Shown here piece by piece: positions 1 through 51,691 of a stretch of DNA of 51,691 nucleotides; positions within the stretch are counted from its first letter, which is position 1, and each line of letters starts with the position of its first letter. The notes beneath the pieces are model-generated. The model worked only from the letters and a program-made list of their open reading frames with translations, had not been told where the DNA came from and did no database searches. The stretch lies in sequence record OZ346160.1; one strand, given 5' to 3'. The translations under genes were made by a program, and so were the position numbers. Origin of the DNA: a phage.

Positions 1-1569
1 ATGATCATATGGGAAGATTTGACGGCGGCGCAAAAGCGAGCCATTAAAGAAATCAGTGAGCATTCATTCGAAAAGATGATCAGAATCTGGTTCCAATTAT
101 TGCAGGGGCAGAAATTCCAGAGCAACTGGCATTTTAGCTTATTGTGCAGTGAGGTAGAGAAGATCATCAATGGAGAGTCGCAGAATGTGATTTTCAACAT
201 TACGCCAGGTAGCGGCAAGACTGAGATTTTCTCGATCCACATGTCACCCTACGCGTCATTGAAAAGCCGGAAAGTGAGAAACCTTAACCTTTCGTTTAGT
301 GATGGCCTTGTCCAGCAAAACAGCAACCGGATAAAGGAGATTATCGGTTCTCCTGAGTGGCAAGAGCTATGGCCTGGAAAACTGGCAAAGGCGAGCGCTA
401 AAGATCTGATAGTCACCGAAGGCGGCAAGGTTAAATTGCAAGTTAACTCACGTTCTATTGGCGGCCAGGTAACAGGTTTGCGTGGCGGCTATATGGATGA
501 TGGTTTTACTGGTATGCTGGTTCTTGACGATCCAGACAAGCCGGATGATATGCTTTCTAAGGTCAAGCGCGAGGCTATTCACATGCGGTTAAAAAACACA
601 GTGCGATCGCGTCGAATGAAAGACACCACGCCAATTGTTATGGTGCAACAGCGACTACACGTTAATGATTCCACCTGGTTCATGCTTAATGGCGGGATGG
701 GTGGTATTGAGTTTAAAGTCGTGAGCATTCCGGCGCTGGTTACGAAAGAATACCGCGAAACGCTTCCTGATTGGTTGAAGCCTGAATTTGATCGTGATGT
801 GCTGTCAAGTAAGCCAGTGATGATAGATGGCGTCGCTCATTATTCATTTTGGCCTGCGAAGGAAAGCGCGGAGGAGTTGCTTGCATTGCGCAATGCAGAT
901 CCTTACACGTTTGCCAGTCAATACCAACAGCAACCAATCGCGCTTGGCGGGAACGTGTTTAAAACAGAGTGGTTCCAGTATTACGGCAGCGGCGAAAAGT
1001 GCGCACTACCAAAACCGGATCGCTTTGAATACACATTTATTACTGGAGATACCGCGCAGAAGGCCGGAGAGCTTAACGACTATTCAGTTTTTTGTTATTG
1101 GGGGATGTATAAGAATCGCGTTTACTTCATTGATGGCATTCGCGGAAAGTGGGAAGCGCCGGATCTTGAATTAAATTTTATTGCCTTCGTTAACCAGTGC
1201 TGGAAGCGCAATAAGGAGTGTGGCAGCTTGCGACGTATCCACATTGAGGATAAGGCCAGCGGCACTGGTTTGATTCAGGGGGCCAAAAAGAAGATCCCGA
1301 TTGATATAAATCCCGTTCAGCGAAGCAATGACAAGGTAACGCGAGCAATGGACGCCGCGCCAGTGATGAGGGCCGGACGTGTGGCGCTGCCAGAAAATCA
1401 CCCCATGCTGCCTGAGATACTGGCAGAGGTTGCAGCATTCACTTTTGATGATTCTCATCCCCATGATGATATTGTCGATAATATAGTTGATGCTGTTAAC
1501 GTCGAAATGAACTTGGCAGATGATCCGGTGGCAAGGATGAAAAAGCTGGCTGGTCTACGCAATAAATAG
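1..1569 (+). CDS. terL: terminase large subunit
   Basis: 522-aa ORF beginning at base 1, directly upstream of portal gene; size and position fit a packaging ATPase/nuclease; family call from recall, no search. Confidence 0.75.
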   Translation: MIIWEDLTAAQKRAIKEISEHSFEKMIRIWFQLLQGQKFQSNWHFSLLCSEVEKIINGESQNVIFNITPGSGKTEIFSIHMSPYASLKSRKVRNLNLSFSDGLVQQNSNRIKEIIGSPEWQELWPGKLAKASAKDLIVTEGGKVKLQVNSRSIGGQVTGLRGGYMDDGFTGMLVLDDPDKPDDMLSKVKREAIHMRLKNTVRSRRMKDTTPIVMVQQRLHVNDSTWFMLNGGMGGIEFKVVSIPALVTKEYRETLPDWLKPEFDRDVLSSKPVMIDGVAHYSFWPAKESAEELLALRNADPYTFASQYQQQPIALGGNVFKTEWFQYYGSGEKCALPKPDRFEYTFITGDTAQKAGELNDYSVFCYWGMYKNRVYFIDGIRGKWEAPDLELNFIAFVNQCWKRNKECGSLRRIHIEDKASGTGLIQGAKKKIPIDINPVQRSNDKVTRAMDAAPVMRAGRVALPENHPMLPEILAEVAAFTFDDSHPHDDIVDNIVDAVNVEMNLADDPVARMKKLAGLRNK

Positions 1570-1595
1570 CACTAATTGCTAAAAAGTTATATAAT
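1565..1595 (+). promoter_or_regulatory. conserved intergenic cassette copy (variant AATAGCACTAATTGCTAAAAAG + TATAAT)
   Basis: Motif overlaps terL stop TAG; TATAAT at 1590..1595; followed by hairpin and T-run. Confidence 0.5.
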
Positions 1596-1596
1596 C

Positions 1597-1625
1597 AAGG
1601 CTGGATTTTTCCAGCCTTTTTTATT
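1597..1625 (+). terminator. rho-independent terminator/attenuator between terL and portal
   Basis: AAGGCTGG-attttt-CCAGCCTT followed by T-run. Confidence 0.55.
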
Positions 1626-1639
1626 ATGGAGATTTGACG

Positions 1640-2932
1640 ATGAGTGAAAAAACAAGGCTAGTTAAGGCCGATGGATACAACGAGATTTTCAAGGGCAGCA
1701 AGGGCAATGGGCGTGTGGAGTTGCCTTTCTTTATGCAAGGGTTCGAATACACCACGCACGCTGATTTTTACATTCGCGACGGCCTAGCAAAACGAATCAT
1801 CGACGTTGTTCCAGAAGAAATGGTGACGCCTGGATTTAATATTGACGGCGTGGAAGACGAGGAAAGTTTTAGATCTTTGTGGGATGAGAAGCGACTAAAC
1901 GATAAAATCATTGATGCGCTTTGCTGGTCGCGTCTTTTTGGTGGCGCTGCAATCGTGGCAATCGTTCAGGATGGCAGGGCATTAAAGTCACCTGTAGCGC
2001 CTGGTGCAATCCTTGAAGATGTTCGCGTTTACGATCGCTTTCAGGTTCGCGTAGAAAAGCGAGAAACCAATCCGCGCAAGGTGCGATATGGTGAGCCATT
2101 GATTTACACCATTACACCTGGTGCTGACCTGCCAGAATACCAGGTTCACTATTCGCGAGTCTGTATTATCGACGGTGAGCGGCTACCAAATCAGCGACGT
2201 CAGTCAAATGATGGTTGGGGTGAGTCGATCCTGAATAAGCGACTTGTTGAGGCCATTTGTGATTATAACTACTGCGAAAACTTAGCAACTCAATTGTTGC
2301 GACGTAAGCAACAGGCGGTATGGAAAGCTAAAGGTCTTGCTGATCTTTGTGATGATGATGATGGTGTTAACGCCGCACGTTTGCGCCTTGCTCAAGTTGA
2401 TGATGAGGGTGGAGTTGGCCGTGCGATCGGCATTGATGCGGAAGATGAGGAATATGATGTTTTAAATTCTGATATTTCCGGCGTCGATTCATTTCTGGAA
2501 AAGAAGATGGATCGCATTGTATCTCTTTCCGGTATCCATGAAATCATCCTCAAAAACAAGAACGTTGGCGGTGTTAGCGCGAGCCAAAACACGGCGCTTG
2601 AAACCTTCTACAAGCTGATCGACAGAAAGCGAAAGGAAGAATACAAACCAATCCTTGAATTTCTGATCCCGTTCCTGATTCAAGAACAAGAATGGAGTAT
2701 TCAGTTTGCGCCGTTAAGCGTTCCAAGCGAAAAGGACCAGGCCGAGATCTTGAACAAGAATATTGATTCTTTGAGCAAGGCTATTGACGGTCAATTCATG
2801 GATACAGAGGAGGCGCGCGACACATTGCGAGCCATTGCGCCTAACGTTAAACTAAAAGACGGCAATAACATTAAATTACCTGAGCAGGACGTAGAGCCGG
2901 AGCCAGGAGCAACCGAGGGTAGCAATCAATGA
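1640..2932 (+). CDS. portal protein
   Basis: 430-aa ORF after terL; GGAG RBS about 8 nt upstream of ATG at 1640 (track start 1634 is a TTG); stop overlaps next start (ATGA). Confidence 0.75.
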   Translation: MSEKTRLVKADGYNEIFKGSKGNGRVELPFFMQGFEYTTHADFYIRDGLAKRIIDVVPEEMVTPGFNIDGVEDEESFRSLWDEKRLNDKIIDALCWSRLFGGAAIVAIVQDGRALKSPVAPGAILEDVRVYDRFQVRVEKRETNPRKVRYGEPLIYTITPGADLPEYQVHYSRVCIIDGERLPNQRRQSNDGWGESILNKRLVEAICDYNYCENLATQLLRRKQQAVWKAKGLADLCDDDDGVNAARLRLAQVDDEGGVGRAIGIDAEDEEYDVLNSDISGVDSFLEKKMDRIVSLSGIHEIILKNKNVGGVSASQNTALETFYKLIDRKRKEEYKPILEFLIPFLIQEQEWSIQFAPLSVPSEKDQAEILNKNIDSLSKAIDGQFMDTEEARDTLRAIAPNVKLKDGNNIKLPEQDVEPEPGATEGSNQ

Positions 2933-3684
2933 TAGTGAAAGGCGTCGTTAAACAATGGCGCTTTCCTGAAGCAAGCGAGCGGCAATTGCGCCGCTCAATT
3001 CAGGAGGCGATAAGGGATCTTGTTGTGCTGATGCGCAGCAAAACAAAGGAAATGAAATTTGACGCGGACACCGAAGAAATCAACGCCGCAGAGGATGAGA
3101 TTAGTAGCTTCGCGTTAAAGCTAATAGCTGGCATCGCCGCATCACTTCCGGCTATCGGCCTTGCTGTTTATAAATTCAACGCAAAGCAATTTATTAACGT
3201 AGCGAAATCAACGGGAGGTAAGTCAAATTCCGCTGTTATCATTCTTATGGCTATTGGGGCCAATGCGAATGAGAGTTGGTATAGGACGCTATACGGTCAA
3301 TGGCATGACATGACGATCGCATCTCTTCAAAAGCTATTTGGAAACATCGTGTCTGACTGGTCAACCAATATTAGATCGGCAAACTTTCGCGGAATGAGAG
3401 ATAGTCAGGTTAATGAATTGGCTGGTAAGAGATTTGCAGTGTATAGCTCTTGGGGTAAGACAAGGGCTGAAAATATCATAGGCGCTTGGAATAGTAGACT
3501 CATGCGCCAGCGTCTTTATGATGCAAAAGTAACTCATTATTTTTGGCATGGTATGCTTGATGACAGAGAACGATTGCAGCATGTACAATGGGAGGGTAAG
3601 CGCATTGCGCTAGATTCTGAACATGATTTTCCTGGTGAGCCTTTCGGTTGTCGTTGTTGGGCCATACCAGATTGGAACAGTTAA
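2929..3684 (+). CDS. minor head / head morphogenesis protein
   Basis: 251 aa, translationally coupled to portal; position between portal and scaffold. Confidence 0.5.
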   Translation: MIVKGVVKQWRFPEASERQLRRSIQEAIRDLVVLMRSKTKEMKFDADTEEINAAEDEISSFALKLIAGIAASLPAIGLAVYKFNAKQFINVAKSTGGKSNSAVIILMAIGANANESWYRTLYGQWHDMTIASLQKLFGNIVSDWSTNIRSANFRGMRDSQVNELAGKRFAVYSSWGKTRAENIIGAWNSRLMRQRLYDAKVTHYFWHGMLDDRERLQHVQWEGKRIALDSEHDFPGEPFGCRCWAIPDWNS

Positions 3685-3694
3685 GAGGTGTTAA

Positions 3695-4810
3695 ATGAAG
3701 GCAAAACAAAGATTTGATAGCGCCAAAGTAAAGGCGCACTTTGATGATAACGGGTTTTTAGTTGATCGCCCTATCGTGGCGCGAATTGGTTTACAAGTCT
3801 ATCAGACTCCTTTCGGTGAGCGCAGAGAATTTCGTCCGGCGTCCGAAGTATTCAAGGCCGACTCGCTCGCCACCTTCGCAGGTAAGCCAGTCACGGTTGG
3901 TCACGTCACGGTAACGCCAGAAAACGCCGAAAAGGTTGTGGTTGGTTCTTGTGCTGGCGCTGGCGTGCCGAACGGGATCGGCGTAGAGGTTCCGTTAAGC
4001 ATTTACTCAAAACGAGCAATCGAAAGCGCGAAGAAGCGAGACACGGCGGAAATTTCAGTTGGTTATACATCGGTTGATATTGATAAACCAGGCTGGGGCA
4101 ATAATAAAACTGGTGAGTACGTTTTCGATGAGGATGTTAGCGAAGACTGGAAACCTGATTCTCCTGATTGGGTTAAGTTTGATGCAATCCAGACTGAAAT
4201 CAAGGTAAACCACATCGCGTTAGTTTTCCGAGGTCGAGCTGGCATTGCAAAATTAAACCTTGATAGCCAGCAAGATTTTCCGTATAGTGACGACGTTATT
4301 AACAACAAAGAGGATCAAATCATGACTGTAAAAATTAAACTGGATGGCGCTGTAGAGTTTGACGTGCCAAAAGCAGTTGCGGATCACATTGAATCACTGA
4401 AAGCTGATGCAAAAGCACAGAAAGAAAAGGCGGACGGCCTGGAAGCTGAGCGAGACGCACTGCAAACCAAAGTAGATGGCATTCAGGATCAGATTGATGC
4501 CGCAGTCAAGAAGGCCAAAGAAGATGCCGAGCAATATGCTCAATTAGTGGCAGACGCTAAAGAGTTAGGCATCAAGTGCGACGGCCTGGATGCGAAAGCA
4601 ATCAAGGTTGCATACATCAAAGAAGTTATGGGTAATGACGTTTCCGATAAAACTGATGCCTATATCGAAACAGCTTTCGACATCGCCAAAAACTCTGATA
4701 AAATGGCGGCGCAGCGTAAGAGCATTAAAGGTGACTCTTTCGCGAATGAAAAGCAGGATGACGCAGGTTCTAAGCTGAATCCTAACGCTCGTTTTGAGAA
4801 ACTGAAATAA
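3695..4810 (+). CDS. scaffolding protein (possible prohead protease-scaffold, DUF2213-like)
   Basis: 371 aa with globular N-terminal half and charged coiled-coil C-terminal half (KADAKAQKEKADGLEAERDALQTK); GAGGTG RBS; precedes decoration and capsid genes. Confidence 0.5.
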   Translation: MKAKQRFDSAKVKAHFDDNGFLVDRPIVARIGLQVYQTPFGERREFRPASEVFKADSLATFAGKPVTVGHVTVTPENAEKVVVGSCAGAGVPNGIGVEVPLSIYSKRAIESAKKRDTAEISVGYTSVDIDKPGWGNNKTGEYVFDEDVSEDWKPDSPDWVKFDAIQTEIKVNHIALVFRGRAGIAKLNLDSQQDFPYSDDVINNKEDQIMTVKIKLDGAVEFDVPKAVADHIESLKADAKAQKEKADGLEAERDALQTKVDGIQDQIDAAVKKAKEDAEQYAQLVADAKELGIKCDGLDAKAIKVAYIKEVMGNDVSDKTDAYIETAFDIAKNSDKMAAQRKSIKGDSFANEKQDDAGSKLNPNARFEKLK

Positions 4811-4822
4811 GGAGTAATTAAA

Positions 4823-5302
4823 ATGGCTAAAATTGGAGCAAGTTATTTTGACACTATGGCGATCGCACTACCTGGCATGGTTGCTGACACTTCTAAATAC
4901 AACATTGACGGCGCTTGCGTCGTTAGTGAAGGTGGAGAAATTCTTGTTGGTACTGCCGTGCAGGTTGTCGCAGTGCAAGCGGTTGAAGGTCATAAACTTA
5001 TTAAGCGCATGGAAACAGGAAAATATCCTTACGGTGTGGCAATTCGTTCTCACTGGCAAACTGTTAACTCTCAAGGACAGATGGTTTATGAAGAAGGAAG
5101 CGCAATCAACGTAATGACATCTGGCAGAGTTTGGATTCTTTCAAAGTCCAGCGCAGCACCAGTCTTCGGCACTGCGGTTAAACTTGATGTTGATGGTCAT
5201 GAAAAATCAGACGGCACAATCACTACTAACTGGACCTACGCTGGCGGATTTGTCAAATATAAAGATATTAATCTTGTAGAAGTTCAGTTGCAGCAACTGT
5301 AA
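4823..5302 (+). CDS. head decoration-like protein (DUF2190-like)
   Basis: 159 aa; paralogous to N-terminal 150 aa of next ORF (shared YNIDGACV, SHGRVW, AGGFVK motifs); AGGAG RBS; followed by terminator. Confidence 0.5.
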   Translation: MAKIGASYFDTMAIALPGMVADTSKYNIDGACVVSEGGEILVGTAVQVVAVQAVEGHKLIKRMETGKYPYGVAIRSHWQTVNSQGQMVYEEGSAINVMTSGRVWILSKSSAAPVFGTAVKLDVDGHEKSDGTITTNWTYAGGFVKYKDINLVEVQLQQL

Positions 5303-5317
5303 TTAGAGTTTAATATT

Positions 5318-5349
5318 GGGGCCATCCTTTTGGATGGTCCTTTTTTTTA
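5318..5349 (+). terminator. rho-independent terminator
   Basis: GGCCATCC-tttt-GGATGGTCC followed by T9. Confidence 0.6.
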
Positions 5350-5362
5350 TGGAGAAATTATT

Positions 5363-6376
5363 ATGGCTTATGAAAATTTAATGCTGAACTATGCATGTCC
5401 TGGCAATCTCTCTGATACTTCAACCTATAACATTGATGGCGCTTGTGTTGCTCAAGGTGATATTGAGTTTGGATCAGCGGTTCGGGTTGTCGGAATAGTG
5501 GATGGAATGAGGGTTGTGACGGCGCTTTCTGATGGTGAAACTCCTTACGGCATCGCTTTTCGTTCACAATATGAGCACCTGAGCGGTAAAATTCTCGACG
5601 GAGAGGTGTGTAACGTCGTTTCTCACGGTCGGGTGTGGGCGCTTACTTCTCTTAGTGAAGCCCCGAAATCATTCTCAAAACTAAAAATCGGTGTTGGAGG
5701 AGTAGTAACTGGCGTAGATGATTATGTTGGCTGGACCTTTGCTGGTGGCTTTGTTAAGCACGAAGACGGTCACATTATTGAGGTTCAGGTGAAGCAAAAT
5801 GCTCTCATCGTTCCACCCCCTCCGCCTCCTGTGGTGCTGGTAGAGTCTGCAACAATTAACACTGACAAGGAGAGTCCGCAGCCAAACAATGCTCCCGTAA
5901 AATGCAGTATCACAGTAGAGCCTGGCAACGCCACCGATAAAACTGGTGTTTGGTCTGTTGATGCTGTAAACATTGCGACTATTGATGCCGATACCGGTAT
6001 TCTAACTCCTGTTGGTGGTGATGCATTCGGTAGTGTAAACGTAAGTTGGACGGCTAACGATGCAAGCAAGACTAAGGCCACGATTGTTTATCAATTCGAA
6101 AAAGCTGTTGTTAGCGTCGCTAGTGCAACCGTAAGCCTTGAGAAAAATTCTGCAATTGTTGGTGAAACCGTTCAGGCGAGCGTTGTCGTTGCTCCAGAAG
6201 ATGCTACCAATAAATCCGGTTCTTGGTCTTTGTCAAGTGGTGATTTTGCATCTGTAGATCCTGGTACTGGACTAGTAACTACTATCGCCGCTGGCGAGGT
6301 TGATGTTATCTGGACCGCTGCTGATGGTTCTGGCGTTAAAGGTCAGCAAAGACTAACCATTACCGATCCTGAATAA
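5363..6376 (+). CDS. head decoration-like protein with poly-Pro linker and two Ig-like (Big_2-type) C-terminal domains
   Basis: Start taken at MAYENL (GGAG RBS 9 nt upstream); N-terminal domain paralogous to 4823..5302; PPPPPP linker; two similar repeats of about 90 aa rich in T/S/V. Confidence 0.5.
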   Translation: MAYENLMLNYACPGNLSDTSTYNIDGACVAQGDIEFGSAVRVVGIVDGMRVVTALSDGETPYGIAFRSQYEHLSGKILDGEVCNVVSHGRVWALTSLSEAPKSFSKLKIGVGGVVTGVDDYVGWTFAGGFVKHEDGHIIEVQVKQNALIVPPPPPPVVLVESATINTDKESPQPNNAPVKCSITVEPGNATDKTGVWSVDAVNIATIDADTGILTPVGGDAFGSVNVSWTANDASKTKATIVYQFEKAVVSVASATVSLEKNSAIVGETVQASVVVAPEDATNKSGSWSLSSGDFASVDPGTGLVTTIAAGEVDVIWTAADGSGVKGQQRLTITDPE

Positions 6377-6395
6377 CATAAAAACGCTTTGACGC

Positions 6396-6414
6396 TTTAA
6401 CAAAAAGTGCTATC
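6396..6414 (+). promoter_or_regulatory. conserved motif, inverted orientation, embedded in sigma70-like promoter upstream of major capsid gene
   Basis: TTTAACAAAAAGTGCTAT lies between TTGACG (6388..6393) and TATCAT (6410..6415), 16-nt spacer. Confidence 0.45.
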
Positions 6415-6457
6415 ATCTAGGCCGTTACATTTAACGGCCTTTTATGGAGGAAACAAA

Positions 6458-7429
6458 ATGGCTAAAAAATACGATGAATTAGATGCTACTATTGTAGCAA
6501 ATCATTTGCAGATTCAGGGTGTTAAGTCCGACGCTTCTGATATGGGTATTTGGACCGCTCAAGAGCTACACAAGATCCGCTCTAACGCATACGAGAAAGA
6601 GTATCCGGCAGGTTCCGCGCTTCGCGTATTCCCTGTAACAAACGAGCTTTCTGATACTGACAAGACTTTCGAATATCAGACTTTTGATAAGGTTGGCTAC
6701 GCGAAAATTATCGCCGACTACACCGATGATCTGCCAACTGTGGACGCGCTGATGACTTCTGAGTTTGGCAAAGTGTTCCGCCTGGGTAACGCTTATCTGA
6801 TCTCCATTGATGAGATTAAAGCAGGTCAGCGAACTGGCAAGAGCCTGTCAACTCGCAAGGCTAACGCTGCGCAAAATGCGCATGATCAGATGATTAACTT
6901 CCTGGTGTTCAAAGGTTCCAAGCCTCATAAGATCGTTTCCGTTTTCGATCATCCTAACCTTACGAAAATTGCATCCAAAGGCTGGATGAGCAATGACGGC
7001 AATACCAAGTTCCCACAGGTAGCAAGCGATGAACTGGAGGCTGCAATCGAAACGATCGAGGAAGTGACCAAAGGCCAGCACCGCGCGACCAACATCCTGA
7101 TCCCGCCGTCCATGCGTAAAGTCCTAACGGTTCGAATGGAAAATACCACTGAAAGTTATCTTGAATACTTTCAGAAGCAAAACGGCGGTATCACTATCGA
7201 CTCTATCGCAGAGCTTGAGGATATTGACGGCAAAGGTACGAAAGGTTGCTTGGTTTACGAAAAAGATCCAATGAACATGAGCATTGAGATTCCAGAAGCG
7301 TTTAACATGCTTCCGGCGCAGCCAAAAGACCTGCATTTCAAGGTTCCTTGCACTTCCAAGTGTACTGGCCTTACGATTTATCGTCCGTTTACGATGGTGC
7401 TTATTACTGGCTTGAAAAAAGCTGAGTAA
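6458..7429 (+). CDS. major capsid protein
   Basis: 323 aa from MAKKYDELD with GGAGG RBS; follows scaffold and decoration genes; strong terminator downstream. Confidence 0.7.
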   Translation: MAKKYDELDATIVANHLQIQGVKSDASDMGIWTAQELHKIRSNAYEKEYPAGSALRVFPVTNELSDTDKTFEYQTFDKVGYAKIIADYTDDLPTVDALMTSEFGKVFRLGNAYLISIDEIKAGQRTGKSLSTRKANAAQNAHDQMINFLVFKGSKPHKIVSVFDHPNLTKIASKGWMSNDGNTKFPQVASDELEAAIETIEEVTKGQHRATNILIPPSMRKVLTVRMENTTESYLEYFQKQNGGITIDSIAELEDIDGKGTKGCLVYEKDPMNMSIEIPEAFNMLPAQPKDLHFKVPCTSKCTGLTIYRPFTMVLITGLKKAE

Positions 7430-7440
7430 TTAGATAACAT

Positions 7441-7468
7441 GGGGAGCCTTAAGGGTTCCCCTTTTTTA
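7441..7468 (+). terminator. rho-independent terminator after major capsid gene
   Basis: GGGGAGCC-ttaa-GGGTTCCCC followed by TTTTTTA. Confidence 0.6.
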
Positions 7469-7485
7469 TTTATGGAGTACACAAA

Positions 7486-7752
7486 ATGAGCAAAAATTTA
7501 AAACTTAAAGTAACTGGCGTTTGCATGATTATTATGGACGGTAAGCGTTATCATCCTGGTGATGAAATTGAAATTGAATCTGAACGCATTAATGATTCCG
7601 CAGTTGAATACCTGATCGCTCGCGGTGATGTGGAAGTTAAAGACAATTCCGAAATTAACGAGCAAATCAAGGCGAAAGCGGAGAAGAAGCGCAAAAAAGA
7701 TCCTACCGAGGGTAAGAGCCGCAAAGAGCTAGAGGACGGCGGCGAATATTAA
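7486..7752 (+). CDS. hypothetical protein (head module)
   Basis: 88-aa ORF with GGAG RBS; lysine-rich C-terminus. Confidence 0.45.
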
Positions 7753-7798
7753 TAATTGGGGCGCTTATGCGCCCTTTGTCACATCTGGAGAAAACAAA

Positions 7799-8218
7799 AT
7801 GGTAGATGAATTTTACACAGACGCTGAAATCATGCAGCAAATCGTAAAGTTAGCGCCGCCAATGCAACAAGTTGATCCCGATTTAATTGTGGCATGGATT
7901 GAGCTTGCTAAAGAGTTTGTTTGCAAAAAGCGGTTTAAAAACTCATACCCGAAAGCGGTTGCGCTTTACACTCTTCACCTTATGACCTTAGACGGGGCAA
8001 TGAAACAGGAAGGTGAAAGCGTAGAAAGCTATTCCCGCCGCGTTGCCTCGTTCACTCTGACTGGTGAGTTTAGTCAGACGTTTGATCGAATTTCTTCCGA
8101 TACAAGCGGAAAGCAGATCCGACAAACTCCGTGGGGCAAAATGTACGAAGTGTTAAACCGTAAGCACGGTGGCGGCTTTGGCCTTGTGACTGGATTGCGC
8201 CGGAGATGCTGCCGATGA
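7799..8218 (+). CDS. head-tail connector / adaptor protein (putative)
   Basis: 139 aa; position between capsid and tail genes. Confidence 0.4.
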
Positions 8219-8586
8219 ACTACAATGAGATTGCAAGAATGGCTACGGCTGGGATTAACTTTTTCAGCGACGCTAACGGTATGTTTAAGTGCATCACGCA
8301 GCAGGGAGGGGTTGAGATTATCGGAGGAGAGGAAGTTACCAAGCCGGAGATTTCAGTGATGATAAAGGGGCTTGTTAGATCTCCGAGGACTAGAGAGGTT
8401 GACGGTGAAACAATCCGAGTAACCGACAAGTTGGGGATATTCACCAATGAAACTGAGATCAAAAATGGTTATCAGATTGAAATTGATGGCGAACGTTATG
8501 TTGTCGTTGAAGCAAGACCAGTCAGGCAGACTAACATCACGGCGGCTTATCGTCCGATATTAAGGAGGATTGCTGTGCATGGCTGA
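8206..8586 (+). CDS. head closure / head-tail joining protein (putative)
   Basis: 126 aa; overlaps neighbours in coupled arrangement. Confidence 0.4.
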
Positions 8587-9022
8587 TAATTATAAGATCA
8601 GGGAATTTCACGGTGATATAAGCAGGTGGATTGATTCAGTAAGCAGCGGCCTTGTTGATTGCGTTGAAATGTTCGCGACAAACGTCCACGAGGATCTTGT
8701 AAATCGCTCGCCAGTTGATACGGGCCGATATAAAGCCAACTGGCAGATAACAGCAAACAAGCCGCCGCTATATGCGCTCAACCAATACGATCGCGATGGT
8801 AGTAAAACCATTGCAGAAGGCAAGCGAGCAATATATGCAATCATGCGTGGCGGTGGCGCGGTGCGGTCAATCTATTTTTCAAACATGCTCATTTACGCCA
8901 ACGCGCTTGAATACGGTCATTCAAAACAAGCGCCGTCCGGCGTACTTGGAATCGTGGCGGTAAAGCTGCGATCTTATATGGCTAAGGCAATAAAGGATTC
9001 GAGGGCAAAAAATGCACTATGA
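8579..9022 (+). CDS. tail component, HK97 gp10-like (putative)
   Basis: Start taken at MADNYK; size and position typical. Confidence 0.4.
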   Translation: MADNYKIREFHGDISRWIDSVSSGLVDCVEMFATNVHEDLVNRSPVDTGRYKANWQITANKPPLYALNQYDRDGSKTIAEGKRAIYAIMRGGGAVRSIYFSNMLIYANALEYGHSKQAPSGVLGIVAVKLRSYMAKAIKDSRAKNAL

Positions 9023-9413
9023 TTTAATGTTGGCGGCAAGAAAGGCGCTGGCGGCTGAATATGAATCACGATTTAAGATAGCATATGAAAACGTTGATTT
9101 TGTGCCGCCTGGAGATGGTTCTATGTGGTTAAAATTTGACTACATGGAAGCAGACACGGATCGCATATCTCTTGATAGAAAATGTGTTTCTTATATCGGT
9201 TTGGTTCAGGTTGGAATTGTCATTCCTCCTGGCGGCGGCACTGATAAAGCGCGTTTGCTGGCTAAAGAGATTGCGAGATTTTTCTATGATGGTAGAATGA
9301 TTGAAACTGGCTATATTAGCGAGGGGGCAAACGTCCACACATTACTAAAAAGTGAAACAGGTTGGTTATTGCCGATCCGTTTCAGTGTTAGGCTTGATAC
9401 AAAGGAGGAATAA
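9012..9413 (+). CDS. tail terminator / tail completion protein (putative)
   Basis: 133 aa immediately upstream of major tail protein. Confidence 0.4.
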   Translation: MHYDLMLAARKALAAEYESRFKIAYENVDFVPPGDGSMWLKFDYMEADTDRISLDRKCVSYIGLVQVGIVIPPGGGTDKARLLAKEIARFFYDGRMIETGYISEGANVHTLLKSETGWLLPIRFSVRLDTKEE

Positions 9414-9415
9414 TC

Positions 9416-10078
9416 ATGCACTTGCCTAATGGTTCTCAAATTTTCATCGGCGTTAATATGGGTGAGCCTATTCAGGCTACGGCTATTTCAAATGCTGATG
9501 ATCCTGTTTTTACGACTGCAAACACTCAAAGCATCAAAAAAGGCGCTTATGTTCTTATTGAAACATCTTCCTGGGGCAAACTTGTTAGTCGCGTGCTTCG
9601 AGTTAAGGAGGTATCAGATGATGCAAGCGTTACTCTTGAGGGTGTAAGCACGAAAGACACCAATGTTTTTCCGGCTGGTTCTAATACAGCAACTTTCCGA
9701 GAGGTGAAATCTTGGGTAGAGATTCCTTGCGTACAGGATCTTGCGCAGGACGGCGGCGAACAACAGTATTACACTTATCAGTGTTTGGCTGATGACCAGG
9801 AGCAGCAGTTACCGACCTATAAGAGCGCCGTTTCTCTTACCTACACTTTCGCGCATGAATATGATAACCCGATTTATCCGATCTTGCGCGAGGCTGAGGA
9901 ATCCGGCGACGTAACCGCTTTGCGTATGTACGTTCCGAAAGCTAAAGAGATGCGTTGCTGGGCTGGCGTATTGTCCTTTAATGACATTCCGCAAACCACT
10001 ATGAACGAAATGGAAACTGTTTCCCTTTCCGTATCTCTGAAAGGTCGATTTACGTTCTTATCTTCCGACATCAATTAA
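9416..10078 (+). CDS. major tail protein
   Basis: 220 aa; AGGAGG RBS; followed by strong terminator; precedes chaperone and tape measure genes. Confidence 0.6.
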   Translation: MHLPNGSQIFIGVNMGEPIQATAISNADDPVFTTANTQSIKKGAYVLIETSSWGKLVSRVLRVKEVSDDASVTLEGVSTKDTNVFPAGSNTATFREVKSWVEIPCVQDLAQDGGEQQYYTYQCLADDQEQQLPTYKSAVSLTYTFAHEYDNPIYPILREAEESGDVTALRMYVPKAKEMRCWAGVLSFNDIPQTTMNEMETVSLSVSLKGRFTFLSSDIN

Positions 10079-10081
10079 AAC

Positions 10082-10106
10082 AAGGGGCGTTGCGCCCCTT
10101 TTTTCA
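10082..10106 (+). terminator. rho-independent terminator after major tail gene
   Basis: AAGGGGCG-ttg-CGCCCCTT followed by T6. Confidence 0.65.
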
Positions 10107-10145
10107 TTCCTGTAAAATCAATCTATCAAATAAATCAATTCCACT

Positions 10146-10164
10146 TTTAACAAAAAGTGCTATA
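10146..10164 (+). promoter_or_regulatory. conserved motif, inverted orientation, upstream of tail chaperone/tape measure operon
   Basis: TTTTAACAAAAAGTGCTAT immediately followed by AAGGAG RBS and ATG 10178. Confidence 0.45.
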
Positions 10165-10177
10165 AGGAGATCTTGAG

Positions 10178-10495
10178 ATGGCAAAGATGAAACTAACGTT
10201 AGGCCCACTGCCTGATTTTAAGCTACCTGTTTCTTTCGTGCTTCCAAATGGTGATGAGCAAGTTATTGTTTTTACCGTGCGCCACAAGAAGGCAAGCGAG
10301 ATTCACGAACGATACACGGCAGAAAAGCCGATGAGCGACGTAGAAATGATCACCTTCCTTGCTTCCGATTGGGATCTGGAAGATGAATTTAACGAGGAAA
10401 ACGTTGCTAAATTGCTGGATTATTACCCTTCTGCGTCATTATCGCTGACTGGTCATTATATGAAAGCACTTGCGGGGCAGCGGGTAAAAAACTAA
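10178..10495 (+). CDS. tail assembly chaperone (G-like)
   Basis: 105 aa immediately upstream of tape measure gene; ends at slippery A AAA AAC. Confidence 0.65.
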   Translation: MAKMKLTLGPLPDFKLPVSFVLPNGDEQVIVFTVRHKKASEIHERYTAEKPMSDVEMITFLASDWDLEDEFNEENVAKLLDYYPSASLSLTGHYMKALAGQRVKN

Positions 10496-10812
10496 AGCGG
10501 GCGGTTTACCTGTTTTACCTCAAGCCGCCAACTGACGCACAATTAGAGGCCGTCGGCCTATCCCGTTCAGACTACGAAGGGGAGGATCCGCCGGAGGTAA
10601 TTTTTGATGAATCAATGTTTCAATCTTGGGATCTGTTTTGCGCTATGCAGACGCAATGGAGATCGACTAGCGGCAGCGTGTATGGGTTCGACTATAACGT
10701 TTTGCCTATGCTTTTTGACATTTACAAGATTGAGGATCGGGAGATGGCGCTAAATGATTTGCGCATCATGGAACAAAAGGCGCTAGAAATGATTCATTCA
10801 AACAAAACATAA
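10178..10812 (+). CDS. tail assembly chaperone frameshift product (GT-like, -1 PRF)
   Basis: -1 frame is open from the slippery heptamer A_AAA_AAC (about 10486..10492) to the stop at 10810..10812; canonical arrangement upstream of tape measure. Confidence 0.5.
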
Positions 10813-10851
10813 GCGCCGCAAGGCGCTTTTTTAATATCTGGAGGTTTTAAA

Positions 10852-13533
10852 ATGGCTGAGAAATACGCTGGCCTAACGCTAGGCGTTGACGTGTCGCAGG
10901 TCAACAATGCTGTTAAATCATTGCAGCAATTCAAGAAGGCAAACGACGACGCAAAAAAAAGCGTTAATGAATTTGTTGATTCTGAGGTTGTGGCGCGACA
11001 GCAAGCTAAACAGTTTGCCGAAGAATTGGCGCGCCAGAAAGCAGAATTTAAGAAAATCCAGGAGTCAATTGATCCCACCGCGTCAAAGATGGATAAGCTG
11101 CGAAAGGCAGCGACACAGCTTGATGCGCTATGGAAAAAGGGTATTGTTCCTGATGAGACTTTTTTTGAGCTTGGGGCAATTCTTGAGACACAGCAAAACA
11201 AGCTGATCGCAACCAAAAAAGCGATGACAGAGGAAGGCCGCGCGGCGCTTGAGGAATCAAAGAACAAAGCGCGTGCAGCGGAAGAGGCTAAAAAATTCAT
11301 CCAGGCTTTGCGTGAGCAGGAAGAAGCAGCCGGAAAAAGCAAGTCTGAATTGCTGGAAATGAAAGCGGCACAGCTTGGAGTTAGCCAGGAGGCAGCACCT
11401 TACATCGCAAGACTGAAAGAGCAGGAAAAGCAGATCCAAAAACTTGGGATTTCTACAGGCCAATACAATCAAGCAATGAAGCTATTGCCAATGCAGATCA
11501 CAGACGTGGTGACTTCACTTGCTTCTGGTATGCCTGTTTGGTTGGTAGCAATCCAGCAGGGCGGACAGATTAAGGATTCTTTTGGTGGCGCATCCAATGC
11601 TTTAAAAGCGTTGCTATCTTTCCTTAATCCGGTAAACGTGGCGTTTGGCTTGCTTTCCGGCACGCTGGCAATTGCTGCATATAATGCCTACAAAACACAG
11701 ACAGAGTTTGAGGCAATTAAAAAAACCGTTCAGGAAACAACTGGCTTGACTGGTGATTTTGCCGAAAAGATTGCTACCGGAATACAGGAGCTTTCCGACA
11801 AGACAGGCGAAAGCGCAGAAGATCTGGCAAAGGCTTACATCACCACGAAAGACGGCGCGAGCGAGGCGATTAAAAAACTGGTTGACGTTGGCATGACTTA
11901 TGATGATGCAAAAAAGAAAGTCAACGAGTACAAAGGCGCGTCTAGCTTTGTCAGCTTGAATAACGAAATTGCAAACCACAAAAACAAAGTCCTTGAGTTG
12001 GGCGACTCGTGGTATGAAGTTTTGAAAGCGAAGCGTGATTACGCTTCCCCGTCCGGCGGCCTGTTAGGTAAAGAGCTTGGCTATGTTAATCCTATGCTTA
12101 AGTTTGCACTTAACACTTATGAAGACATTGGAAAGGTCGTAAAAGATGCGAATAAGGACATGGCTGAACGAGCGGAGAGAATCGACAAAGAAAACCTTGC
12201 CTTGAACAGAGTGAGAGCAGCGCAGGAGGCTTTAAACAAAGCCATTGAGGATCAGAAGGGCGTGGCGCGTTCGGCTGATGAAGAACTGAAAAAGCGCGCG
12301 GCTGAAAACGTGGAGTTCAGGCGCAAAGAGCTTGAGGAGATCAAGAAGCAGGAGCAGAAAAAGAAAGAGGCTAAAGGCGGAATAGTTCGCGGCCCAACTG
12401 AGCAGCTTGATAAAGAGTTGTACGTTTTAAAAGCGCAACTGGAAACGCTTAAAGAGCATCGCACTGTTAACGATGTTATTTCTCGCCAGCGTAAATCTTT
12501 ATGGAGTATCGAAAAGCAGATCGAGATCCTGGAGGATGCGCAGAGCAAGCGTAAATTGACCGGAGCGGAACAGGCGCTACTAAACGAGCAAAAAGCCGTT
12601 TTGGAAATGGCAAGGCAAAAGGCTGAATTAGGGGATCAGATTGTTTTGCAGGAGCGCAAAAACAAGCTGGAGCAAGATAGCATTAAGTTTATCCGTGAAA
12701 CGCAGGCGGCTATTGATGTGCTTGGCCTTAAGCAACTTGGCTACACTGAAAAGCAGATCGAGCGTGAGCTAGAGTTACGCAAGCTGCGCACCGACTACGA
12801 GGCGCAAGGAGGAAGCGTTAGCGATGAAGTTTTTCAGCAAATGGAGGAGAAACTTAAGCTGTATTATCAGACACAGGATGAGGTTCAAGGCAACTGGTTG
12901 GCAGGAGCAAAAAACGCATGGGAGGTGTTCGCGGAAGATGCAAACAATGCCTATGGCAATGTTCAGCAGATCGCAAGCGAGGCGTTAAACGGCCTTACAA
13001 ACCAATTAGCGAATTTTATCGCTACTGGCAAGGCAAACTTTAAAGACTTCTCGACGGCTATCATCAAAATGATTATTCAGATGATCACGAAAATGGTTGT
13101 CTTTAATGCGTTATCTGGCCTGATGGGTGGTCAAACCTGGACGATGGGGAGCTTGCTTAAGAACATTGGCGGATTTGCTGGCGGTGGATACACTGGCGAC
13201 GGCGGGAAGTATGAGCCAGCCGGAATTGTCCATAAAGGTGAATTTGTCATGACGAAGGAGGCGACGCAGCGTATCGGGGTAGGCAACTTGTACCGCATGA
13301 TGCGAGGCTATGCTAACGGCGGCGTTGTTGGTAGTTCCGGCTATACTGGCGGCGGCGCTGTCACTGGTGGAACACCTCAATTTAACATTGGTGGGATTGA
13401 TGTTAGCATCAATAACGGCAGCGATCCGAAGGGCATCGAAACTGGCGTTAAGATGATCTTTACTGATATGATTAAACGTTCCTGTATGCAGGGCGGGGAG
13501 GTTTACGAATTTGTTATGAGCAAGCGAGGTTGA
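10852..13533 (+). CDS. tail tape measure protein
   Basis: 893 aa, long coiled-coil N-terminal region, Gly-rich C-terminal region; largest tail gene after chaperone. Confidence 0.85.
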   Translation: MAEKYAGLTLGVDVSQVNNAVKSLQQFKKANDDAKKSVNEFVDSEVVARQQAKQFAEELARQKAEFKKIQESIDPTASKMDKLRKAATQLDALWKKGIVPDETFFELGAILETQQNKLIATKKAMTEEGRAALEESKNKARAAEEAKKFIQALREQEEAAGKSKSELLEMKAAQLGVSQEAAPYIARLKEQEKQIQKLGISTGQYNQAMKLLPMQITDVVTSLASGMPVWLVAIQQGGQIKDSFGGASNALKALLSFLNPVNVAFGLLSGTLAIAAYNAYKTQTEFEAIKKTVQETTGLTGDFAEKIATGIQELSDKTGESAEDLAKAYITTKDGASEAIKKLVDVGMTYDDAKKKVNEYKGASSFVSLNNEIANHKNKVLELGDSWYEVLKAKRDYASPSGGLLGKELGYVNPMLKFALNTYEDIGKVVKDANKDMAERAERIDKENLALNRVRAAQEALNKAIEDQKGVARSADEELKKRAAENVEFRRKELEEIKKQEQKKKEAKGGIVRGPTEQLDKELYVLKAQLETLKEHRTVNDVISRQRKSLWSIEKQIEILEDAQSKRKLTGAEQALLNEQKAVLEMARQKAELGDQIVLQERKNKLEQDSIKFIRETQAAIDVLGLKQLGYTEKQIERELELRKLRTDYEAQGGSVSDEVFQQMEEKLKLYYQTQDEVQGNWLAGAKNAWEVFAEDANNAYGNVQQIASEALNGLTNQLANFIATGKANFKDFSTAIIKMIIQMITKMVVFNALSGLMGGQTWTMGSLLKNIGGFAGGGYTGDGGKYEPAGIVHKGEFVMTKEATQRIGVGNLYRMMRGYANGGVVGSSGYTGGGAVTGGTPQFNIGGIDVSINNGSDPKGIETGVKMIFTDMIKRSCMQGGEVYEFVMSKRG

Positions 13534-13535
13534 TA

Positions 13536-13886
13536 ATGAAGCTGGATCAGTTTAAGTGGTGTACGCAGGTTCAGAACGGCGGCGGGTCCATGACGTCATC
13601 AAATAACGATCGAGAGATTGCATTCGGTAACGGATACACACAGGTAGCATCTGGAGGCTTTAACACAATCCGGCGAGAGTTTAGCATTGTTTACGCTGGG
13701 CTTGATTACAGAGATGTTGTCAAGTTCCTGAATGAGCACAGGCTAAAACCTTTCTTGTGGATCATGCCAGATGGAAGCCCTGGATTGTTTAGGGTGAAAA
13801 GCGGTAGCGTCGGGCTTACCCCATTGTCGCCAACCGTTCAGGAAGTAAAAGCCACTTTTACGGAACAATTTACATCAATGCAGTAA
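13536..13886 (+). CDS. distal tail protein (lambda M-like)
   Basis: About 116 aa immediately after tape measure; GAGG RBS; terminator follows. Confidence 0.55.
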   Translation: MKLDQFKWCTQVQNGGGSMTSSNNDREIAFGNGYTQVASGGFNTIRREFSIVYAGLDYRDVVKFLNEHRLKPFLWIMPDGSPGLFRVKSGSVGLTPLSPTVQEVKATFTEQFTSMQ

Positions 13887-13890
13887 TTTT

Positions 13891-13917
13891 AAAGCCGCCT
13901 TTGTGCGGCTTTTTTCT
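13891..13917 (+). terminator. rho-independent terminator
   Basis: AAGCCGC-ctttgt-GCGGCTT followed by TTTTTCTT. Confidence 0.55.
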
Positions 13918-13949
13918 TGATGTTACAATGAGCAAAAAGGAGGTAGAAA

Positions 13950-14711
13950 ATGGCTAATAAAGAATCAGGTAGAGTTGAATTTGAGAACTGCCTACAAAGT
14001 TTGTACCCAGGCGAAATTATAACGCTTGTAGAGATTGACGGGACGAAGTTCGGAGCAAATATTTACCGATTTCACAATGAAAACATCTCTTATACTGCCG
14101 AAGAATTAATGCAAGCGCAGCAAACTGGAATCTTGCCGCCGAAAGATATTATTTTCCAGGGTGAGGTTTACGGAGCGCGGCCTTTCGGTGTGAGCGGGAT
14201 TAACTTCACAAGTAACGGCAGGGCAGATAAGCCTCAGCTTATGGTGTCAAACCTTGACAGCAGGGTTAGCGCAATGATCAGAAATTACAATGGCATGATG
14301 CAAGCAAAAGTGACTTTCTGGATCACGGCAAAGGAATTTATCGGAGAAGGCGGGGCAATCAAAGATGGCGCTTACAGAAAATTGGTTTATTACATTGAGC
14401 GCCCAAGCCAGTATAATAGAGAGGTGGCGAAATTTGATCTGACATCGCCTTACGATATGGATGGAATCATGATACCGCCGCGCATCACTCAAAGCGTTTG
14501 CTATTGGGCGCAAAGGGGATGGTACAGGAGCGGAAAGGGTTGCTCTTATAACGGATCGGCAATGTTCGATAAAGACAATAAGCCAGTAACAGATCCATCA
14601 CAAGACTATTGCGCCGGAACTGTAACGGCTTGCAAATTGAGATTCGGTCAGAAAAACGAATTGGATTTCGGCGGCTGCGCGGTTGCTTCACTGCTACGGA
14701 GGAATCAATAA
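13950..14711 (+). CDS. minor tail protein (lambda L-like)
   Basis: 253 aa with C-terminal Cys cluster (CYWAQ..GKGCSYNG..CAGTVTAC..GGCAV); AGGAGG RBS. Confidence 0.65.
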   Translation: MANKESGRVEFENCLQSLYPGEIITLVEIDGTKFGANIYRFHNENISYTAEELMQAQQTGILPPKDIIFQGEVYGARPFGVSGINFTSNGRADKPQLMVSNLDSRVSAMIRNYNGMMQAKVTFWITAKEFIGEGGAIKDGAYRKLVYYIERPSQYNREVAKFDLTSPYDMDGIMIPPRITQSVCYWAQRGWYRSGKGCSYNGSAMFDKDNKPVTDPSQDYCAGTVTACKLRFGQKNELDFGGCAVASLLRRNQ

Positions 14712-15442
14712 TGATTAGTGCAAAAATTAAACTTGAAATAATGCAGCACGTTAAAGAGGAATACCCTAAAGAGGCTTGCGGCGTCATAACTCAAAAATCA
14801 CGGGTACAGAAATATCACCGCATAACCAACGTGCATGACGATCCAGAAAATCATTTTGAAATGGACGCCGTAGAATACGCTGAATCGCTCGACAAAGGCG
14901 AATTAATCGCGGTGGTGCATTCCCATTGCGGGGATGGTGCTAGTACGATACCGAGCGCGCACGACTCATGTATGTGCGATGAAATGGGTGTGTCGTGGAT
15001 TATAGTGTCATGGCCCGAAGGTGATATGAGAATTGTCGAGCCGCAGGAGAGGCCGCTTATCGGTCGCCCGTGGTCGCTTGGGTCGTTCGATTGCTGGGGT
15101 CTTATCATGGCGTGGCATAAACAGCACGGAGTAGTATTGAATGACTTCCGAAAGCCTTACGAGTGGTGGAAGTCAGAATATGGTGAAAATCTTTACCAAG
15201 ATAATTATTTGAAAGAGGGATTTGTTGAAACTAACGAGCCTCCAAAACCGGGTGATATGGTGATTATGCAACTATCATCTCCAGTCTGGAATCATGCGGG
15301 GATTTATTTGGGTAACAACCAGCTATTACATCATGCGTTTGGAAAGCTATCTCGCATCGACTTGTATTCTGGATGGTATCAGGAGCACACTGTAAAAATT
15401 TGTCGACATAAGGATCTGAAATATGACATTGAAAGTAATTAA
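14711..15442 (+). CDS. tail assembly protein (lambda K-like; JAB/MPN metalloprotease + NlpC/P60 domains)
   Basis: Start at MISAKI; JAMM-like motif HSHCGDGASTIPSAHD; C-terminal Cys/His region. Confidence 0.7.
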   Translation: MISAKIKLEIMQHVKEEYPKEACGVITQKSRVQKYHRITNVHDDPENHFEMDAVEYAESLDKGELIAVVHSHCGDGASTIPSAHDSCMCDEMGVSWIIVSWPEGDMRIVEPQERPLIGRPWSLGSFDCWGLIMAWHKQHGVVLNDFRKPYEWWKSEYGENLYQDNYLKEGFVETNEPPKPGDMVIMQLSSPVWNHAGIYLGNNQLLHHAFGKLSRIDLYSGWYQEHTVKICRHKDLKYDIESN

Positions 15443-16019
15443 GTTATCTGGTTCCCTGGGGCGTAGATTTGGCGTCTTTCACAAAATGGCGGTTGACTCA
15501 TACCCCGAAGCAATACGCGCATTATCTTCCCAGGTTGAAGGATTCAAAGACTACATGCAAAGCGAAGTAGGATCGCGAATGAAGTATGCTGTATTCGTTG
15601 ATGGAAAAAACGTTGGTCAGCATGATGAAAAATCATGGAAGTGCGCGCGAGAGGTTCGAATAGTTCCTGTTCCAACTGGTTCTAAGTCAGGCGGCCTGTT
15701 CAATGTTGTTTTTGGTGCTGTAATTATGGCTACTGCGTTCATTACTGGCGGTGCAAGCCTGGCGGCTATGGGCGCTTTTGCATCTTCCGCATTTATGATG
15801 GGTGGTGCTATCGCGCTTGGCGGTGTCATGCAAATGATCTCACCGCAGCAGGGAGGAATGAAACTGCAAAGCCAATCAGCGGAAAACAAGCCTTCTTACG
15901 CTTTCGGCGGTGCAGTAAATACCACGGCGGCAGGTTATCCGGTTCCGTTGCCATATGGATATAGGACAGTCGGCGGCGCGATCTGGTCGGCTGGCAGCTA
16001 CGCAGAGGACAAAGCATAA
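15423..16019 (+). CDS. tail assembly protein (lambda I-like)
   Basis: 198 aa, hydrophobic Gly/Ala-rich central segment; overlaps K-like gene. Confidence 0.6.
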   Translation: MTLKVIKLSGSLGRRFGVFHKMAVDSYPEAIRALSSQVEGFKDYMQSEVGSRMKYAVFVDGKNVGQHDEKSWKCAREVRIVPVPTGSKSGGLFNVVFGAVIMATAFITGGASLAAMGAFASSAFMMGGAIALGGVMQMISPQQGGMKLQSQSAENKPSYAFGGAVNTTAAGYPVPLPYGYRTVGGAIWSAGSYAEDKA

Positions 16020-16063
16020 ATAGCACAATATGTTAAAGCGAAAACGGATTTTCGCTTTACAAT
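16019..16063 (+). promoter_or_regulatory. degenerate cassette copy upstream of HNH endonuclease
   Basis: AATAGCACAATATGTTAAAGC overlapping I-like gene stop; hairpin GCGAAAA..TTTTCGC; TACAAT at 16058..16063 (motif positions 40-45). Confidence 0.45.
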
Positions 16064-16080
16064 TAATTAAGGAGGTGATC

Positions 16081-16557
16081 ATGTGGCGTGATATTTTTTA
16101 TTATAATGACGGTAAGTTATTTTGGGCTGTAGACGTAGGAAGAAGGATAAAGAAAGGAAGTGAGGCAGGAAGCGTAAGCAAAAGCAAGAAGAGTGGAGAA
16201 AGGGTTAGAATATCAATTGATGGAGAAAGATACTACAGGAGCAGGATAGTTTGGGAAATTCATAATGGAGAAATACCGCATGGAATGCAAGTTGATCACA
16301 TAGATCACAACACAATGAACGACAATATTTCAAACTTAAGACTTGTTAGAATGAGTGTTAACAACAAGAATAAGTCGCTTTACAGGAACAGCAAGACGGG
16401 AATTACTGGGGTAAACTTTAGTCGCGGAAAATGGATTGCAAGAGCAAAGATTGATGGTGTTAGGCATGAATTTTACTTTGATTCATTTCAGGATGCGGCA
16501 GAAAAGAGGATAGAGATTGAAGTTTTAAACAAATTCCACATAAACCACGGAAAGTAG
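16081..16557 (+). CDS. HNH homing endonuclease with AP2-like DNA-binding domain
   Basis: Start at MWRDIF with AAGGAGG RBS; HNH motif HGMQVDHIDHNTMNDNISNLRLV; AP2-like GITGVNFSRGKWIARAKIDG; A-rich codon usage differs from neighbours. Confidence 0.75.
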   Translation: MWRDIFYYNDGKLFWAVDVGRRIKKGSEAGSVSKSKKSGERVRISIDGERYYRSRIVWEIHNGEIPHGMQVDHIDHNTMNDNISNLRLVRMSVNNKNKSLYRNSKTGITGVNFSRGKWIARAKIDGVRHEFYFDSFQDAAEKRIEIEVLNKFHINHGK

Positions 16558-16561
16558 ATTT

Positions 16562-16586
16562 AACCAGCATTGCGCTGGTTTTTTTG
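16562..16586 (+). terminator. rho-independent terminator after HNH gene
   Basis: AACCAGC-attgc-GCTGGTT followed by T7. Confidence 0.55.
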
Positions 16587-16598
16587 TGCCTTTATAAT
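16570..16598 (+). promoter_or_regulatory. putative sigma70 promoter for J-like gene
   Basis: TTGCGC - 17 nt - TATAAT (16593..16598), overlapping the HNH terminator hairpin. Confidence 0.3.
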
Positions 16599-16634
16599 GT
16601 GCAAACCAAGAAACAGCACAAAGGGTTAAAAGTC

Positions 16635-19600
16635 ATGGCTAAATATATGATAAGCGGCAGTAAGGGCGGAAGCAAAAAGCCATACGTGCCAAAAGAGATG
16701 GAAGATAACCTGATCTCGATAAACAAGATTAAAGTTTTGCTGGCTGTATCTGATGGCGAGTGCGATCCAGATTTCACGTTGCGCGATCTTTATCTTGATG
16801 ATGTTCCGGTTATTGCCAGCGATGGCACTGTTAACTATGAGGGTGTAACGGCTGAATATAGACCGGGCACACAGACGCAAGATTACATCCAGGGGTTTAC
16901 TGACACATCAAGCGAGGTGACAGTTTCGCGAGATATTACAATAGACAATCCCTATATTATCTCTGTAACAAACAAAAATCTTTCTGCAATCAGAATCAAG
17001 ATTCTGATGCCAACTGGCATAAAGCAGGAGGATAACGGCGATCTGGTAGGTGTTAGTGTCACATATGCCGTTGATATGGCGGTTGATGGCGAATCTTACA
17101 AAGAAGTTTTGCTGGACACCATTAACGGTAAAACGAGAACAGGTTACGACCGCAGTCGCCGTATCGACTTGCCGAAGTTCAATGATCGCGTATTGTTCCG
17201 CGTTCGACGAGTTACGCCAGACAGCACATCTTCAAAGGTGACTGATAAAATCAAACTGCAAAGTTACGCTGAGGTTGTGGATGCAAAATTCCGTTATCCT
17301 CTGACTGGCCTTGTATTTGTAGAATTTGACAGCGAATTGTTTCCTACACAAATCCCTAACATTTCTATAAAAAAGAAATGGAAGATTATTAATGTGCCAA
17401 GCAACTATGATCCAATATCAAGAGAATATCATGGGTCATGGGATGGGACTTTTAAGAAAGCGTGGTCAAATAATCCTGCATGGGTTCTTTATGATCTGGT
17501 GACGAATCAGCGTTATGGACTTGACCAGCGAGAGTTAGGAATACAGATCGACAAGTGGAGCTTATACGAGGCAGGCGTTTACTGTGATCAGAAAGTTCCA
17601 GACGGTAAGGGCGGTACAGAGCCTCGCTACCTATGCGATGTGGTGATTCAGAATCAAGTTGAGGCTTATCAGCTAATCCGTGACATTTGCTCAATCTTTC
17701 GCGGAATGAGCTTTTGGAATGGTGAGAGCTTATCAATCGTGATTGATAAGCCGCGCGATCCATCATACGTGTTTACTAATGAAAACGTCATCAACGGTGA
17801 TTTTCAGTACACAACCGCAAGCGAAAAAAGCATGTACACGCAGTGTAACGTGACGTTTGACGACGAACAAAACATGTATCAGCAGGACGTAGAGGGGGTT
17901 TTTGATACTGAGGCGGCATTACGATTTGGATACAATCCAACAAGCATTACAGCGATCGGGTGTACACGCAGGAGCGAAGCGAATCGTCGCGGTCGGTGGG
18001 TTTTGAAAACAAACCTTAGAAGCACTACTGTAAACTTTGCTACCGGACTAGAGGGGATGATTCCATCAATAGGTGATGTGATTGCTATCGCTGATAATTT
18101 TCATAGCAGCAACCTAACGTTAAACCTATCGGGCCGAGTGATGGAAGTTTCAGGATTGCAGGTTTTCGTTCCGTTTAAGGTTGATGCTCGTCCTGGTGAT
18201 TTTATTATCATCAACAAGCCGGACGGCAAGCCAGTTAAGCGCACGATTTCAAAGGTGAGCGCAGACGGAAAAACCATTGAGTTAAATATTGGCTTTGGTT
18301 TTGATGTTAAGCCTGATACTGTTTTTGCGATTGACCGTACTGACCTTGCGTTGCAGCAATACGTTGTGACAACTATCAGCAAGGGTGATGATGAAAACGA
18401 GTTTACCTTTTCAATCACGGCTGTGGAGTACGATCCGAACAAATACGACGAGATTGATTACGGCGTAAACATTGATGACAGGCCAACTTCAATTGTTCAG
18501 CCTGACGTGATGGTAGCGCCTGAGAACGTGCAGATCTCATCTTATTCTCGCGTTGTGCAGGGTGTCAGCGTTGAAACTATGGTTGTGTCGTGGGAAAAAG
18601 TGCCTTATGCGTCACTGTATGAAATGCAATGGCGAAAGGGTGATGGTAACTGGCTGAATACGCCGCAGACCGCTAACAAAGAGATAGAGGTAGAAGGAAT
18701 TTATTCAGGCAACTACCAAGTAAGGGTGAGATCCGTTTCTGCAAGCGGTAACACTTCCCCGTGGTCAAAGATTGCAACCGCAACCCTGACAGGTAAAGTT
18801 GGCGAGCCAGGAGCGCCGATTAATCTTACAGCTTCTGATAATGAAGTTTTTGGCATTCGTGTCAAATGGGGTATGCCGGAAGGGTCAGGAGATACGGCTT
18901 ACATCGAGCTTCACCAATCGCCAGATGGAACGGTGGAAAACTCAAGTTTGCTTACGCTGATCCCGTATCCTCAATATGAGTATTGGCATGGCACGTTACC
19001 AGCTGGGCAAGTTGTATGGTATAGAATCCGTAGCGTTGACAGGATCGGCAATGTTTCCGGCTGGACTGACTTTGTTCGCGGCATGGCGTCAGATGATGTT
19101 GATTCTGTTTTAGGCGACATTCTGGACAAGATTTTTGATACCGAAGCTGGTCAAGAAATCAAAGAGAACGCCATAGACAGCGCCAACAAAATCAAAGACC
19201 AGGCGCAATCAATCATTCAGAACGCTTTGGCAAATGATTCTGATGTTAGAGTTATGAAAAAGGAGAATGGGAAACGGAAAGCTGAATTTAGGCAATCTAT
19301 ACAGATGATTGCTGATGAAACAGAAGCAAGGGTGACAGCGTTAACGCAATTAAAAGCAGAATTTGATGAGGAGATAACTAGCGAAGTAACAAGACTTGAT
19401 CAGGCGATCGCAACAGAATCAGAAACGCGAGCAACAGCTATAGAGGAATTAAAATCACAGATTGGTGATGATATACAGGGGCAGTTAACTAGAGTTGAGG
19501 AAGCGATTGCAAGCGAAACAGAGGCGCGCGTTTCTGCCGATACTGCATTAACGGCAAAGTTTGGTGATCTTGAGTCGGCACTTACTGAAAAACTTGATTC

Positions 19601-20060
19601 ATGGGCTGGCGTTGATGGAGTTGGCGCACAGTACGCAATGAAACTTGGATTGACATACAACGGGCAGAAGTACAGCGCTGGTATGGTGATGCAGCTTTCG
19701 CAGGGTTCATCCGGCCTTATTTCGCAGATTTTGTTTGATGCGAACAGGTTCGCTATCATGACAAGTTCGACTGGAGGGTCGTATACATTGCCTTTTGTGG
19801 TAGAAAATAACCAAGTTTTCATTAACAGTCTGTTAGTGAAAAGCGGATCAATCACAAACGCCATGATCGGTAACTTCATCCAATCAAACAATTACGTTTG
19901 GAATCAAACAGGATGGAGGCTGGATAAAAACGGCACGTTTGAAAATTATGGTTCTACTCCTGGAGAAGGGGCCATGAAAATGACAAACGAAACGATCAGC
20001 GTTAGGGATGTAAACGGAGTTTTGCGTGTTCAGATTGGTAGGCTGACTGGTACGTGGTAA
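16635..20060 (+). CDS. tail tip / host specificity protein (lambda J-like central fibre)
   Basis: 1141 aa from MAKYMISG; size, position after I-like gene, fibronectin III-like segments in middle. Confidence 0.8.
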   Translation: MAKYMISGSKGGSKKPYVPKEMEDNLISINKIKVLLAVSDGECDPDFTLRDLYLDDVPVIASDGTVNYEGVTAEYRPGTQTQDYIQGFTDTSSEVTVSRDITIDNPYIISVTNKNLSAIRIKILMPTGIKQEDNGDLVGVSVTYAVDMAVDGESYKEVLLDTINGKTRTGYDRSRRIDLPKFNDRVLFRVRRVTPDSTSSKVTDKIKLQSYAEVVDAKFRYPLTGLVFVEFDSELFPTQIPNISIKKKWKIINVPSNYDPISREYHGSWDGTFKKAWSNNPAWVLYDLVTNQRYGLDQRELGIQIDKWSLYEAGVYCDQKVPDGKGGTEPRYLCDVVIQNQVEAYQLIRDICSIFRGMSFWNGESLSIVIDKPRDPSYVFTNENVINGDFQYTTASEKSMYTQCNVTFDDEQNMYQQDVEGVFDTEAALRFGYNPTSITAIGCTRRSEANRRGRWVLKTNLRSTTVNFATGLEGMIPSIGDVIAIADNFHSSNLTLNLSGRVMEVSGLQVFVPFKVDARPGDFIIINKPDGKPVKRTISKVSADGKTIELNIGFGFDVKPDTVFAIDRTDLALQQYVVTTISKGDDENEFTFSITAVEYDPNKYDEIDYGVNIDDRPTSIVQPDVMVAPENVQISSYSRVVQGVSVETMVVSWEKVPYASLYEMQWRKGDGNWLNTPQTANKEIEVEGIYSGNYQVRVRSVSASGNTSPWSKIATATLTGKVGEPGAPINLTASDNEVFGIRVKWGMPEGSGDTAYIELHQSPDGTVENSSLLTLIPYPQYEYWHGTLPAGQVVWYRIRSVDRIGNVSGWTDFVRGMASDDVDSVLGDILDKIFDTEAGQEIKENAIDSANKIKDQAQSIIQNALANDSDVRVMKKENGKRKAEFRQSIQMIADETEARVTALTQLKAEFDEEITSEVTRLDQAIATESETRATAIEELKSQIGDDIQGQLTRVEEAIASETEARVSADTALTAKFGDLESALTEKLDSWAGVDGVGAQYAMKLGLTYNGQKYSAGMVMQLSQGSSGLISQILFDANRFAIMTSSTGGSYTLPFVVENNQVFINSLLVKSGSITNAMIGNFIQSNNYVWNQTGWRLDKNGTFENYGSTPGEGAMKMTNETISVRDVNGVLRVQIGRLTGTW

Positions 20061-20065
20061 AATCA

Positions 20066-20090
20066 AAGCGGGGCGCTTGCCCCGCATTTA
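20066..20090 (+). terminator. terminator-like hairpin after J-like gene
   Basis: GCGGGGCG-ctt-GCCCCGC with weak T-run. Confidence 0.4.
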
Positions 20091-20103
20091 TGGAGGTTTA
20101 ATA

Positions 20104-20409
20104 ATGGCTGAGTATGGAATTTCAACGTGGGATGCAAACGGTAATTATAATAACTATGGGATCAAACCTGTTTCAGTTGTTGGTGTTATAAGCCTTTCCG
20201 CTGGTCAGACAAGCGGATCGTGGAGTTTTAGCATTCCAAGTGGTTTTAAGGTTGGGTATGTTGTTTCACTTGATGAGGGCGCTAGAGGGGTTGGGAGGGA
20301 AATAGTGGCATCTGGAAACACAATAAGAATTAGTCCTACATCGTCAGTTGGTCCAAATAGGTATTCTTCCTCAAAGTGCGAGTTAGTTGTTTTTCTTGAG
20401 AGGGCTTAA
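20104..20409 (+). CDS. hypothetical tail-associated protein (MAEYG family)
   Basis: Start MAEYGISTWD with GGAGG RBS; N-terminus paralogous to next gene. Confidence 0.4.
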   Translation: MAEYGISTWDANGNYNNYGIKPVSVVGVISLSAGQTSGSWSFSIPSGFKVGYVVSLDEGARGVGREIVASGNTIRISPTSSVGPNRYSSSKCELVVFLERA

Positions 20410-20410
20410 A

Positions 20411-21049
20411 ATGGCTGAATATGGAGCAATGTTATCTTTACCAAATGGGAATCCATTTATCACACCAAAATCAACGCCATTTTGCTTATATGGCAAGTAC
20501 ACTTATTCATCTTCTGGCACTTCTGCCTATCATAGCGCAAGCGCAAATATACCATTAAATCAATCTTATCCATGTATGGCATTTATAAAAACAACAAACA
20601 CACAGCAGCCAACCGCATTAATAGCTTACAGGAACGGTGGCAACATTTATGTAAACGGAGGCAATCCATACGGGCAATCATTTACAATGACTGTTTATAT
20701 ATTTGCTATCTTCCCTCAAACTCTACCCAAATATGGTATGGCAATATGGGATGAAAGCGGAAAGTTGGTTTTAACTAATGAGAGCAGGGTACTAACAGAC
20801 CTTGTAACAATTGGTACTCCTGGATCTTCTGGTGGGACGAATATAGATCAGACATTGTCTGGTTCTTATGCTGTTTGCCCATCAAGGCTTGGTGCGGTTA
20901 TAGGTATGGGTGCGTCTGACATATACACATCGTGCAGGTATAATGGTTCAAGCACAAGGATAAGTGCGGCAAGGACAACTCCAGGAACAGGATCTATAAC
21001 AAACAACGGAAATTCAATAATTGCAATAAAGACTGATATTTACGACTAA
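20411..21049 (+). CDS. hypothetical tail-associated protein (MAEYG family)
   Basis: Start MAEYGAMLS; contains internal repeat of the MAEYG/WD..G motif (KYGMAIWDESGK); bidirectional terminator downstream. Confidence 0.45.
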   Translation: MAEYGAMLSLPNGNPFITPKSTPFCLYGKYTYSSSGTSAYHSASANIPLNQSYPCMAFIKTTNTQQPTALIAYRNGGNIYVNGGNPYGQSFTMTVYIFAIFPQTLPKYGMAIWDESGKLVLTNESRVLTDLVTIGTPGSSGGTNIDQTLSGSYAVCPSRLGAVIGMGASDIYTSCRYNGSSTRISAARTTPGTGSITNNGNSIIAIKTDIYD

Positions 21050-21051
21050 TT

Positions 21052-21083
21052 AAAAAAAGGGGCTTTTGCCCCTTTGTTTTTAT
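21052..21083. terminator. bidirectional terminator between convergent tail and lipoprotein genes
   Basis: A-run, GGGGC-tttt-GCCCC, T-run. Confidence 0.6.
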
Positions 21084-21311
21084 TTAAAGACTGCAATCAG
21101 CGTTTTTAAAGTTATCAATGCTTACCCACTGAAAATTAAATGGATAGCCAGCCTTAACAAGAGTGCGATCGCCAACTCGTTTTGCCCCAAAGATAGCAAC
21201 TGAATACTGCATTCCGCTATTTTCATAAATAGCCGTGCATTCACGTTTAGGCATATTTGCGCAACCAGTCAGCGCAACGGCTGCGATTAAAACGGCAATT
21301 AACTTTTTCAT
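21084..21311 (-). CDS. small lipoprotein, Cor-like superinfection exclusion candidate
   Basis: 75 aa; signal peptide with lipobox LTGC; convergent with tail genes, as for cor genes that follow tail fibre genes in T1/phi80-type phages; assignment by position and lipoprotein character only. Confidence 0.5.
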   Translation of the reverse strand: MKKLIAVLIAAVALTGCANMPKRECTAIYENSGMQYSVAIFGAKRVGDRTLVKAGYPFNFQWVSIDNFKNADCSL

Positions 21312-21340
21312 CTTTTCATCTCCTTTGTTGTTGTTGGTTC

Positions 21341-21385
21341 AACTATACACGATTTTAAGGCGCGCGTTTAGCAAAAAGTGCTACT
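21341..21385 (-). promoter_or_regulatory. cassette copy upstream of Cor-like lipoprotein gene
   Basis: Reverse-complement reads AGTAGCACTTTTTGCTAAACG followed by TATAGT about 39 nt downstream. Confidence 0.45.
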
Positions 21386-21489
21386 TGTTATTTTTTGTTT
21401 TCCGGTGTTATCGGATTTAAGACGGCGTAAATTTAGCGCAAATTTTAGCCAACATAAGAACAATAAATAATCAATAAAATAGATATATA

Positions 21490-21700
21490 CATATAAAATC
21501 AATAGTTTATTTATTTATGTATGTATATTTGTTTTTTCTTGTTGTCTGTGTTTCTTGTGGTTTTGGTTGTTTGTGGTGATTTTTCTTTCTGAGTATCTGT
21601 ATGTGCCATCATTCATGTGTATGTATATAATCCGGCGTATCTGAGAGAACAAGGGAACAAGAAAAATAACACATATTAATCATTGACTTACGTTTCAAAT
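21490..21700. repeat. AT/TG-rich regulatory region, paralogue A
   Basis: Shares TTATTTATTTAT(G)TATGTAT, T/G-rich TTGTNGT tracts and GGGAACAAGAAAAA with 42500..42770. Confidence 0.5.
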
Positions 21701-21753
21701 TTGTTTTCTTGCAATCTAAGAACGTTTAGAAAACAGAAAAAACAAAACAACTA

Positions 21754-21781
21754 TTGACTAAATCAACCAAATGGCTACAAT
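21754..21781 (+). promoter_or_regulatory. sigma70 promoter (recombination operon)
   Basis: TTGACT (21754..21759) - 16 nt - TACAAT (21776..21781); AAGGAG RBS and ATG 21812 follow. Confidence 0.6.
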
Positions 21782-21811
21782 GCACACACAAAGCAACAAG
21801 GAGCATCAAAG

Positions 21812-22867
21812 ATGAGTGATTTTAACGCCTACACTAGCGAAGAAATGAGCAATGAGCTTTATCATGATCCTAACGCGTGGACGGCTGAATACGTCAGCGG
21901 TTCCAGCTTGGCGGAGATTTACAGCACTTGCCCGGCGTACTGGAAGTACAAGCCTCGCCAGGAAACTAAGGCACTTGTTTTCGGTACGCAGTCGCATACC
22001 AATTTTGAAAGCAAGGAGTTATTCGAAAAAACATATCGCCGCGCACCGTCGCAGGATGACTTTAAAGATCTGATCGCAAGCCAAACGGCGTTGGCTTCAA
22101 AGCTGAAATCTTTTGGCCTGAAAGGCACGACGGGTAAGCAGTATCCAGAATTGCTGGAAATGCTGTACAAGTGCGGTGAGGATCTCAATGTATGGTGGCT
22201 TATCGAAATGATGGCAGAATGCCAGGCCGCAGCGGACGGAGTGCAGTTAATCGACGCGAAAGACTATGATGCCTGTGTAGCGATGCGGCGCGTACTTGAG
22301 GCAATACCTGAGCATAATGCTTGCATGAATAGCCCAACCGCGCAGCGTGAAATGTCAATATTCGGGATCATCAATGGCGTAAAAGTTAAAGTGCGTCTTG
22401 ATCACGTTGACGTAAACAAGGATGTAAAGGCCACAATCATTAACGGTTACGACGAAAAAGGCCGACCGATTTATGAAGAAGTCATCTATCCAGAAGCTGT
22501 GATTATCACTGACTATAAAACAACGGTTAGCGCAAATCCGGTTGACTTCCAGCGCCTGGCTTACAATCACGGCTATTATCTCAAAATGGCTTTGCAGCAT
22601 GATTTATTTAAAAAGGCGTATCCAGACGAGGAAAGGCCAGTAATTGTGAGATTGCTTGCTCAAGAGAAGAAAGAGCCTTACTTGCCGCTCGCATTCCGCA
22701 TGAACATTGAGCAATTGAAGATCGGGCGTATCCAGTACATGAGCGTGATCAACAAGTTCAACGTTTGCCAACAGTTAGATGAATGGCCTTCGTATGCAAA
22801 CGGGCAACCAGAAATTGATCTTGATACTCCTGATTGGGTGCGCGCTCAATTCAGGCAGTATCTGTGA
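21812..22867 (+). CDS. recombination exonuclease (PD-(D/E)xK, RecE/YqaJ-like)
   Basis: 351 aa; D-x-K nuclease motif VIITDYKTT; first gene after consensus sigma70 promoter; followed by annealing protein and SSB. Confidence 0.55.
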   Translation: MSDFNAYTSEEMSNELYHDPNAWTAEYVSGSSLAEIYSTCPAYWKYKPRQETKALVFGTQSHTNFESKELFEKTYRRAPSQDDFKDLIASQTALASKLKSFGLKGTTGKQYPELLEMLYKCGEDLNVWWLIEMMAECQAAADGVQLIDAKDYDACVAMRRVLEAIPEHNACMNSPTAQREMSIFGIINGVKVKVRLDHVDVNKDVKATIINGYDEKGRPIYEEVIYPEAVIITDYKTTVSANPVDFQRLAYNHGYYLKMALQHDLFKKAYPDEERPVIVRLLAQEKKEPYLPLAFRMNIEQLKIGRIQYMSVINKFNVCQQLDEWPSYANGQPEIDLDTPDWVRAQFRQYL

Positions 22868-22942
22868 CAAACTAAACAAATAGCTAAACTTTTATAATGG
22901 TTGGTGATATAATTCGCCAACCAGATAACGGGAGAATGAGAG

Positions 22943-23200
22943 ATGACAGATAAAGACAATGCCACATTATTGCATTTAGAACGATTCATTGATCGAGTAA
23001 CCATTGCAATGAAAGAATTTATTAAGCCGATGAACATTAAAGAGTCGGAAGAAATGAAGACTTACATCAAGGACGTGGTTGCATCCATTGACAACGTTAT
23101 CCTTGTTGCAACGATGAGCAAGGGAAACAAAGAGCGCGAGAGGTTGGTTGCTGAATCAACAGAAGAATTTATTAAAATGCTTGAAAGCGAGAAGGAATAA
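22943..23200 (+). CDS. hypothetical protein
   Basis: 85-aa ORF between exonuclease and Erf-like gene. Confidence 0.45.
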   Translation: MTDKDNATLLHLERFIDRVTIAMKEFIKPMNIKESEEMKTYIKDVVASIDNVILVATMSKGNKERERLVAESTEEFIKMLESEKE

Positions 23201-23857
<657 letters not shown>

Positions 23858-23860
23858 TAA

Positions 23861-23884
23861 ACGGGGCGCTTGCGCCCCTTTTGT
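23861..23884 (+). terminator. rho-independent terminator between Erf-like gene and ssb
   Basis: GGGGCGC-tt-GCGCCCC followed by TTTT. Confidence 0.55.
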
Positions 23885-23900
23885 CATAGGAGAAAACAAA

Positions 23901-24353
23901 ATGCACGTTATTACAGGTGAGATCAGAAAAGAGCCAAAAGTAAAGCAAATGCCTAACGGCAGCACGCTATATGTTGTTGAGCTTTCCGAGCGATACAAAG
24001 ACAGAGAAGGAAATTGGCAGTATACAAACTATGTGTTTTTCTTTAACGCGAAAACAGATGGCCTGAATGGTTGGTATGCTGAGGCGTTCCAGGTTGGTAA
24101 GGTTATTTCTGTTTCCTGCGATACCTTGCGGGTTGAAACGCGAGAATACAACGGAAAGATTTACAGCACCGTGCAGCCTGGCGGATTTGCAAACTTGCTA
24201 TTTAGCCAGCGAGGTGAAAGCCAGCAACAATATCAGCAGCGAACGCAAGGAGGCTGGGGGCAACCACAACAGCAACAGCAACAAAACCATCAACAGCAAC
24301 CACAGCAAAGCAATCAGCCTCCGATTGACTTTGACGACGACATACCCTTCTAA
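23901..24353 (+). CDS. ssb: single-stranded DNA-binding protein
   Basis: Start MHVITGEIRKEPK with GGAG RBS; OB-fold-like N-terminus, Gln/Gly/Pro-rich linker, acidic C-terminal tip DFDDDIPF typical of SSB. Confidence 0.8.
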   Translation: MHVITGEIRKEPKVKQMPNGSTLYVVELSERYKDREGNWQYTNYVFFFNAKTDGLNGWYAEAFQVGKVISVSCDTLRVETREYNGKIYSTVQPGGFANLLFSQRGESQQQYQQRTQGGWGQPQQQQQQNHQQQPQQSNQPPIDFDDDIPF

Positions 24354-24355
24354 TA

Positions 24356-24390
24356 ACAAAAATCCCCGCACAAGCGGGGATTTTTTTATT
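24356..24390. terminator. bidirectional terminator between ssb and tail fibre
   Basis: A-run, TCCCCGC-acaa-GCGGGGA, T7. Confidence 0.65.
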
Positions 24391-26596
24391 CTGTATCTGT
24401 TGGATTGTTGATTAATTTCGCTACCGCTTTTTTTAGATCCTCTATCTCTTTCTCCATTTTCTCAATTTTGTTTCCCATGTAGACCATAGCGCAAGCCATA
24501 TCAGCCATTATAACGTTATTGTCAAGAGCTAGTGTATCATCTGCTTTGTCAACCACAATCTGACGATCCACATATTCTTCACCTTCATCATTAACGCCTA
24601 TAACATCTGCAAAAATGTCCCCTCCAGGTATTAGCTTTACATATTCAGGATCTATTTTTAACAGATCCTGCGCTATCATCCCGAATCGCTGGATGTTGCT
24701 TCCATTGTATTTAAACATTGTCGGCAGCCACTGCATAACGCGATCATAGCTTTCCTTTCCATCTGTATAAATTATATCGTGCTTTAAATCTCTGTCAGAG
24801 TTAGCGGCCTTTTGAAAAATGAAATTTCCACTTGATGACCATGTGGTTATATCGTTTGATACTGGATTAAAATGGAAGTTACAGAAAAAATCATGATCAC
24901 CACGAAGCCTTAACGAGCAAAGAGGCCATGCATTATTACCTTGTGAGATAAGACCCCAAGTTGCACGAATCGGGTATCCACCAGTTGATTGTGTAGCCCA
25001 AGATAACCCAGGACACCAGCCGCCATCATTATTGGTTATAATTTCACCCCAAACAAGAGCATTACCCCAATAATTTGGATCGTCCCACCCCATTTGTTGA
25101 GTTTTTCCGGTGTATTGAGCAGAATGCGTTTTTCCGTCAGGGTAAAACTTGTGCATATAGCTTTGAACACCATGCTTATACAGTTCAATCCCAAAAGACT
25201 CAATTTGGGCAGCACCACCTCTGATCAAACCTGCGATAGCGTAATCATTATACCAGTGGTACTGGCTTAAACCAGTCCATGCGTTTATCTGTGGGTTCAC
25301 AACTGAAAAGAATCGTGACGGATTGTGATCATTTCCGTCAGCATAAAAACCCTCACCAGGAGCTAAAGCTACCTTTTTTGGACCAGTAAAATTACCATTT
25401 ACATCAAACTGATAATACTGTGATAACCCGTTGTGAAACACACCTATTGTATGCTTTCCTACGCCTACTTGAGTTTCAAAATAAGACTGAGAAGATCCAA
25501 TATCCTCACCTTGTGTATTCTTTAGTGTTGAATGGTATATACCTGCGTTTGCAGTAGTTGCATTTTCCGTTTCGTTTTCAACATTAAGACGCAAAAACTT
25601 TGGTGAATGTTTTTCGCCAAGTCCTATATTGTTTCTGATGCCATTTGCGTCAATAGCTCCAGTGCCACCAGAAGAAATAGCTAAAGGAACAGTTTCAAAT
25701 GACCCAGACCCTGATACGTCCCTCTGGAAAACAAGAAGACCATCATCTCTGATAACAAGCCTATATTCTCTATTTCTAGAGTACAAGATAGTATGCACGT
25801 AGTCCTGAAAAAATGAATCAATGCTAAGCGTCCGGCGAGCTTCATCAATGTCAGAAAGATATTTAAGGTTCTGATCCTTATGCACTAGATTTTCAGGATT
25901 TACCTGTTGCGCCCACTGGCGAGCTTCATCACGCGCAGTTTCAGCGCCAGCCTTTGCATTATTTGCCTCAACGGCATGATTGCCAGCAGTATCGCGCGCC
26001 AGTTCAGCCTGATCGCGAGCATCAAAAGCCTCCTGTTTAATAGCTTCCGTTTCTGCAATAGCAGAATCCTTTATCTGTTGCGTTTGAGTTTTGATTGCGT
26101 CAGTATCCGCTTTAATTTGATTTGACTCAGCGACAGCAGAATCCTTTATCTGTTGAGTGTCATTTTTTAATTGTTCAGTGGCTGCGCGATCTGTTGCTAC
26201 TTGTTGCGCAGATTCCTTAGCTTGATTCACCAGATCCTTTAAGCCATCCAAATCAAAATCTTTAAAAAACTCTATTGCTTCTGCAATTTCTGTTTCCTTG
26301 CTCTGGTAATAACGCAAAGTTTCCGCTACATCCTGCGCAAGCCCGTCAACCGTTAACGAGTCATGAAGCAAGATCAGGTAATTTGTCTTCTGGACTACCG
26401 CGCCGCCAGTAGTAATTGCGCGAATGCTTGTATCGCTAATCACTTCTGTGATCACAGCAGCTTGCAAAGGTTGAGTGAGAAAGAAAATGGTTGCACCTGG
26501 GCGAATCAATGTTAATTGCTCGCGCCATTTTGTGTCGTAACCAGTTACATAACCTTGAGCGTCCATAGACGCTTGGCCTTGTCTGTAAATCGCCAT
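24386..26596 (-). CDS. tail fibre protein with C-terminal intramolecular chaperone (S74-like autoproteolytic) domain
   Basis: Start MAIYRQ with AGGAGG RBS; coiled-coil repeats ([10 protein letters not shown] / [10 protein letters not shown]); C-terminal region has Ser/Lys pair in ANSDRDLK followed by about 120 aa. Confidence 0.7.
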
Positions 26597-26611
26597 TTGT
26601 AAAATCCTCCT

Positions 26612-26646
26612 AAATAGCACTTTTTGCTAATGACAATTCAGATAAT
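26612..26646 (+). promoter_or_regulatory. conserved motif copy adjacent to tail fibre start (inverted relative to that gene)
   Basis: AATAGCACTTTTTGCTAATGAC then GATAAT; on - strand the motif abuts AGGAGG RBS of the tail fibre gene. Confidence 0.4.
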
Positions 26647-26661
26647 AGCATTTTCAAATGC

Positions 26662-26688
26662 AAAAAAAAACCCCGCATAAGCGGGGCA
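26662..26688 (-). terminator. rho-independent terminator after primase (- strand)
   Basis: On - strand CCCCGC-ttat-GCGGGG followed by T9. Confidence 0.6.
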
Positions 26689-26702
26689 ATACTAGCGGAG
26701 TT

Positions 26703-27632
26703 TTATAGTAGTGATTCGGGCTTGTAGAGTTTTCTTTCTACGCCCTGTTTAAAATTATCGTCAACAGGCATCATTATGTCAAGACCTCTTTCCTCTGCCG
26801 CGATTATCACATCACGATCATCTTTCCGGCAGACTACTCGCATTCTTCTTTCTCCTTTATATCTATGCGCAACCATTTCAAGATTTGAAGGAGTAAAGCA
26901 AGCCCACACCTCTTGACCAGTTGATAAATGAACATGCTGGGAATCAACCCAATCAAGGCACAAATAGATCGTCTTATCTGTGCTACCTGTTTTAACAACA
27001 GATCCGCGCGTGTAGTCGCGAGCTAAAAACCAATCCTTTCCATCCTCATCAATGAAAAGCACGTTACACATTTCATCATCAAGCCCGTCATCATGCACCA
27101 AGTGACAAGGTAGCGCGTGAATGTATCGACCATCCTTGACGCCGCAATCATAATGACAACCTTCCGTCGGATATATCCCCTCATAAACGCTTAAAGGTGT
27201 GCGATCGAATTTTAATGTTTTTGCCATCACTTTTTCGCAGCATTCATGACTTGCCTGTTTCCCGAACGAGTAACCAGAAGAACGCGAAGCGCGTTTGTTT
27301 GCTCTGATCCTGTAATCCTGCGGCACTTTTCCGAGGAAGCGACCCAAAATATTGATGGCCTCGCTGTAAGGTTCGCCAGTTAATTTCATTAACCAACCGA
27401 TCCCCGTGTCGTTACCGCATACGTTGCAGATAGCGCCGCCGTCGCCCTCTTCATTTAGCTTATCAGTCCATCTAAAACGATCCTTGCCGCCGCAGTGTGG
27501 GCAAGGCTGATGCTTTTTGTTGAAAACATCGCTATGCAGTCCGCAAATGCTTTGTAGTGCTTCACGCCATAACCCCTTCATATATGGCAAAACATCTTCT
27601 TTCTGATAGGTCATAAAGTTTTCAGTATTCAT
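26703..27632 (-). CDS. DNA primase (zinc-finger type)
   Basis: Start MNTENF with GAGG RBS; Cys4 zinc motif CPHCGG..CNVCG near N-terminus; terminators on both sides; upstream of helicase region. Confidence 0.55.
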   Translation of the reverse strand: MNTENFMTYQKEDVLPYMKGLWREALQSICGLHSDVFNKKHQPCPHCGGKDRFRWTDKLNEEGDGGAICNVCGNDTGIGWLMKLTGEPYSEAINILGRFLGKVPQDYRIRANKRASRSSGYSFGKQASHECCEKVMAKTLKFDRTPLSVYEGIYPTEGCHYDCGVKDGRYIHALPCHLVHDDGLDDEMCNVLFIDEDGKDWFLARDYTRGSVVKTGSTDKTIYLCLDWVDSQHVHLSTGQEVWACFTPSNLEMVAHRYKGERRMRVVCRKDDRDVIIAAEERGLDIMMPVDDNFKQGVERKLYKPESLL

Positions 27633-27644
27633 GGCAAACCTCAA

Positions 27645-27680
27645 TAAAAAAGCCCAGCAAATATTATCATTTCGCTGGGC
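27645..27680 (-). terminator. terminator/attenuator between HTH gene and primase
   Basis: On - strand GCCCAGC-(15-nt loop)-GCTGGGC followed by TTTTTTATT. Confidence 0.45.
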
Positions 27681-27687
27681 CTTATCA

Positions 27688-28164
27688 TTAGCTATTCGTG
27701 CTGTTATCACCTTTGTAGAATCGTCCGCCTGGTTCGTAGTCTGAATTTTTGACTACGCGCAACATTTCGTATTTGTCGCAACGGGTAGTAAGAGGCTTGC
27801 CGTTAGAATCAAACCGCAGATCTGGACGACAAAACGAGGCGCGGTATCCTTTGCATCCATTATATTTGTAGTCGTTATGCACCTTTTGTGCTCCAGCGGC
27901 TGAAATCATACCACGCTTTCGCCACTGGTTAACGACTTGCTGAGATACGCGCAGACGTCGAGCCATAGCAGGAACACCGCCGTAATACTCGATCAGAATG
28001 TCAAGGCGAGATTTTAGGCTTGCTTTTACCTCATCTCGCAGGATAAGAAATCCGGTTCGGTGTTTTCGTGGCTTTTTGTCTTTACCTCGTCGCGTTCCGT
28101 TGTTACCGTTAATAGTGCGCTTGTCGATCTCACCCGTAGATACTGCAATTCGTGCATCTTTCAT
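27688..28164 (-). CDS. HTH DNA-binding protein (putative transcriptional regulator)
   Basis: 158 aa; HTH-like segment GGVPAMARRLRVSQQVVNQWRKRG; basic N-terminus; divergent from helicase gene. Confidence 0.45.
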   Translation of the reverse strand: MKDARIAVSTGEIDKRTINGNNGTRRGKDKKPRKHRTGFLILRDEVKASLKSRLDILIEYYGGVPAMARRLRVSQQVVNQWRKRGMISAAGAQKVHNDYKYNGCKGYRASFCRPDLRFDSNGKPLTTRCDKYEMLRVVKNSDYEPGGRFYKGDNSTNS

Positions 28165-28174
28165 CTAGTCACCT

Positions 28175-28219
28175 CATAGCATTTTTTGTTAAAACAGTTT
28201 ATTGTAATGAGTCTATTAT
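28175..28219 (+). promoter_or_regulatory. cassette copy upstream of helicase
   Basis: CATAGCATTTTTTGTTAAAAC; TATTAT at motif positions 40-45. Confidence 0.5.
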
Positions 28220-28251
28220 ATACTCCAAATGGCATTTTTTAAAGGTTTAAG

Positions 28252-30249
28252 ATGATTCCAAATATCGAAAAACAAATATCAGCGTTAGGCGAGGCAGTAA
28301 TAAAAAGCATCCAAGAGCGATTCACGGTTGGCAATATAGTGCCTTATCCTTATCAGTGCGTTGCGTATGCCGAGATCGCAAAGCGCATGAAAAACTATGA
28401 GCATCCTTTCTTCGTTAAGGCTTCTGTGTCGGCTGGCAAAACTTTGATGTTTGCGATGGTTGCTGCGCAATGCCGCAAAATGGGATTGAAAATGATGGTA
28501 CTTGCTCGCCAAGCTGAAATTGTTGATCAGGATTCGGAAGAGATCAGCAATCTTGGCGTGCCAAACTCAATCTATTGCGCCGGACTGAAAACAAAAAGCG
28601 CATACTTTCCGATCGTAGTCGGTTCTGAGGGCACTGTAGTAAACGGATTGTTTAAGTCGTTAGGTGATTATGTTCCGCACGTTATCGGTATTGATGAATG
28701 TCACCAGGTGGATTGGGAGGATCTCGCTGATGCGATAGAAAATAATGAATCTTACCAGCAGATGACCACTAAGAAGGATTTGCCTGTACTGATTGGAGAA
28801 GAACAGCAATTTGATTCCAATGGCGATCCAATGTTCGGAACAGGGCGCACACAGTACACCGTAATAATCATGGAAATGATGCGCAGGTGTCGCGAGGCAT
28901 ACGGGCACGAATTGCGAATATTCGGTATGACTGGATCTGAGTTTCGCGGCGTGGTTCCAATACTGGTTGAAGATAAGAACAAAAAGGGATTCTGGCGTGA
29001 GCAGGTGACTAACATAGACACAAACTACTTAATCAAATTCGGTTCGGTAGTGCCAACAAATTTCGGCGACGTAGGCGAGCTGGGGTATGACCTTTCAGAG
29101 TTCGAAGCCAGTAGCGAGGATGGCGTTTCAGACTTTGACGCTAAAACATTGCGCAAGATGGAAGAAAAAATCCATCAAGACGCAACAATGACACAGAAAA
29201 TCATGGCTAAAGTCCATGAGATATGCAAAGACAGGAACGGAGTTTTAGTTACATGCGCAGGGGAAAGACACTGCAAGGAGGCCGCCGCCGCACTGCCGCC
29301 AAGCGTTGAATACAGGATCATAACTGGCAAGACTGGAGATAATCAGCGTAAAGAGTGGCTGAGGGAGGCATACGAGGGAAAAGTAAAATACATCTTCCAG
29401 GTACAGGCGCTTACCACTGGCGTTAACGTTCCGTTTTGGGATACTTCTGTAATACTGAGAAAGATAGGATCTCTAACATTGCTTATCCAGCTTTTGGGGC
29501 GCGGTATGCGACTGCTTAAGCAATGGCACATTGAGCAGGGATTCAAGAAAAAAGACCATCTTGTATTGGATTTTGCCGGTACTATGGATGAGTTAGGGGA
29601 TTTGTATTTCGATCCAATCCTTGAGCAAGCGCAATTCCAAAAGAGATTTACAAACGGGAAAGAGCCTAAGACTTGTCCGATATGTGGAACGCTAAACAGC
29701 TTTTACGCTCGCCGATGTATGCACGTAGACGATAACGGGAAGAGATGCGAGCATTTTTGGACTTACAGAATTTGCGAGGACCAGGTAGATCCGAGAACGA
29801 AAAAGATAATCAAGCGCGGTTGCGGAACAAAAAACGACGTAGTGGCGAGAGTATGCCGTTGTTGCGATATTTCTCTTGTCGATCCTAACGAGAAGTTAAG
29901 CGGCAAGCACTACACCAAAAACGATTGGTGCAACGTTAAATCTTTCCGCGTTGATATGACGAAAAACCAGAAAGGAATTGTTTTTTGCTATGAGCTTGAG
30001 GCCAACGGCGACACGTTCAAGGCATACGAAAGATTTTTCCCTGAGTCAGAAAGCAACATTTGCCGGACGATATGGAGAAAAATAGCATTGCAGCACATAC
30101 CGGATCGCAAGATTGCTGGTATGGTGGCGAGCTATAGAAATGCGCGTAAAATAATGTCATACGCTCATCACATCATGCCTCCTGTACGCGTAACGCATCG
30201 CAAAAACGGCAAAGGTGAGGATAACATTGCAAAACGGGAGTTTGTTTAA
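28252..30249 (+). CDS. superfamily-2 DNA helicase with C-terminal zinc-ribbon region
   Basis: 665 aa; Walker A SVSAGKT; DECH box (GIDECHQ); motif VI-like LLGRGMR; C-terminal CPICG..C and CRCCD clusters. Confidence 0.75.
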   Translation: MIPNIEKQISALGEAVIKSIQERFTVGNIVPYPYQCVAYAEIAKRMKNYEHPFFVKASVSAGKTLMFAMVAAQCRKMGLKMMVLARQAEIVDQDSEEISNLGVPNSIYCAGLKTKSAYFPIVVGSEGTVVNGLFKSLGDYVPHVIGIDECHQVDWEDLADAIENNESYQQMTTKKDLPVLIGEEQQFDSNGDPMFGTGRTQYTVIIMEMMRRCREAYGHELRIFGMTGSEFRGVVPILVEDKNKKGFWREQVTNIDTNYLIKFGSVVPTNFGDVGELGYDLSEFEASSEDGVSDFDAKTLRKMEEKIHQDATMTQKIMAKVHEICKDRNGVLVTCAGERHCKEAAAALPPSVEYRIITGKTGDNQRKEWLREAYEGKVKYIFQVQALTTGVNVPFWDTSVILRKIGSLTLLIQLLGRGMRLLKQWHIEQGFKKKDHLVLDFAGTMDELGDLYFDPILEQAQFQKRFTNGKEPKTCPICGTLNSFYARRCMHVDDNGKRCEHFWTYRICEDQVDPRTKKIIKRGCGTKNDVVARVCRCCDISLVDPNEKLSGKHYTKNDWCNVKSFRVDMTKNQKGIVFCYELEANGDTFKAYERFFPESESNICRTIWRKIALQHIPDRKIAGMVASYRNARKIMSYAHHIMPPVRVTHRKNGKGEDNIAKREFV

Positions 30250-30668
30250 TGGCTATAACTGATAAAGGAGATTATCTTGAGTTTTACGAAAGGGATCCAA
30301 CCGACACGAGAAGGGAAGTTAATCACCAGATAGATAGTTTTCAGTGGTTGACTTATGCTCATCCTTATTTGCTGGCGTGGCATACGGTAAACGAGAATGA
30401 GAAGTCTAAAGCAACGGCGATGATTGATCAGCAGTCCGGCTTGGTTAAGGGAGTAAGCGATTTCATCATCCTGATTGGTTTAAACGGAAAATACCCCTTT
30501 GCAGCGATTGAGATCAAACGAGTGAATAAATCAGGCAAGGGGAAAGCATCACCAGTCAGCGATGAACAAAAGGCTTTTTTGCGTCGCGTTCGCAGCTTAG
30601 GAGGATTCGCTGCGGTAGCCTACGGATTCAATCAGTTTAAGTTGGCTATTGAATACATGCTTAAATAG
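30249..30668 (+). CDS. VRR-NUC family nuclease
   Basis: 139 aa; PD-(D/E)xK signature GVSDFIIL..AIEIKR; start overlaps helicase stop (TAATG). Confidence 0.55.
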   Translation: MAITDKGDYLEFYERDPTDTRREVNHQIDSFQWLTYAHPYLLAWHTVNENEKSKATAMIDQQSGLVKGVSDFIILIGLNGKYPFAAIEIKRVNKSGKGKASPVSDEQKAFLRRVRSLGGFAAVAYGFNQFKLAIEYMLK

Positions 30669-30708
30669 CACTTTTTGTTAAAACTGGCGCGATGGATTGC
30701 GCCATAAT
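30664..30708 (+). promoter_or_regulatory. cassette copy upstream of Dam methylase
   Basis: AATAGCACTTTTTGTTAAAAC overlapping upstream stop TAG; hairpin GGCGC..GCGCC; CATAAT at 30703..30708. Confidence 0.55.
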
Positions 30709-30748
30709 TCAATAACACGAGATGGCTTTTAATAGCGGAGAAATGAAA

Positions 30749-31474
30749 ATGGCTAAAGATATTTTAGATAAAGACACCCATGACGCATTCGTTAGCTTTG
30801 AGCAGTTGGAGAGAGAAACGTTTATAGGGAATGCCCTTGCAACTGGAGGCCATTACCAGGCAGTAAAGACAAATCAATATTATAAGGTAAGCGGAAACCG
30901 ATACGCTGGAAGCACTACGCCGGACGTTGTGCGAGATATGTGGAGCACGCCTCAAGAGATCGTGGAGTGGATGGAATCAGAATTTGGTGAATACGATCTC
31001 GATGCGGCAGCAAGCCAGGAAAACGCAGTTTGCGAGAAGTTCTATAGCAAGGAAACAAACTGCTTAAAGCGTTGGTGGGGTAGCAATAAGCACGTATGGC
31101 TTAACCCGCCGTACAGCAACCCAACTCCATTTATCAAGAAAGCAATTGAGCAAATGGAGCACAACAACCAAATTGATGTTTTGTTGCCAGCCGACAACTC
31201 TACAGCATGGTTTTATGAGGCGCAGAAAAACGCGGCTGAAATCATCTGGATCACTGGTGAGGTTTACGAAGAGGGTGGAGTAGAATACTCCCGCACCGGA
31301 AGAATTGCCTTTGTGTCTGGATTGACTGGTGAGCCTGTGCAGGGAAACAACAAGGGAAGCGTGATTTTTGTCATGCGCAAACTTAAAGAAGGCGAGGAGC
31401 AGAAAACGCGATACGTTAAGATCAGCGATATTTGCCCTTCTGTAACCGAACGTCGCGCACGCAAACGGAGCTAA
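30749..31474 (+). CDS. dam: DNA N6-adenine methyltransferase (phage Dam family)
   Basis: NPPY catalytic motif (HVWLNPPYSNP); start chosen at MAKDIL (GGAG 8 nt upstream; alternatives at 30722/30743). Confidence 0.7.
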   Translation: MAKDILDKDTHDAFVSFEQLERETFIGNALATGGHYQAVKTNQYYKVSGNRYAGSTTPDVVRDMWSTPQEIVEWMESEFGEYDLDAAASQENAVCEKFYSKETNCLKRWWGSNKHVWLNPPYSNPTPFIKKAIEQMEHNNQIDVLLPADNSTAWFYEAQKNAAEIIWITGEVYEEGGVEYSRTGRIAFVSGLTGEPVQGNNKGSVIFVMRKLKEGEEQKTRYVKISDICPSVTERRARKRS

Positions 31475-31478
31475 CACG

Positions 31479-31736
31479 ATGGAAAAAGAGAGAAGCGTTT
31501 ATTTAAATGAAACTGGCGAGTGGTTGTTATTTCGCGCTATGGTGTGCGATGCACTTGATAAAAACCCTAACGTGAAAAAGATGATTGATTGCGATCCGTG
31601 GGAATTTTCAAGCGCATTAGATATGAGCTTTGAGGAGACAAGAAAACTCCCGCTTGAAAAATGGCACGAACAAATCAGAAATGACATGCAAGAGTTTGTT
31701 GATTCGTGGAATTTTCAGCACGGAATGATCCACTAA
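31479..31736 (+). CDS. hypothetical protein
   Basis: 85-aa ORF; stop codon embedded in cassette motif. Confidence 0.45.
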   Translation: MEKERSVYLNETGEWLLFRAMVCDALDKNPNVKKMIDCDPWEFSSALDMSFEETRKLPLEKWHEQIRNDMQEFVDSWNFQHGMIH

Positions 31737-31779
31737 TAGCACTTTTTGTTAAAACGCCCGGCCTAGTGTCGGGCATAAT
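31735..31779 (+). promoter_or_regulatory. cassette copy
   Basis: Consensus motif overlapping stop; hairpin GCCCGG..CGGGC; CATAAT at 31774..31779. Confidence 0.55.
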
Positions 31780-31811
31780 TATTTCAACGAAGCAAACATG
31801 AGGAAATAAAA

Positions 31812-31991
31812 ATGGTGGTATTCGATAAACGCGCTTTTAATCTTGCTCAAGAAGTAGCAAAAGGTTCAGTAGAGGGCGGATCAAAGGAAGGATTCCAGTT
31901 TGATTGGGGAATCGCGATGTTCTTACTGAAAGTTGCATACGGTCACGCGCCAATTGAACAAGCGGAGGCATATTATAAGCATGAAGGTTGA
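31812..31991 (+). CDS. hypothetical small protein (59 aa, not in ORF track)
   Basis: ATG preceded by GAGGA; sits one cassette-to-ATG distance downstream of cassette 31735; hand-translated MVVFDKRAFNLAQEV... Confidence 0.35.
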   Translation: MVVFDKRAFNLAQEVAKGSVEGGSKEGFQFDWGIAMFLLKVAYGHAPIEQAEAYYKHEG

Positions 31992-32223
31992 GCAAGGAAG
32001 AGATGCGGTATGGAATCACGCTAAAGAATGCGGTATTGCCGACGATATAAAGAAGATCGCGCAATACTTTGATATTGCAGATGTGAGCATAATTAGCGGC
32101 GACAAGATGACTTTCCTCAAGGAAAGGCCGCGAAAAATGGTAAGAGTTCCAGCAGTTCCAACAAAAATTGATTTCAAAGAGGCAATGGCTAAAATCCGAG
32201 AGCCTCGCAAATATTATAAATGA
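31981..32223 (+). CDS. hypothetical protein
   Basis: Start MKVEQG overlapping previous stop; GGAGG 12 nt upstream. Confidence 0.4.
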   Translation: MKVEQGRDAVWNHAKECGIADDIKKIAQYFDIADVSIISGDKMTFLKERPRKMVRVPAVPTKIDFKEAMAKIREPRKYYK

Positions 32224-32317
32224 GGATAGTTATCATGTGGCGCTTGTTTGTTCTACCGTTACCCGTTATCATCGCTGTTACAGTTATGTACCATATAGTA
32301 ATGAGATAGGTAGCAGA

Positions 32318-33433
32318 ATGAAAAATGTAAAAATTACAGATGAGCAATTCAAGATCGAACGGGCGGCGGGTAAGACATATAAACAGATCGCTCAAGAGTA
32401 CGGGATGAATGTGAGAAGCGTCGAGCGTCGCGCTGCGCGTCTTGCAAAACAAGGACAGGTGTCAACCATTGGAGCGCCTGGTTTTGGTGTTCATGGTGAG
32501 TCAGTAATGACAGACAAAGAAGGCAATATAATCCTCAAGTGGACAAAAACCAGCAAGGACAAAGAGCAATTAGAAGCATTGATGCGCGCAGCAATGGAGG
32601 CGTTTAGCGAGGAAGTGCCGCGATTAGATCCAGTTCCATTGCAGGAGCGTAACTATAATGAAACGCTTTCATTGTATCCGATCTTTGACATGCACTTAGG
32701 AGCTATGGCACATAAGCACGAATGCGGAGAAAATTGGGATACAGCTACGGCTGAGCGCGTTATGAATAACTTTATCGACTATGCTTTGATGTGCGCACCG
32801 GACAGCGAAAAGGCTGTTATCCTGATTGGTGGCGATATGCTGCATAGCGACGGCCTGGAGGCGGTGACACCTGCAAGCGGTCACGTACTTGATCAAGATA
32901 GCCGATATGCAAAATTGGTTTACGTTGCAATCCGTGCAATGCGTCGCGCAATTAATAAAATGCTGTTAAAGCATAAACATGTTGAGGTGCAGATCGTAGA
33001 GGGGAATCACGACCAATCAGGAATGATTTGGCTACGCGCAGCAATGGCGGCAGCATATGAGAACGAGCCGCGCGTTTACGTTGATGTTTCTCCTCGCGTT
33101 GTTCACCACACGCAATACGGAAAAACTTTCCTTGCGTACCATCACGGGCACACAGTGCGCAAACCTGAGACTTTGCTAATGATGTGCGCGTCAGATTGGC
33201 GGGAGGACTTCGGAAACTCAAAAACGATGTATGCGCACGTAGGGCACTGGCATCACCAGACCGTGACAGAAACGTCGCTTGGCATCGTGGAAGTGCATAG
33301 CACCCTGGCGGCAAAAGACGCATACGCCGCGCGCGGTGGCTGGAGATCTCGACGCCGTGCGGCGGTTATCATTTACGACAAAGAGCATGGAGAAGTCGGG
33401 CGATTTGTTCACTATCCAGAAATGATGAATTGA
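32318..33433 (+). CDS. calcineurin-like metallophosphoesterase with N-terminal HTH domain
   Basis: Start MKNVKIT; HTH-like KTYKQIAQEYGMNVRSVERRAARL; phosphoesterase motifs DMH, GGDMLHSD, GNHD, HHGH, GHWHH. Confidence 0.65.
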   Translation: MKNVKITDEQFKIERAAGKTYKQIAQEYGMNVRSVERRAARLAKQGQVSTIGAPGFGVHGESVMTDKEGNIILKWTKTSKDKEQLEALMRAAMEAFSEEVPRLDPVPLQERNYNETLSLYPIFDMHLGAMAHKHECGENWDTATAERVMNNFIDYALMCAPDSEKAVILIGGDMLHSDGLEAVTPASGHVLDQDSRYAKLVYVAIRAMRRAINKMLLKHKHVEVQIVEGNHDQSGMIWLRAAMAAAYENEPRVYVDVSPRVVHHTQYGKTFLAYHHGHTVRKPETLLMMCASDWREDFGNSKTMYAHVGHWHHQTVTETSLGIVEVHSTLAAKDAYAARGGWRSRRRAAVIIYDKEHGEVGRFVHYPEMMN

Positions 33434-33480
33434 TGAATTTTTATTTAAATCAATGACAAATTAAATCAAAAACTTGCAAA

Positions 33481-33510
33481 GGGGCGGCGTTTGTCGCCTC
33501 TTTTTTTTGT
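33481..33510 (+). terminator. terminator-like element before lysis cassette
   Basis: GC-rich imperfect hairpin followed by T8. Confidence 0.4.
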
Positions 33511-33578
33511 TTAATTTTTTACCATGTGCGTTTATCATGCGGTCAATATATTGACTTTAATTAATATGGAGAATAAAA

Positions 33579-33794
33579 ATGAAAGATTTTATTAACGCAG
33601 CTACCGCCGGATCTGGCGGTTCATCTATCGCAAGCGCCGCTACAGGGCAGTTAACCATTGCTATTGCCAGTTTTGTTTTAATGGCTGCATTCGGTGCGTG
33701 GGGCGCTTACCTTCGCTGGCGTGATAGTAAAAAATTCCACGAGGCGATCGAAAAAGGTGATATTCAAAAAGCTATTGAGATCAGGGGCAAGTAA
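33579..33794 (+). CDS. holin (pinholin-like)
   Basis: 71 aa, Gly/Ala-rich hydrophobic segments, charged C-terminus; immediately upstream of SAR endolysin. Confidence 0.55.
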
Positions 33795-34285
33795 TGAGCA
33801 TAAAGAACAGGGTAGCGGCTGCGGCCTTTGGCGTTGCGGTTGCCTTGACTTCTCCACTTCTTGAAGAAATCGAAGGGGTAAGATACAAGCCATACAAAGA
33901 TATTGCGGGGGTATGGACGGTTTGCGCAGGAATCACCGGACCCGATGTTATCCTGGGGAAAACGTACACTAAAAAAGAGTGTGATGCTTTGTTGGCTAAG
34001 CATATCCAGGTTGCCAAAAAGGAAGTTGATAAGCAAGTTAAGGTTGACATTCCTGATAGTATGCGTGCAGCAATGTACTCATTCACTTACAATGCAGGTG
34101 TGGGAGCTTTCAGAAATTCAACAATGCTGAAACTCATCAACCAGGGGAAACTAAAAGATGCTTGCGATCAGCTTTATCGTTGGACGTATTACCACAACCC
34201 CAAAACAGGAAGGCGCGAGAAGTCTAAAGGCTTACTTAACAGGCGCAAGGTCGAATACAAATATTGCACAATGGATCTGAAATGA
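33794..34285 (+). CDS. SAR endolysin (T4-type lysozyme, GH24)
   Basis: Catalytic E-x8-D-x5-T triad ([16 protein letters not shown]); weakly hydrophobic Ala/Gly-rich N-terminal signal-arrest-release segment. Confidence 0.8.
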
Positions 34286-34677
34286 TGAAGAAATTTTTAC
34301 TTACACCAATCGCAATGGCGGTGATCTTGTCTGGATGTTCAAGCGTTACGCCACTGACCGGATTAATCGGCAGTAAGCCGGAAATCACAGCACAGGCTGG
34401 CGCGGAGAACGTGAAGCAGACAGTTGGCATTACAGCAAAGCAGGACGCCAGCACAAAACAGAAAACCACAATAAAGGAATCTTCGGTTGACAAGGTGGAT
34501 ACGTCCAGCAAGAAGGATTTCACAACATCAACCATTCAGGCCAATACCATCAAGGCAGAAAAAATTCAGGTCGTGCAGGGTAATAACGGCAGATGGTACG
34601 ATCCAATAATCATATGCGTGGTTGTGTTCATTGTGCTGATTTGTCTTTACTGGAGGGAAAAGAAAAAGGAGGCTTAA
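34282..34677 (+). CDS. unimolecular spanin (u-spanin)
   Basis: Start MMKKFLL; lipobox LSGCS at N-terminus and single C-terminal transmembrane segment ([16 protein letters not shown]); last gene of lysis cassette. Confidence 0.65.
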
Positions 34678-34693
34678 TGCCTCCTTTATTTTT
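34662..34693. terminator. bidirectional terminator after spanin gene
   Basis: AGGAGGC-ttaat-GCCTCCT followed by TTTATTTTTAT; spanin stop codon lies in loop. Confidence 0.6.
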
Positions 34694-34916
34694 ATGCGTC
34701 GGGCCACATATGAGTTTCGTTTGTTGGCTTGTTCGATTCGTCGTACTGCCTTACTTCAATGCTGCAAGTGTCGCCGTACAGTTCTGCAATCTTGCGCTCA
34801 TTTTCAACCGCCGATTGCTCACTCCATCCAAAATCCCTGTCGTAAATTGTCGGTATTTCAGCAGAAGATCCGTTGTCATGATTATATACGCGAACTACTA
34901 AAAACTTGCTGGACAT
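34692..34916 (-). CDS. hypothetical protein
   Basis: 74-aa ORF downstream of cassette 34953..34997 on - strand. Confidence 0.45.
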   Translation of the reverse strand: MSSKFLVVRVYNHDNGSSAEIPTIYDRDFGWSEQSAVENERKIAELYGDTCSIEVRQYDESNKPTNETHMWPDA

Positions 34917-34952
34917 AATTTTACCTTTTGGTTGTTTCGTTTCGATGAAACA

Positions 34953-34997
34953 AATATACCCGACACTAGGCCGGGCGTTTTAACAAAAAATGCTATT
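34953..34997 (-). promoter_or_regulatory. cassette copy (near-identical inverted copy of 31735..31779)
   Basis: Reverse-complement AATAGCATTTTTTGTTAAAACGCCCGGCCTAGTGTCGGGTATATT. Confidence 0.55.
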
Positions 34998-35113
34998 CCA
35001 TACGCTTTACCGTAACCAGTAATACACCATCATCATTGCATAAAACATGTTCAGTGGTGCTAAAAGCGCGCATATCTGAATAAAGTAGCGTAAGTAAAGC
35101 ATGAATAAAATCC

Positions 35114-35509
35114 TCATGTGATATTGAATTTACGGCGCAGTGCTTCAAGATCTTGTCTATTAGCTTTTGCCTGGAACAATTCATCATCGCCCATCTCCCC
35201 TATTCTCGCCATATCCCTGATCCAGTCGTTGCGCATACCATCCAGGCTATACAATTCGAATCCGAAAGGCCGCTTTGACGATCCTTTGGACCAGTATTTT
35301 CCGCAGACCCCATCTATATAACCAGCCGTCATCATTCTTGCGCAAAATTCCTTAGATGCAAGGCTGGCGAACATTCGCGGCGTAAGTCCGGCGGCCCGTG
35401 CGAGCCGCTCGCATTCTCTATGCTGATAGATAAATTTGGCTATGTGCTGCCTGTTAAACCAGTCGTATGACTCACACCATTTATACAGATCAAGCAAAAA
35501 CATAATCAT
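35114..35509 (-). CDS. hypothetical protein
   Basis: 131 aa, translationally coupled (ATGA) to upstream NTPase gene. Confidence 0.45.
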   Translation of the reverse strand: MIMFLLDLYKWCESYDWFNRQHIAKFIYQHRECERLARAAGLTPRMFASLASKEFCARMMTAGYIDGVCGKYWSKGSSKRPFGFELYSLDGMRNDWIRDMARIGEMGDDELFQAKANRQDLEALRRKFNIT

Positions 35510-37086
35510 CCCAGCAGTATTGGATTGACAAAAATAACACCATTAATAACACAAACATAATTTCTTTCTTCCAGCATTGGCAGCAAGTGCCCTTCTATCC
35601 TCTTCATTACTCCAGCCTGACCAACGAAAGGTTTTACCTTTCTCGCTGATTCGTACAGGGCGCGGATATTCAGAATCCCTTTATTAGCCTTGCCGTGTCT
35701 AGTGATCAATTCAATCAATTTACCCATTTCAGCATCATCACCAGCATAACCAGAAGCATTGGCGGCGCTAATGTATGTTTTGCTCAATTCCTGAAACATG
35801 ATCAGCGCCTCTTGCATTGTTTCCACGTCGATCTCTTTCGACTTCTGCGGGTATCCGGCAGGATTAAACCAGTTGCGGATAACATGCAGGACGGAAGCAA
35901 GCCTGATCACCTGTTTATCCATTTTACCCAGCGCACCGCGTAACATTGTATGAGAATACTTTCCGCCGTCTGCAAGATGCGGTTCCATATCCTGGCGAGC
36001 AATGTTGAGCACTCGCATAGCTGAACGGCTTATTTTCAGCGATATATTTGATTCGCTCATGATGTTATGCACCAATTGATAATATTGGGCCTTCAATTCA
36101 GGATCCACTGCCTCATAGGTAGAATCACCATTTTCATCAATGAATGAGCGACGGCCTAAGAATGATTCCTCACGGACCAACAAAAAGCGCTCACTCACAC
36201 CGATACCGCGCGATCCAGCGTCCATGATTCCGCTTATCGTTTCATCCTGGGCTATAACGCTCATACATCCAAGTGCGCGAAAACTCATGTTATTGTCAGC
36301 ATTAGCACGGGCAATTGATACGTGACCATTATCCCACGCCTTAAGCACTAGCTCACTGTTAGTCTTCCTTTCGCTATTGGCATAGGTCAAGCCTAACAGA
36401 CTGTTAATACTTGTTGCTTCGTCAGATATTACGGCAAAGTTACCTTGCTTGTTGTTGATTTTTGCCAAGCCTTCTGGAGTTGTATCTGAAACAGGGAAAG
36501 TTATATCACACATCTTTTCCAGCTTCTCCTCCAGATCCTCTTTTTCCTGGTATAGAGATTCCATATCAGCGCCTGATCTTTCGCTTTTCATCTCCTTTGC
36601 AAGACCTGCCAACTTTGCCTGTATTTTCTTTCTTTCCTTGCGGCGTTGCTCGTTGATCTTCTCAACTTCCGCAATCATCGGAGCAATAGCCATACTATTG
36701 ATCGCAGATTTACCAGTTGACGGCGGCTGGCTTGTAACGACGTAAAGCGCAGTCGGCTGATCGGTCCCGTGATAGTCAACCGTAAAGCGTCCAAGCATAG
36801 CGGCAGAAATGCAGCCGATAAAGTGCATGTAAGCCGATGATTCAGGGAATTGAACGGATCGCGCAATACTTCGTGATAACTTTCCGACAACATCAATATC
36901 ATTACCAAGAGAAATGACGGGGTAGCGATCGTGACCGCTATTTACATCCTTTACGTCGCCCCAAAAGCTGGACGACTGGCGATAGCCGTTAGCCTGAATT
37001 GATACGCGAACTGGCGAAAGGTTCTGGCTTTCAGCCATAGCGATTATTTGCTGTGGAGTTAATTTGTTCGTTTCTAATGAAAACAT
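35506..37086 (-). CDS. P-loop NTPase of unknown function (DUF3987-like)
   Basis: 526 aa; Walker A-like QPPSTGKS; AGGAG RBS; own cassette upstream. Confidence 0.55.
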   Translation of the reverse strand: MFSLETNKLTPQQIIAMAESQNLSPVRVSIQANGYRQSSSFWGDVKDVNSGHDRYPVISLGNDIDVVGKLSRSIARSVQFPESSAYMHFIGCISAAMLGRFTVDYHGTDQPTALYVVTSQPPSTGKSAINSMAIAPMIAEVEKINEQRRKERKKIQAKLAGLAKEMKSERSGADMESLYQEKEDLEEKLEKMCDITFPVSDTTPEGLAKINNKQGNFAVISDEATSINSLLGLTYANSERKTNSELVLKAWDNGHVSIARANADNNMSFRALGCMSVIAQDETISGIMDAGSRGIGVSERFLLVREESFLGRRSFIDENGDSTYEAVDPELKAQYYQLVHNIMSESNISLKISRSAMRVLNIARQDMEPHLADGGKYSHTMLRGALGKMDKQVIRLASVLHVIRNWFNPAGYPQKSKEIDVETMQEALIMFQELSKTYISAANASGYAGDDAEMGKLIELITRHGKANKGILNIRALYESARKVKPFVGQAGVMKRIEGHLLPMLEERNYVCVINGVIFVNPILLG

Positions 37087-37114
37087 TCGTTAGCTTCTCC
37101 TTTGTGGGCCGTAA

Positions 37115-37159
37115 ATTTTAACGGCCCAATACTACCCCGTTTTGTCAAAAAGTGCTATT
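37115..37159 (-). promoter_or_regulatory. cassette copy (TTGACA variant) upstream of P-loop NTPase gene
   Basis: AATAGCACTTTTTGACAAAAC; hairpin GGGCCG..CGGCCC; TAAAAT at positions 40-45. Confidence 0.5.
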
Positions 37160-37376
37160 TGATCCGCTCTATTGCAACCAGAAGTCGATCAGGCTGGCGG
37201 TCGCTGTAGCATTCTCCTGTAATCCCATCCTTAAACGTAAAGTAAAGCGCCTTATGATATGAAAAACCAATCAGCCAACCTACCGCCGTTTTTTTGATGG
37301 GCCTGACTATATCGCCAGGCTTGAAAGTCTTTGTGGTAGAATGCGTTACTTTGTAACGGTTTTCACTGTTTATCAC
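37155..37376 (-). CDS. hypothetical protein
   Basis: 73-aa ORF coupled to upstream gene; stop inside cassette motif. Confidence 0.45.
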   Translation of the reverse strand: MINSENRYKVTHSTTKTFKPGDIVRPIKKTAVGWLIGFSYHKALYFTFKDGITGECYSDRQPDRLLVAIERIK

Positions 37377-37759
37377 AGATATTTGCCCTCAAACAGATAA
37401 CAGCCGCCAGCAGAGAATCCGACCTCTTCACGGTACAGGTTCCAGCGATCGCCGCACTCATCAAAAACATAACCCGCAACGCTTCCAAGCGGTCGCCCTT
37501 TCTCGATCTGGTATCGCTTGCCCTGCTTAAAGTGCTTTTTGCACGGCATGTTATGATCTACAAACGTGCAAAGAACGGTTTTTGTGTTAATGGCGCGGTA
37601 ATCATCTCGGTTTGCTGGAAGCCAGCGGCTACCCTTAACAAGCGTCTTAACCTGGAACTCTTCCACCTCGATCACATCATCACTTCCTGCAATCTTCTGA
37701 TAAACCGTTTTAAAACGTCCTTTCATCAATACGTTGGTTTCATTACAGATAACATTCAT
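37373..37759 (-). CDS. hypothetical protein (Cys/His-containing)
   Basis: 128 aa; cassette 37789..37833 upstream. Confidence 0.5.
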   Translation of the reverse strand: MNVICNETNVLMKGRFKTVYQKIAGSDDVIEVEEFQVKTLVKGSRWLPANRDDYRAINTKTVLCTFVDHNMPCKKHFKQGKRYQIEKGRPLGSVAGYVFDECGDRWNLYREEVGFSAGGCYLFEGKYL

Positions 37760-37788
37760 GATCAGATCTCCTTTGTTTGTTCGGTGTG

Positions 37789-37833
37789 ATTATGCCAGGT
37801 TTTTACACCTGGCTTTTAACAAAAAGTGCTATT
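37789..37833 (-). promoter_or_regulatory. cassette copy
   Basis: Consensus motif overlapping methyltransferase stop; hairpin CCAGG..CCTGG; CATAAT at 40-45. Confidence 0.55.
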
Positions 37834-38539
37834 TTGAGTTTGACTCAAAGACGGCGCGAGCAAATCCGCGCGGAGTGAGGGAGCGGATCATCTTTGTGCG
37901 CGATGACTTACCGCCAGTTTTGGCCCAGCCTGGATTATCTTTGTCTTCCTCTTTCGGCAGGATTAAAGCGCGCGGAGGAATAACAAAGCCGTTGCCAGTC
38001 CAGAGGCACGTTTTCTTAAAATAGCGATCCCGTGCCGGAATAATATCAGGGAAGTCGGGATGTTTATCATCTTCCGGCAGATAGCCAGCGTAATCGCACG
38101 GATGGAACGTATAATCAGGCTTTCGCCATAACGTTGACAACTTGCCAACCGGATTTTCGATCATGTAAGGAACACCGAAATAATCAGCTATATCAGCCGC
38201 GATTCTGCAAGTGTCGGCGGCCTCATCCTGGAAAGATGGATTCTCAAGGCGTTTTTTGGCCCAATGGCGAGATCCGCTATTTGCAAGGTCGGTGCATGGT
38301 GGGAAGGCCATAATAAAATCAGGATTGCCCCACTCATTATTGATTGCCTTAACATAAAAAGCATCGTCAATCCAGACGTTAACGTATTCGATATTCTCAT
38401 GCTGTATGCGCACTGACTGGTAATCACCGTGATCGCCGCCGTCAGCATTAAAGCAAATGCACTTATAGCCATTATCAGCCCAATCTTTAACGGCTTTACC
38501 AGATCCATCAAATAGGGAGAATATTAAACCTTTATACAT
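37829..38539 (-). CDS. DNA (cytosine-5)-methyltransferase
   Basis: Start at MYKGLIFSLFDGSG (motif I FxGxG); PC motif FPPCTDLA (catalytic Cys); ENV motif MIENPVG. Confidence 0.75.
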   Translation of the reverse strand: MYKGLIFSLFDGSGKAVKDWADNGYKCICFNADGGDHGDYQSVRIQHENIEYVNVWIDDAFYVKAINNEWGNPDFIMAFPPCTDLANSGSRHWAKKRLENPSFQDEAADTCRIAADIADYFGVPYMIENPVGKLSTLWRKPDYTFHPCDYAGYLPEDDKHPDFPDIIPARDRYFKKTCLWTGNGFVIPPRALILPKEEDKDNPGWAKTGGKSSRTKMIRSLTPRGFARAVFESNSK

Positions 38540-38549
38540 CGTAATTACC

Positions 38550-38774
38550 TCAAAACGGAAAACAGCGCGCACAACCAGGATCGAAATCGCATCCACAATC
38601 ATTAACAATCATAGTGGGATCTGCAAATATTGCGCTTGATTCAAGATCCATATCCATATCACCTAAAGCCTCATCAAGAGTCTTAATTTTATATGCCACT
38701 TCAAGCGCCGCCTCTTTATTTAGTCCGGCATCTTCTGCCATTTGAAGGCGTTCAAAAAATCCGTCTTGACTCAT
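38550..38774 (-). CDS. hypothetical acidic protein
   Basis: 74-aa ORF; C-terminal Cys cluster CGCDFDPGCARC. Confidence 0.45.
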   Translation of the reverse strand: MSQDGFFERLQMAEDAGLNKEAALEVAYKIKTLDEALGDMDMDLESSAIFADPTMIVNDCGCDFDPGCARCFPF

Positions 38775-38887
38775 CGCATAATCTCCTTAATAACAACCAA
38801 GATAATAGCCAGGCCAGCAGCAGTAACCAAAAAGCCAGCCGCGCCAATAATCGAATAAAAAAAGAAATCAATAGCTTTATCCATCAT
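38771..38887 (-). CDS. small single-pass membrane protein (38 aa, not in ORF track)
   Basis: Hand-translated MMDKAIDFFFYSIIGAAGFLVTAAGLAIILVVIKEIMR; GAGGTG RBS; stop overlaps next start (ATGA); coordinates approximate. Confidence 0.35.
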   Translation of the reverse strand: MMDKAIDFFFYSIIGAAGFLVTAAGLAIILVVIKEIMR

Positions 38888-38904
38888 TTTTCACCTCATT
38901 TAAA

Positions 38905-38930
38905 AGGCGGCAAAACGCCGCCAGATTAAT
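38905..38930 (-). terminator. terminator-like hairpin (- strand)
   Basis: On - strand GGCGGCG-ttttg-CCGCC followed by TTTTAAAT. Confidence 0.35.
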
Positions 38931-39157
38931 TAAAGAGCGCGCCAACTTTGAATATAGAAAGCGTTTTCTTCCAGTAATTCTTTTACCTGATCTTTATTGT
39001 ATTTGCGCACCTTACCGCCTGGATGGATACCAATAAGATAGCCGCCTTTGCCCTCGGTGATAGTGATTTGGCTAATTCCGCAGGACTTATCAAGTTTTAC
39101 AGCCACGCGGTGATGAGCGTCAATAGTTGCCATAATGTTTAAAACTTTTGCTTTCAT
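38930..39157 (-). CDS. hypothetical protein
   Basis: 75-aa ORF with GAGGA RBS. Confidence 0.45.
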   Translation of the reverse strand: MKAKVLNIMATIDAHHRVAVKLDKSCGISQITITEGKGGYLIGIHPGGKVRKYNKDQVKELLEENAFYIQSWRAL

Positions 39158-39265
39158 TTAAATATCCTCAATTGAAATATGAATGACGTGGCGCTCTTTT
39201 TCCGTCGCCGCCGTAATGGTCATTTGCAACCGCCACCATCCAAGCGTTTTTGAAAATAAATAGCC

Positions 39266-39478
39266 TCATTTCTTATTTTTCAGCTTAAATTTATGACCTG
39301 GAACACCAGCGCCAATATACCCATCGTTGTATTCCATTAAATAAAGGTGAAGACCATTATCTGAAATTACATGAGGATCTTCTTTGAGATTTCCCATTAG
39401 TGGATATTCTTTTCCGCGCGTAAATTTCCAAATTGAGTTATAAGTTTCTACGCATTTAAGTTTTAATTGCTTTGCCAT
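39266..39478 (-). CDS. hypothetical protein
   Basis: 70-aa ORF from track. Confidence 0.45.
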   Translation of the reverse strand: MAKQLKLKCVETYNSIWKFTRGKEYPLMGNLKEDPHVISDNGLHLYLMEYNDGYIGAGVPGHKFKLKNKK

Positions 39479-39759
39479 TATGCGATCCCAGTTACGTTAA
39501 AACTTACAGCCCTTGTTGCGCTAAATACATAAGCATCAACAGCGCCGCCAAATACACGAATTTTACCCTGGCCGTACTGCGCATTCATATTTCGCCAAAC
39601 CGTTCTATTAGAGCAGAATGCGCTACCAGTCTTAATAAGCGTATCCATCTCTTTTCTTAGATCGCGATAGTCAAGCCAGAATCTAAAGGCGCGCTGTTTA
39701 ATTCGCGCCGCCTTGATTTTTTCTCTTGCGCTATTGAAATCATTCTTTTCGTATGCCAT
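39478..39759 (-). CDS. hypothetical protein
   Basis: 93-aa ORF, coupled to neighbours. Confidence 0.45.
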   Translation of the reverse strand: MAYEKNDFNSAREKIKAARIKQRAFRFWLDYRDLRKEMDTLIKTGSAFCSNRTVWRNMNAQYGQGKIRVFGGAVDAYVFSATRAVSFNVTGIA

Positions 39760-39956
39760 TAAATGATCTCCATGTATGTTTCAAAGCCATTTAACTTGAA
39801 CAGGCCGTTTTCACATTTGCGCACGTTCCAAGTTAGCCCTGAGTGGTACGCCTCCATATCATCAAGGTCAATGGTGATTTCAGCACCTTTCTTAAACAAA
39901 CCTTTTTCGTGAGACTTGTCACGCTGTACAACTTTAACATCAACTTGATTTTCCAT
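39759..39956 (-). CDS. hypothetical protein
   Basis: 65-aa ORF directly downstream of cassette 39988..40032 with GAGGA RBS. Confidence 0.45.
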   Translation of the reverse strand: MENQVDVKVVQRDKSHEKGLFKKGAEITIDLDDMEAYHSGLTWNVRKCENGLFKLNGFETYMEII

Positions 39957-39987
39957 TTTTAAATCCTCGTTCGTTGTCGATGCGCTT

Positions 39988-40032
39988 AATATACCAATCA
40001 GAGGCGCATCGGTTTTAACAAAAAGTGCTATT
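39988..40032 (-). promoter_or_regulatory. cassette copy
   Basis: Consensus motif; hairpin CGATGCGC..GCGCATCG with TATATT in loop. Confidence 0.5.
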
Positions 40033-40309
40033 CAACAACAGATCCAGTTAAAGAGATAAGCCGTCTTGTGATCTTTCGTCTACGATACTTACGCGCAACA
40101 ACCGGAAGATTTTCACCGCTTTGATGCCCAAAAGTGATCGGCAACTCTTCTCCTCCAGACATACCGAACTCAGTGTGTGTTGGTTTGTTCCGCCACCCCT
40201 GGATAAAGCCGAAACGGTCACGAGTTATGTACCTGTAGTTGTTAGGTAGGGGCAATTGTATCCCCTCAAAATCCACTGTGTCGGTGTAGCTGTAAAACTT
40301 AGAACTCAT
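40028..40309 (-). CDS. hypothetical protein
   Basis: Start taken at MSSKFYSY (track gives longer 40028..40360 ORF); the shorter start avoids overlap with the cassette-driven small ORF upstream. Confidence 0.4.
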   Translation of the reverse strand: MSSKFYSYTDTVDFEGIQLPLPNNYRYITRDRFGFIQGWRNKPTHTEFGMSGGEELPITFGHQSGENLPVVARKYRRRKITRRLISLTGSVVE

Positions 40310-40451
40310 AGTCAACAACTCCAAACTCGTTAACGATTTGCGCCTTGTAGAATCCGCCATTTTTCGCCAGGTTGTAACAAGCGGCTACGGTTTCAAATTC
40401 GCGCGCTTCCGGCTGGCTGTTTTCGTGTTCCCAGGTAATCAGAGTAACCAT
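40299..40451 (-). CDS. hypothetical small protein (50 aa, not in ORF track)
   Basis: Hand-translated MVTLITWEHENSQPEAREFE...; GAGGA RBS and leader nearly identical to cassette 40015 leader; coordinates approximate. Confidence 0.35.
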   Translation of the reverse strand: MVTLITWEHENSQPEAREFETVAACYNLAKNGGFYKAQIVNEFGVVDYEF

Positions 40452-40484
40452 TTTCAAATCCTCGCATTCGTTGTCGATGCGTGT

Positions 40485-40529
40485 AATGTACAGGAATACG
40501 AGGATTTAGTTTTAACAAAAAGTGCTATT
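40485..40529 (-). promoter_or_regulatory. cassette copy
   Basis: Consensus motif overlapping stop of 40529..40792; leader nearly identical to 39988..40032 copy. Confidence 0.5.
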
Positions 40530-40792
40530 TAGTCCAGGAATTCGATTTCACGCTCTCCAGTTAACGGATCCACAAGCCAGAATCCGAGCGCTTCGCCGTG
40601 AACACCGCCATAGAATCCAAGCGCAGTCAGATCTTCACCTTTAACGAATACCAGATTCCCGCTACGGCTTACGTGAGAAACGTTAACGATAACCGGAAAT
40701 GTGCGATCCTTAAATGCAGGCCGCAGGGCGTAACATCCGTTATTGAGCAAACGTGCTTTGCGCTTAACTGGAATAGGTGCATTAATTTTCAT
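40529..40792 (-). CDS. hypothetical protein
   Basis: 87-aa ORF with AAGGAG RBS. Confidence 0.45.
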   Translation of the reverse strand: MKINAPIPVKRKARLLNNGCYALRPAFKDRTFPVIVNVSHVSRSGNLVFVKGEDLTALGFYGGVHGEALGFWLVDPLTGEREIEFLD

Positions 40793-40799
40793 GGTTATT

Positions 40800-40880
40800 A
40801 CTCCTTATCGTAAAGATTTAAAGACGTATAGTTTATTGCGGTAACTATATATCCGCATTGTTATTTCTCGCAGTGCAATA
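40800..40880 (-). promoter_or_regulatory. degenerate cassette-like element
   Basis: ATTGCACTGCGAGAAATAACAATGC followed by hairpin GCGG..CCGC with TATATAGT in loop; upstream of gene 40529..40792. Confidence 0.3.
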
Positions 40881-41018
40881 TATTCCTTCCTGTTTTCCGG
40901 CAGACTGGCGAGCAATAACAGGCAGTATTTATAAGCGCGGTCAAGATTCCTTTCCGTGCCCCTGCAGTATCCCTTGTTGCGCCTGGAGCGGTACAGCCAT
41001 AACAATTTCTTTAACATT

Positions 41019-41228
41019 TCAGATACGCCCATACAGATCACAGACTTCATTGATAAAACAGCGTTGAGACTCTTTATCCTGCTTCTCAAACATCGCACGG
41101 CACTCATAGCGGTGATTATGCACGATGACAACAACCATATTTTCAGGCGCTGACGGGTGACGCGCGGAAGCATCGCAGATTGAAACATCCATACCCATCT
41201 CATGTGCTTTCTTGATCACATCCAACAT
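41019..41228 (-). CDS. hypothetical protein
   Basis: Start taken at MLDVIKK with AGGAG RBS (track 41019..41252). Confidence 0.4.
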   Translation of the reverse strand: MLDVIKKAHEMGMDVSICDASARHPSAPENMVVVIVHNHRYECRAMFEKQDKESQRCFINEVCDLYGRI

Positions 41229-41482
41229 TTTTTCTTCTCCTGCAATAAGCAAACATCATTGATAAAATCAGCGCGGCCCTTAATGTTGCTGATGTGGAAC
41301 GTCTTTTCAGCGTACAGGCCATCACCTTCAATCACGATCATTACGCGAGTCGGTTTATTCACGGGCGCACACGAAAAGAGTGGTCGCACCGGAAGAAATT
41401 TAGTAGCCACATCCAGGTTAGCCCTGGCGGCCCTGCAAAATGCCTCCGCCAGATCCAAATCATTTTCGGTAATCACCGCCAT
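41216..41482 (-). CDS. hypothetical protein
   Basis: 88-aa ORF; start overlaps upstream stop (TAATG). Confidence 0.45.
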   Translation of the reverse strand: MAVITENDLDLAEAFCRAARANLDVATKFLPVRPLFSCAPVNKPTRVMIVIEGDGLYAEKTFHISNIKGRADFINDVCLLQEKKKCWM

Positions 41483-41754
41483 TACTTCTTGATCTCCTCA
41501 CTGATAAATTTCAGCACCTGACGCAAGAAAACCTCGTTGTTGATAGTAGCTGGCAATTCTTCTTTCACTTCTTGCGGCAGATAGATATTGCCGTGCCAGG
41601 TCAAGCAATCGTAGTTGATACGATAAGAGCAAAGCCACTCGCAATCGTTATCTGCTTCCCAAATGCAGAGTTGCAGAACATCGCCAAAATCTTCAACAGT
41701 CAGATCCAGACCGTGACGCTTAGCGAAATTGAAAGTGGTTTTGCTGATGTTCAT
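41482..41754 (-). CDS. hypothetical protein
   Basis: 90-aa ORF downstream of cassette 41790..41834. Confidence 0.45.
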   Translation of the reverse strand: MNISKTTFNFAKRHGLDLTVEDFGDVLQLCIWEADNDCEWLCSYRINYDCLTWHGNIYLPQEVKEELPATINNEVFLRQVLKFISEEIKK

Positions 41755-41789
41755 TTACTATCTCCTGAGCGGTTCGTTTTGATGGGATA

Positions 41790-41834
41790 ACTATACCAGG
41801 TTATCCCGATCAGCTTTTAACAAAAAGTGCTATT
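41790..41834 (-). promoter_or_regulatory. cassette copy
   Basis: Consensus motif overlapping stop; hairpin GGGATAAC..GTTATCCC; TATAGT at 40-45. Confidence 0.55.
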
Positions 41835-42136
41835 TATTGTTTTGCGTGGCGCTCAATGTAAGCGCGGATAGTTTCAGCGGTGTCTTTCGCAGATCCAAAC
41901 GTGCCCTTTACATGGCGAGCGTCGCGGTAAGCCTGGAAGAATTTACGCGCGATATTTGCAAACATTGCACCAGTAACGCGAGCGTCGCCAAAATTTGTTT
42001 CAATGGCATTGCTGATGCCGTCCTGGAATTCATGCTCAGTCATGAACAGTTCAGCCATTTCTGCGGTTTCGAACAGGTCAGCCAGTGCTGCCATATTCTC
42101 GTGGTCTTTAGCGGTGAACAGGTTCATGTTAATCAT
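41834..42136 (-). CDS. hypothetical protein
   Basis: 100-aa ORF; first gene of - strand array, downstream of cassette 42177..42221. Confidence 0.5.
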   Translation of the reverse strand: MINMNLFTAKDHENMAALADLFETAEMAELFMTEHEFQDGISNAIETNFGDARVTGAMFANIARKFFQAYRDARHVKGTFGSAKDTAETIRAYIERHAKQ

Positions 42137-42176
42137 TGTTTGGTCCTCAGTAAGTGCGGTTCGTTTCGATGTGTGT

Positions 42177-42221
42177 AATGTACCCGATCAGGTGGCCTGA
42201 GTTTTAACAAAAAGTGCTATT
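42177..42221 (-). promoter_or_regulatory. cassette copy (first of - strand array)
   Basis: Consensus motif; TACATT at 40-45. Confidence 0.5.
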
Positions 42222-42251
42222 TGACGGTTATCGCCAGGATTGCGATCGAAA

Positions 42252-42339
42252 TAATCAAAAGCAATCATTCGTAATCAAATCACGTCAAAATGATGATTGC
42301 CTTTGCAAATTTGATGAGAAAAGTAATCACGCTTAATCA
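42252..42339. repeat. TAATCA iteron array with 10-bp periodicity
   Basis: TAATCA/CAATCA at 42252, 42262, 42272, inverted TGATTG at 42294, TAATCA at 42324 and 42334. Confidence 0.45.
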
Positions 42340-42499
42340 TTGGTTGCAGGGGAGATAGTGAAACCCTCCCCTCTTGCCTCACTTTTCCGCCTGGCTGTCA
42401 GTGGTTGTTATGTTACGTTCCCGCGTGTTCTTTTGTTGACCTTCCGCAAAATACGATAACAAAAAATAACAAACAATACCTATATAATACATTGAAAAA

Positions 42500-42770
42500 T
42501 AAGGATTATTTATTTATATGTATCTATATATTCTCTTTTGTTATCTTGGTTATTGTGGTATTTGGTGGGGGTATATAGTTTTTGTGTATCTATATGTGTG
42601 TATGGGTATGTAGGGGCATATATATCTATATGGCACTTTCCGCGAGAAAACTTCGATAACAAGCAATGATAACATTGATTTATAAGGAAAAATAACGCCC
42701 ATATTGTTATTGTGCCACCATATAAAATTGATAAAACACGCGGGAACAAGAAAAAACAGTTGACACATTA
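42500..42770. repeat. AT/TG-rich regulatory region, paralogue B
   Basis: Diverged direct repeat of 21490..21700; internal direct repeat TTCCGC..GATAACAA (about 42450..42680). Confidence 0.5.
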
Positions 42771-42788
42771 AATAGCATTATTGATAAT
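42760..42788 (+). promoter_or_regulatory. sigma70 promoter (start of + strand small-gene array)
   Basis: TTGACA (42760..42765) - 17 nt - GATAAT (42783..42788); AGGAGG RBS and ATG 42817 follow. Confidence 0.6.
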
Positions 42789-42816
42789 GCCCACACCTAA
42801 CAACCAGGAGGAAGAA

Positions 42817-43281
42817 ATGAGCGAGCAATCATTCACTGACACGCTGCGCCGTGCCGCTATTATGCTGGCTAATGGCGAGGAAGAGACGATCAAGATTCCT
42901 GACGCGTATTTGCAGGTCCACATGTTCGGCAAGAAGTCGGCAAGCAATCCGGCGGCCTACATTCGCCAGATCATGAGTCGAGTGCCAGAAGTCGCCGAGC
43001 GGGGGCGCGTATCCGTTACCCGTGGCGTTTACGGGCCGGAAGATGAAAACTTCGGTAGCACTTTCTACGAGGTAAGGATTGTTGAAGGCCGTCGCAAGGT
43101 TTACAACAAAGAGGCACTGGAAAGGGCAGTACGCCAGGCTAAGCGCAAGGTTGCAGAGGCGATCATTGATATGTCACCCAACCTGGCAAACTATGCGCCG
43201 GAAGAGTATGAAACATTATCAAAGGCCGTCGCTGACTTTCACGCGATGATCAAAAAAACTTTCCTGGAGGATGAGCAATGA
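42817..43281 (+). CDS. hypothetical protein
   Basis: Start MSEQSF with AGGAGG RBS; first gene after consensus sigma70 promoter. Confidence 0.5.
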   Translation: MSEQSFTDTLRRAAIMLANGEEETIKIPDAYLQVHMFGKKSASNPAAYIRQIMSRVPEVAERGRVSVTRGVYGPEDENFGSTFYEVRIVEGRRKVYNKEALERAVRQAKRKVAEAIIDMSPNLANYAPEEYETLSKAVADFHAMIKKTFLEDEQ

Positions 43282-43550
43282 AAAAGGCGTTAATCGGCGT
43301 TTTGGCGGCAATGGCATTCCTGACCGGATGCAAAGAAGATGGCGCGCATGTTGGCAATGTGCAGATGGCTAACCCTGGCGATGACTACAGCGTAAGGGAG
43401 CTATTCACCGCCGATGGTTGCACTGTTTACCGATTCTATGACGGTCGCACTGTTTACTTCACCAACTGCAAGGGCACTACTAGCTGGGAAGTGTCGAAAA
43501 GCAATGGCAAAGGCACGAAGACAGAACATATGACCGTCGAGACAAAATAG
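43278..43550 (+). CDS. small lipoprotein
   Basis: 90 aa; signal peptide with lipobox FLTGC; coupled (ATGA) to upstream gene. Confidence 0.55.
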   Translation: MKKALIGVLAAMAFLTGCKEDGAHVGNVQMANPGDDYSVRELFTADGCTVYRFYDGRTVYFTNCKGTTSWEVSKSNGKGTKTEHMTVETK

Positions 43551-43590
43551 CACTTTTTGTTAAAACGCCAGGCGCAAAGCCTGGCATAAT
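43546..43590 (+). promoter_or_regulatory. cassette copy
   Basis: Consensus motif overlapping stop; perfect hairpin GCCAGGC-gcaaa-GCCTGGC; CATAAT 43585..43590. Confidence 0.55.
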
Positions 43591-43622
43591 AGCCTCATCG
43601 AAACGAGATTGAGGAAACAAAA

Positions 43623-43808
43623 ATGGCACGTCGCATCACCAAAGACCTTAAAGTCCTGAACAAAGAAAACGTAGTTAAAATCCTGGTTATCTGGGGCTAC
43701 AACGAAGAAACAGCAAAGCAGAAGGTAGAGGCAGGTTATGACCTGGCTGTGAAAGCAATGCCAAACGACGACGCCAAAGGCATTGCAAACTATGTAGCTT
43801 TCTTTTAA
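43623..43808 (+). CDS. hypothetical protein
   Basis: 61-aa ORF about 75 nt downstream of cassette. Confidence 0.45.
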   Translation: MARRITKDLKVLNKENVVKILVIWGYNEETAKQKVEAGYDLAVKAMPNDDAKGIANYVAFF

Positions 43809-43823
43809 TTAGCAGGTGAATAA

Positions 43824-44009
43824 ATGAAAACGAAATTAGTCCATAAGTCAGAAATCAAGATCGGCGATACTGTGATTCACAACGGAGAGCTTAGAACGGT
43901 TGGCAAAGAGTCAATAAGCCACGATGAATTTATGGGGATCTTGTTGTTCGGTGACTCTTATCGTCTTGGTTACAAGATGGTTGAGCTTGTGGAAGAAGTG
44001 AAATTCTAA
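43824..44009 (+). CDS. hypothetical protein
   Basis: 61-aa ORF. Confidence 0.45.
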   Translation: MKTKLVHKSEIKIGDTVIHNGELRTVGKESISHDEFMGILLFGDSYRLGYKMVELVEEVKF

Positions 44010-44053
44010 ATAGCACTTTTTGTTAAAACTCAAAAACGATAACCAGGCATAAT
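44009..44053 (+). promoter_or_regulatory. cassette copy
   Basis: Consensus motif after stop TAA; CATAAT 44048..44053; hairpin GGGCG..CGCCC downstream. Confidence 0.5.
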
Positions 44054-44108
44054 AAATCACATAGGGCGGCACGGGGTCGCCCAGTTAAACCAATCAGGAG
44101 AAAGCACC

Positions 44109-45002
44109 ATGTTAAAACTTGCTGACATTAAATTCCCGATCACCTTCGAATCTCGCGGCATTGGTCATTACATTTTTACCGATGAAAAAACATGCCATAA
44201 GGTTGATATGAATAGCGACAAACTAAGCCCATCAACAATGGAGATTGAACACTTTATTGATGCACACAATACGCACTACCACGCCCTTAAAGACTATGGC
44301 TATGCAATGCCAGGCTACACATGTTTGCACTACAAGCCATATAAGGGCCAGGTGTTACCAGTGCGCTCACCGGAACGCGCAGAGATTCCGATGGTCCACA
44401 TGAAAACCTGCGACTACAAAAAGCTGTGGTGCTTAAGCGTGGATAATATCAAGTATCCGATCACGTTCCACACGACTGGTAAGTCAACGATTCGCTACAC
44501 ATCGCGCGACAATGGCGTTTATAGCGATGGCACGAAATCAGAGTTGAAAGTTGATTTCTTTGTCAACGGTCACAACAAATTCAATCCGCACAACGAAGAG
44601 GATAAAGTGTACTACGTGGAAGACATTACAAAACACTTGTTTGGAGAAACTCCATTCGGCGGCGGAAAGACGTCAATTCAAAAAATCATTGGCGAGGAGA
44701 TCCACAAAGCGGCTGCCGAAATGAAAGCGCCTGGAGGATGGCGTATTGATAAGAGCGCCTTTGCAAATCAAGAAATCGTAACGCAGGGCGCGATTGAAGA
44801 TATGCCAGTTGCAGCCACGCTAAAAGGAGTCCGGCTTGATGACGGCACCTGGTATGAATTAACGGCTACACCAAAGACGATCGAGATTCATGATGATGTT
44901 GTTATTCTCCTGCTTCACTATGGCGGCACTAAAAACCGGACTGTTGCGGGTGAGATCAGCATCAAGCGCGGAACGATGGTTAAGTGGAAGGTCAAAGTGT
45001 AA
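44109..45002 (+). CDS. hypothetical protein with internal tandem duplication
   Basis: 297 aa; repeated segment (LADIKFPITFESRG.. and VDNIKYPITFHTTG..). Confidence 0.5.
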   Translation: MLKLADIKFPITFESRGIGHYIFTDEKTCHKVDMNSDKLSPSTMEIEHFIDAHNTHYHALKDYGYAMPGYTCLHYKPYKGQVLPVRSPERAEIPMVHMKTCDYKKLWCLSVDNIKYPITFHTTGKSTIRYTSRDNGVYSDGTKSELKVDFFVNGHNKFNPHNEEDKVYYVEDITKHLFGETPFGGGKTSIQKIIGEEIHKAAAEMKAPGGWRIDKSAFANQEIVTQGAIEDMPVAATLKGVRLDDGTWYELTATPKTIEIHDDVVILLLHYGGTKNRTVAGEISIKRGTMVKWKVKV

Positions 45003-45045
45003 ATAGCACGAATTGTTAAAACTCAAATGTGGGGCCAGGTATAAT
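45002..45045 (+). promoter_or_regulatory. cassette copy (GAATTG variant)
   Basis: AATAGCACGAATTGTTAAAAC; hairpin GGGCC..GGCCC with TATAAT in loop (45040..45045). Confidence 0.5.
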
Positions 45046-45075
45046 GGCCCTACTTTCAACGAGAGGGGAAACGCG

Positions 45076-45303
45076 ATGGAAAGTTTAATCATCCAGAAAA
45101 AAATGAAGTGTGTCAGTGTAGCGCCAGGTTGCGGTTTTATGTTCACAGTGGGGCATATCTACTCCGCGCAGAAAATGAGAACATCAACCGGATCGTTTTA
45201 CGTCAATAACAATCAAGGATTCCGCATGTTCCTGAACGGTCAAAACGGCAACGAAATTTGCGCTTACGCAGACATTATCGCAACCTTTGAGGAAGTGAAA
45301 TAA
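45076..45303 (+). CDS. hypothetical protein (paralogue pair A)
   Basis: Start MESLII with RBS; C-terminal half similar to next gene (FLNGQNGNEI.. vs YLNGENGTEI..). Confidence 0.45.
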   Translation: MESLIIQKKMKCVSVAPGCGFMFTVGHIYSAQKMRTSTGSFYVNNNQGFRMFLNGQNGNEICAYADIIATFEEVK

Positions 45304-45539
45304 TGATCATCGAAAACAACTTTCTTTGCGTTAAGAGCAATCGACCATTCTTCACGCCTGGCAAGGTGTACCAGGGCAAGAAGGACACAAGAGATGGTCA
45401 CTCTTATCATGTTCACTGCAACAACGGATACAAGTTTTACCTTAACGGCGAGAATGGAACTGAGATTGTTGCTTTTGAAAACGTAGTTGCTGAGTTTGAG
45501 CAGCTTACAGACGCTGAATTTGAGGAAGTGAAAGAATGA
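45303..45539 (+). CDS. hypothetical protein (paralogue pair B)
   Basis: 78 aa; similar to preceding gene; coupled starts. Confidence 0.45.
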   Translation: MIIENNFLCVKSNRPFFTPGKVYQGKKDTRDGHSYHVHCNNGYKFYLNGENGTEIVAFENVVAEFEQLTDAEFEEVKE

Positions 45540-45721
45540 TTGTCTACGTTGTGCATGGTGATATTTACTACGACGGAGAATACTTTGAGGGAGCTTTCAG
45601 CGAATTTGATAAGGCAGAACAGCACGCTGAGACGCTTACGGATTGTTACGACGAAGTAACAATACGCGAGATAAAACTTGATGATCCAACATATGATGGC
45701 GACAAATGGAACGTAAAATGA
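45536..45721 (+). CDS. hypothetical acidic protein
   Basis: 61-aa ORF coupled to neighbours. Confidence 0.4.
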   Translation: MIVYVVHGDIYYDGEYFEGAFSEFDKAEQHAETLTDCYDEVTIREIKLDDPTYDGDKWNVK

Positions 45722-46428
45722 AAAAATACACTTTCGAACTGTGGGGCAAAAAGTACGAATTAATCACCAGCAAGCCGATTGTTATCGTTGACCTGGACGG
45801 CACATTATCGGACGGATCGCATCGTTTGCATTTGCTGCCAACTGAAAACTTGCACCTTACGGAATCGTGGCGCGAGTTTAACAGGGCCGCCGCCGGAGAT
45901 TCACCGATTAAAAGCACTATCGCGGTTATTAACGGTTTATGGGTGTCGGGATTTGCCATCGTCATCTTGACCGGACGCAGCGACGAGGTTCGCTATGAAA
46001 CCTGCAAATGGTTGAATGAGAACGGCGTGAAGTTTGACGAAATCATCATGCGCCGCCAGGAGGACAACCGAAAGGATACGGTTATTAAAGAAGAAGCCTT
46101 GCGCGCTATTGGCCTGGACAACATTGTTTGCGCCTTTGACGATTCGCCTAACGTGGTTAAGCACTTCCGCAGCTTGGGGATCACAACCTATCAGGTCACG
46201 GAATACGACAAGCCACACGCTCACATACAATCTCACGGCGTGGAATCAATCAAGATCACGAAGCGCGCCCGATTCGTCGGCAGCAAAGACAGCCTGGTCA
46301 ATGCCAGTTTTACCAGAGGAATAGCCTATGACGTTGTTTCTTATCATGACAAGAGTTTTATAGTTCATGATGATTCTGGATGCGCCTGGTCATTCAATCA
46401 TAGTGACGGCGATTTTGTTAATGCGTAA
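45718..46428 (+). CDS. HAD-superfamily phosphatase (polynucleotide 3'-phosphatase-like)
   Basis: Start MKKYTF; HAD motif I VIVDLDGTL near N-terminus. Confidence 0.6.
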   Translation: MKKYTFELWGKKYELITSKPIVIVDLDGTLSDGSHRLHLLPTENLHLTESWREFNRAAAGDSPIKSTIAVINGLWVSGFAIVILTGRSDEVRYETCKWLNENGVKFDEIIMRRQEDNRKDTVIKEEALRAIGLDNIVCAFDDSPNVVKHFRSLGITTYQVTEYDKPHAHIQSHGVESIKITKRARFVGSKDSLVNASFTRGIAYDVVSYHDKSFIVHDDSGCAWSFNHSDGDFVNA

Positions 46429-46471
46429 TAGCACTTTTTGTTAAAACATCTCAACGGGCTTGCGGTATAGT
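46427..46471 (+). promoter_or_regulatory. cassette copy
   Basis: Consensus motif after stop; hairpin GGGCTT..AAGCCC with TATAGT in loop (46466..46471). Confidence 0.5.
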
Positions 46472-46502
46472 AAGCCCATCAACAACAAACGAGGATTAAA
46501 TC

Positions 46503-46766
46503 ATGGCTAACAAGATCGAGTTTTTTAAAGCGGTAGACATTATTGATGGCGCGCCTAGCTTCTTTGCGATCCATTCTATTGACGGCAAGGATATTGGGTA
46601 CAACGTTATCCGTCGAGATGGAATATCAAAACTTAGTGACCTGGTAGGCCATATTGTGTCAATCGGGAAATGCGCATGGCCCGATTCGCCACGAGAGCCG
46701 CGCCGCCGCGACATGATTAATCCTGAATTGCTTTACACGCTGGTAGTAGAGGGAGAAAATAAATGA
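46503..46766 (+). CDS. hypothetical protein
   Basis: 87-aa ORF downstream of cassette. Confidence 0.45.
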   Translation: MANKIEFFKAVDIIDGAPSFFAIHSIDGKDIGYNVIRRDGISKLSDLVGHIVSIGKCAWPDSPREPRRRDMINPELLYTLVVEGENK

Positions 46767-46948
46767 TTTGGTTACTTGCTTTTTTGGTTGTTTTTCTTTA
46801 CATTTCAGGCTTGTTTACGTTCCGCGCGTTGGTGAAATATTCTGACGCGACAGACAAAGACGATAAAATCGTTCTCGCTTTCTGGTTTGTTTGGGTGTGG
46901 TTAGCAATTTACGAGATCATCAGAGACAAACAGAAATTTGAGTGGTGA
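46763..46948 (+). CDS. small membrane protein (two predicted TM segments)
   Basis: 61 aa, hydrophobic stretches LLAFLVVFLYISGLF and IVLAFWFVWVWLAIY. Confidence 0.4.
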   Translation: MIWLLAFLVVFLYISGLFTFRALVKYSDATDKDDKIVLAFWFVWVWLAIYEIIRDKQKFEW

Positions 46949-47158
46949 TTCTTGCTATGGCGCATTCATGCAGTGCGCCATGTTGAGAAAACCTAAAGGG
47001 GGAAATGATGCGTAACTTTGAAAAATCATTACCAAAAAGAAGCGTCGCGGATACGATGAGCATGTAGAGTTTGTGAACAAGCAACGCAAGAAGCGCAACG
47101 AAGACAAGAAGCGTGGGAAAAAATTTAATGCGATTTTTCGCTATGGAGATCATTAATC

Positions 47159-47749
47159 ATGAAACGAGACATTATCATCCTTAATGGGCCGCCAGGTTGC
47201 GGGAAGGACACTATTGCAGCTTACCTAACTGGCCATCGTTACCCTGCCGTCAAGGCGTCATTCAAACAGCCGATGTTCGATATTGCTTTTTCTATGCTGG
47301 GCGTGTACCGATACGATGAATTTATGGACCTGTACAACGACCGAGAGCAAAAAGAAAAGCCTCAAGTTATCTTGGGCGGCAAGTCACCTCGACAATTCAT
47401 GATCTGGATTAGCGAGGACGTAATGAAGCCAGTTTTTGGGGATCACTATTTCGGGCGTCGAATGGTTGAAGAGATTCACGAGATGTACCGAGATTTGGCG
47501 GTTGTGATCAGTGATGGCGGATTCCCCGAAGAAATCAAGCCGCTGGTTAAGGCAGGGCATGAAGTGCATATTTGCCGATTGCATCGCGACGGCTTCACGT
47601 TTGCTGGCGATTCGAGAGACTACATTGACCTGAGCGGTTATCACTATCGAATCCACCACTATGATTTCCACTTGCAGGACGGCAAGCCAGATCTGGCTGT
47701 AAACGAGATCGTCAATACGGTCAAATGGAAGCACACACAGATTAAATAG
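47159..47749 (+). CDS. P-loop nucleotide/polynucleotide kinase (putative)
   Basis: 196 aa; Walker A ILNGPPGCGKDT at N-terminus; same array as HAD phosphatase. Confidence 0.55.
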   Translation: MKRDIIILNGPPGCGKDTIAAYLTGHRYPAVKASFKQPMFDIAFSMLGVYRYDEFMDLYNDREQKEKPQVILGGKSPRQFMIWISEDVMKPVFGDHYFGRRMVEEIHEMYRDLAVVISDGGFPEEIKPLVKAGHEVHICRLHRDGFTFAGDSRDYIDLSGYHYRIHHYDFHLQDGKPDLAVNEIVNTVKWKHTQIK

Positions 47750-47789
47750 CACGAATTGCTAAACGCGGGGTTATCGGCCCCGCTATAAT
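47745..47789 (+). promoter_or_regulatory. cassette copy (GAATTGCTAAAC variant)
   Basis: Motif overlapping stop TAG; hairpin GCGGGG..CCCCGC; TATAAT 47784..47789. Confidence 0.55.
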
Positions 47790-47819
47790 GCTCACATCAA
47801 CAATCAAGAGGAAATCACA

Positions 47820-48200
47820 ATGGTTAACATTCGAAAAATCCGCGTCGGCACTAAATTCTTAGTTACTTACGCAATTCCAGATAGCGGAATGAAGAAGGGC
47901 CAGATTGTTAAGGTTGATAGCAAAAGGTTCGGAATCCCTGGTATCAATGGCTATCTAATCAATAGAGATCTTGGATTCGACGGCTTCGCTATCCGTGCGC
48001 TTGAGGGTATTGTTGCCACTCTTAAACGAATCACTAATCATCGCGGCTGCCCAATCAAGACGATTAAAGCGCCAGTAAATTACGGCAAACTGGATAATCG
48101 TCGAATCCGCCGCCTGGCGCGTAACGCGTTAAAATTCCGTGGCGTAGGCGATGATTTCTACTATGGATACAAGAGGATTGCGCGCAATGCTGGGAAATAA
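47820..48200 (+). CDS. hypothetical basic protein
   Basis: 126-aa ORF downstream of cassette. Confidence 0.45.
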   Translation: MVNIRKIRVGTKFLVTYAIPDSGMKKGQIVKVDSKRFGIPGINGYLINRDLGFDGFAIRALEGIVATLKRITNHRGCPIKTIKAPVNYGKLDNRRIRRLARNALKFRGVGDDFYYGYKRIARNAGK

Positions 48201-48299
48201 CAATAACGCAACGAATCCTAAGCCACCTTTTGATTTTCATTCCGCAATGATTGCGGTATTATCAATGCTACTTTTTCTTTATAGCATGAGGGCGCTACT

Positions 48300-48548
48300 A
48301 TGGTTTTTAACGCATTGAAACGAATGTTTAAGCCGGAATACCGGATCGTATTTTGCCGCGACTGTTCTACTTATCATGTGCAGCGACGCAGCTTAGGCGG
48401 CAATTGGCACTATGTTACAGACGACTTTTTCGGCATCATTGCCACTGAATTTAAGTATTACAGTGATGCTTATATGTACGTGAAGAAGCGCCACCGCTTA
48501 CGCAAGTGTCGTTTTTCCGTGCTGATTCACGTTAATGATTGTTACTGA
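48300..48548 (+). CDS. hypothetical protein (Cys-containing)
   Basis: 82-aa ORF. Confidence 0.4.
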   Translation: MVFNALKRMFKPEYRIVFCRDCSTYHVQRRSLGGNWHYVTDDFFGIIATEFKYYSDAYMYVKKRHRLRKCRFSVLIHVNDCY

Positions 48549-48738
48549 GGTGAAAATGAAAACTGGTATTATTATTCTTTTCCTGATCCTTTTCGGTAGC
48601 CATTTAACCATTAACTATGAGGGCATTATGGCCTTTTGGGGCAACTTGATGATTTTTGCCGCTGGTTCAATTACTGGCTACTCTGACGGGAAAAAGGACG
48701 GCGTTCGCAAGATGCTGATGGGACTTAAACAAAAATAA
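48535..48738 (+). CDS. small membrane protein
   Basis: 67 aa with hydrophobic segments; true start may be the internal MKTG. Confidence 0.35.
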   Translation: MIVTEVKMKTGIIILFLILFGSHLTINYEGIMAFWGNLMIFAAGSITGYSDGKKDGVRKMLMGLKQK

Positions 48739-48749
48739 GGGGATCTGAA

Positions 48750-49040
48750 ATGGCAAACAAAACTTACCGCAAACTACTGGTTAACGCTTTTGAAAACATC
48801 GCGCAGTCTAACAAGTGGAACGACTCTAAACACTCGCCAGTCACAATGAAGCGCGCCGGATTCAAAAATGCTCGTTCATGGGCGCGAGCTTTCGCAGCTT
48901 GCTATATGCCGGATGGTGGGCTAGGAACGATGAACGATTTTTTGATCAACATGATAGAGGAAGCGGCGCGAGAGGATCGACCGCTGACACAGCGAGATTT
49001 TGACGACTTCGCGCGCGATGAGCTTTACTATCTGAGCTAA
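48750..49040 (+). CDS. hypothetical protein
   Basis: 96-aa ORF; stop embedded in cassette motif. Confidence 0.45.
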   Translation: MANKTYRKLLVNAFENIAQSNKWNDSKHSPVTMKRAGFKNARSWARAFAACYMPDGGLGTMNDFLINMIEEAAREDRPLTQRDFDDFARDELYYLS

Positions 49041-49083
49041 TAGCACTTTTTGTTAAAACTTCCGCAAGGGCATTTGATAAAGT
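49039..49083 (+). promoter_or_regulatory. cassette copy
   Basis: Consensus motif after stop TAA; hairpin AAGGGCA..TGCCCTT with GATAAA in loop. Confidence 0.5.
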
Positions 49084-49115
49084 GCCCTTATTGAAGCGAA
49101 ACAGAGGAAAGCGCA

Positions 49116-49328
49116 ATGAAAATCAAAATCACCAAAATCGACACCATCAACGGCGACGGATCAATCACTCTTGAGCAATGCGGTTTGGTTGTTGGTGATG
49201 TGCTGGAGGTTGACGGTCATTTCAGCGACGGATCTTATTGTGTTATTGCGCCGCGTAACAGCGAGTTTATCAAGGCTGGCGACAATATTAGTGTTAACCA
49301 TGACGAATGCGAGGTAGTAGAAGAATGA
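49116..49328 (+). CDS. hypothetical protein
   Basis: 70-aa ORF downstream of cassette. Confidence 0.4.
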   Translation: MKIKITKIDTINGDGSITLEQCGLVVGDVLEVDGHFSDGSYCVIAPRNSEFIKAGDNISVNHDECEVVEE

Positions 49329-49588
49329 TCACGATTAACCTGTCAGAGCAGCAAGCGCGCATTATGTTAGCGGCCTTTGGCTGGCGAGATGATGACGGCA
49401 TCCAGGCAACGGTTAAAATTCCTGAGCAAGTGGCGCGTGAAGTTTTCAGCCAGCTAGAACACGCATTTGATCCTGCTGGGACTGAGCAAGCGGAAACTGC
49501 CGCATGGTTCGGAGAGAACGGATACAGAGATCAGCAAGTCGAAAACTGGAAGCGCATAAACGAGACTATGGAGGAATCAGGTTTATGA
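49325..49588 (+). CDS. hypothetical protein
   Basis: Start MITINL overlapping previous stop (ATGA). Confidence 0.4.
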   Translation: MITINLSEQQARIMLAAFGWRDDDGIQATVKIPEQVAREVFSQLEHAFDPAGTEQAETAAWFGENGYRDQQVENWKRINETMEESGL

Positions 49589-49899
49589 TTTACATTCACT
49601 ACTACCAAATCGGAACTAACGAGAACAAAAAAGAGCATCGTTTCATCCACGATGATTTGGACAAGGCAAAGGCCCAGCAACAGGTTTTAGGCGGCGTCAT
49701 TCAGGCTTTTGAGCCTGTAGAAGATATTGAGTACCGCGAGCATTTAAAAGATGTTGTTATTGATGAGATCTCTTGCTTGATTGATGATATGACAAATCAC
49801 GGCCCTGGTTCCCCGTGGGAAGACGCAGGATCTGTAACGTGGGACAAGGCCAAAATTAAGACGCTAAACAACTTTCGAGAGATTCTCGACGGTTTTTAA
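49585..49899 (+). CDS. hypothetical protein
   Basis: Start MIYIHYY with GAGGA RBS, coupled to previous gene. Confidence 0.4.
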   Translation: MIYIHYYQIGTNENKKEHRFIHDDLDKAKAQQQVLGGVIQAFEPVEDIEYREHLKDVVIDEISCLIDDMTNHGPGSPWEDAGSVTWDKAKIKTLNNFREILDGF

Positions 49900-49969
49900 T
49901 TAAAAACTCATAGCCGTTAGAGCGCCTCAATCGCATTCTAACGAGCTATTTTTCTGGTAAGGTGATTTA

Positions 49970-50098
49970 ATGGATGAGTACAAACAACCTTCGCAGTGGT
50001 GCAAAGAGAAGCAAGAAGAGGCACTGGAGCGCGGAGATGTGGAAGAAGCTATGAACTATTTCAAACTTGCGGAAGAATGGAAGGGGAGAGGATACTGA
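49970..50098 (+). CDS. hypothetical small protein (42 aa, not in ORF track)
   Basis: Hand-translated MDEYKQPSQWCKEKQEEALERGD...; AAGGTGA RBS; stop overlaps next start. Confidence 0.3.
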   Translation: MDEYKQPSQWCKEKQEEALERGDVEEAMNYFKLAEEWKGRGY

Positions 50099-50328
50099 TG
50101 TTCGGCATGAATGAGGCGCAATTCAACGCAGCTAAACGCCAGGCTAAAAAGTGCGGCGAGGCGATGAAAGCGGATGTGGAAAAGCGCGGGAAGTATGTTG
50201 ATGAAGTAATGAAGGGCATCATTGCAGAACACTACCAGCCAATCGCGCCAATGTTGACGATCACTCAATTCATTTGGCTGTGTGGTTACTTGCGCGGACG
50301 TTGGGGGAACGCTTTCGACAGGGAATGA
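50098..50328 (+). CDS. hypothetical protein
   Basis: Start MFGMNEAQ with GGGGAGAGG RBS (track 49996..50328). Confidence 0.4.
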   Translation: MFGMNEAQFNAAKRQAKKCGEAMKADVEKRGKYVDEVMKGIIAEHYQPIAPMLTITQFIWLCGYLRGRWGNAFDRE

Positions 50329-50489
50329 TTGACAACTCTTTCCTGATTGGTTAGCATGGCGTCGTTTACATAAGAGCGGCTTAGTCCGAACGCGTGACGC
50401 GATAGTCACACAACAACGGCGATATGCAGGAGGTTTTTGCATTGCAAAATAATCCGTAAGACGTATCGCCTTTTTAATGGGGATCCAAA

Positions 50490-50723
50490 ATGATTAAATA
50501 CAAATTAACCGTTTCTTTCCGTGATACCGTTATTCATCCTTTCCTCAAGAGCTTTGTTAAATGCTTTACGGTAGAAGTTACAGAGGATCAGCTAGACGGT
50601 GACGAAACTTGCATTTCTATCGGCAATGTTGCTTATCCGATTCACAACATTACCAGCATTAAGCGTGAGGTTGTCGCTGATGAATTACAAAGTAAAGATG
50701 ACGATCCGGCGAATGGGGCGTAA
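50490..50723 (+). CDS. hypothetical protein
   Basis: 77-aa ORF. Confidence 0.4.
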   Translation: MIKYKLTVSFRDTVIHPFLKSFVKCFTVEVTEDQLDGDETCISIGNVAYPIHNITSIKREVVADELQSKDDDPANGA

Positions 50724-50865
50724 TTGCCAATCATGCAAACAGGAATATGAATGCGTAGTTGATGCTCTTGATGAACTGGAAGCAGTAGCAAAAGCAAAAG
50801 AGCAATCGGGCGCTAATCCTGAAACACATCAATTTTCAATTAACCTTGTGAGGGCTTTACAATGA
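50680..50865 (+). CDS. hypothetical protein (Cys-containing)
   Basis: Start ambiguous (50680/50698/50713) within track ORF 50599..50865; overlaps previous gene. Confidence 0.3.
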   Translation: MNYKVKMTIRRMGRNCQSCKQEYECVVDALDELEAVAKAKEQSGANPETHQFSINLVRALQ

Positions 50866-51086
50866 TCGCATTATCTTTCTGCATTGGTTTTATCATGGCT
50901 ATCATTATCTTTTCCGTTGTCATGCGCTTTGCTTATAAGTTCGTGATTAATAAAGGTTGGTACGCTTCTGCCATCTGGAGCGAAAAACAAAAGAAATGGC
51001 TTGTCCGTGGTCAATACCTGATGATCGGTAGCAAGATCCTAAATTCCATTCGAGCCAAAGATGGGAAAGTAAAATATACAGCTTAA
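50862..51086 (+). CDS. small membrane protein
   Basis: 74 aa with N-terminal TM segment; strong terminator downstream. Confidence 0.4.
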   Translation: MIALSFCIGFIMAIIIFSVVMRFAYKFVINKGWYASAIWSEKQKKWLVRGQYLMIGSKILNSIRAKDGKVKYTA

Positions 51087-51118
51087 AAATCACCCGCCGC
51101 ACGGCGGGTTTTTTATTG
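51087..51118 (+). terminator. rho-independent terminator before terS promoter
   Basis: ACCCGCCG-cac-GGCGGGT followed by TTTTTTATT. Confidence 0.65.
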
Positions 51119-51127
51119 CCCGTTGTT

Positions 51128-51136
51128 TGGTATAAT
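51128..51136 (+). promoter_or_regulatory. extended -10 promoter upstream of terS
   Basis: TGgTATAAT immediately downstream of strong terminator, 30 nt upstream of ATG 51165. Confidence 0.45.
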
Positions 51137-51164
51137 CAGGCATCTAACCAAAGGAGGATTAACA

Positions 51165-51691
51165 ATGGCTAAAAACGTTGAGCCTGCTGTAAAGGCATTA
51201 AATTTCAAAGAGTTATATAATAAAACCTATGGCGATATTGTTACGCTAAACAACCGCCACAAGTACACGCCGGAACAGGTTTTTGATATGGCGATCCGCT
51301 ATTTTACGTGGGCCGAAGAGAATCACATCCAGGCGGCTGAAACAGCTTCCTTTCAGGGTGACGTGTACGAGAGCAGAGTTTACAAGCCTCGCGTTTTCAC
51401 GGTTAACGGATTCAGCTTGTATCTCGGCGTTACTGAGGCGGCTGTAAGCAAATGGCGTAAAGAGCCTGGATTCTGCGATGTGATGGAGTTTGTTGATAAA
51501 GTAATTTACGAGCAAAAATTCCAGCTTGCGGCAAATAACATGATTAACGCTGGATTTATCGGTAAAGAGATCGGAGTAGAGAAGCCAGCAACAGTGAGCG
51601 TTGAAGCGAGCGCGGCAGCTAATGCAAGCATTGACGCAGTAACTGCCGATGAGGTGAAAGAGGCTGTGATTGATATTCTGGAGCAACTTTA
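51165..51691 (+). CDS. terS: terminase small subunit (3'-partial in linear window; completes with base 1)
   Basis: ATG with AAGGAGG RBS; not in ORF track because no stop inside window; final TA plus base 1 A gives TAA overlapping terL ATG; precedes terL. Confidence 0.6.
   Translation, partial: MAKNVEPAVKALNFKELYNKTYGDIVTLNNRHKYTPEQVFDMAIRYFTWAEENHIQAAETASFQGDVYESRVYKPRVFTVNGFSLYLGVTEAAVSKWRKEPGFCDVMEFVDKVIYEQKFQLAANNMINAGFIGKEIGVEKPATVSVEASAAANASIDAVTADEVKEAVIDILEQL

Follow-up and report, generated by a model that had tools for sequence, protein, structure and literature searches.

Close relatives of the two genes considered here encode gp49 and gp48 of phage T1, both of which are contained in the cryo-EM structure of the T1 capsid (PDB 9KZJ; Chen et al. 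2025, Viruses 17:351) (PMC11945409). The T1 shell carries 80 gp49 homotrimers together with 60 heterotrimers, each made of one gp48 and two gp49 subunits, gp48 being confined to these mixed trimers; the fold of the two proteins was described as a beta-tulip, with lambda gpD and TW1 gp56 as analogues, placed at threefold sites (PMC11945409). The N-terminus of gp49 is set into the capsid's inner surface and the C-terminus of gp48 appears as weak protruding density, its Ig part being flexible and lacking resolved map density; a role in adsorption was only suggested by the authors (PMC11945409). The same two-protein arrangement exists in phage FCWL1 (PDB 9KMG, 9KMH), where the components are named 'cement protein II' and 'Decoration protein gp29' and where entry 9KMH contains both. 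A different solution is seen in Pam3, whose single cement protein forms 140 homotrimers and makes most of its contacts to the capsid protein through an N-terminal loop (PMC9942802), without a paralogue, a heterotrimer or an Ig arm.

The cement gene pair and its setting

Sequence record OZ346160.1, analysed over its whole length of 51,691 nt (the window), derives by sequence comparison from a T1-like coliphage, a siphophage (Drexlerviridae, Tempevirinae, Warwickvirus; taxonomy via the records of vB_Eco_Sip and FritzSarasin) and is 98.5% identical at the nucleotide level to Escherichia phage Kalemo. Two adjacent cement paralogues lie between the prohead protease and major capsid genes (Table 1), an arrangement that recurs in every related locus whose capsid protein is at least 77% identical. 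The protease is 99.5% identical to its FritzSarasin counterpart, and the major capsid protein, which would form the lattice to which the cement trimers bind, is 99% identical to that of FritzSarasin and 76% to T1 gp47. Neither a further Big_2 domain nor another cement paralogue was found elsewhere in the window, and tRNA and Rfam scans of all 51,691 nt gave no matches.

Table 1. Features of the cement gene locus of OZ346160.1, in window positions
Feature	Position	Strand	Remarks
Prohead protease/scaffold, 371 aa	3695..4810	+	phrog_530 E=3e-109; left cassette flank
Cement protein 1, 159 aa	4823..5302	+	T1 gp49 orthologue; predicted major trimeric beta-tulip cement subunit
Intrinsic-terminator-like hairpin and T-run	5318..5348	+	Between the cement genes; 10-bp stem, 6 GC pairs, loop TTTT
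Cement protein 2, 337 aa	5363..6376	+	T1 gp48 orthologue; N-domain, PPPPPP and two Big_2
Cement (beta-tulip) N-domain of protein 2, residues 1-150	5363..5812	+	Predicted from homology to protein 1 and Foldseek match to 9kzj_H
Hexaproline linker, residues 151-156	5813..5830	+	Same PPPPPP in T1 gp48
Ig-like domain 1 (Ig1; Big_2), residues ~161-247	5843..6103	+	64% identity to T1 gp48 Ig
Ig-like domain 2 (Ig2; Big_2), residues 248-337	6104..6373	+	No counterpart in T1 gp48
Sigma-70-like promoter box TTGACG-N16-TATCAT	6389..6416	+	TG before -10; upstream of major capsid gene
Second hairpin, GGCCGTTA-CATT-TAACGGCC, then TTTT	6420..6443	+	Between promoter box and capsid gene ribosome-binding site
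Major capsid protein, 323 aa	6458..7429	+	Pfam PF09950 E=1.2e-53; phrog_264

Cement protein 1 matches the Pfam family PF22758 (Phage_cement) with E=3.2e-28 (99.1 bits, cut-off 27) and, over its full length, PDB 9kmg_a/9kzj 'cement protein II' with E=7e-78. It is 77% identical to T1 gp49 and, judging from this full-length identity to a protein of solved structure, its fold is a beta-tulip. Its N-terminus is chimeric: residues 14-159 are of the T1 type, whereas the first 13 are not T1-like and belong to the Warwickvirus backbone type. For cement protein 2, ATG 5363 is the correct start, because GGAG stands 8 nt upstream and the encoded MAYENLML-type N-terminus is that of T1 gp48. TTG 5330, taken as the start in the mechanical ORF list, falls inside the terminator stem and was rejected. 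Protein 2 also exceeds the PF22758 cut-off of 27 (59.2 bits, E=6.7e-16), which places both proteins above the threshold of the family founded by Pam3 gp6 and E217 gp24, and the PF23982 XM1_gp53 profile matches both as well.

The first-pass annotation had seen a common N-terminal domain in ORFs 4823..5302 and 5363..6376, and in the second ORF a PPPPPP stretch followed by two Big_2 Ig-like repeats. The shared domain was recovered over ~145 aa, with 40% identity across 144 aligned residues (E=3e-30), and the Big_2 repeats were confirmed both by Pfam (PF02368; two stretches, E=1.1e-15, 57.8 bits, cut-off 22.8; the strongest at residues 252-324) and by an AlphaFold2 model. This model has a mean pLDDT of 88.7 and consists of all-beta domains at residues 2-143, 162-246 and 254-334, the two Ig domains being modelled as seven-strand beta domains with pLDDT >90; the linker at 144-160 is of low confidence, with the pLDDT minimum at 148-151. 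Residues 1-247 align with T1 gp48 (PDB 9kzj_H; E=9e-132) and with FCWL1 gp29 (255 aa; E=1.3e-126), and the N-domain is 87% identical to that of T1 gp48. As modelled, this N-domain has the beta-tulip cement fold, Foldseek giving TM scores of 0.87 to T1 gp48 and 0.90 to FCWL1 gp29 (normalised to these), and the Ig domains find matches among LigA Big domains, T5 pb6 Ig and Big_2-CBM56. Assignment to the head-decoration class, also made on first reading, is thus upheld by the PF22758 matches and by the close orthologues in the T1 and FCWL1 cryo-EM capsids (PMC11945409). DUF2190 (PF09956), the family then suggested, was not found in either protein even at E<=1, and has to give way to PF22758 Phage_cement / PF23982. 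The Pfam scan and the PDB sequence search did not recover the lambda gpD family for the two proteins; lambda gpD and TW1 gp56 further differ from them in forming homotrimers only.

Probable place of the two proteins on the capsid

The best explanation, to which we give a probability of about 85%, is that proteins 1 and 2 cement the capsid as orthologues of T1 gp49 and gp48, with T1-type co-assembly and an outward Ig arm. The family, the fold, the location in the virion, the trimer sites and the make-up of the heterotrimer are assigned by homology to solved structures, the 1:2 heterotrimer of OZ346160.1 being presumed to carry over from T1 at 77-80% protein identity, or 77-88% in the domains that form the trimer. 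Trimers of protein 1 would sit at threefold and quasi-threefold sites on the T=7 shell, clamping neighbouring capsomers and inserting their N-terminal arms into the shell. Protein 2 would join two copies of protein 1 as the third subunit of 60 trimers that make up one quasi-threefold class, and would project outward a flexible arm made of the hexaproline spacer and the two Big_2 domains, probably a longer arm than in T1, given two Ig domains as against one.

The likeness to T1 extends to the order of the elements (protease, short cement gene, terminator, long cement gene, capsid gene) and, for gp48, to 80% identity over 246 aa that include the PPPPPP linker and the first Big_2. At the same time, T1 belongs to another subfamily, its capsid protein being just 76% and its protease 61% identical. 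T1 gp48 has 255 aa and a single Ig domain, whereas the 337-aa protein of OZ346160.1 carries an extra C-terminal Big_2; FCWL1 gp29, too, has one Ig domain only. Protein 2 is, therefore, the same protein in a variant architecture, distinct from the single-Big_2 (255 aa) form of T1. In some relatives the second cement protein is a mere 143-168 aa long and has no C-terminal extension, which shows that the structural role can do without one.

What might such an arm be for? In T4 Hoc and T5 pb10, a capsid-binding domain bears one or more flexible, outward Ig-like domains, the number of which varies among relatives. Both are, however, monomers at hexamer centres with capsid-binding domains unrelated to the cement fold, and their resemblance to protein 2, whose Ig arm sits on a trimeric cement subunit, is a functional analogy only, without homology of the anchor. 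Weak surface adhesion is a role proposed for capsid-displayed Ig-like decoration proteins (PMC10385173, PMC5292684). The Ig arm of protein 2 would most likely confer weak, reversible binding to carbohydrates of cell or mucus surfaces, adhesion being a suggestion common to the first-pass annotation and the T1 authors.

Could the paralogues instead be alternative decoration proteins, destined for different particles or forming separate homo-oligomers at different sites? Their divergence (40% identity) and the terminator between their genes would in principle permit differential expression, and the first-pass annotation had indeed spoken of alternative capsid surfaces. This idea conflicts, however, with T1, where gp48 and gp49 co-assemble on every single capsid and gp48 enters mixed trimers only (PMC11945409), and with FCWL1 entry 9KMH, which holds both proteins; we consider it very improbable. 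Even less credit can be given to protein 2 being a scaffolding or toxin-like accessory protein rather than a virion component, as might be read from GenBank records that name homologues 'SbcC-like scaffolding protein', 'zonula occludens toxin' or 'HtjA'. Scaffold and toxin families have no Pfam support in protein 2, its N-domain has the cement fold (TM 0.87-0.90), and T1 gp48 and FCWL1 gp29 were modelled in capsid maps, so that for these orthologues the solved capsids have already refuted a non-virion nature.

Probable exchange of the gene pair, and the second Ig-like domain

The two-Ig protein is a minority form of the gp48-type protein, and relative to T1 gp48 its Ig2 is a clean C-terminal addition. 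That Ig2 arose by recent tandem duplication of Ig1 in place, with no separate function, is suggested by the adjacency of the two repeats (~87-90 aa), their common Pfam family and their 39% identity (E=3e-11), yet we regard it as unlikely. The DNA of the two coding segments shows no significant similarity (best 27 nt, E=0.008), and this lack of a DNA-level repeat, with no more than 39% amino-acid identity, led us to reject a recent duplication. Ig2 resembles Ig domains of T5-like tail tube proteins, its best outside matches (47-55% over ~66 aa), at least as much as it resembles Ig1. At least four backbones carry two-Ig forms, in which the domains follow one another in the same order and show 58-72% identity to Ig1 and 33-65% to Ig2 of the window protein. 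Taken together, these observations suggest that the addition of Ig2 is old or was acquired separately. As for the pair as a whole, phages of the same genus have protease and capsid proteins that are 99% identical and cement proteins that are 52% and 30% identical. In every backbone pair compared, divergence is greater in the cement genes than in the flanking genes (the comparison leaves out the L038 rows, where the capsid gene was extracted as 85 aa only), and fast evolution is common among surface-exposed proteins, both of which could speak for rapid change in place under diversifying selection, without any exchange. Against this, identity falls abruptly, from >=96% to 20-60%, at 4861/4862 and at ~6396, that is, after codon 13 of cement gene 1 and within the conserved promoter-like box. 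Moreover, the cassette is 77-87% identical to T1 at the nucleotide level and the flanks only 50-70%, which amounts to phylogenetic incongruence, and change in place would not bring synonymous sites to 50% divergence next to flanks that remain at 99%. In-place divergence is thus quite improbable, and the cement gene pair shows signs of being a recombination cassette that related phages exchange whole.

It is conceivable, and we put it forward tentatively, as something possible that we would not yet count on, that the pair without codons 1-13 of gene 1 is a module, insulated by terminator and promoter, which has been exchanged repeatedly among Drexlerviridae with near-identical capsids, the left junction recurrently sparing the resident N-arm that inserts into the shell. 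The N-arm would then stay matched to the capsid protein, and the exposed trimer body and the Ig arm, with none, one or two domains, would be replaced. If true, this would point to selection for change of the capsid surface, either via the adhesion niche or through escape from capsid-surface recognition, and it would mean that one capsid lattice can accept cement trimers that share only 30-50% identity. In a limited search for earlier accounts of cement-cassette exchange among T1-like phages, only general genomics papers came up, which is no proof of novelty.

The T1 and FCWL1 capsid structures already show the nature and the location of the two proteins. The locus goes beyond T1 in its second, diverged Ig domain, in the exchange of the cassette and in an inter-gene hairpin conserved in 17/17 loci. 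Correct annotation is in itself a useful outcome, the public names being 'hypothetical', 'scaffolding protein', 'zonula occludens toxin' and 'HtjA'. Two further results may be modestly interesting to those who study phage structure or engineer phages. An Ig-bearing subunit with 0, 1 or 2 domains on near-identical capsids makes a natural series for probing capsid Ig arms, and the position of the C-terminal extension of cement protein 2 would be a tolerant site for display. Likewise, cement pairs that are 30-50% identical on capsid proteins that are 99% identical, with the N-arm spared, offer a handle on the contacts by which cement and capsid recognise each other.

Phage 011D5 is also among the best leads for the origin of Ig2. 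A search with the 90-aa Ig2 query against a collection of 5.8 billion proteins returned none at E<=1e-6, which probably reflects the word-index and E-value limit for so short a query.

Putative transcription signals around the pair

The hairpin and T-run between the cement genes are kept in all of the 17 two-paralogue loci examined, even though the stem sequences differ, and a terminator is annotated at the equivalent position in T1 and in vB_Eco_Sip. With this terminator between the cement genes and a separate promoter-like box for the capsid gene, gene 2 would be transcribed mainly by read-through, which is consistent with the ~6:1 subunit ratio in T1 (360 gp49 to 60 gp48). The conserved hairpin would thus fit with a lower expression of the Ig-bearing subunit. 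The terminator need not, however, be a dedicated stoichiometry device, because T1-like genomes contain many intergenic terminators. No second copy of the promoter-like box was present within the window at <=3 mismatches; the box is near-identical in T1 and kept in 16/17 of the related loci. The second hairpin, downstream of it, is an annotated terminator in vB_Eco_Sip, and equivalent hairpins are found in related loci.

The cement pair and its solved relatives

The window looks like the complete genome of a T1-like siphophage; its head module is laid out in the table below. Escherichia phage Kalemo shares 98.5% identity with it over 3695-7429, from the protease to the capsid gene, and NorthRox, vB_Eco_mar001J1, vB_EcoS-95, swan01 and vB_Eco_Sip share 97-98%; the group's taxonomy (Drexlerviridae, Tempevirinae, Warwickvirus) is taken from the records of Sip and FritzSarasin. 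Neither tRNA genes (ARAGORN) nor Rfam families at gathering threshold were found in the whole window. Its GC content is 39-47% throughout, and the strand switches at ~24-28 kb and 34-42 kb are as expected for the layout of a T1-like genome.

Features of the head module and of the region around the cement genes
Feature	Position	Strand	Remarks
Head module	1-10,100	+	Terminase, portal, head morphogenesis, protease, cement pair, capsid, connector, tail
Large terminase, portal, Mu-F-like head morphogenesis protein			In this order at the start of the module
Prohead protease/scaffold	3695-4810	+	Between the Mu-F-like protein and the cement ORFs
ORF of protein 1 (cement 1)	4823-5302	+	159 aa, confirmed
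Hairpin between the cement genes	5318-5348	+	10-bp GC-rich stem, then seven T
ORF of protein 2 (cement 2; gene 2)	5363-6376	+	337 aa, confirmed
Promoter-like box	6389-6416	+	TTGACG-N16-TATCAT, TG before the -10; unique in the genome
Second hairpin with T-run	6420-6443	+	Between the box and the capsid gene's ribosome-binding site
Major capsid protein	6458-7429	+	After the two cement ORFs
DUF7444 protein, then connector and tail genes		+	Downstream of the major capsid gene

The first-pass annotation had described tandem ORFs with a common N-terminal domain, the second extended by a poly-proline linker and two Ig-like domains, and this observation was confirmed in every detail. The N-terminal domains of the two proteins are 40% identical over 144 residues (E=3e-30), PPPPPP forms residues 151-156 of protein 2 (nt 5813-5830), and Pfam Big_2 matches protein 2 in two stretches (57.8 bits vs a cut-off of 22.8), the repeats of about 87-90 aa after the linker being 39% identical to each other (E=3e-11). 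An AlphaFold2 model of protein 2, resting on 30 homologues, has a mean pLDDT of 88.7 and three all-beta domains (2-143, 162-246 and 254-334) joined by a linker of low confidence; its low pTM of 0.45 fits a beads-on-a-string arrangement. ATG 5363 is preceded at 8 nt by GGAG, and translation from it gives the N-terminus seen in T1 gp48. TTG 5330, the start offered by a mechanical ORF list, was rejected, as this codon lies inside the terminator stem.

To which family do these proteins belong? DUF2190, as originally proposed, matched neither of them in Pfam even at E<=1; both exceed the gathering thresholds of PF22758, ‘Structural cement protein (E217 gp24/Pam3 gp6)’, and of PF23982. Searches of PDB sequences aligned full-length protein 1 with a 158-aa ‘cement protein II / decoration protein’ (E=7e-78; 9KMG, 9KMH and 9KZJ, i.e. 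the FCWL1 capsid, the FCWL1 portal vertex and the phage T1 capsid), and residues 1-247 of protein 2 with the 255-aa ‘BIG2 domain-containing protein’ of 9KZJ (E=9e-132) and the 255-aa ‘Decoration protein gp29’ of 9KMH (E=1e-126). With Foldseek, the modelled N-domain of protein 2 reached a TM of 0.87-0.90 to the 255-aa chains of 9KZJ and 9KMH, and its C-terminal domains superposed on Big/Ig domains (LigA, the T5 pb6 Ig, Big_2-CBM56). Protein 1 is 77% identical to T1 gp49, and protein 2 is 80% identical to T1 gp48 over 246 aa (N-domain 87%, first Ig domain, or Ig1, 64%). The cement pair is thus a member of the Phage_cement family, orthologous to the solved gp49/gp48 of T1 and to the FCWL1 proteins. 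Whereas Pam3 and E217 make homotrimers of a single cement protein, the window encodes two paralogues; the likeness to Hoc and pb10, where Ig domains are shown on the capsid via an unrelated anchor, is analogy only.

The kind is already known and its molecular placement solved in orthologues, and the window's architectural difference from T1, two Ig domains instead of one, is a minor variation. Its cement proteins are 97-99% identical to deposited proteins, mostly labelled ‘hypothetical’. Homologues in public records, including MN850634 tinuso, OK272483 JLBYU26, MN850620 atuna and OP087522 TR1, carry labels such as ‘putative zonula occludens toxin’, ‘SbcC-like scaffolding protein’, ‘HtjA’ and ‘tail fiber protein’, which look like misannotations now that the T1 and FCWL1 capsids have been solved. 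Three features keep some interest: exchange of a cassette in which the N-arm is left untouched, a natural range of cement 2 forms (without extension, with one Ig domain or with two), and the conserved terminator and promoter-like elements on either side of gene 2. A limited literature search returned no prior description of any of them.

Probable exchange of the cement genes between backbones

FritzSarasin, a phage of the same genus, is 99.5% identical to the window in its protease and 99.1% in its capsid protein, but only 52% in cement 1 and 30% in cement 2. At the nucleotide level the two are at least 96% identical on both sides and 20-60% identical between about 4870 and 6390, a stretch in which identity to T1 is 77-87%, vs 50-70% in the flanks. 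The left junction is exact: the window equals FritzSarasin through nt 4861 (codon 13 of cement 1) and diverges from 4862. The right junction falls at ~6396, inside the promoter-like box, which is near-identical in T1 too. Given the position of the left junction, cement 1 is chimeric (4823-4861 vs 4862-5302), its residues 1-13 (MAKIGASYFDTMA) being of Warwickvirus type and residues 14 onward of T1 type. The same 13 residues are identical in same-genus phages carrying a different cassette.

Four other backbone pairs among the loci compared (L015/L016, L017/L018, L028/L029 and T1/L084) follow this pattern, with capsid proteins 98-100%, cement 1 residues 1-13 92-100%, the cement 1 body 58-82% and the cement 2 N-domain 36-90% identical, and often with unequal cement 2 lengths (147/262, 266/146, 167/269 and 255/338 aa). 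Judged by these comparisons, the cement pair behaves as an exchangeable cassette. Why should the first 13 residues stay behind? In T1 the gp49 N-terminus goes into the shell (PMC11945409), and in Pam3 it is mostly through the N-loop that gp6 contacts the capsid protein (PMC9942802); by analogy, the resident N-arm may be kept out of functional need. Alternatively, the conserved 5' end of cement 1 may merely provide homology for recombination. L084, a contig from Logan SRR28809960, has a backbone 98-99% identical to that of T1 in protease and capsid protein, and cement proteins only 83% and 81% identical, so that diversity concentrates in the pair on the T1 backbone as well.

Variety at the C-terminus of cement 2

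T1 gp48 stops shortly after Ig1; the window's gene runs on for 270 nt (6104-6373), coding for a second Big_2 domain (Ig2), and the alignment picks up again at the stop codon. Most of the 48 cement-type homologues in a large protein collection are about 255 aa long and only a few 336-346 aa, and in a phage genome collection 15 records align with 80% or more of protein 2 (337 aa). At least four backbones carry two-Ig forms, namely the window's group, L084 (identity to T1 98.6% in the protease, 98.1% in the capsid protein) and the more distant L085 and L086; domain order is constant among them, with identities to the window's domains of 58-72% for Ig1 and only 33-65% for Ig2. These identities, and the lack of significant DNA similarity between Ig1 and Ig2, speak against a recent duplication as the source of Ig2, which may have arisen by duplication long ago or been shuffled in from elsewhere. 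Queried alone against the large protein collection, Ig2 gave no matches at E<=1e-6. Beyond the family, Ig2 most resembles a phage 011D5 protein and the Ig domain at the C-terminus of T5-like tail tube proteins (47-55% over ~66 aa). The latter are the pb6 proteins of phages such as DT57C, and their likeness to Ig2 hints that unrelated coliphages may have exchanged Ig domains between their capsid and tail proteins.

Other relatives have a second paralogue without extension (143-168 aa), or, in some, with a different C-terminal domain of ~100 aa (250-269 aa). Drexlerviridae with a capsid protein only ~55% identical carry a single cement gene, as do Klebsiella phages in a tblastn survey; the pair is thus confined to the T1/Warwickvirus-side clade (capsid protein at least 77% identical). 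In the IMG/VR contigs L041-L082 (capsid ~55% identical), a single ~170-aa cement gene lies between the protease and capsid genes.

Capsid assembly and the framing of gene 2

Both gp48 and gp49 of T1 adopt a beta-tulip fold, and its capsid carries 80 homotrimers of gp49 besides 60 heterotrimers in which one gp48 joins two gp49 (Chen et al. 2025, PMC11945409). By homology, protein 1 would be the bulk cement subunit, with about 360 copies if T1 numbers hold, and protein 2 the minority subunit (about 60 copies), swapping in for one protomer of one quasi-threefold trimer class and projecting its Ig arm from the trimer. Since a heterotrimer is impossible on a strict threefold axis, the 60 sites would be one of two general-position classes, and the five gp29 chains of portal-vertex entry 9KMH hint that gp48-type sites ring the fivefold vertices. 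The earlier idea that the paralogues provide alternative capsid surfaces does not hold for the orthologues, which jointly build one surface. In T1, the linker and Ig of gp48 (residues 154-255) show up only as weak protruding density and were modelled with AlphaFold3; that this arm aids adsorption is the authors' proposal, and only a suggestion (PMC11945409).

How might such unequal amounts arise? T1 has the same gene order, with an annotated rho-independent terminator separating gp49 and gp48. A hairpin followed by a T-run is present between the cement genes in all 17 representative two-paralogue loci, although these belong to different cassette types; stems vary (for instance GGCGCTC/GAGCGCC, GGCCGGA/TCCGGCC, GGCACTC/GAGTGCC), so that structure is kept and sequence is not. 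The box TTGNNCGTTTAACAAAAARTGCTATNNT lies 3' of gene 2, shortly before the major capsid gene, in 16 of the 17, and occurs with a hairpin in T1 (L083, ~15060-15125). Placed between a terminator and the capsid gene's own promoter-like element, gene 2 would be expressed mainly by read-through and below the level of its neighbours, in agreement with 60 vs 360 and 415 copies in T1. T1-like genomes have many intergenic terminators, however, and the one before gene 2 may serve no special purpose of this kind. From its position, the second hairpin might stop read-through transcripts and spare promoter-initiated ones. The -10 of the box ends at 6416, and any transcript begun there would start inside the 5' arm of this hairpin.

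Directly 3' of the capsid gene lies another strong terminator-like hairpin (7441-7461; 9-bp stem with six GC pairs, then a T-run), followed by the 88-aa DUF7444/phrog_2716 protein (7486-7752), which is conserved at the same place in related loci and in T1, where it is gp46.

What the first reader, a model, noticed from the sequence alone, without database searches (positions are those of the whole stretch)
6388..6415. The same motif occurs inverted at three late structural genes, inside sigma70-like promoter spacers
Upstream of the major capsid gene (6396..6414), the tail chaperone/tape measure operon (10146..10164) and the tail fibre gene (about 26612..26632, - strand gene) the motif is in the opposite orientation relative to the gene and abuts the RBS. 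At 6388..6415 it fills the 16-nt spacer of TTGACG...TATCAT. One DNA element used upstream of -10 at early genes and inside the promoter at late genes would fit a single regulator that activates one class and represses or times the other.
Basis: inference. Interest (0 to 1): 0.65.

Follow-up and report, generated by a model that had tools for sequence, protein, structure and literature searches.

The report
Host-type marboxes on T1-like phage promoters
The repeated 20-base motif of this T1-like coliphage has the sequence and promoter geometry of the binding site of the E. coli stress regulators MarA/SoxS/Rob: it sits where these proteins activate at early promoters and where they block RNA polymerase at the capsid and tail promoters, which gives a testable answer to a stated open question about these phages.

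Summary
The window is a complete T1-like coliphage genome (Drexlerviridae, Warwickvirus). The three inverted motif copies exist where stated, within 1-2 nt. Only the capsid copy lies in a sigma70 spacer (TTGACG-16-TATCAT, 6389..6416).

The motif ATAGCACTTTTTGTTAAAAC matches the E. coli MarA/SoxS/Rob site (marbox). Published marbox patterns applied blind give 23 exact hits against 1.6 expected.

About 17 early units have box + 17-18 bp + -10 and no -35. That is the geometry of the class II micF promoter, fetched and measured here.

At late promoters the box overlaps the core or the first transcribed bases:
- capsid: in the spacer, in the same register as the MarA-repressed rob promoter;
- side tail fibre: +3..+22 after an extended -10;
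- tape-measure chaperone: part of a complete backward-facing class II unit over the sense -10 (TAnnnT at 18 bp in 28 of 28 relatives);
- also gene J, the portal gene and the HTH gene.

These placements are conserved across several Drexlerviridae subfamilies. No MarA homologue is encoded.

Best reading: one marbox-binding protein, probably host Rob/MarA/SoxS, activates early promoters and restrains late ones. Binding is untested. The repeat was already catalogued in phage TLS, with its function called an open question.

The parts
6389..6416 (+). Capsid-gene promoter: -35 TTGACG (6389..6394), 16-nt spacer, TG at 6408..6409, -10 TATCAT (6411..6416)
   Evidence: 10 of 12 plus TG, the best match in the region. 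TTGnnn-16-TATnnT is kept in all 75 unique Drexlerviridae upstream regions.
6394..6413 (-). Reverse marbox ATAGCACTTTTTGTTAAAGC. It fills the spacer, and its first three bases are the complement of the first three bases of the -10.
   Evidence: The register is the same as in the E. coli rob promoter. 62 of 75 unique relatives keep it, with the non-contact triplet varying.
6419..6440 (+). 9-bp hairpin plus TTTT, starting 3 nt after the -10. The capsid ribosome-binding site and ATG (6458) follow.
   Evidence: -13.5 kcal/mol, z = -3.75. A hairpin is present at this position in most relatives, with different sequences.
10082..10100 (.). Terminator of the major tail gene, terminator-like on both strands
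10113..10118 (+). Probable sense -10 (TAAAAT) of the tape-measure chaperone operon, just after the terminator
   Evidence: the same element sits at the same distance from the terminator in relatives with and without the box.
10120..10125 (-). Antisense -10 TAGATT, exactly 18 bp beyond the box
   Evidence: TAnnnT at this position in 28 of 28 unique box-bearing relatives, with 10 different hexamers.
10144..10163 (-). Marbox ATAGCACTTTTTGTTAAAAG. It is reverse relative to the chaperone gene (ATG 10178) and abuts the ribosome-binding site AAGGAG. It lies at about +20..+39 of the sense promoter and is the activator site of the backward-facing class II unit.
26642..26650 (-). Extended -10 promoter TGcTATTAT of the side tail fibre gene, after the primase terminator (26687..26670)
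   Evidence: TGnTAnnAT is conserved in the window, T1, Rtp and L147.
26614..26633 (+). Marbox ATAGCACTTTTTGCTAATGA. It is reverse relative to the tail fibre gene (ATG 26596), lies 8 nt after the -10 (about +3..+22) and abuts the ribosome-binding site.
16613..16632 (+). Forward marbox ACAGCACAAAGGGTTAAAAG, 14 nt after a TATAAT (16593..16598) and 2 nt before the ATG of tail gene J (16635)
   Evidence: Conserved in T1, TLS and many relatives.
1566..1585 (+). Forward marbox ATAGCACTAATTGCTAAAAA, 4 nt upstream of TATAAT (1590..1595) of the portal-gene promoter. The hairpin 1597..1617 follows.
28176..28195 (+). Marbox ATAGCATTTTTTGTTAAAAC with two roles. It is the class II box for the helicase promoter (-10 TATTAT at 28214..28219), and it lies in the leader of the divergent HTH gene, abutting that gene's ribosome-binding site (ATG 28164).
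43547..43590 (+). Example of an early unit: box ATAGCACTTTTTGTTAAAAC, 18 bp, then TGgCATAAT. Equivalent units start at 30665, 31736, 44010, 45003, 46428, 47746 and 49040 on the + strand. On the - strand they start at 21384, 34996, 37158, 37832, 40031, 40528, 41833 and 42220.

Best explanation
The motif is a marbox, the asymmetric 20-bp site bound by monomeric two-HTH activators of the MarA/SoxS/Rob (RamA) family. The phage encodes no such protein, so the likeliest reader is the host's own Rob, MarA or SoxS.

At about 17 early promoters the box is forward and ends 17-18 bp upstream of a -10 that has no -35. This is the class II arrangement, in which the bound protein replaces the -35 contact and recruits RNA polymerase.

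At the promoters of the capsid, tape-measure chaperone, J, side tail fibre, portal and HTH-primase units the same box sits between about -36 and +39. There a bound protein, or an RNA polymerase recruited to a backward-facing unit, competes with polymerase at otherwise strong -10-type sigma70 promoters. The three sites of the finding use three variants:
- capsid: occupancy of the spacer, as at the rob promoter;
- tail fibre: an operator over the transcription start;
- tape-measure chaperone: a complete class II unit that points backwards and overlaps the sense -10.

The net effect is that one factor turns early genes up and holds late structural genes down until it becomes limiting. It could become limiting through titration by about 24 boxes per replicating genome, through decay of unstable MarA/SoxS, or through a phage product.

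Shown here: the sequence match, the geometry and the conservation. Inferred: which protein binds, the sign of the effect at late promoters, and the switch.
For: (1) Two marbox definitions applied without tuning pick out the phage repeats. The published pattern GCAnnWWnTGnnAAA gives 23 exact hits against 1.63 expected. AYnGCACnnWnnRYYAAAYn, a consensus written from memory of Martin et al. 1999, gives 22 hits at up to 1 mismatch against 1.18 expected.

(2) The E. coli micF promoter, fetched here, reads ACAGCACTGAATGTCAAAAC, then 18 bp, then TAGAAT. The phage early units have the same box-to-(-10) distance and orientation and share 15 of 20 box bases. RamA binds micF at about -41 through CACT-7N-AAA, and the phage box has exactly that.

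(3) The rob promoter reads ...CAGCAAAAAATGCTATTAT. The phage capsid promoters read ...AACAAAAAGTGCTATCAT, or ...ATGCTATCAT in relatives, so the box has the same orientation and the same overlap with the -10. rob is repressed by MarA by steric hindrance. Its predicted boxes are centred at -9 and -18. In pbpG a marbox in the spacer gives repression by MarA/SoxS/Rob.

(4) Information content across five genera is high at GCA(C), TTG and AAA. It is low at positions 8-10 and 14, which are the unspecified marbox positions.

(5) Conservation of the late sites:
- capsid: 62 of 75 unique regions keep the box, down to about 56% capsid identity, while the inner triplet changes;
- tail fibre: the box is kept in the window, T1, Rtp and a locus with 46% primase identity;
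- tape-measure chaperone: 28 of 28 keep an antisense TAnnnT, against 1 of 62 at the capsid site;
- J and portal sites.

(6) No MarA/SoxS/Rob homologue is found in the window, T1 or Rtp. The query sequences were written from memory.
Against: No binding, footprint, transcription-start or expression data exist for any T1-like phage in the literature that could be searched.

The phage boxes are far more uniform than host marboxes. That could instead reflect a dedicated phage protein or gene conversion between copies.

T1-like phages grow well on unstressed laboratory K-12, where MarA and SoxS are low and Rob is largely inactive (own knowledge). The factor may therefore be dispensable or only modulatory.

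The terS promoter has no box. The late boxes are lost in Webervirus, the TLS group and Rtp at several sites, so they cannot be the only late control.

A marbox at -16..-30 activates a sigma28 promoter, so the sign of the effect at the capsid promoter is not settled.

The position of the rob -10 is my reading of the sequence. The primary paper was not available.
Confidence: 0.5

Rival explanations
1. A phage-encoded protein reads the motif, and the likeness to the marbox is convergence or mimicry. Candidates are the conserved Cro-type HTH protein (27688..28164) or one of the many small early proteins of unknown function. The logic of activation and repression would be the same, but self-contained in the phage.
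For: The boxes are nearly identical to one another, unlike host sites. The HTH gene is conserved in all Drexlerviridae examined, and a box abuts its ribosome-binding site, which suggests autoregulation. The phages grow on unstressed hosts (own knowledge).
Against: The HTH protein has one Cro-like HTH. Such proteins bind as dimers to symmetric sites, whereas the motif has two unlike half-sites 7 bp apart, as expected for a two-HTH monomer. No AraC-family protein is encoded. The match covers not only the sequence but also the 18-bp class II spacing of micF and the register of rob. A coincidence would have to reproduce all three.
Confidence: 0.25
2. At the late promoters the box acts positively. 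Either the bound protein distorts the DNA next to the -10 and helps opening, or the motif simply supplies useful promoter sequence (GTGCTAT gives TGn plus the start of a -10).
For: MarA bound at -16..-30 activates flgB P2 by distorting base pairing. At the capsid promoter the box supplies the TG of an extended -10.
Against: The flgB case is a sigma28 promoter that opens poorly. The phage late promoters have near-consensus -10 elements. Sigma70 promoters with a box in the spacer (rob, pbpG) are repressed. The tail fibre and J boxes lie downstream of the start, and the chaperone box drives a competing backward unit. These positions are not known to activate.
Confidence: 0.12
3. The late copies are inert relics. 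The early promoter cassette is mobile, comparable to the promoter-stem-loop cassettes of T4-type phages, and pieces of it were left at late genes by recombination.
For: Complete forward units accompany inserted genes inside the late region: an HNH-like ORF at 16020 in the window, and rtp20, rtp34 and rtp40 in Rtp. Several lineages have lost individual late boxes.
Against: Position and register are kept across subfamilies while non-contact bases vary. The antisense -10 at the chaperone site is kept in 28 of 28 relatives with 10 different hexamers. Six of the seven non-early promoters examined carry a box within -36..+39.
Confidence: 0.08
4. The motif next to the ribosome-binding site works in the mRNA, as a translational operator.
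For: At 10164, 26612, 16632 and 28176 the box touches or overlaps the Shine-Dalgarno sequence.
Against: The box is reverse at three of these sites and forward at J, so the RNAs would differ. At the capsid and portal promoters it lies upstream of the predicted start. Conservation follows the DNA marbox pattern.
Confidence: 0.05

Closest known systems
Class II MarA/SoxS/Rob (RamA) promoters of E. coli, archetype micF
   Same: 20-bp asymmetric box with GCAC and AAA elements. It is forward, ends 18 bp before the -10 and replaces the -35.
   Different: About 17 near-identical copies in a 52-kb virulent phage genome. Many have a TGn extended -10, a conserved CATCGAAACGAA leader, and a box that starts on the stop codon of the preceding gene. 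Binding is untested.
MarA/SoxS/Rob-repressed promoters rob and pbpG
   Same: The box overlaps the core promoter. At rob it is reverse and overlaps the -10 by three bases, exactly as at the phage capsid promoter.
   Different: The phage uses at least three placements: in the spacer, over the start, and as a competing backward unit. It applies them to structural-gene operons.
21-nt direct repeats of phage TLS (also noted in T1, Rtp and Rogue1)
   Same: The same element, aaATAGCACnnnTTGnTAAAA. 18 intergenic copies lie about 76 nt upstream of start codons. The table lists the copies before the capsid gene (DR7, negative strand) and before J (DR8).
   Different: The authors describe all copies as lying in the direction of transcription. 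They suggest stoperators, enhancer sites or UP elements, and list the function as an open question. Neither the marbox match nor the overlap with late promoters is mentioned.
Stoperators of mycobacteriophage L5
   Same: Many copies of an asymmetric site spread through the genome, some inside transcribed leaders, where a bound protein could hinder polymerase.
   Different: Stoperators are read by the phage's own immunity repressor in a temperate phage and act only negatively. Here most copies are at activating positions and no repressor is known.
Promoter-early stem-loop (PeSL) cassettes of T4-type phages (own knowledge)
   Same: A repeated early-promoter module flanks small, variable early genes and travels with inserted genes.
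   Different: The sequence and the factor differ. PeSLs are not known to double as operators at late promoters.

Membership tests
[quoted passage not shown] | Match to the degenerate asymmetric consensus: GCAnnWWnTGnnAAA, or AYnGCACnnWnnRYYAAAYn | tested here: met
   23 exact hits against 1.63 expected, and 22 hits at up to 1 mismatch against 1.18 expected. The information profile follows the specified positions. The boxes are 13-14 of 15 identical to the mar box CCACGTTTTGCTAAA.
[quoted passage not shown] | Bound by MarA, SoxS or Rob | not testable with these tools
   Needs EMSA, footprinting or ChIP.
Class II mar/sox/rob promoter | Forward box overlapping the -35 position, centred near -41, 18-19 bp from the -10 | tested here: met
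   About 17 units have a gap of 18 bp (two have 17) to a TAnnnT or CATAAT hexamer. micF measured here has an 18-bp gap. The centre range is -36..-55 by the published definition and about -41 for micF.
Class II mar/sox/rob promoter | Transcription stimulated by the activator | not testable with these tools
   No expression data for T1-like phages were found.
Marbox-repressed promoter (rob / pbpG type) | Box overlapping the -35/-10 spacer or core promoter | tested here: met
   The capsid box fills the 16-nt spacer in the same register as rob. The portal box ends 4 bp before the -10. The tail fibre box lies at +3..+22. The chaperone box lies outside the core, at +20..+39, but drives an overlapping backward unit.
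Marbox-repressed promoter (rob / pbpG type) | Transcription reduced by MarA/SoxS/Rob | not testable with these tools
   -
UP element (alpha-CTD site) | A/T-only sequence at -40..-60 with no specific G/C positions; works only upstream of the core promoter | tested here: not met
   Invariant GCAC and G13. The box spans about -50..-31. Conserved copies lie in spacers and leaders.
Phage-encoded MarA-like activator system | An AraC/XylS-family two-HTH protein encoded by the phage | tested here: not met
   tblastn and a profile search of all six-frame ORFs of the window, T1 and Rtp gave nothing better than E = 0.1. The annotated regulator is Cro-type.
L5-type stoperator | Sites read by the phage immunity repressor, one orientation relative to transcription, purely negative | tested here: not met
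   The annotation lists no immunity repressor or integrase, and T1-like phages are virulent (own knowledge). Both orientations occur at late sites. Most copies are at an activating position.

The most novel reading that the evidence does not exclude
T1-like virulent phages have wired their temporal programme onto the host's Mar/Sox/Rob stress regulators. Rob/MarA/SoxS would switch on about 17 early promoters and hold down the capsid, tail and portal promoters, until the roughly 24 boxes on each replicating genome, or the decay of the unstable activators, release them. Phage development would then respond to salicylate, bile salts, redox stress and antibiotic-induced Mar states. Replicating phage DNA would in turn act as a sponge that disarms the host's multidrug-resistance response.
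Probability: 0.35. Interest if true: 0.85.

Novelty: new variant of a known kind. Interest (0 to 1): 0.74.

Why it matters
T1 is one of the seven classic T phages, yet how it times its genes is unknown. It has no RNA polymerase, sigma factor or known late activator. The authors of the 2024 TLS re-annotation list the function of this repeat as an unanswered question.

Reading the repeat as a marbox turns that question into a few days of standard experiments with existing strains and proteins: a rob marA soxS mutant, purified MarA/Rob, and salicylate or paraquat induction.

If it holds, it would be, as far as I could find, the first case of a virulent phage whose early/late switch depends on a host stress regulon that also controls antibiotic tolerance. 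That is relevant to phage-antibiotic combinations, to phage behaviour in the bile-rich gut, and to Drexlerviridae that use the mar-regulated TolC as receptor. It would also give a compact set of natural promoters that respond in opposite ways to one small monomeric factor.

Tried and rejected
- UP element: rejected, because of the invariant G/C positions and the conserved copies in spacers and leaders.
- The flanking hexamers TATAAG (10160) and TATTTA (26612, - strand) as -10 elements with the motif as spacer: rejected. They lack the final T, have no conserved -35, and would start transcription inside or after the Shine-Dalgarno sequence. Conserved -10 elements lie upstream.
- A backward class II unit at the capsid and tail fibre sites: rejected. 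TAnnnT at 18 bp occurs in 1 of 62 capsid regions, and there is none at the tail fibre site in the window or T1.
- A phage MarA homologue: none found.
- Scanning IMG/VR for the exact box to find unrelated phages that use it: the scan returned almost only Drexlerviridae-sized contigs plus single hits compatible with chance, so it was uninformative.
- Transcriptome papers on Drexlerviridae: none useful was found. The one hit concerned a T5-like phage.
- The primary paper on rob repression (McMurry and Levy 2010) is not held. Secondary citations and the sequence itself were used instead.
- My first look at the region upstream of J used a wrong start codon. It was redone with the ATG at 16635.

Full report
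**What the window is.** The 51,691 bases are a complete T1-like coliphage genome. It runs from the large terminase gene to the small terminase gene and is 99% identical over the tested 6 kb to Escherichia phage NorthRox (Drexlerviridae, Tempevirinae, Warwickvirus). Structural genes occupy about 1..21,000 on the + strand. The side tail fibre, primase and an HTH gene lie at 24,386..28,164 on the - strand. The rest is replication genes, lysis genes and many small early genes.

**Check of the observation.** AACAAAAAGTGCTAT occurs exactly at 6399..6413 (+) and 10149..10163 (+), and with one mismatch at 26614..26628 (-). The whole family gives 24 matches at up to 3 mismatches against 3.1 expected.

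In these three copies the motif is inverted relative to the gene that follows. In the roughly 17 early copies it reads ATAGCACTTTTTGTTAAAAC in the direction of the gene.

The promoter TTGACG-16-TATCAT exists, with TG before the -10. It is the best sigma70 match in 6200..10300 and lies at 6389..6416, one base to the right of the stated coordinates.

The motif abuts the ribosome-binding site at the chaperone and tail fibre genes. At the capsid gene it does not, because a 9-bp hairpin (6419..6440, -13.5 kcal/mol) intervenes. So the copies are real, but "inside promoter spacers" holds for one site only.

**What was already known.** A 2024 re-annotation of phage TLS describes a 21-nt direct repeat, aaATAGCACnnnTTGnTAAAA. 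It has 18 intergenic copies about 76 nt upstream of start codons, and the authors say it is also present in T1, Rtp and Rogue1. They suggest stoperators, enhancer sites or UP elements. [quoted passage not shown]

Their supplementary table includes the negative-strand copy before the capsid gene (DR7) and the copy before J (DR8). The text nevertheless says that the repeats lie in the direction of transcription. No other paper in the searchable library contains the motif. None links marboxes to T1-like phages.

**Anatomy of the early unit.** Read in gene direction, each unit has these parts in order:
- the stop codon of the preceding gene, often inside the box;
- the 20-mer ATAGCACTTTTTGTTAAAAC, with GAA in place of TTT in some copies;
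- 18 bp (17 in two cases), often a GC-rich inverted repeat;
- a -10 (TATATT, TATAGT, TACATT or CATAAT), frequently preceded by TGn;
- about 7 nt;
- a conserved CATCGAAACGAA leader, then the ribosome-binding site and ATG.

There is no -35 hexamer at the usual distance.

**Identity of the motif.** The 20-mer fits the E. coli marbox, the site of MarA, SoxS and Rob.
- The pattern used by the Grainger laboratory, GCAnnWWnTGnnAAA, gives 23 exact matches in the window against 1.63 expected. These are the phage repeats.
- The classical consensus AYnGCACnnWnnRYYAAAYn, which I wrote from memory of Martin et al. 1999 (a paper cited), gives 22 matches at up to 1 mismatch against 1.18 expected.
- Across five genera (the window, T1, TLS, Rtp and Klebsiella phage VAC8), instances were anchored only on TAGCA plus a downstream -10. 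They show high information at T11-T12-G13, T15 and A16-A18, and low information at positions 8-10 and 14, the positions the marbox leaves free.
- The mar operon's own box, CCACGTTTTGCTAAA (reverse complement of the entry), differs by one base from a VAC8 copy, GCACGTTTTGCTAAA.

**Geometry test for the early units.** I fetched the E. coli micF promoter, the class II archetype, for which a RamA-RNA polymerase cryo-EM structure exists. It reads ACAGCACTGAATGTCAAAAC, then 18 bp, then TAGAAT, with the micF 5' end 8 nt further on.

This is the same orientation and the same 18-bp gap as in the phage units, and 15 of 20 box bases are identical. The structural paper places RamA at about -41 and reads the site as CACT-7N-AAA. 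The phage box is CACT-TTTTGTT-AAA. The fumC promoter shows the same layout directly after the fumA terminator. Published definitions call a forward box centred at -36..-55 class II, and the phage boxes are centred near -40.5.

**Geometry at the capsid promoter.** The E. coli rob promoter, fetched here, reads TGAATGCTAAAACAGCAAAAAATGCTATTATcc. The window reads TTGACGCTTTAACAAAAAGTGCTATCAT. Relatives read ...AAAAAATGCTATCAT and T1 reads ...AAAAAGTGCTATTAT.

In both rob and the phage the box is reverse, and its first three bases (ATA) are the complement of the first three bases of the -10.

rob is repressed by MarA through steric hindrance (cited). Its predicted boxes are centred at -9 and -18. 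At pbpG a marbox in the spacer gives repression by MarA, SoxS and Rob.

One counter-example exists. At the sigma28 promoter flgB P2, a box at -16..-30 activates by distorting the DNA.

**The other two sites of the finding.** Upstream of the side tail fibre gene the order is: primase terminator (26687..26670), an extended -10 TGcTATTAT (26650..26642), 8 nt, the reverse box (26633..26614), the ribosome-binding site, and the ATG at 26596. The box therefore covers about +3..+22. The same order is found in T1 (TGaTAAAAT), Rtp (TGcTACAAT) and a locus with only 46% primase identity (TGaTAGAAT). The inner triplet of the box differs among these.

Upstream of the tape-measure chaperone gene the order is: terminator (10082..10100), a -10-like TAAAAT (10113..10118), 25 nt, the reverse box (10144..10163), AAGGAG, and the ATG at 10178. 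Read backwards, this box is followed after exactly 18 bp by TAGATT (10125..10120).

All 28 unique box-bearing relatives have TAnnnT at that position, with ten different hexamers. At the capsid site the figure is 1 of 62. So the chaperone site is a complete class II unit that points away from the gene. Its -10 lies one base from the sense -10, and it runs into a terminator that is terminator-like on both strands. Recruiting polymerase there would exclude polymerase from the sense promoter.

Relatives without the box have the terminator followed directly by TGTGTAATAT or TGTGCATAAT. This supports the sense -10 as the real late promoter.

**More sites of the same kind.**
- Gene J (true ATG at 16635) has TATAAT (16593..16598), 14 nt, then a forward box ACAGCACAAAGGGTTAAAAG that ends 2 nt before the ATG. 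This is conserved in T1, TLS and many others. In some lineages it is a perfect box followed by a separate Shine-Dalgarno sequence.
- The portal gene has a forward box (1566..1585) 4 nt before TATAAT. This is conserved in relatives down to about 69% portal identity but is absent from T1 and TLS.
- The box at 28176 is the class II box of the helicase promoter, and it also lies in the leader of the divergent HTH gene.

Of the seven non-early promoters I could identify, six carry a box between about -36 and +39. Only terS has none. What separates the two classes is position, not orientation.

**Conservation of the capsid site.** All 75 unique capsid upstream regions keep TTGnnn-16-TATnnT. 62 of them keep the box, down to about 56% capsid protein identity. 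The box is decayed in Webervirus and absent in Rtp, which has TTGCGT-16-TATAAT.

**Who reads the motif.** Neither the window nor T1 nor Rtp encodes a MarA/SoxS/Rob relative. The best profile E-value was 0.1, and the query sequences were written from memory.

The conserved phage regulator (27688..28164) has a single Cro-type HTH. Such proteins bind symmetric sites as dimers, whereas the motif has two unlike half-sites in adjacent major grooves. The protein from 32318..33433 gives only sub-threshold matches: Sigma70_r4_2, HTH_28 and a metallophosphoesterase domain.

All known hosts of Drexlerviridae in the hit lists are Enterobacterales, which have these regulators. I therefore consider a host factor most likely, with a non-homologous phage protein as the main rival.

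**How it most likely works.** A marbox-binding monomer activates the early units from the class II position. It interferes with the strong, -10-driven late promoters by one of three routes: occupying the spacer, sitting on the start, or recruiting polymerase to a competing backward unit.

How the block is lifted is not known. Three candidates are:
- titration by about 24 boxes per genome as the DNA replicates;
- loss of the unstable MarA/SoxS once host transcription stops;
- a phage product.

The sequence match, geometry and conservation are shown here. The protein, the sign of the effect and the switch are inferred.

**Verdict.** The element itself was already catalogued. New here are its identification as a marbox, the class II geometry of the early units, and the conserved overlap with late promoters.

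Noticed in passing
window 1590..1620 and 6411..6444; relatives: At the portal and capsid genes the -10 is followed after 1-5 nt by a GC-rich hairpin and a T-run. The predicted transcription start therefore falls inside the 5' arm of a terminator-like hairpin. Read-through from upstream would terminate there, while transcripts started at this promoter would lack the full stem. The layout recurs in most of the Drexlerviridae examined, with the hairpin sequence differing between lineages.
   Followed up: partly
window, about 7-20 nt after the -10 of early units, for example 34925..34938 (-) and 43598..43610 (+): A conserved C/A-rich leader, CATCGAAACGAA(A/C), begins at the predicted transcription start of most early units and of some late ones in relatives. 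Its function is unknown; it may be a translation or stability element.
   Followed up: no
window 43567..43584, 31756..31773, 47766..47783, 37795..37812: In about half of the early units the 18-bp gap between box and -10 is a GC-rich inverted repeat. With the TTTT of the box on the opposite strand it resembles a terminator for antisense transcription. The other units have no such repeat.
   Followed up: no
window 16020..16557: An extra ORF sits between tail genes I and J. It starts MWRDIFYYNDGKLFWAVDV and looks HNH-endonuclease-like by eye, but it was not searched against any family library. It has its own complete forward box/-10 unit and is absent from NorthRox. Rtp has forward units in front of its inserted HNH genes rtp20 and rtp40 and of rtp34. 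The promoter cassette seems to travel with inserted genes.
   Followed up: partly
window 28213..28220: The -10 of the helicase promoter (TATTAT, + strand) and a TATAAT on the - strand for the HTH-primase unit overlap with an offset of one base. This is the symmetric arrangement described for bidirectional bacterial promoters.
   Followed up: no
window 10075..10125, - strand: The backward unit at the chaperone site would give an RNA of about 35-40 nt that ends at the reverse side of the major tail terminator (hairpin -15.8 kcal/mol followed by UUGUUUUAA). It is not known whether this RNA has a function of its own.
   Followed up: partly
window 26782..26754, - strand: A near-consensus sigma70 promoter (TTGACA-17-GATAAT, 11 of 12) lies inside the 3' end of the primase gene, upstream of the terminator at 26687..26670.
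   Followed up: no
L003 (TLS) 15024..15042 and supplementary table S1 of PMC11447400: The TLS paper lists the copy before the capsid gene as DR7 on the negative strand, while its text states that all repeats lie in the direction of transcription. The inversion was recorded but not discussed.
   Followed up: yes
L005 (Klebsiella phage VAC8) and Webervirus loci L075..L085: Webervirus keeps 15 or more early boxes. Its capsid-promoter spacer holds only a decayed box (TATCACGAATCGTTAAGC), and the chaperone and J sites have none. Late-promoter boxes have been lost repeatedly in different lineages.
   Followed up: partly

What the first reader, a model, noticed from the sequence alone, without database searches (positions are those of the whole stretch)
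10486..10812. Programmed -1 frameshift site in the tail assembly chaperone gene
The chaperone ORF ends just after the slippery heptamer A_AAA_AAC (about 10486..10492). The -1 frame is open from there to 10812, giving a fusion of about 211 aa directly upstream of the tape measure gene. This is the conserved G/GT arrangement of long-tailed phages.
Basis: partly seen in the sequence, partly recalled or inferred. Interest (0 to 1): 0.45.

Follow-up and report, generated by a model that had tools for sequence, protein, structure and literature searches.

The report
Tail chaperone G/GT -1 frameshift site
This is the ordinary, already documented programmed -1 ribosomal frameshift that lets a T1-like coliphage make a short and a long form of its tail assembly chaperone from one stretch of DNA just upstream of the tape measure gene.

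Summary
The 105-aa chaperone ORF (10178-10495) ends GTA AAA AAC TAA. A_AAA_AAC (10486-10492) is its only in-phase X_XXY_YYZ heptamer. The -1 frame is open from 10411 to the stop at 10810-10812, which gives a 211-aa fusion. The tape measure gene starts at 10852.

- The G part is Pfam Phage_TAC_4. The T part is DUF1799.
- The -1 frame has no ATG/GTG/TTG before 10615, yet those 41 codons are conserved as protein and show third-position-biased substitution.
- The two-frame layout recurs in more than 1000 phage genomes.
- In 53 distinct sequence contexts, third-base entropy falls from 1.6-2.0 bits to 0.14-0.39 bits over exactly the three heptamer codons. The 0-frame stop always follows within a codon.
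- A hairpin starts 7 nt downstream. It is only marginal in this phage (-13.2 kcal/mol, z about -1.6) but strong in T1 and many other relatives.

The window is a Warwickvirus (Drexlerviridae), 99.4% identical to phage NorthRox over the segment compared. Published T1-like genome announcements (Stevie, U136B, Solomon) already report this frameshift, and Hafnia phage Pocis76 annotates it as a joined CDS. Most close relatives annotate two separate ORFs instead. This is a correct call of a known feature, and interest is low.

The parts
9416..10078 (+). Major tail (tube) protein gene, the upstream neighbour of the chaperone
   Evidence: Pfam Phage_tail_3 2.7e-63 and phrog_584 1.2e-90
10082..10100 (+). 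Terminator-like hairpin plus T-run between the tail tube gene and G
   Evidence: Consensus scan. T1 annotates a rho-independent terminator at the equivalent place.
10164..10169 (+). Shine-Dalgarno AAGGAG, 8 nt before the G start codon
   Evidence: Read from the sequence
10178..10495 (+). G: tail assembly (tape measure) chaperone ORF, 105 aa, the product of standard decoding
   Evidence: ORF list and translation. Pfam PF08748 Phage_TAC_4, 105.6 bits against a cut-off of 21.1.
10486..10492 (+). Slippery heptamer A_AAA_AAC (P site AAA Lys, A site AAC Asn), the inferred -1 shift site
   Evidence: Only in-phase X_XXY_YYZ in G. Present in 46 of 53 distinct relative contexts. Third-base entropy is 0.14-0.39 bits here against 1.6-2.0 bits in the six codons upstream.
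10493..10495 (+). 0-frame stop TAA immediately 3' of the heptamer, a possible pause element
   Evidence: TAA or TGA follows the last sense codon in all 53 distinct contexts. It directly abuts the heptamer where a heptamer is present and lies one codon after the tetramer variants.
10500..10529 (+). Candidate stimulatory hairpin: GGCGGUUU (10500-10507) pairs with AAGCCGCC (10522-10529), 14-nt loop, 7-nt spacer after the heptamer
   Evidence: MFE -13.2 kcal/mol. z -1.52 against dinucleotide shuffles and z -1.61 against synonymous-codon shuffles. Marginal here, strong in T1 (z -5.5) and many relatives.
10492..10812 (+). T segment: -1 frame extension, 106 codons plus stop TAA at 10810-10812, expressed only as the C-terminal half of the 211-aa GT fusion
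   Evidence: Translation. Pfam PF08809 DUF1799 48 bits over residues 23-101; phrog_680 and phrog_17368. No ATG/GTG/TTG in this frame before 10615. Codon-position substitution bias is 118/91/270 in the start-less part.
10615..10812 (+). 65-aa ATG-started sub-ORF that most GenBank relatives annotate as a separate gene; probably an annotation artefact
   Evidence: Annotation tables. No SD motif 4-16 nt upstream of the ATG; the GGAGG lies 17 nt upstream.
10811..10828 (+). Terminator-like hairpin plus T-run between the T stop and the tape measure gene
   Evidence: Consensus scan. Annotated as a terminator in T1 and vB_Eco_Sip.
10852..13533 (+). Tape measure protein gene (893 aa), the presumed client of G/GT
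   Evidence: Pfam TMP_2 1.1e-36 and Tape_meas_lam_C 3.4e-22; phrog_24 5e-193

Best explanation
Ribosomes translating the chaperone gene G (10178-10495) mostly terminate at TAA 10493-10495 and release the 105-aa protein. A small fraction slips one nucleotide backwards on A_AAA_AAC (10486-10492). In that slip, tRNA-Lys re-pairs from AAA to AAA and tRNA-Asn from AAC to AAA. Translation then continues with CTA (10492) in the -1 frame to TAA 10810-10812. The product is a 211-aa G-T fusion whose C-terminal half is a DUF1799 domain.

The adjacent stop codon and a GC-rich hairpin 7 nt downstream (10500-10529) probably slow the ribosome over the site.

By analogy with lambda gpG/gpGT, many G copies and a few GT copies would coat the tape measure protein, and the T domain would recruit the tail tube protein. 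Neither would end up in the virion.

Shown here: the sequence architecture, coding selection in the -1 frame without a start codon, and nucleotide-level selection on the heptamer. Inferred: the slip itself, its efficiency, the role of the hairpin and stop, and the assembly function.
For: - Architecture and phase.
- Family assignments: one search gives G = Phage_TAC_4 (2.6e-30), T = DUF1799 (1.5e-12), with the tail tube gene upstream and the tape measure gene downstream. One search shows phrog_17368, a 213-position profile, matching G at positions 1-107 and T at 109-211, so fused proteins of this kind are already in databases.
- Conserved two-frame layout: tblastn of the 211-aa fusion finds 1125 phage records. 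1083 cover at least 80% of the query, and the listed hits match in two frame pieces. All 21 fetched phage loci have T in the -1 frame. All 80 IMG/VR loci show the same junction, apart from three with a five-A run.
- Constraint on the heptamer: 46 of 53 distinct contexts carry A_AAA_AAC followed by a stop. The codon before it is GTA or GCA (four-fold degenerate) and its third base is A in 52 of 53. Flanking third positions vary freely.
- Coding selection without a start codon: the 40 codons of T upstream of the first possible start show substitutions of 118/91/270 at codon positions 1/2/3, like the rest of T at 220/123/435. The first start codon in the T frame wanders from codon 5 to codon 68 among relatives, usually without an SD motif.
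- Prior annotation and literature: the Pocis76 joined CDS and the papers on T1-like phages.
- Motif precedent: A_AAA_AAC is a low-efficiency but used -1 motif in E. coli, as in IS1.
Against: - No protein, Ribo-seq or reporter evidence exists for this phage or, as far as I found, for any Drexlerviridae member.
- A_AAA_AAC is a poor shifter in E. coli.
- The downstream hairpin in this phage is not significantly better than shuffled controls: z -1.5 to -1.6, with 5-7% of shuffles as stable.
- Two related subfamilies lack any hairpin.
- Most close GenBank relatives annotate two separate genes rather than a join.
Confidence: 0.9

Rival explanations
1. T is a separate small gene. Ribosomes initiate independently at ATG 10615 and make a 65-aa protein, as most GenBank relatives annotate, and no frameshift is needed.
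For: Close relatives annotate exactly this ORF. A GGAGG lies upstream at 10593-10597.
Against: - The GGAGG is 17 nt from the ATG, and no SD motif lies 4-16 nt upstream of it.
- The 41 codons upstream of the ATG have no start codon, yet they are conserved as protein with third-position-biased substitution.
- The Pfam DUF1799 and phrog_680 matches begin at T residues 23 and 9, before the Met at residue 42.
- The first start codon in this frame lies anywhere from codon 5 to codon 68 in relatives.
- This reading does not explain the synonymous-site freeze on the heptamer.
Confidence: 0.04
2. The frame change is made at the RNA level. RNA polymerase stutters on the A6 run and adds one A to a fraction of transcripts, which then encode GT in a single frame.
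For: The site is a homopolymeric A6 run. Transcriptional slippage is known in bacteria and phages (review).
Against: - From general knowledge, six A is shorter than the runs that give appreciable slippage by E. coli RNA polymerase, roughly nine or more.
- Relatives keep the function with motifs that are not homopolymers but are classic ribosomal motifs in the right phase: G_GGA_AAC in a Ralstonia phage, and A_AAG or A_AAA tetramers in Rogunavirinae, Webervirus and others.
- The phase of the run relative to the 0 frame is fixed.
- A hairpin sits at the canonical 7-nt spacing in many lineages.
Confidence: 0.04
3. The two ORFs are one gene broken by a sequencing or assembly indel, or are a decaying pseudogene.
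For: Homopolymer runs are error-prone. Three IMG/VR relatives show a five-A version.
Against: The same -1 arrangement, with a stop right after the motif, occurs in more than 1000 independently sequenced phage genomes down to 25% protein identity. Both parts are under purifying selection.
Confidence: 0.01
4. The shift happens elsewhere in the 85-nt overlap (10411-10495), for example on the C_CCU tetramer at 10426-10429.
For: C_CC.Y tetramers are weakly shift-prone in E. coli. The tetramer lies inside the open -1 window.
Against: - It would replace the conserved C-terminal 22 residues of G.
- In several relatives (Pocis76, KarlJaspers, phiEB49, AV129) the overlap is only 10-43 nt, so the -1 frame is closed at the equivalent position.
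- The nucleotide-level constraint is centred on the last three codons.
Confidence: 0.01

Closest known systems
Phage lambda gpG / gpGT (Levin, Hendrix & Casjens 1993; Xu, Hendrix & Duda 2004, 2013, 2014; summarised in PMC5009743)
   Same: Two overlapping ORFs lie between the major tail gene and the tape measure gene. [quoted passage not shown] That product is predicted to act as a chaperone for the tape measure protein.
   Different: The slippery motif differs (lambda uses G_GGA_AAG, from my own knowledge). The only Pfam hits here are Phage_TAC_4 and DUF1799, which are not the families I recall for lambda G and T, so sequence homology is not shown. Here the stop codon abuts the heptamer.
Phage T1 genes ST40/ST39 and other Drexlerviridae tape measure chaperones (Stevie PMC4319613, U136B PMC8104045, Solomon PMC8407766; Hafnia phage Pocis76 joined CDS QVW27739.1)
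   Same: These are the same protein families, with the same A_AAA_AAC + TAA junction and the same gene order. The frameshift is explicitly reported in the papers.
   Different: T1 and most Tempevirinae have a stronger two-part hairpin (-15 to -20 kcal/mol, z -3 to -6). This Warwickvirus has lost the inner helix through a Gln-to-Leu codon change and keeps only the 8-bp outer stem.
IS1 insA-insB' -1 frameshift
   Same: It uses the same low-efficiency heptamer A_AAA_AAC in E. coli and produces a rare fusion protein. Low efficiency is the point of the design.
   Different: It is a transposase, not a phage assembly factor, and has no established stimulator.
HK97-like tail assembly chaperone cluster tested by GeneTack authors (PMC3711429)
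   Same: It is a phage tail assembly chaperone with a programmed frameshift. Measured efficiency was 6-7% in reporter assays, the order of magnitude expected here.
   Different: It is a different protein family, and I did not see its motif.

Membership tests
G/GT-type tail assembly chaperone with conserved programmed frameshift (Xu, Hendrix & Duda 2004) | Two overlapping ORFs located between the major tail protein gene and the tape measure gene | tested here: met
   Tail tube gene 9416-10078, G 10178-10495, T frame 10411-10812, tape measure gene 10852-13533
G/GT-type tail assembly chaperone with conserved programmed frameshift (Xu, Hendrix & Duda 2004) | The second ORF is in an alternative frame, has no start of its own, and is nevertheless protein-coding | tested here: met
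   T is in the -1 frame. No ATG/GTG/TTG lies between 10411 and 10614. Substitutions at codon positions are 118/91/270 in that stretch. Pfam and PHROG matches start upstream of the first Met.
G/GT-type tail assembly chaperone with conserved programmed frameshift (Xu, Hendrix & Duda 2004) | A slippery sequence in the overlap, conserved among relatives beyond what the protein requires | tested here: met
   A_AAA_AAC occurs in 46 of 53 distinct contexts. The other seven carry G_GGA_AAC, or A_AAG or A_AAA tetramers. Third-base entropy is 0.14-0.39 bits against 1.6-2.0 bits upstream.
G/GT-type tail assembly chaperone with conserved programmed frameshift (Xu, Hendrix & Duda 2004) | A fusion protein is actually made, at a low fixed ratio to G | not testable with these tools
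   Needs mass spectrometry, western blot, reporter assay or Ribo-seq
G/GT-type tail assembly chaperone with conserved programmed frameshift (Xu, Hendrix & Duda 2004) | Both products are required for tail assembly, bind the tape measure protein (G) and the tail tube protein (T), and are absent from virions | not testable with these tools
   Genetic and biochemical property. Inferred only by analogy with lambda.
Pfam PF08748 Phage_TAC_4 | Score above the curated gathering threshold | tested here: met
   105.6 bits against 21.1, covering G residues 1-105
Pfam PF08809 DUF1799 | Score above the curated gathering threshold | tested here: met
   48 bits against 26, covering T residues 23-101
Lambda gpG / gpT protein families (sequence homology) | A significant profile match to the lambda G or T families | tested here: not met
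   The Pfam scan at E<=0.01 returned only PF08748 and PF08809. There was no NCBIfam hit and no PDB sequence relative. Fold-level similarity was not tested.
Canonical -1 PRF cassette (heptamer + 5-9 nt spacer + downstream RNA structure) | X_XXY_YYZ heptamer in phase | tested here: met
Canonical -1 PRF cassette (heptamer + 5-9 nt spacer + downstream RNA structure) | A stable downstream structure at the right spacing, more stable than controls | tested here: inconclusive
   In the window there is an 8-bp stem after a 7-nt spacer, -13.2 kcal/mol, z -1.5 to -1.6. Across 15 lineage clusters, 10 are more stable than synonymous recodings (mean z -1.13, p about 0.03). The hairpin is strong in T1 (z -5.5) and absent in Braunvirinae and Rogunavirinae.
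dnaX-type stimulation by an upstream Shine-Dalgarno-like element | A conserved SD-like sequence 6-17 nt upstream of the motif | tested here: not met
   Third positions of the six upstream codons vary freely (entropy 1.6-2.0 bits) and no conserved GGAG-like element appears

The most novel reading that the evidence does not exclude
In Drexlerviridae the low-efficiency heptamer may be tuned by a bipartite stimulator. One part is a 0-frame stop codon that follows the shift motif directly or one codon later in all 53 distinct contexts. The other is a hairpin starting about 7 nt downstream, rebuilt from different sequences in separate lineages (T1-like GGGCGG/CCGCCC, Vilniusvirus GGCUGU/ACAGCC, Dhillonvirus GGCGGCG/CGCCGCC). 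The invariant Ala4 of the T domain may then be held partly by RNA-level selection. Lineages without the hairpin either keep the heptamer (Braunvirinae) or have moved to the A_AAG tetramer (Rogunavirinae), which would imply different GT:G set-points.
Probability: 0.35. Interest if true: 0.25.

Novelty: already known. Interest (0 to 1): 0.1.

Why it matters
The main practical value is annotation quality. The window's closest GenBank relatives (NorthRox, JLBYU16, vB_Eco_Sip, tunzivis) list G and a truncated 65-aa ORF as separate genes. They often label both "tail length tape measure protein" rather than a joined chaperone CDS. Anyone engineering tails, or interpreting defence systems that sense the tail assembly chaperone (Avs17), needs the correct 211-aa product. 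Biologically this adds nothing new in kind. It is one more instance of a recoding event conserved across long-tailed phages.

Tried and rejected
- Rfam scan of 10000-11000 at a permissive E-value. No frameshift-element family matched. The only hits were sub-threshold sRNA models lying on the terminator at 10072-10155.
- Large protein database search with the 211-aa fusion. It returned only three T-type proteins, too few for an alignment, so I ran no structure prediction or fold search.
- PDB sequence search and NCBIfam. No relatives were found.
- Upstream SD-like stimulator. Rejected because the third positions upstream vary freely.
- Formal base-pair covariation on the hairpin. Not attempted. 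Within the T1-like group the stem varies only on one side, and between lineages the 3' arm sits in different codons, so an alignment-based count would be circular. I used synonymous-codon shuffles per lineage instead.
- Other in-phase heptamers followed by long -1 ORFs. T_TTA_AAC at 16524 is followed by the next gene, beyond a terminator. A_AAA_AAA at 24428-24434 on the minus strand runs into a low-complexity region antisense to a Gln-rich gene. I judged both to be chance.
- Literature searches for Tunavirinae or DUF1799 together with frameshift found nothing.

Full report
**What the window is.** The segment 9400-11000 is 99.4% identical to Escherichia phage NorthRox and 96-98% identical to some fifty other coliphages. 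The annotated records place these in Drexlerviridae, Tempevirinae, genus Warwickvirus, which are T1-like siphophages.

**Checking the observation.**
- The ORF at 10178-10495 encodes 105 aa ending ...AGQRVKN*. An AAGGAG lies 8 nt before its ATG.
- Its last codons are GTA AAA AAC TAA. A_AAA_AAC therefore sits at 10486-10492 in the X_XXY_YYZ phase, and the stop follows immediately.
- It is the only in-phase heptamer in the ORF.
- The -1 frame is open from 10411 to TAA at 10810-10812, 133 codons.
- The next gene, 10852-13533, is the tape measure protein (TMP_2 and Tape_meas_lam_C). The previous gene, 9416-10078, is the tail tube protein.

**Comparison with chance.** Long ORFs of the window hold 44 in-phase heptamers in 13,176 codons. 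Only 1.1% of codon positions have a -1 frame open for at least 106 codons. A heptamer on the last two sense codons followed by such a frame is not a chance arrangement.

**What the two parts are.**
- G is Pfam Phage_TAC_4 (105.6 bits, cut-off 21.1).
- The -1 segment is DUF1799 (48 bits, cut-off 26) and matches from residue 23. phrog_680 matches from residue 9. Both begin well before the first Met at residue 42.
- One PHROG profile of 213 positions matches G with its first half and T with its second half. Fused proteins of this type are therefore already in databases.

**Is the -1 segment translated from the junction?**
- The frame has no ATG, GTG or TTG between 10411 and 10614.
- I compared the 40 codons between the junction and the first Met with 12 other Drexlerviridae. 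Substitutions fall 118/91/270 on codon positions 1/2/3. The rest of T shows the same pattern at 220/123/435.
- The peptide LKRAVYL.Y.KPPTD..L...GL is conserved across subfamilies.
- Among relatives the first possible start codon in this frame lies anywhere from codon 5 to codon 68, and usually lacks a Shine-Dalgarno motif. In the window the nearest GGAGG is 17 nt from ATG 10615.
- The 65-aa ORF that most GenBank relatives annotate is therefore best seen as a gene-caller artefact.

**Conservation of the arrangement and of the site.**
- tblastn of the 211-aa fusion finds 1125 phage records. 1083 cover at least 80% of the query, and the listed hits match in two pieces. Identity goes down to about 25% in Ralstonia phages.
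- In all 21 fetched phage loci the second ORF is in the -1 frame. All 80 IMG/VR loci show the same junction apart from three five-A variants.
- In 53 distinct 33-nt contexts the stop (TAA 49, TGA 4) directly follows the last sense codon.
- 46 contexts carry A_AAA_AAC. The other seven are a Ralstonia phage with G_GGA_AAC; Rogunavirinae with GCA AAG GTC; Webervirus with GCA AAA GTC, GCC or GTT; and two other phages with CAA AAG CAC or CCC.
- The last three groups are A_AAG or A_AAA tetramers. These are known -1 motifs in E. coli, with A_AAG ranked best.
- Third-base entropy is 1.6-2.0 bits at the six codons upstream. It is 0.14, 0.39 and 0.14 bits at the three heptamer codons. The four-fold-degenerate Val/Ala codon ends in A in 52 of 53 contexts.
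- This is selection on the RNA sequence, not on the protein.

**Stimulators.**
- No conserved SD-like element lies upstream.
- Downstream, the window folds into GGCGGUUU (10500-10507) paired with AAGCCGCC (10522-10529), with a 14-nt loop and a 7-nt spacer, at -13.2 kcal/mol.
- This is marginal. z is -1.52 against dinucleotide shuffles and -1.61 against recodings that keep the protein and the gene's codon usage, with 5% of recodings as stable. A 115-nt fold gave z -0.99.
- Relatives do better. T1 reaches -15.9 kcal/mol (z -5.5). Most Tempevirinae and Tunavirinae reach -15 to -20 kcal/mol (z -3 to -6).
- Other lineages form a hairpin at the same start point from different sequences: Vilniusvirus, Dhillonvirus and Pantoea phage MED16.
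- Braunvirinae and Rogunavirinae have none.
- At one value per 75%-identity cluster, 10 of 15 clusters are more stable than their recodings (mean z -1.13, p about 0.03).
- The Warwickvirus version has lost the inner CUG/CAG helix because Gln is replaced by Leu (CTC).
- I rate the hairpin as a probable but unproven stimulator. The always-adjacent stop codon is a possible second one.

**Mechanism.** The best-supported model is tandem -1 slippage of tRNA-Lys and tRNA-Asn on A_AAA_AAC, or P-site slippage while the stop codon waits in the A site. Either gives ...VKN-LKR..., or ...VKK-LKR... if the slip precedes A-site decoding. A_AAA_AAC is a weak motif in E. coli but is used by IS1, where a small amount of fusion protein is wanted. 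That suits a chaperone whose long form is needed in small amounts; the ratio is 30:1 in lambda. The assembly roles, G on the tape measure protein and T recruiting the tube protein, are inferred from lambda only.

**Rivals.**
- Independent initiation at 10615 fails to explain the start-less conserved 41 codons or the frozen heptamer.
- Transcriptional slippage on A6 is unlikely. The run is short, and relatives use non-homopolymeric ribosomal motifs in a fixed phase.
- A sequencing error or pseudogene is excluded by recurrence in more than 1000 genomes.
- A shift at the C_CCU tetramer (10426-10429) is excluded because several relatives close the -1 frame there.

**Comparison with what is known.** The arrangement is the conserved G/GT frameshift of long-tailed phages. 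For T1-like phages it is already reported in genome announcements for Stevie, U136B and Solomon. It is annotated as a joined CDS in Hafnia phage Pocis76, which is 65% identical. By sequence the proteins belong to Phage_TAC_4 and DUF1799, with no other Pfam hit at E<=0.01. Membership in the lambda protein families is therefore not shown, although the system works in the same way.

**Verdict.** The feature is already known and interest is low. The useful residue is an annotation correction for Warwickvirus genomes and a modest comparative picture of how the site and its hairpin vary across Drexlerviridae.

Noticed in passing
window 10178-10812; relatives L001-L004, L007-L015: Most GenBank relatives annotate G plus a truncated ATG-started ORF (here 10615-10812) as separate genes. 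Pharokka-style records label G, T and the real tape measure protein all as 'tail length tape measure protein', because the PHROG families for G and T (phrog_569, 680, 17368) carry that label. Only Pocis76 among those inspected has a joined CDS.
   Followed up: yes
window 10082-10100 and 10811-10828: Terminator-like GC hairpins with T-runs bracket the G-T cassette, one after the tail tube gene and one between the T stop and the tape measure start. T1 and vB_Eco_Sip annotate terminators at the same places. This suggests stepwise transcriptional attenuation from tube to chaperone to tape measure.
   Followed up: partly
L054, L056, L067 (IMG/VR), position about 895-901: Three relatives have GTAAAAAC, with five A instead of six. 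That would put T in the +1 frame relative to G. L054 and L067 show other signs of indels nearby, so these are probably homopolymer sequencing errors. They have not been verified.
   Followed up: partly
L014, L077, L081, L082, L087 (Rogunavirinae); L015, L090, L092, L100, L101 (Webervirus); L018, L019: The heptamer is replaced by tetramer motifs one codon before the stop: GCA AAG GTC TAA, GCA AAA GTC TAA and CAA AAG CAC TAA. Some weberviruses (L094, L097) keep A_AAA_AAC, so the motif type switches within a genus.
   Followed up: partly
window 16524-16530: An in-phase T_TTA_AAC lies 8 codons before the stop of the 175-aa ORF 16030-16557, with the -1 frame open for 1178 codons into the large tail-tip gene (16584-20060). 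A terminator-like hairpin (about 16563-16587) lies between them and the downstream gene has its own start. I judged this to be chance.
   Followed up: partly
window 10072-10155, minus strand: A sub-threshold Rfam match to the Salmonella sRNA family STnc50 (35 bits against a gathering score of 55, E 5e-4) overlaps the terminator hairpin between the tail tube gene and G. It probably reflects the hairpin alone.
   Followed up: no
window 24428-24434, minus strand: An in-phase A_AAA_AAA lies 13 codons before the end of the 744-aa tail-fibre-like ORF (24386-26620), with 78 open -1 codons. That frame runs antisense through the Gln-rich tail of the plus-strand gene 23850-24353 and looks like a low-complexity artefact.
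   Followed up: partly
window 10492-10503 and relatives: T residues Leu1 and Ala4 are invariant across all lineages. Leu1 is forced by overlap with the G stop (C+TA). Ala4 (GCG or GCU) forms the core of the 5' arm of the hairpin, so its invariance may be partly an RNA-level constraint.
   Followed up: no

What the first reader, a model, noticed from the sequence alone, without database searches (positions are those of the whole stretch)
16019..16598. Free-standing HNH-AP2 homing endonuclease inserted between tail genes I and J
A 158-aa HNH endonuclease with AP2-type DNA-binding domain sits between two genes that are normally adjacent. It has its own degenerate cassette and terminator, and A-rich codon usage unlike its neighbours. 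This looks like a mobile selfish element; a TTGCGC-17-TATAAT promoter overlapping its terminator may restore expression of the J-like gene.
Basis: partly seen in the sequence, partly recalled or inferred. Interest (0 to 1): 0.55.

Follow-up and report, generated by a model that had tools for sequence, protein, structure and literature searches.

The report
Mobile HNH-AP2 endonuclease between tail genes
A small selfish nuclease gene sits between two tail genes of a T1-like coliphage, is missing or decayed in most close relatives, and has clearly spread recently; this is a clean but ordinary example of a well-known kind of phage mobile element.

Summary
A 158-aa ORF (16081-16557, +) lies between the lambda-I-like (15423-16019) and J-like (16635-20060) tail genes of a Warwickvirus (Drexlerviridae). 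It has an intact HNH_3 nuclease core resembling I-HmuI, and a C-terminal domain with an AP2 fold. The AP2 call holds at family-profile and structure level, not by Pfam on this sequence alone.

Comparative data support mobility. Most relatives have a 74-83-nt I-J spacer with no gene. Ten genomes carry a 542-bp cassette that is 99.6-100% identical, while their flanks differ by 3-6%. Identity between carriers ends about 50 nt left and 30 nt right of the cassette. Carriers are scattered in flank trees. Two independent deletion remnants exist.

The terminator and the TTGCGC-17-TATAAT box are ancestral to the empty junction, so they do not compensate for the insertion. The cassette does carry its own promoter-like module: a 20-nt motif repeated 12 times in the genome, then 20 nt, then TACAAT.

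Best explanation: a free-standing homing endonuclease that cuts or nicks the empty junction close to the insertion point. This is a new member of a known kind, of modest interest.

The parts
15423..16019 (+). Tail assembly gene I (context). Two synonymous sites in its last codons, 16007 (G) and 16010 (C), are perfectly linked to presence of the insert.
   Evidence: Pfam Lambda_tail_I E=9e-21. At 16007/16010, all 11 insert- or remnant-bearing genomes in the table have G/C and all 10 empty-site genomes have A/T; the two metagenome copies read later also have G/C.
16021..16562 (+). The inserted cassette (542 bp). In empty-site relatives it is replaced by about 5 nt (AAAAT).
   Evidence: Alignment of insert-bearing, remnant and empty alleles. 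No terminal inverted repeats or target-site duplication. Nucleotide diversity is 0.0018, against 0.028 and 0.060 in the flanks.
16018..16037 (+). Copy of a genome-wide 20-nt motif (AAATAGCAC-N5-KGTTAAA) at the left end of the cassette; inferred upstream promoter element.
   Evidence: 12 copies in the window against 0.02 expected. In 9 other copies a -10-like hexamer follows at 19-20 nt, and every copy has a same-strand ORF downstream, 39-81 nt away in the promoter-type copies.
16034..16059 (+). Perfect 11-bp inverted repeat (TAAAGCGAAAA/TTTTCGCTTTA) lying between the motif and the -10-like box.
   Evidence: I1; fold. Comparable hairpins sit in the same spacer of several other motif copies.
16058..16063 (+). 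-10-like hexamer TACAAT, 20 nt after the motif. It is the inferred promoter for the endonuclease gene.
   Evidence: Read from the sequence. Same geometry as the other motif copies and as the independent endonuclease cassette in L024.
16071..16075 (+). Shine-Dalgarno GGAGG, 5 nt upstream of the ATG. It is hit by 2 of the 5 segregating sites in the cassette.
   Evidence: G16074T in mar001J1, tonn and ityhuna; G16075A in brachmannus.
16081..16557 (+). HNH-AP2 endonuclease ORF, 158 aa.
16231..16365 (+). HNH_3 nuclease core (aa 51-95). D72, H73, N85 and N94 are conserved.
16390..16530 (+). AP2-type DNA-binding domain (about aa 104-150): three beta strands and one helix.
16562..16586 (+). Intrinsic terminator of the I-J junction, in the variant form linked to the insert (AACCAGCATTGCGCTGGTT plus T-run). 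It differs from the empty-site terminator at 16566, 16569 and 16576; 16566 and 16576 form a compensatory pair.
   Evidence: An exact-match scan found this variant at an I-J junction only together with the insert or its remnant.
16570..16598 (+). TTGCGC-17-TATAAT promoter-like box upstream of J. It is ancestral and was not brought by the insert.
   Evidence: Present in empty alleles. A TATAAT-like box follows the terminator in nearly all relatives.
16611..16630 (+). Second copy of the 20-nt motif, in the J leader 4 nt upstream of the J start codon. It is conserved in relatives.
   Evidence: (D3).
16635..20060 (+). J-like tail tip / host-specificity gene (context).
   Evidence: Pfam FNIII-A_GpJ, Phage-tail_3 and Phage_Tail_Tip; PHROG 31.

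Best explanation
The window is a Warwickvirus (a T1-like coliphage of the Drexlerviridae). At 16021-16562 it carries a free-standing homing endonuclease cassette. The cassette consists of a phage-type promoter-like module, a Shine-Dalgarno sequence, and a 158-aa protein. The protein has an I-HmuI-like HNH nuclease core fused to an AP2-type DNA-binding domain.

Shown: the cassette is optional, site-specific, compositionally foreign, nearly invariant across diverged genomes, and decays by deletion.

Inferred mechanism: during mixed infection the enzyme recognises the insert-free I-J junction, that is, the 3' end of I plus the GC-rich terminator. It nicks or cuts the DNA within a few tens of bases of the insertion point. 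The break is repaired by recombination from the insert-bearing genome, which copies the cassette and only a very short stretch of flank. The phage encodes proteins annotated as exonuclease VIII and Erf-like annealing protein, which could do the repair.

Insert-bearing genomes would be immune for two reasons. The site is split by the cassette, and it carries five linked substitutions. Two are synonymous changes in I. Three are in the terminator, including a compensatory stem pair that removes the CCGCC run.

Once spread stops being useful the gene decays. The evidence is weakened Shine-Dalgarno variants and two independent deletions of about 310-320 nt that remove the nuclease core.

For: Optional and site-specific. 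The empty 78-nt junction is present in close relatives. 40 of 44 IMG/VR relatives have a 74-83-nt spacer. The full cassette is in only 12 of 158 matching GenBank records, which represent 8 phages, with one place per record. One more copy is in a metagenome contig.

Recent spread. Among 10 carriers there are 5 segregating sites in the 543 cassette positions, against 129 in 1085 flanking positions (Fisher p=5e-18). Diversity is 0.0018 in the cassette and 0.028 / 0.060 in the left / right flanks. Pairwise identity between carriers ends a median of 49 nt to the left and 28 nt to the right of the cassette. Carriers are not monophyletic in neighbour-joining trees of either flank. They come from Denmark, USA, Germany and sea water, and from at least two ICTV species.

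Linked changes. Five SNPs within 14 nt of the junctions are perfectly linked to the insert.

Decay. tonn and ityhuna carry a 320-nt deletion. A gut-metagenome contig carries an independent 308-nt deletion. Both remove the HNH core. The dead tonn/ityhuna copy sits in a near-identical block of about 11 kb, unlike the intact copies.

Recurrent colonisation. A 39%-identical HNH-AP2 gene occupies the same junction on the opposite strand in another lineage. Another family member lies between other tail genes in tonn.

Known mechanism. Intronless homing and HNH-AP2 homing endonucleases are described in PMC2988022 and PMC10448857.
Against: No cleavage, nicking or biased inheritance has been measured, so nuclease-driven spread is inferred from population patterns only.

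These phages are highly mosaic everywhere; empty-site genomes also differ by 2-5% and share haplotypes patchily. General recombination plus a sweep could therefore mimic part of the pattern.

The very short shared flanks differ from T4 free-standing endonucleases, whose cleavage sites lie hundreds of bases from the gene and which drag long co-conversion tracts (PMC2988022).

The five linked SNPs could simply be remnants of the original donor sequence rather than immunity changes.

Two of five cassette polymorphisms weaken the Shine-Dalgarno sequence. Some copies may therefore be poorly expressed.

The AP2 assignment fails Pfam on the sequence itself.
Confidence: 0.75

Rival explanations
1. Passive passenger. 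The gene is an inactive or barely active relic. It entered the junction once and has since been moved between genomes only by the phages' own frequent homologous recombination, perhaps helped by a local selective sweep. Its nuclease plays no part.
For: Flanks are mosaic in all genomes, empty ones included. The phage encodes proteins annotated as exonuclease VIII and Erf-like recombinase downstream. Shine-Dalgarno-weakening variants and two deletion remnants show that decay is under way. Shared flanks are far shorter than in experimentally studied T4 intronless homing.
Against: The ORF is intact with all catalytic residues in 10 of 13 copies. Cassette diversity is 15-30 times lower than the adjacent DNA, with sharp edges on both sides in nearly every pair. 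A neutral passenger should have aged with its flanks. The one clearly dead copy seen twice travels in a long 11-kb block, not as a tight cassette.
Confidence: 0.15
2. Domesticated nuclease with a function for the phage. Candidates are degrading competitor or host DNA, acting as a DNA-binding regulator through the AP2 domain, or serving as a packaging-associated HNH. In this reading selection on the phage maintains the gene, not selfish spread.
For: The gene has a promoter-like module of the phage's own type. HNH proteins serve terminases in some phages, and AP2 domains have been recruited as regulators elsewhere (own knowledge; PMC10448857 discussion). Marker exclusion by HNH endonucleases has been reported in Skunavirus (PMC12724721 abstract).
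Against: The gene is absent from about three quarters of close relatives and from all 44 IMG/VR relatives, all of which have otherwise the same tail module. It is deleted twice independently. It lies about 13 kb from the portal gene and is not adjacent to packaging genes. Competitor exclusion would operate by the same cleavage as homing, so it is not a truly separate mechanism.
Confidence: 0.08
3. Transposon, insertion sequence or intron-borne element, rather than a free-standing endonuclease gene.
For: The insert is discrete (542 bp) and compositionally foreign.
Against: There are no terminal inverted repeats, no target-site duplication and no transposase. The insert lies in an intergenic spacer, not inside a gene. 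There is no Rfam intron or other RNA family hit in 15000-17500 at E<=1. Every full-length copy found is at this one junction.
Confidence: 0.02

Closest known systems
HNH-AP2 homing endonucleases (Magnani, Sjolander & Hake 2004; the 'IPA-HNH' genes of ICP1-like and other phages, Barth et al. 2023, PMC10448857)
   Same: The architecture is the same: an N-terminal HNH nuclease plus a C-terminal AP2 DNA-binding domain of about 160 aa. They occur in phages and tend to sit next to structural or other essential genes.
   Different: This protein hits the canonical Pfam HNH_3 model strongly, whereas the ICP1 genes were described as too divergent for that profile. Its nearest relatives outside the near-identical Warwickvirus copies are below 60% identical, about 43% in the best full-length matches seen. 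No activity data exist.
I-HmuI (PDB 1u3e), the intron-encoded HNH nicking endonuclease of Bacillus phage SPO1
   Same: It is the best structural and profile match for the N-terminal beta-hairpins and the HNH core. Cleavage close to the insertion site, as in intron-encoded enzymes, fits the very short shared flanks seen here.
   Different: I-HmuI is encoded in a group I intron and uses helix-turn-helix / NUMOD-type C-terminal DNA-binding modules (own knowledge). This gene is free-standing and ends in an AP2 domain. Whether it nicks or makes a double-strand cut is unknown.
Free-standing mob (HNH) and seg (GIY-YIG) endonucleases of phage T4: 'intronless homing' (Edgell, Gibb & Belfort 2010, PMC2988022)
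   Same: The location is intergenic, between conserved genes. Presence varies among related phages, promoter arrangements matter, and the element interacts with nearby terminators and promoters (compare mobE between nrdA and nrdB).
   Different: T4 enzymes cut hundreds to thousands of bases from their own gene and co-convert long tracts. Here carriers share only about 30-50 nt beyond the cassette. The DNA-binding domain also differs.
I-HmuI-like HNH endonucleases of lactococcal Skunavirus phages (Yu et al. 2025, PMC12724721)
   Same: Their number and genomic location vary among closely related siphophages. They cluster by insertion site, and marker-exclusion activity has been reported (abstract).
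   Different: The host and phage family differ. I read only the abstract, so the domain comparison was not made.

Membership tests
HNH / His-Me finger endonuclease (Pfam HNH_3, I-HmuI-like) | Significant match to the family profile above the curated cut-off | tested here: met
   PF13392 scores 57.5 bits against a cut-off of 24.8, E=1e-15, over aa 51-95.
HNH / His-Me finger endonuclease (Pfam HNH_3, I-HmuI-like) | Catalytic His and metal-binding Asp/Asn residues present | tested here: met
   D72, H73, N85 and N94 are invariant columns in the 20-sequence alignment. They align with the DH...N...N residues of I-HmuI.
HNH / His-Me finger endonuclease (Pfam HNH_3, I-HmuI-like) | Structural similarity to a solved family member | tested here: met
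HNH / His-Me finger endonuclease (Pfam HNH_3, I-HmuI-like) | Metal-dependent DNA cleavage or nicking | not testable with these tools
   Needs purified protein and a substrate.
AP2 DNA-binding domain (PF00847) | Match of the sequence itself to the Pfam AP2 profile | tested here: not met
   No AP2 hit for the whole protein or for its C-terminal 63 aa, even at E<=10.
AP2 DNA-binding domain (PF00847) | Homology detectable at family-profile level | tested here: met
   8 of 20 aligned homologues hit PF00847 (best E=2.6e-6). The family profile hits the WRI1 AP2 domain (E=1.6e-4) and TEM1 (E=0.017) in the PDB.
AP2 DNA-binding domain (PF00847) | Three-stranded antiparallel sheet packed on one helix | tested here: met
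AP2 DNA-binding domain (PF00847) | Sequence-specific binding to (GC-rich) DNA | not testable with these tools
   Binding to the GC-rich terminator of the empty junction is my inference only.
Free-standing homing endonuclease gene (intronless homing) | Gene lies in an intergenic spacer between genes that are adjacent in relatives, and is not in an intron or intein | tested here: met
   no Rfam hit.
Free-standing homing endonuclease gene (intronless homing) | Presence/absence polymorphism with a precise empty site among close relatives | tested here: met
   78-nt empty junction against a 615-nt occupied junction, with the flanks aligned base by base.
Free-standing homing endonuclease gene (intronless homing) | Signature of horizontal spread: element much younger than its flanks, and patchy distribution | tested here: met
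   Diversity 0.0018 against 0.028 / 0.060, Fisher p=5e-18. Carriers are not monophyletic in the flank trees.
Free-standing homing endonuclease gene (intronless homing) | Cleavage site distant from the gene, with long co-conversion tracts (the T4 seg/mob pattern) | tested here: not met
   Shared identity beyond the cassette has a median of 49 nt (left) and 28 nt (right). Only 5 SNPs within 14 nt are linked. Later recombination could have eroded longer tracts.
Free-standing homing endonuclease gene (intronless homing) | Site-specific cleavage of the element-free allele, and over-transmission in mixed infection | not testable with these tools
   Requires in vitro cleavage assays and phage crosses.
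Transposable element / insertion sequence | Terminal inverted repeats, target-site duplication, transposase | tested here: not met
   None at the cassette ends. The only ORF is the HNH gene.
Terminase-associated HNH (HK97 gp74 type) | Adjacent to terminase or portal genes and conserved in all relatives | tested here: not met
   The portal gene is at 1640-2932, about 13 kb away. The gene is absent from most relatives.

The most novel reading that the evidence does not exclude
The endonuclease may be a terminator-targeting homing enzyme. Its AP2 domain would read the GC-rich hairpin of the I-J terminator in insert-free phages. It would cut within about 50 nt of its own insertion point, which is intron-like and unlike the T4 free-standing enzymes. 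Carriers would escape through a compensated terminator variant (C-G changed to A-T in the stem, plus a loop change) that keeps termination but abolishes recognition. The cassette would also travel with its own copy of a Drexlerviridae-specific promoter architecture, a 20-nt upstream motif followed by 20 nt and a -10 box, which so far as I could find has not been described.
Probability: 0.3. Interest if true: 0.45.

Novelty: new member of a known kind. Interest (0 to 1): 0.3.

Why it matters
It matters mainly as a tidy natural example. One junction shows empty, freshly invaded, expression-weakened and deleted states of a homing endonuclease gene, among sequenced and culturable coliphages that infect E. 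coli K-12. Homing, co-conversion length and immunity could therefore be tested directly by crosses.

It also marks a recombination-prone point immediately upstream of the host-range gene J. That is relevant to how tail modules are exchanged in T1-like phages. It warns against using this region for phylogeny.

The promoter-like motif noticed at the cassette's left end may be of wider use for annotating transcription units in Drexlerviridae.

Tried and rejected
- Pfam AP2 and NCBIfam on the single sequence: no hit.
- Sequence search of the PDB with the single protein: nothing. Only the family profile worked.
- IMG/VR scan for close relatives of the protein: only homologues of 38-41% identity at other sites.
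- Exact-match scan for the variant terminator: no hit in IMG/VR. Three hits in metagenome contigs. One is a full copy, one is a new remnant, and one is an unrelated bacterial terminator downstream of an unidentified gene.
- Generic sigma-70 scan of 15300-17000: no promoter called. Neither the TTGCGC-17-TATAAT box nor the motif-N20-TACAAT module is a canonical -35/-10 promoter.
- The hairpin after the I stop codon as a significant RNA structure: z=-1.0, not significant on its own.
- Rfam at E<=1 for 15000-17500: nothing.
- Terminal repeats or target duplication: none. I first read the 10-nt direct repeat TCGCTTTACA (16052 / 16375) as the cause of the metagenome remnant's deletion. Both copies are retained there, and the junction is a 3-nt microhomology.
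- Literature: no paper found on this gene or junction in Warwickvirus. A search for the motif string returned only unrelated papers among the 10 of 182 hits listed.
Full report
**What is there.** The window is a T1-like coliphage of the genus Warwickvirus (Drexlerviridae, Tempevirinae). Region 15000-18000 is 94-96% identical to many such phages (taxonomy). The tail module runs tape measure, M, L, K, I, J by Pfam and PHROG assignment. Gene I ends at 16019 and J starts at 16635. Between them lies an ORF of 158 aa (16081-16557, + strand), with a GGAGG Shine-Dalgarno sequence 5 nt upstream. A longer 175-aa reading from the ATG at 16030 is annotated in two GenBank relatives. That ATG has no ribosome-binding site and lies inside a regulatory motif. 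The homologue alignment fits the 158-aa start.

- Pfam AP2 does not hit this sequence even at E<=10.
- 8 of 20 homologues do hit it.
- The family profile hits the WRI1 AP2 domain at E=1.6e-4.
- The C-terminal 50 residues are predicted as three strands plus a helix.

**Composition.** The ORF has 37.5% GC and 38.4% A. The window means are 44.7% and 29.3%. The GC value is in the lowest 2% and the A value in the top 0.2% of all 477-nt windows.

**Empty, occupied and decayed junctions.** Many close relatives have only 78 nt between I and J. Of 44 IMG/VR contigs encoding an I homologue, 40 have a 74-83-nt spacer. In GenBank, 12 of 158 matching records carry the full insert. They represent 8 phages: JLBYU10, JLBYU01, atuna, orkinos, brachmannus, mar001J1, Phunderstruck and Kalemo. 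Each has one place per record. A metagenome contig (L070) holds one more full copy.

Base-by-base comparison puts the insert at 16021-16562. It replaces about 5 nt of the empty site. There are no terminal repeats and no target duplication.

Two decayed versions exist.
- tonn and ityhuna share a 320-nt deletion (16175-16494) that frameshifts the ORF after residue 31.
- A human-gut contig (L069) has an independent 308-nt deletion (about 16064-16371). It removes the ribosome-binding site, the start codon and the nuclease core.
- Both deletions join at 3-nt microhomologies.

**Evidence for recent horizontal spread.** Among the ten full copies, the 543 cassette positions have 5 segregating sites. 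The 1085 flanking positions have 129 (Fisher p=5e-18). Nucleotide diversity is 0.0018 in the cassette, 0.028 in the 543 nt to the left and 0.060 in the 543 nt to the right.

The change is abrupt. Between pairs of carriers, perfect identity extends a median of only 49 nt to the left and 28 nt to the right of the cassette. Carriers are interleaved with empty-site phages in neighbour-joining trees of both flanks. They were isolated in Denmark, the USA, Germany and from sea water, and they include at least two ICTV species.

The dead tonn/ityhuna remnant behaves differently. It sits inside a block of about 11 kb that is nearly identical between those two phages. That is what ordinary descent would give. 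I read this contrast as the strongest computational argument that the intact cassette moves on its own, and is not merely carried by general recombination.

**Linked flanking changes.** Five substitutions are perfectly associated with the insert or its remnants.
- 16007 (G versus A) and 16010 (C versus T), both synonymous, in the last codons of I.
- 16566 (A versus C), 16569 (A versus C) and 16576 (T versus G) in the terminator.

Sites 16566 and 16576 pair with each other in the hairpin stem. The stem is therefore preserved (CCAGC/GCTGG instead of CCCGC/GCGGG), while the CCGCC run is lost. An exact-match scan found this terminator variant at an I-J junction only next to the insert or its remnant.

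Just outside these sites, polymorphisms such as 16590 and 15977 occur in both classes. If homing is the mechanism, the cleavage site must lie inside this window of about 40 nt. The five changes are either immunity mutations or the minimal donor tract. This step is inference.

The terminator and the TTGCGC-17-TATAAT box are not contributions of the insert. The empty junction of close relatives reads ...TAAAAAAATACCCGCCTTGCGCGGGTTTTTTTGTGCATTTATAATG..., with the same hexamers and spacing. A GC-rich hairpin, a T-run and a TATAAT-like box are visible in the spacers of relatives whose I protein is only about 77% identical. The insert landed upstream of this ancestral terminator-promoter module and uses it as its own 3' end. 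Nothing needed to be 'restored' for J. The box fails a generic sigma-70 scan because its -35 hexamer matches only 3 of 6 positions. Its conservation suggests function, but that is untested.

**The cassette's own promoter-like module.** The 20 nt that follow the I stop codon (16018-16037, AAATAGCACAATATGTTAAA) are one of 12 copies of a motif, AAATAGCAC-N5-KGTTAAA. The expected number in shuffled sequence is 0.02. In nine other copies a -10-like hexamer (CATAAT, TATAAT, TACATT or TATAGT) follows at 19-20 nt, often across a GC-rich hairpin. An ORF on the same strand starts 39-81 nt after the motif. Those ORFs include a DNA methyltransferase gene and several small genes of unknown function. A tenth copy precedes the portal gene, but its TATAAT lies only 6 nt after the motif.

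The endonuclease copy has the same geometry: motif, a 20-nt spacer containing a perfect 11-bp inverted repeat, TACAAT (16058-16063), then the ribosome-binding site and the ATG. An unrelated lineage (L024 and L025) carries a different HNH-AP2 gene, 39% identical, at the same I-J junction on the opposite strand. It also has motif, 20 nt, TACATT, AGGAG and ATG. Both cassettes therefore appear to bring a promoter of the phage family's own type. Its timing and its factor dependence are unknown.

**Signs of attenuation.** Two of the five polymorphic cassette sites fall in the 5-nt Shine-Dalgarno core: GGAGG to GGATG in mar001J1 and in the tonn/ityhuna remnant, and GGAGG to GGAGA in brachmannus. By my own rough estimate the chance of this is below 1e-3. 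It fits selection against expression of a nuclease, or the first step of decay.

**Comparison with what is known.** HNH-AP2 homing endonucleases are a described family. Barth et al. (PMC10448857) cite Magnani et al. 2004 and report such genes beside structural and other essential genes in many phages. Free-standing endonucleases and intronless homing are textbook for T4 (PMC2988022). A recent survey of Skunavirus reports the same kind of variable, site-clustered I-HmuI-like genes with marker-exclusion activity (PMC12724721).

The present gene fits this kind. The near-identical gene is already annotated 'HNH endonuclease' in GenBank relatives. The one respect in which it departs from the T4 paradigm is the extreme shortness of the shared flanks. 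That points to cleavage close to the insertion site, as in intron-encoded enzymes, or to heavy later recombination. I found no paper on this particular junction.

**Verdict.** The main interpretation, a mobile selfish endonuclease gene, is supported as far as sequence comparison can go. The promoter and terminator details are corrected. It is a new member of a known kind, and interest is modest (0.3).

The rival that the cassette is only a passive passenger of general recombination cannot be excluded without a cleavage assay or a cross. I give it about 0.15.

Noticed in passing
window 1564, 16018, 16611, 30663, 37815-37834(-), 40511-40530(-), 41816-41835(-), 42203-42222(-), 43545, 44008, 45001, 47744: A 20-nt motif, AAATAGCAC-N5-KGTTAAA, occurs 12 times in the window against 0.02 expected. 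In 10 copies a -10-like hexamer lies 19-20 nt downstream, often across a GC hairpin, and a same-strand ORF starts 39-81 nt after the motif. It looks like a phage-specific promoter architecture without a canonical -35 hexamer. I found no description of it.
   Followed up: partly
L024 4594-5158 and L025 (IMG/VR contigs; I protein 83% identical): A different HNH-AP2 endonuclease (154-167 aa, 39% identical to the window's) occupies the same I-J junction on the opposite strand. It has its own motif-N20-TACATT-AGGAG-ATG module. The junction is therefore a recurrent landing site.
   Followed up: partly
L060 (phage tonn) 1515-2024; equivalent to about window 8500-9000: tonn carries another member of the same HNH-AP2 family (E=8e-49 to the family profile) between tail-completion genes. 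It is not annotated in that interval in any of the other 15 annotated relatives fetched, and a profile search of the window found no second family member. The flanks there are only about 75% identical between tonn and ityhuna.
   Followed up: partly
L068 (phage BEK12A) 9021-9205: BEK12A has a 185-nt I-J spacer of unrelated sequence, with its own terminator (GACCGTGCATTGCACGGTC plus T-run) and no annotated gene. It is a third kind of allele at this junction.
   Followed up: no
window 16880-17280 (N-terminal part of J): Among insert-bearing genomes, diversity here is 0.064-0.080, against 0.020-0.042 among empty-site genomes. This may reflect extra recombination next to the endonuclease gene, or it may be a sampling effect.
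   Followed up: no
window 19250-21100: The 3' end of J and the genes after it are a swapped module. The window has two + strand ORFs (20077-20409 and 20387-21049). Phages B1.2 and PeterMerian have + strand genes at the corresponding place, whereas the annotated insert-bearing relatives have three - strand genes there, some labelled membrane or outer-membrane protein. Identity drops to 70-85% from about 19250.
   Followed up: no
L067 (phage XY3) 8424-9147: Gene I is annotated as two overlapping ORFs and the region is about 127 nt longer than in relatives. This could be a frameshift or duplication in I, or a sequencing error.
   Followed up: no
window 16074-16075: Two independent substitutions weaken the endonuclease gene's Shine-Dalgarno sequence in relatives (G16074T in mar001J1, tonn and ityhuna; G16075A in brachmannus). 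They are 2 of only 5 variable sites in the 543-bp cassette.
   Followed up: yes

What the first reader, a model, noticed from the sequence alone, without database searches (positions are those of the whole stretch)
21084..21311. Two small lipoproteins as superinfection-exclusion candidates
ORF 21084..21311 (- strand, lipobox LTGC) is convergent with the tail genes, the position typical of cor genes that inactivate FhuA-type receptors. A second lipoprotein (43278..43550, lipobox FLTGC) sits in the early array. Either may block receptor reuse or protect progeny from inactivation by released receptor.
Basis: inference. Interest (0 to 1): 0.45.

Follow-up and report, generated by a model that had tools for sequence, protein, structure and literature searches.

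The report
Known Cor exclusion lipoprotein plus orphan lipoprotein
The first small lipoprotein is the well-known Cor protein that T1-like phages use to shut the FhuA receptor behind them, already annotated in near-identical phages, while the second belongs to a widespread phage lipoprotein family of unknown function (DUF4884) with no link to receptor choice.

Summary
Both ORFs are real, conserved lipoprotein genes at the stated coordinates. The window is a T1-like coliphage (Drexlerviridae, Tempevirinae, Warwickvirus-like backbone).

ORF 21084..21311(-) is Cor:
- PHROG 1119, E 1.8e-28.
- 100% identical to the annotated protein of phage vB_Eco-B1.2, 98.7% to JLBYU41, 56% to T1 Cor, 35.5% to phi80 Cor.
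- It closes the canonical FhuA-type cassette (gpJ, 101-aa gene, 212-aa gene, cor). That cassette is 97-99% identical in protein to JLBYU41's, a phage shown experimentally to need FhuA.

ORF 43278..43550(+) is a DUF4884 lipoprotein:
- About 2,500 homologues, in many unrelated phages and at least one prophage.
- It is absent from T1.
- Its two alleles assort independently of FhuA and BtuB cassettes.
- It has no sequence or fold link to Cor, Llp or Rtp45.

A receptor-specific exclusion role for it is therefore unsupported, and its function is unknown.

The parts
16584..20060 (+). gpJ-like central tail fibre / tail tip gene (context; upstream anchor of the receptor cassette)
   Evidence: 1158-aa ORF. 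Annotated as tail protein J in relatives. Homology with the BtuB-dependent phage FritzSarasin runs to window 20083.
20068..20085 (.). G+C-rich hairpin just after the gpJ stop; left boundary of the exchangeable cassette
   Evidence: GCGGGGCGCTTGCCCCGC. T1 has an annotated terminator at the same place.
20104..20409 (+). 101-aa gene, homologue of T1 ST32 / phi80 gp22; a receptor-recognition or accessory protein of the FhuA-type cassette
   Evidence: 63% identical to T1 ST32, 70% to phi80 gp22, 69% to Bas09. 97% identical to JLBYU41_57.
20411..21049 (+). 212-aa gene, homologue of T1 ST31 / phi80 gp23; a receptor-binding or accessory protein of the FhuA-type cassette
   Evidence: 56% identical to T1 ST31, 61% to phi80 gp23. 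98% identical to JLBYU41_58. No Pfam family.
21052..21079 (.). Bidirectional intrinsic terminator shared by the cassette genes and cor
   Evidence: AAAGGGGC-loop-GCCCCTTT with T runs on both strands. T1 has an annotated terminator overlapping the end of cor.
21084..21311 (-). cor: Cor superinfection-exclusion lipoprotein, 75 aa precursor and 59 aa mature; Cys17 is the lipid anchor and Cys25/Cys73 the putative disulfide
   Evidence: PHROG 1119, E 1.8e-28. Identical to B1.2, 98.7% to JLBYU41, 81% to Bas09, 56% to T1, 35.5% to phi80. Invariant C17, C25, C73 and GYPF. Weak full-length match to T5 Llp 8A60_B, E 0.038.
21312..21420 (-). Conserved upstream region of cor (Shine-Dalgarno AAGGAG, TATAGT -10-like hexamer, conserved block further upstream); right boundary of the exchangeable cassette together with the signal-peptide codons 21258-21311
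   Evidence: Alignment with the BtuB-cassette lipoprotein gene of FritzSarasin is near-identical upstream and through the lipobox, then unrelated. The promoter function is inferred.
42760..42788 (+). Near-consensus sigma-70 promoter-like site (TTGACA-17-GATAAT) ahead of the two-gene start of the + strand small-gene array
   Evidence: 11 of 12 matches. A consensus match only.
42817..43281 (+). DUF7174 gene (154 aa) whose stop overlaps the start of the second lipoprotein
   Evidence: PF23796, E 2.5e-28; phrog_4841. Its allele assorts independently of the lipoprotein allele.
43278..43550 (+). Second lipoprotein: DUF4884 family, 90 aa precursor and 73 aa mature; Cys18 is the lipid anchor and Cys48/Cys64 are invariant; function unknown
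   Evidence: PF16225 at 33 bits against a cut-off of 30; phrog_6360. 2,496 homologues. Invariant C18, C48, C64. AF2 beta-meander, pLDDT 72.

Best explanation
ORF 21084..21311 is cor, the superinfection-exclusion lipoprotein that belongs to the FhuA-type receptor cassette of T1-like and lambdoid phages.

Shown here:
- It is a full-length Cor homologue with a lipoprotein signal.
- It has an outer-membrane sorting residue (Ala at +2).
- It has two invariant mature-part cysteines.
- It has the canonical synteny.
- It is under purifying selection.
- It sits in a cassette nearly identical to that of a phage proven to need FhuA.

Inferred mechanism, in order:
1. The gene is transcribed from its own conserved upstream region, opposite to the tail genes.
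2. [quoted passage not shown]
3. Cys25-Cys73 form a disulfide.
4. The protein binds the periplasmic face and plug of FhuA, as T5 Llp does. This folds extracellular loops inward, so FhuA-dependent phages can no longer adsorb.
5. This protects the infected cell from superinfection and protects progeny from being wasted on receptor in cell debris.

The second ORF (43278..43550) is a separate matter. It is an outer-membrane or periplasmic DUF4884 lipoprotein, probably made early. It is not the receptor-cognate exclusion factor and its target is unknown.
For: Family and homology:
- PHROG 1119 'Cor superinfection exclusion protein', E 1.8e-28, over residues 1-74.
- tblastn finds 233 phage records, including T1 (56%), phi80, HK022 and mEp phages (33-36%), and Dhillonvirus cor genes.
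- Reciprocal blastp of all three cassette proteins against T1, phi80 and Bas09.

Synteny:
- The gene order is identical to T1 ST33-ST32-ST31-cor, with a shared terminator.

Link to FhuA:
- JLBYU41 has the same cassette at 97%, 98% and 98.7% protein identity and is FhuA-dependent by experiment (PMC10373560).
- Bas09 (81% Cor) is FhuA-dependent (BASEL supplement).
- Ten BASEL phages with the three-gene cassette all use FhuA (PMC13164509).

Selection:
- 14 synonymous against 1 non-synonymous codon change versus JLBYU41.

Link to Llp:
- The full-length phmmer alignment to Llp of 8A60 has E 0.038.
- Cys spacing is 25-73 here and 26-73 in the Llp precursor. That is the Cys11-Cys58 disulfide of mature Llp.
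- The invariant Cor block G55-Y-P-F..W62 aligns with Llp Ile39-Trp46. That segment replaces the FhuA switch helix.
- The Llp authors state that Cor proteins likely work the same way (PMC9586334).
- An AF3 model of KanT1 Cor docked on the periplasmic face of FhuA has been published (PMC13164509).
Against:
- The Cor-Llp sequence link is weak. E is 0.038, and a 5-sequence Cor profile did not recover Llp.
- The promoter scan found no sigma-70-like site for cor on the minus strand, so the timing of expression is inferred.
- Published work cited in PMC13164509 (Arguijo-Hernandez 2018) reports that Cor interacts with other outer-membrane proteins, so direct binding to FhuA alone may be incomplete.
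Confidence: 0.85

Rival explanations
1. The second lipoprotein (DUF4884, 43278..43550) is also a superinfection-exclusion factor. It would act independently of the terminal receptor, for example by blocking a conserved step of DNA entry across the periplasm or a shared envelope machine.
For: - It has a lipoprotein signal with no Asp at +2, so an outer-membrane inner-leaflet location is expected.
- Two cysteines are invariant, consistent with a periplasmic disulfide.
- It is the second gene behind a near-consensus promoter-like site in an array of small genes.
- Its alleles differ by about 50% inside otherwise 98-100% identical DNA, a pattern often seen for genes under conflict.
- It is widespread in phages and also occurs in a prophage.
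Against: - No homologue has a known function.
- It matches no defence model.
- It is absent from T1.
- Every receptor cassette already carries its own cognate lipoprotein.
Confidence: 0.2
2. The second lipoprotein has nothing to do with exclusion. It would be a periplasmic accessory factor for the phage's own cycle, for example modulating envelope integrity, lysis timing or a host periplasmic enzyme.
For: - It occurs in phages with very different receptors and morphologies: Drexlerviridae using FhuA, BtuB or LptD, a 68-kb Serratia phage, 71-kb and 124-kb phage contigs, a 246-kb contig carrying rIIB, and a prophage region with a NinX-family gene.
- This argues for a target common to Gram-negative envelopes.
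Against: - It is not in the lysis cassette, which is complete without it: holin, endolysin and u-spanin at 33579..34677.
- No fold match to lysozyme inhibitors or other periplasmic effectors appeared among the top hits.
- It is dispensable in T1.
Confidence: 0.45
3. Cor does not act by directly jamming FhuA from the periplasm. It would instead work through other outer-membrane proteins, or by interfering with TonB-dependent energisation, which T1 and phi80 need for irreversible adsorption.
For: [quoted passage not shown]
- T1 and phi80 adsorption depends on TonB (PMC10373560).
- Llp binds a non-native, transport-cycle state of the plug.
Against: - Cor and Llp share length, disulfide spacing and an aligned contact segment.
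- A published AF3 model places Cor on the periplasmic face of FhuA with ipTM 0.84.
- Cor always travels with FhuA-specific receptor-binding genes.
Confidence: 0.15

Closest known systems
Cor of phage T1 (ST30) and of phi80 / N15 / HK022 (PHROG 1119)
   Same: Same family (56% and 35.5% identity), same length (75-77 aa), same lipobox LTGC, and the same two mature-part cysteines and GYPF block. It occupies the same place after gpJ and the gp22/gp23-like pair. As in T1, it is convergent and shares a terminator.
   Different: Nothing of substance. In phi80 the gene is co-directional with the tail genes. Here the cassette sits in a Warwickvirus-like backbone whose closest relatives carry a BtuB cassette.
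Llp of phage T5 (PDB 8A60 chain B)
   Same: A small outer-membrane lipoprotein encoded next to the FhuA-binding protein. It has similar length, the same Cys-Cys spacing, and a weak full-length alignment (E 0.038). The conserved Cor block aligns with the Llp segment that displaces the FhuA switch helix.
   Different: Identity is only about 20%. A small Cor profile did not recover Llp, and the fold was not modelled here. T5 infection is TonB-independent whereas T1 and phi80 are TonB-dependent.
Cognate exclusion lipoproteins of other Drexlerviridae cassettes (Rtp45 for LptD, PDB 9RPS; the 89-aa lipoprotein of the BtuB cassette in FritzSarasin and tonnikala)
   Same: They play the same role in the same locus. 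The BtuB-cassette lipoprotein shares its upstream region and signal peptide almost base for base with this cor. Rtp45 binds the periplasmic side of its receptor and changes surface loops.
   Different: The mature parts are unrelated in sequence and the target receptors differ.
DUF4884 (PF16225) / phrog_6360 lipoproteins, e.g. Rtp3 of phage Rtp
   Same: The second ORF is a member. Its score is above the Pfam cut-off, it has a lipobox, and it has the invariant C48/C64 and the DGCTVYRF..YFTNC core.
   Different: The window allele lacks the second cysteine pair (CGKNC) seen in most members. No member has a known function.

Membership tests
Cor superinfection-exclusion lipoproteins (PHROG 1119) | Sequence homology over the full length to characterised Cor proteins (T1, phi80, HK022/N15) | tested here: met
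   phrog_1119 E 1.8e-28, residues 1-74. 56% identity to T1, 35.5% to phi80, 33% to HK022.
Cor superinfection-exclusion lipoproteins (PHROG 1119) | Lipoprotein signal peptide with lipobox and an outer-membrane sorting signal | tested here: met
   MKKLIAVLIAAVALTG|C with Ala at +2. PF08139 lipid-attachment site at 19.6 bits against a cut-off of 20.
Cor superinfection-exclusion lipoproteins (PHROG 1119) | Two conserved cysteines near the ends of the mature protein (intramolecular disulfide) | tested here: met
   C25 and C73 are invariant in the window, T1, phi80, Bas09 and egaa. Disulfide formation itself is not testable here.
Cor superinfection-exclusion lipoproteins (PHROG 1119) | Synteny: directly after gpJ and the two small FhuA-cassette genes | tested here: met
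   Same order as T1, phi80, Bas09 and JLBYU41, with 56-98% identical neighbours.
Cor superinfection-exclusion lipoproteins (PHROG 1119) | The phage that carries it uses FhuA as terminal receptor | not testable with these tools
   By proxy only. JLBYU41 (cassette 97-99% identical) and Bas09 are FhuA-dependent by experiment.
Cor superinfection-exclusion lipoproteins (PHROG 1119) | Expression excludes FhuA-dependent phages and blocks FhuA functions | not testable with these tools
   Needs plating and adsorption assays. Reported for other Cor proteins in the literature cited.
T5 Llp-type FhuA-jamming lipoproteins | Detectable sequence relationship to Llp | tested here: inconclusive
   phmmer E 0.038, full-length alignment. 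A 5-sequence Cor profile did not find Llp.
T5 Llp-type FhuA-jamming lipoproteins | [quoted passage not shown] | not tested
A published AF3 model for the KanT1 Cor gives TM 0.69 to Llp and ipTM 0.84 with FhuA.
DUF4884 (PF16225), second ORF | Score above the Pfam gathering cut-off and the conserved core with two invariant cysteines | tested here: met
   33 bits against a cut-off of 30. Invariant C18, C48, C64, R52, F53, D55 and Y60 in 88 sequences.
Receptor-cognate exclusion lipoproteins (Cor / Llp / Rtp45 kind), second ORF | Encoded next to the receptor-binding genes | tested here: not met
   It lies about 22 kb away, in the small-gene array.
Receptor-cognate exclusion lipoproteins (Cor / Llp / Rtp45 kind), second ORF | Presence or allele co-varies with receptor specificity | tested here: not met
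   Allele A occurs with FhuA (window, B1.2) and with BtuB (tonnikala). Allele B occurs with FhuA (JLBYU41, Henu8) and with BtuB (FritzSarasin). It is also present in the LptD phages Rtp and JeanPiccard and absent from T1.
Receptor-cognate exclusion lipoproteins (Cor / Llp / Rtp45 kind), second ORF | Sequence or fold similarity to a known exclusion lipoprotein | tested here: not met
Spanins (Rz1-type o-spanin or T1 gp11-type u-spanin), either ORF | Location in the lysis cassette; for a u-spanin, a C-terminal transmembrane helix | tested here: not met
   Neither ORF is in the lysis cassette. Neither mature part has a hydrophobic stretch (maximum KD19 of 0.51 and -0.04). A separate T1 gp11-like u-spanin sits at 34282..34677.

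The most novel reading that the evidence does not exclude
The DUF4884 lipoprotein (43278..43550) could be a receptor-independent envelope effector used by many unrelated phages of Gram-negative bacteria. One example would be a second layer of superinfection exclusion acting on a conserved periplasmic or outer-membrane machine rather than on the terminal receptor. Its allele swapping inside near-identical genomes would then reflect an ongoing conflict.
Probability: 0.2. Interest if true: 0.5.

Novelty: already known. Interest (0 to 1): 0.12.

Why it matters
It matters little beyond correct annotation.

- The cor call allows a confident receptor prediction for this phage (FhuA). It also predicts cross-exclusion of other FhuA-dependent phages such as T1, phi80 and T5, which is relevant when designing phage cocktails.
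- The cassette boundaries seen here add a small detail to the known modular exchange of receptor cassettes in Drexlerviridae. The swap unit ends inside the lipoprotein signal-peptide codons, so the promoter and signal peptide stay while the mature exclusion protein and the receptor-binding genes change together.
- The DUF4884 lipoprotein is the only open question. It is a large, phage-borne, uncharacterised envelope protein family that would be cheap to test.

Tried and rejected
- A 5-sequence Cor profile searched against PDB did not recover Llp. It gave only signal-peptide-level hits, including 9RPS_D 'phage lipoprotein'.
- Two AlphaFold runs were made on the second lipoprotein, with pLDDT 60 and then 72 using 88 sequences.
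- The afdb50 library was not available.
- PADLOC gave no hits for either lipoprotein or for the DUF7174 neighbour.
- Rfam found nothing in the whole window.
- A repeat search of the cor-exonuclease spacer gave only low-complexity A+T-rich matches.
- The Rtp genome paper (PMC1367250) is not held.
- A tight two-gene DUF7174-DUF4884 module was considered and rejected. Tonnikala combines the window's lipoprotein allele with the other DUF7174 allele.
- A spanin role was considered and rejected for both ORFs.
- My first lipobox regex missed the u-spanin because of a proline in its h-region.

Full report
**What the window is.**
The first 25 kb are 96-97% identical to Warwickvirus phages (Drexlerviridae, Tempevirinae) such as Kalemo, atuna, swan01, tonnikala and FritzSarasin. 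The region around the finding is 98% identical to Escherichia phage vB_Eco-B1.2 and about 87% identical to Hanrivervirus phages. In those records the ORF is already annotated as 'super-infection exclusion protein' or 'Cor superinfection exclusion protein'.

**Observation.**
Both ORFs exist as described.

*ORF 21084..21311 (-).*
- It encodes 75 aa, with an ATG start and an AAGGAG ribosome-binding site.
- Its signal is MKKLIAVLIAAVALTG|C, with Ala at +2.
- It converges on the 212-aa gene that ends at 21049. A hairpin at 21052-21079 between them reads as a terminator on both strands.
- Against JLBYU41 the gene differs at 16 nucleotides, 14 of them third-position. This gives 14 synonymous and 1 non-synonymous codon change, which shows purifying selection.

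*ORF 43278..43550 (+).*
- It encodes 90 aa, with signal MKKALIGVLAAMAFLTG|C.
- It has a GGAGGA ribosome-binding site, and its start overlaps the stop of the upstream gene.
- Against tonnikala, 4 of 5 nucleotide differences are synonymous.

**The first ORF is Cor.**
- It matches PHROG 1119 end to end (E 1.8e-28).
- tblastn finds it in 233 phage records. Identity is 100% in SLUR29 and B1.2, 98.7% in JLBYU41, 81% in PaulSarasin (Bas09), 56% in T1, and 33-36% in phi80, HK022 and the mEp phages.
- The two genes between gpJ and cor are homologues of T1 ST32/ST31 and phi80 gp22/gp23, at 56-70% identity.
- The gene order, the convergent orientation and the shared terminator are the same as in T1. In phi80 cor is co-directional.

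**Link to FhuA.**
- This three-gene cassette has been described as specific to FhuA-dependent phages (PMC13164509 and PMC8594841).
- The window's three proteins are 97%, 98% and 98.7% identical to those of JLBYU41. JLBYU41 was shown by experiment to depend on FhuA (PMC10373560).
- Bas09 is also FhuA-dependent (BASEL supplement).
- The phage is therefore predicted to use FhuA.

**Mechanism.**
This is inferred, not shown.

- The T5 lipoprotein Llp binds the periplasmic face and plug of FhuA. It folds extracellular loops 7 and 8 inward, which abolishes binding of the receptor-binding protein. The authors note about 20% identity between Llp and Cor, including the disulfide, and expect the same mechanism (PMC9586334).
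- Here, phmmer aligns Cor with Llp (8A60_B) over the full length at E 0.038.
- The cysteines are spaced 25-73 in Cor and 26-73 in the Llp precursor. The Llp pair is the Cys11-Cys58 disulfide of mature Llp.
- The invariant Cor block G55-Y-P-F...W62 aligns with Llp Ile39-Trp46. That is the segment which takes the place of the FhuA switch helix.
- A small Cor profile did not recover Llp, and I did not model Cor. The link to Llp therefore remains suggestive.

**A detail of the cassette.**
- The backbone relatives FritzSarasin (BtuB-dependent) and tonnikala carry a different cassette. It has three minus-strand genes, including their own lipoprotein MKKLIAVIATVAALTGCAASP....
- Homology between the window and FritzSarasin stops at 20083, just after the gpJ hairpin. 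It resumes at 21258, inside the signal-peptide codons of cor.
- The upstream region, the ribosome-binding site and the signal peptide through the lipobox are nearly identical. The mature parts are unrelated.
- The exchange unit is thus the receptor-binding genes plus the mature exclusion protein, flanked by conserved DNA.

**The second ORF.**
*Family and distribution.*
- It is a member of DUF4884 (PF16225, 33 bits against a cut-off of 30) and of phrog_6360.
- A profile search finds 2,496 homologues of about 80 aa. C18, C48, C64 and an R-F-x-D...Y-x-T-x-C core are invariant.
- Homologues occur in Drexlerviridae with FhuA, BtuB and LptD receptors, including Rtp3.
- They also occur in a Serratia phage, in 71-kb and 124-kb phage contigs, in a 246-kb contig with rIIB, and in a prophage region with a NinX-family gene.
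- T1 has none.

*Alleles and mosaic boundaries.*
- Two alleles about 48% identical assort freely with receptor cassettes. Allele A occurs with FhuA (window, B1.2) and with BtuB (tonnikala). Allele B occurs with FhuA (JLBYU41, Henu8) and with BtuB (FritzSarasin).
- Against FritzSarasin, near-identity (about 98-100%) is regained by about 43585, shortly after the stop codon at 43550.
- In several relatives homology begins at 43267, just before the start codon.
- The upstream DUF7174 gene swaps independently.

*Structure and function.*
- The AlphaFold model is a beta meander (pLDDT 72). In it, C48 and C64 would face each other across a hairpin.
- It has no significant match to any solved structure, Llp and Rtp45 included.
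- Nothing ties it to receptor blocking, and its function is unknown.
- A promoter-like site with 11 of 12 consensus matches lies at 42760-42788. This fits early expression but does not prove it.

**Verdict.**
The cor assignment is correct, ordinary and already annotated. The second lipoprotein is a real, conserved, uncharacterised phage envelope protein, and the receptor-exclusion idea for it is not supported. A third lipoprotein, the T1 gp11-like u-spanin at 34282..34677, completes the set.

Noticed in passing
window 33579..34677: Complete T1-type lysis cassette: a 71-aa holin (33579..33794), an endolysin (33794..34285), and a third lipoprotein, the u-spanin (34282..34677). The u-spanin has signal [18 protein letters not shown]|C plus a C-terminal transmembrane helix and resembles T1 ST11.
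   Followed up: partly
window 20083..21258: Homology with the BtuB-dependent backbone relative FritzSarasin breaks right after the gpJ hairpin and resumes inside the cor signal-peptide codons. The promoter region, ribosome-binding site and signal peptide are shared between the FhuA-type and BtuB-type exclusion lipoprotein genes, while the mature parts are unrelated.
   Followed up: yes
window 42378..43585: Mosaic hot spot. Against FritzSarasin this stretch is 27-82% identical in 60-base windows, while DNA from 43586 onward is mostly 97-100% identical. The DUF7174 gene (42817..43281) and the DUF4884 lipoprotein swap alleles independently, with junctions at gene boundaries.
   Followed up: partly
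window 42760..42788: Near-consensus sigma-70 promoter-like site (TTGACA, 17 nt, GATAAT) at the head of the + strand small-gene array, about 28 nt before the DUF7174 start.
   Followed up: no
window 21312..21811: A 500-bp A+T-rich spacer lies between cor and the divergent exonuclease VIII gene. The record of phage B1.2 annotates four tiny ORFs here. No Rfam match and only low-complexity repeats were found.
   Followed up: partly
public records MG065636-MG065687 (hits to window 20000..22000 and 42700..44100): Several GenBank records named 'Campylobacter phage' with host Campylobacter jejuni are about 87-97% identical to this T1-like coliphage and carry cor. The host attribution looks doubtful.
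   Followed up: no
window 16584..16634: The mechanical gpJ ORF starts at a TTG. The relatives' annotated length (3426 nt against 3477 nt here) suggests the true start is the ATG of 'MAKYMISGS...' about 50 nt downstream.
   Followed up: no
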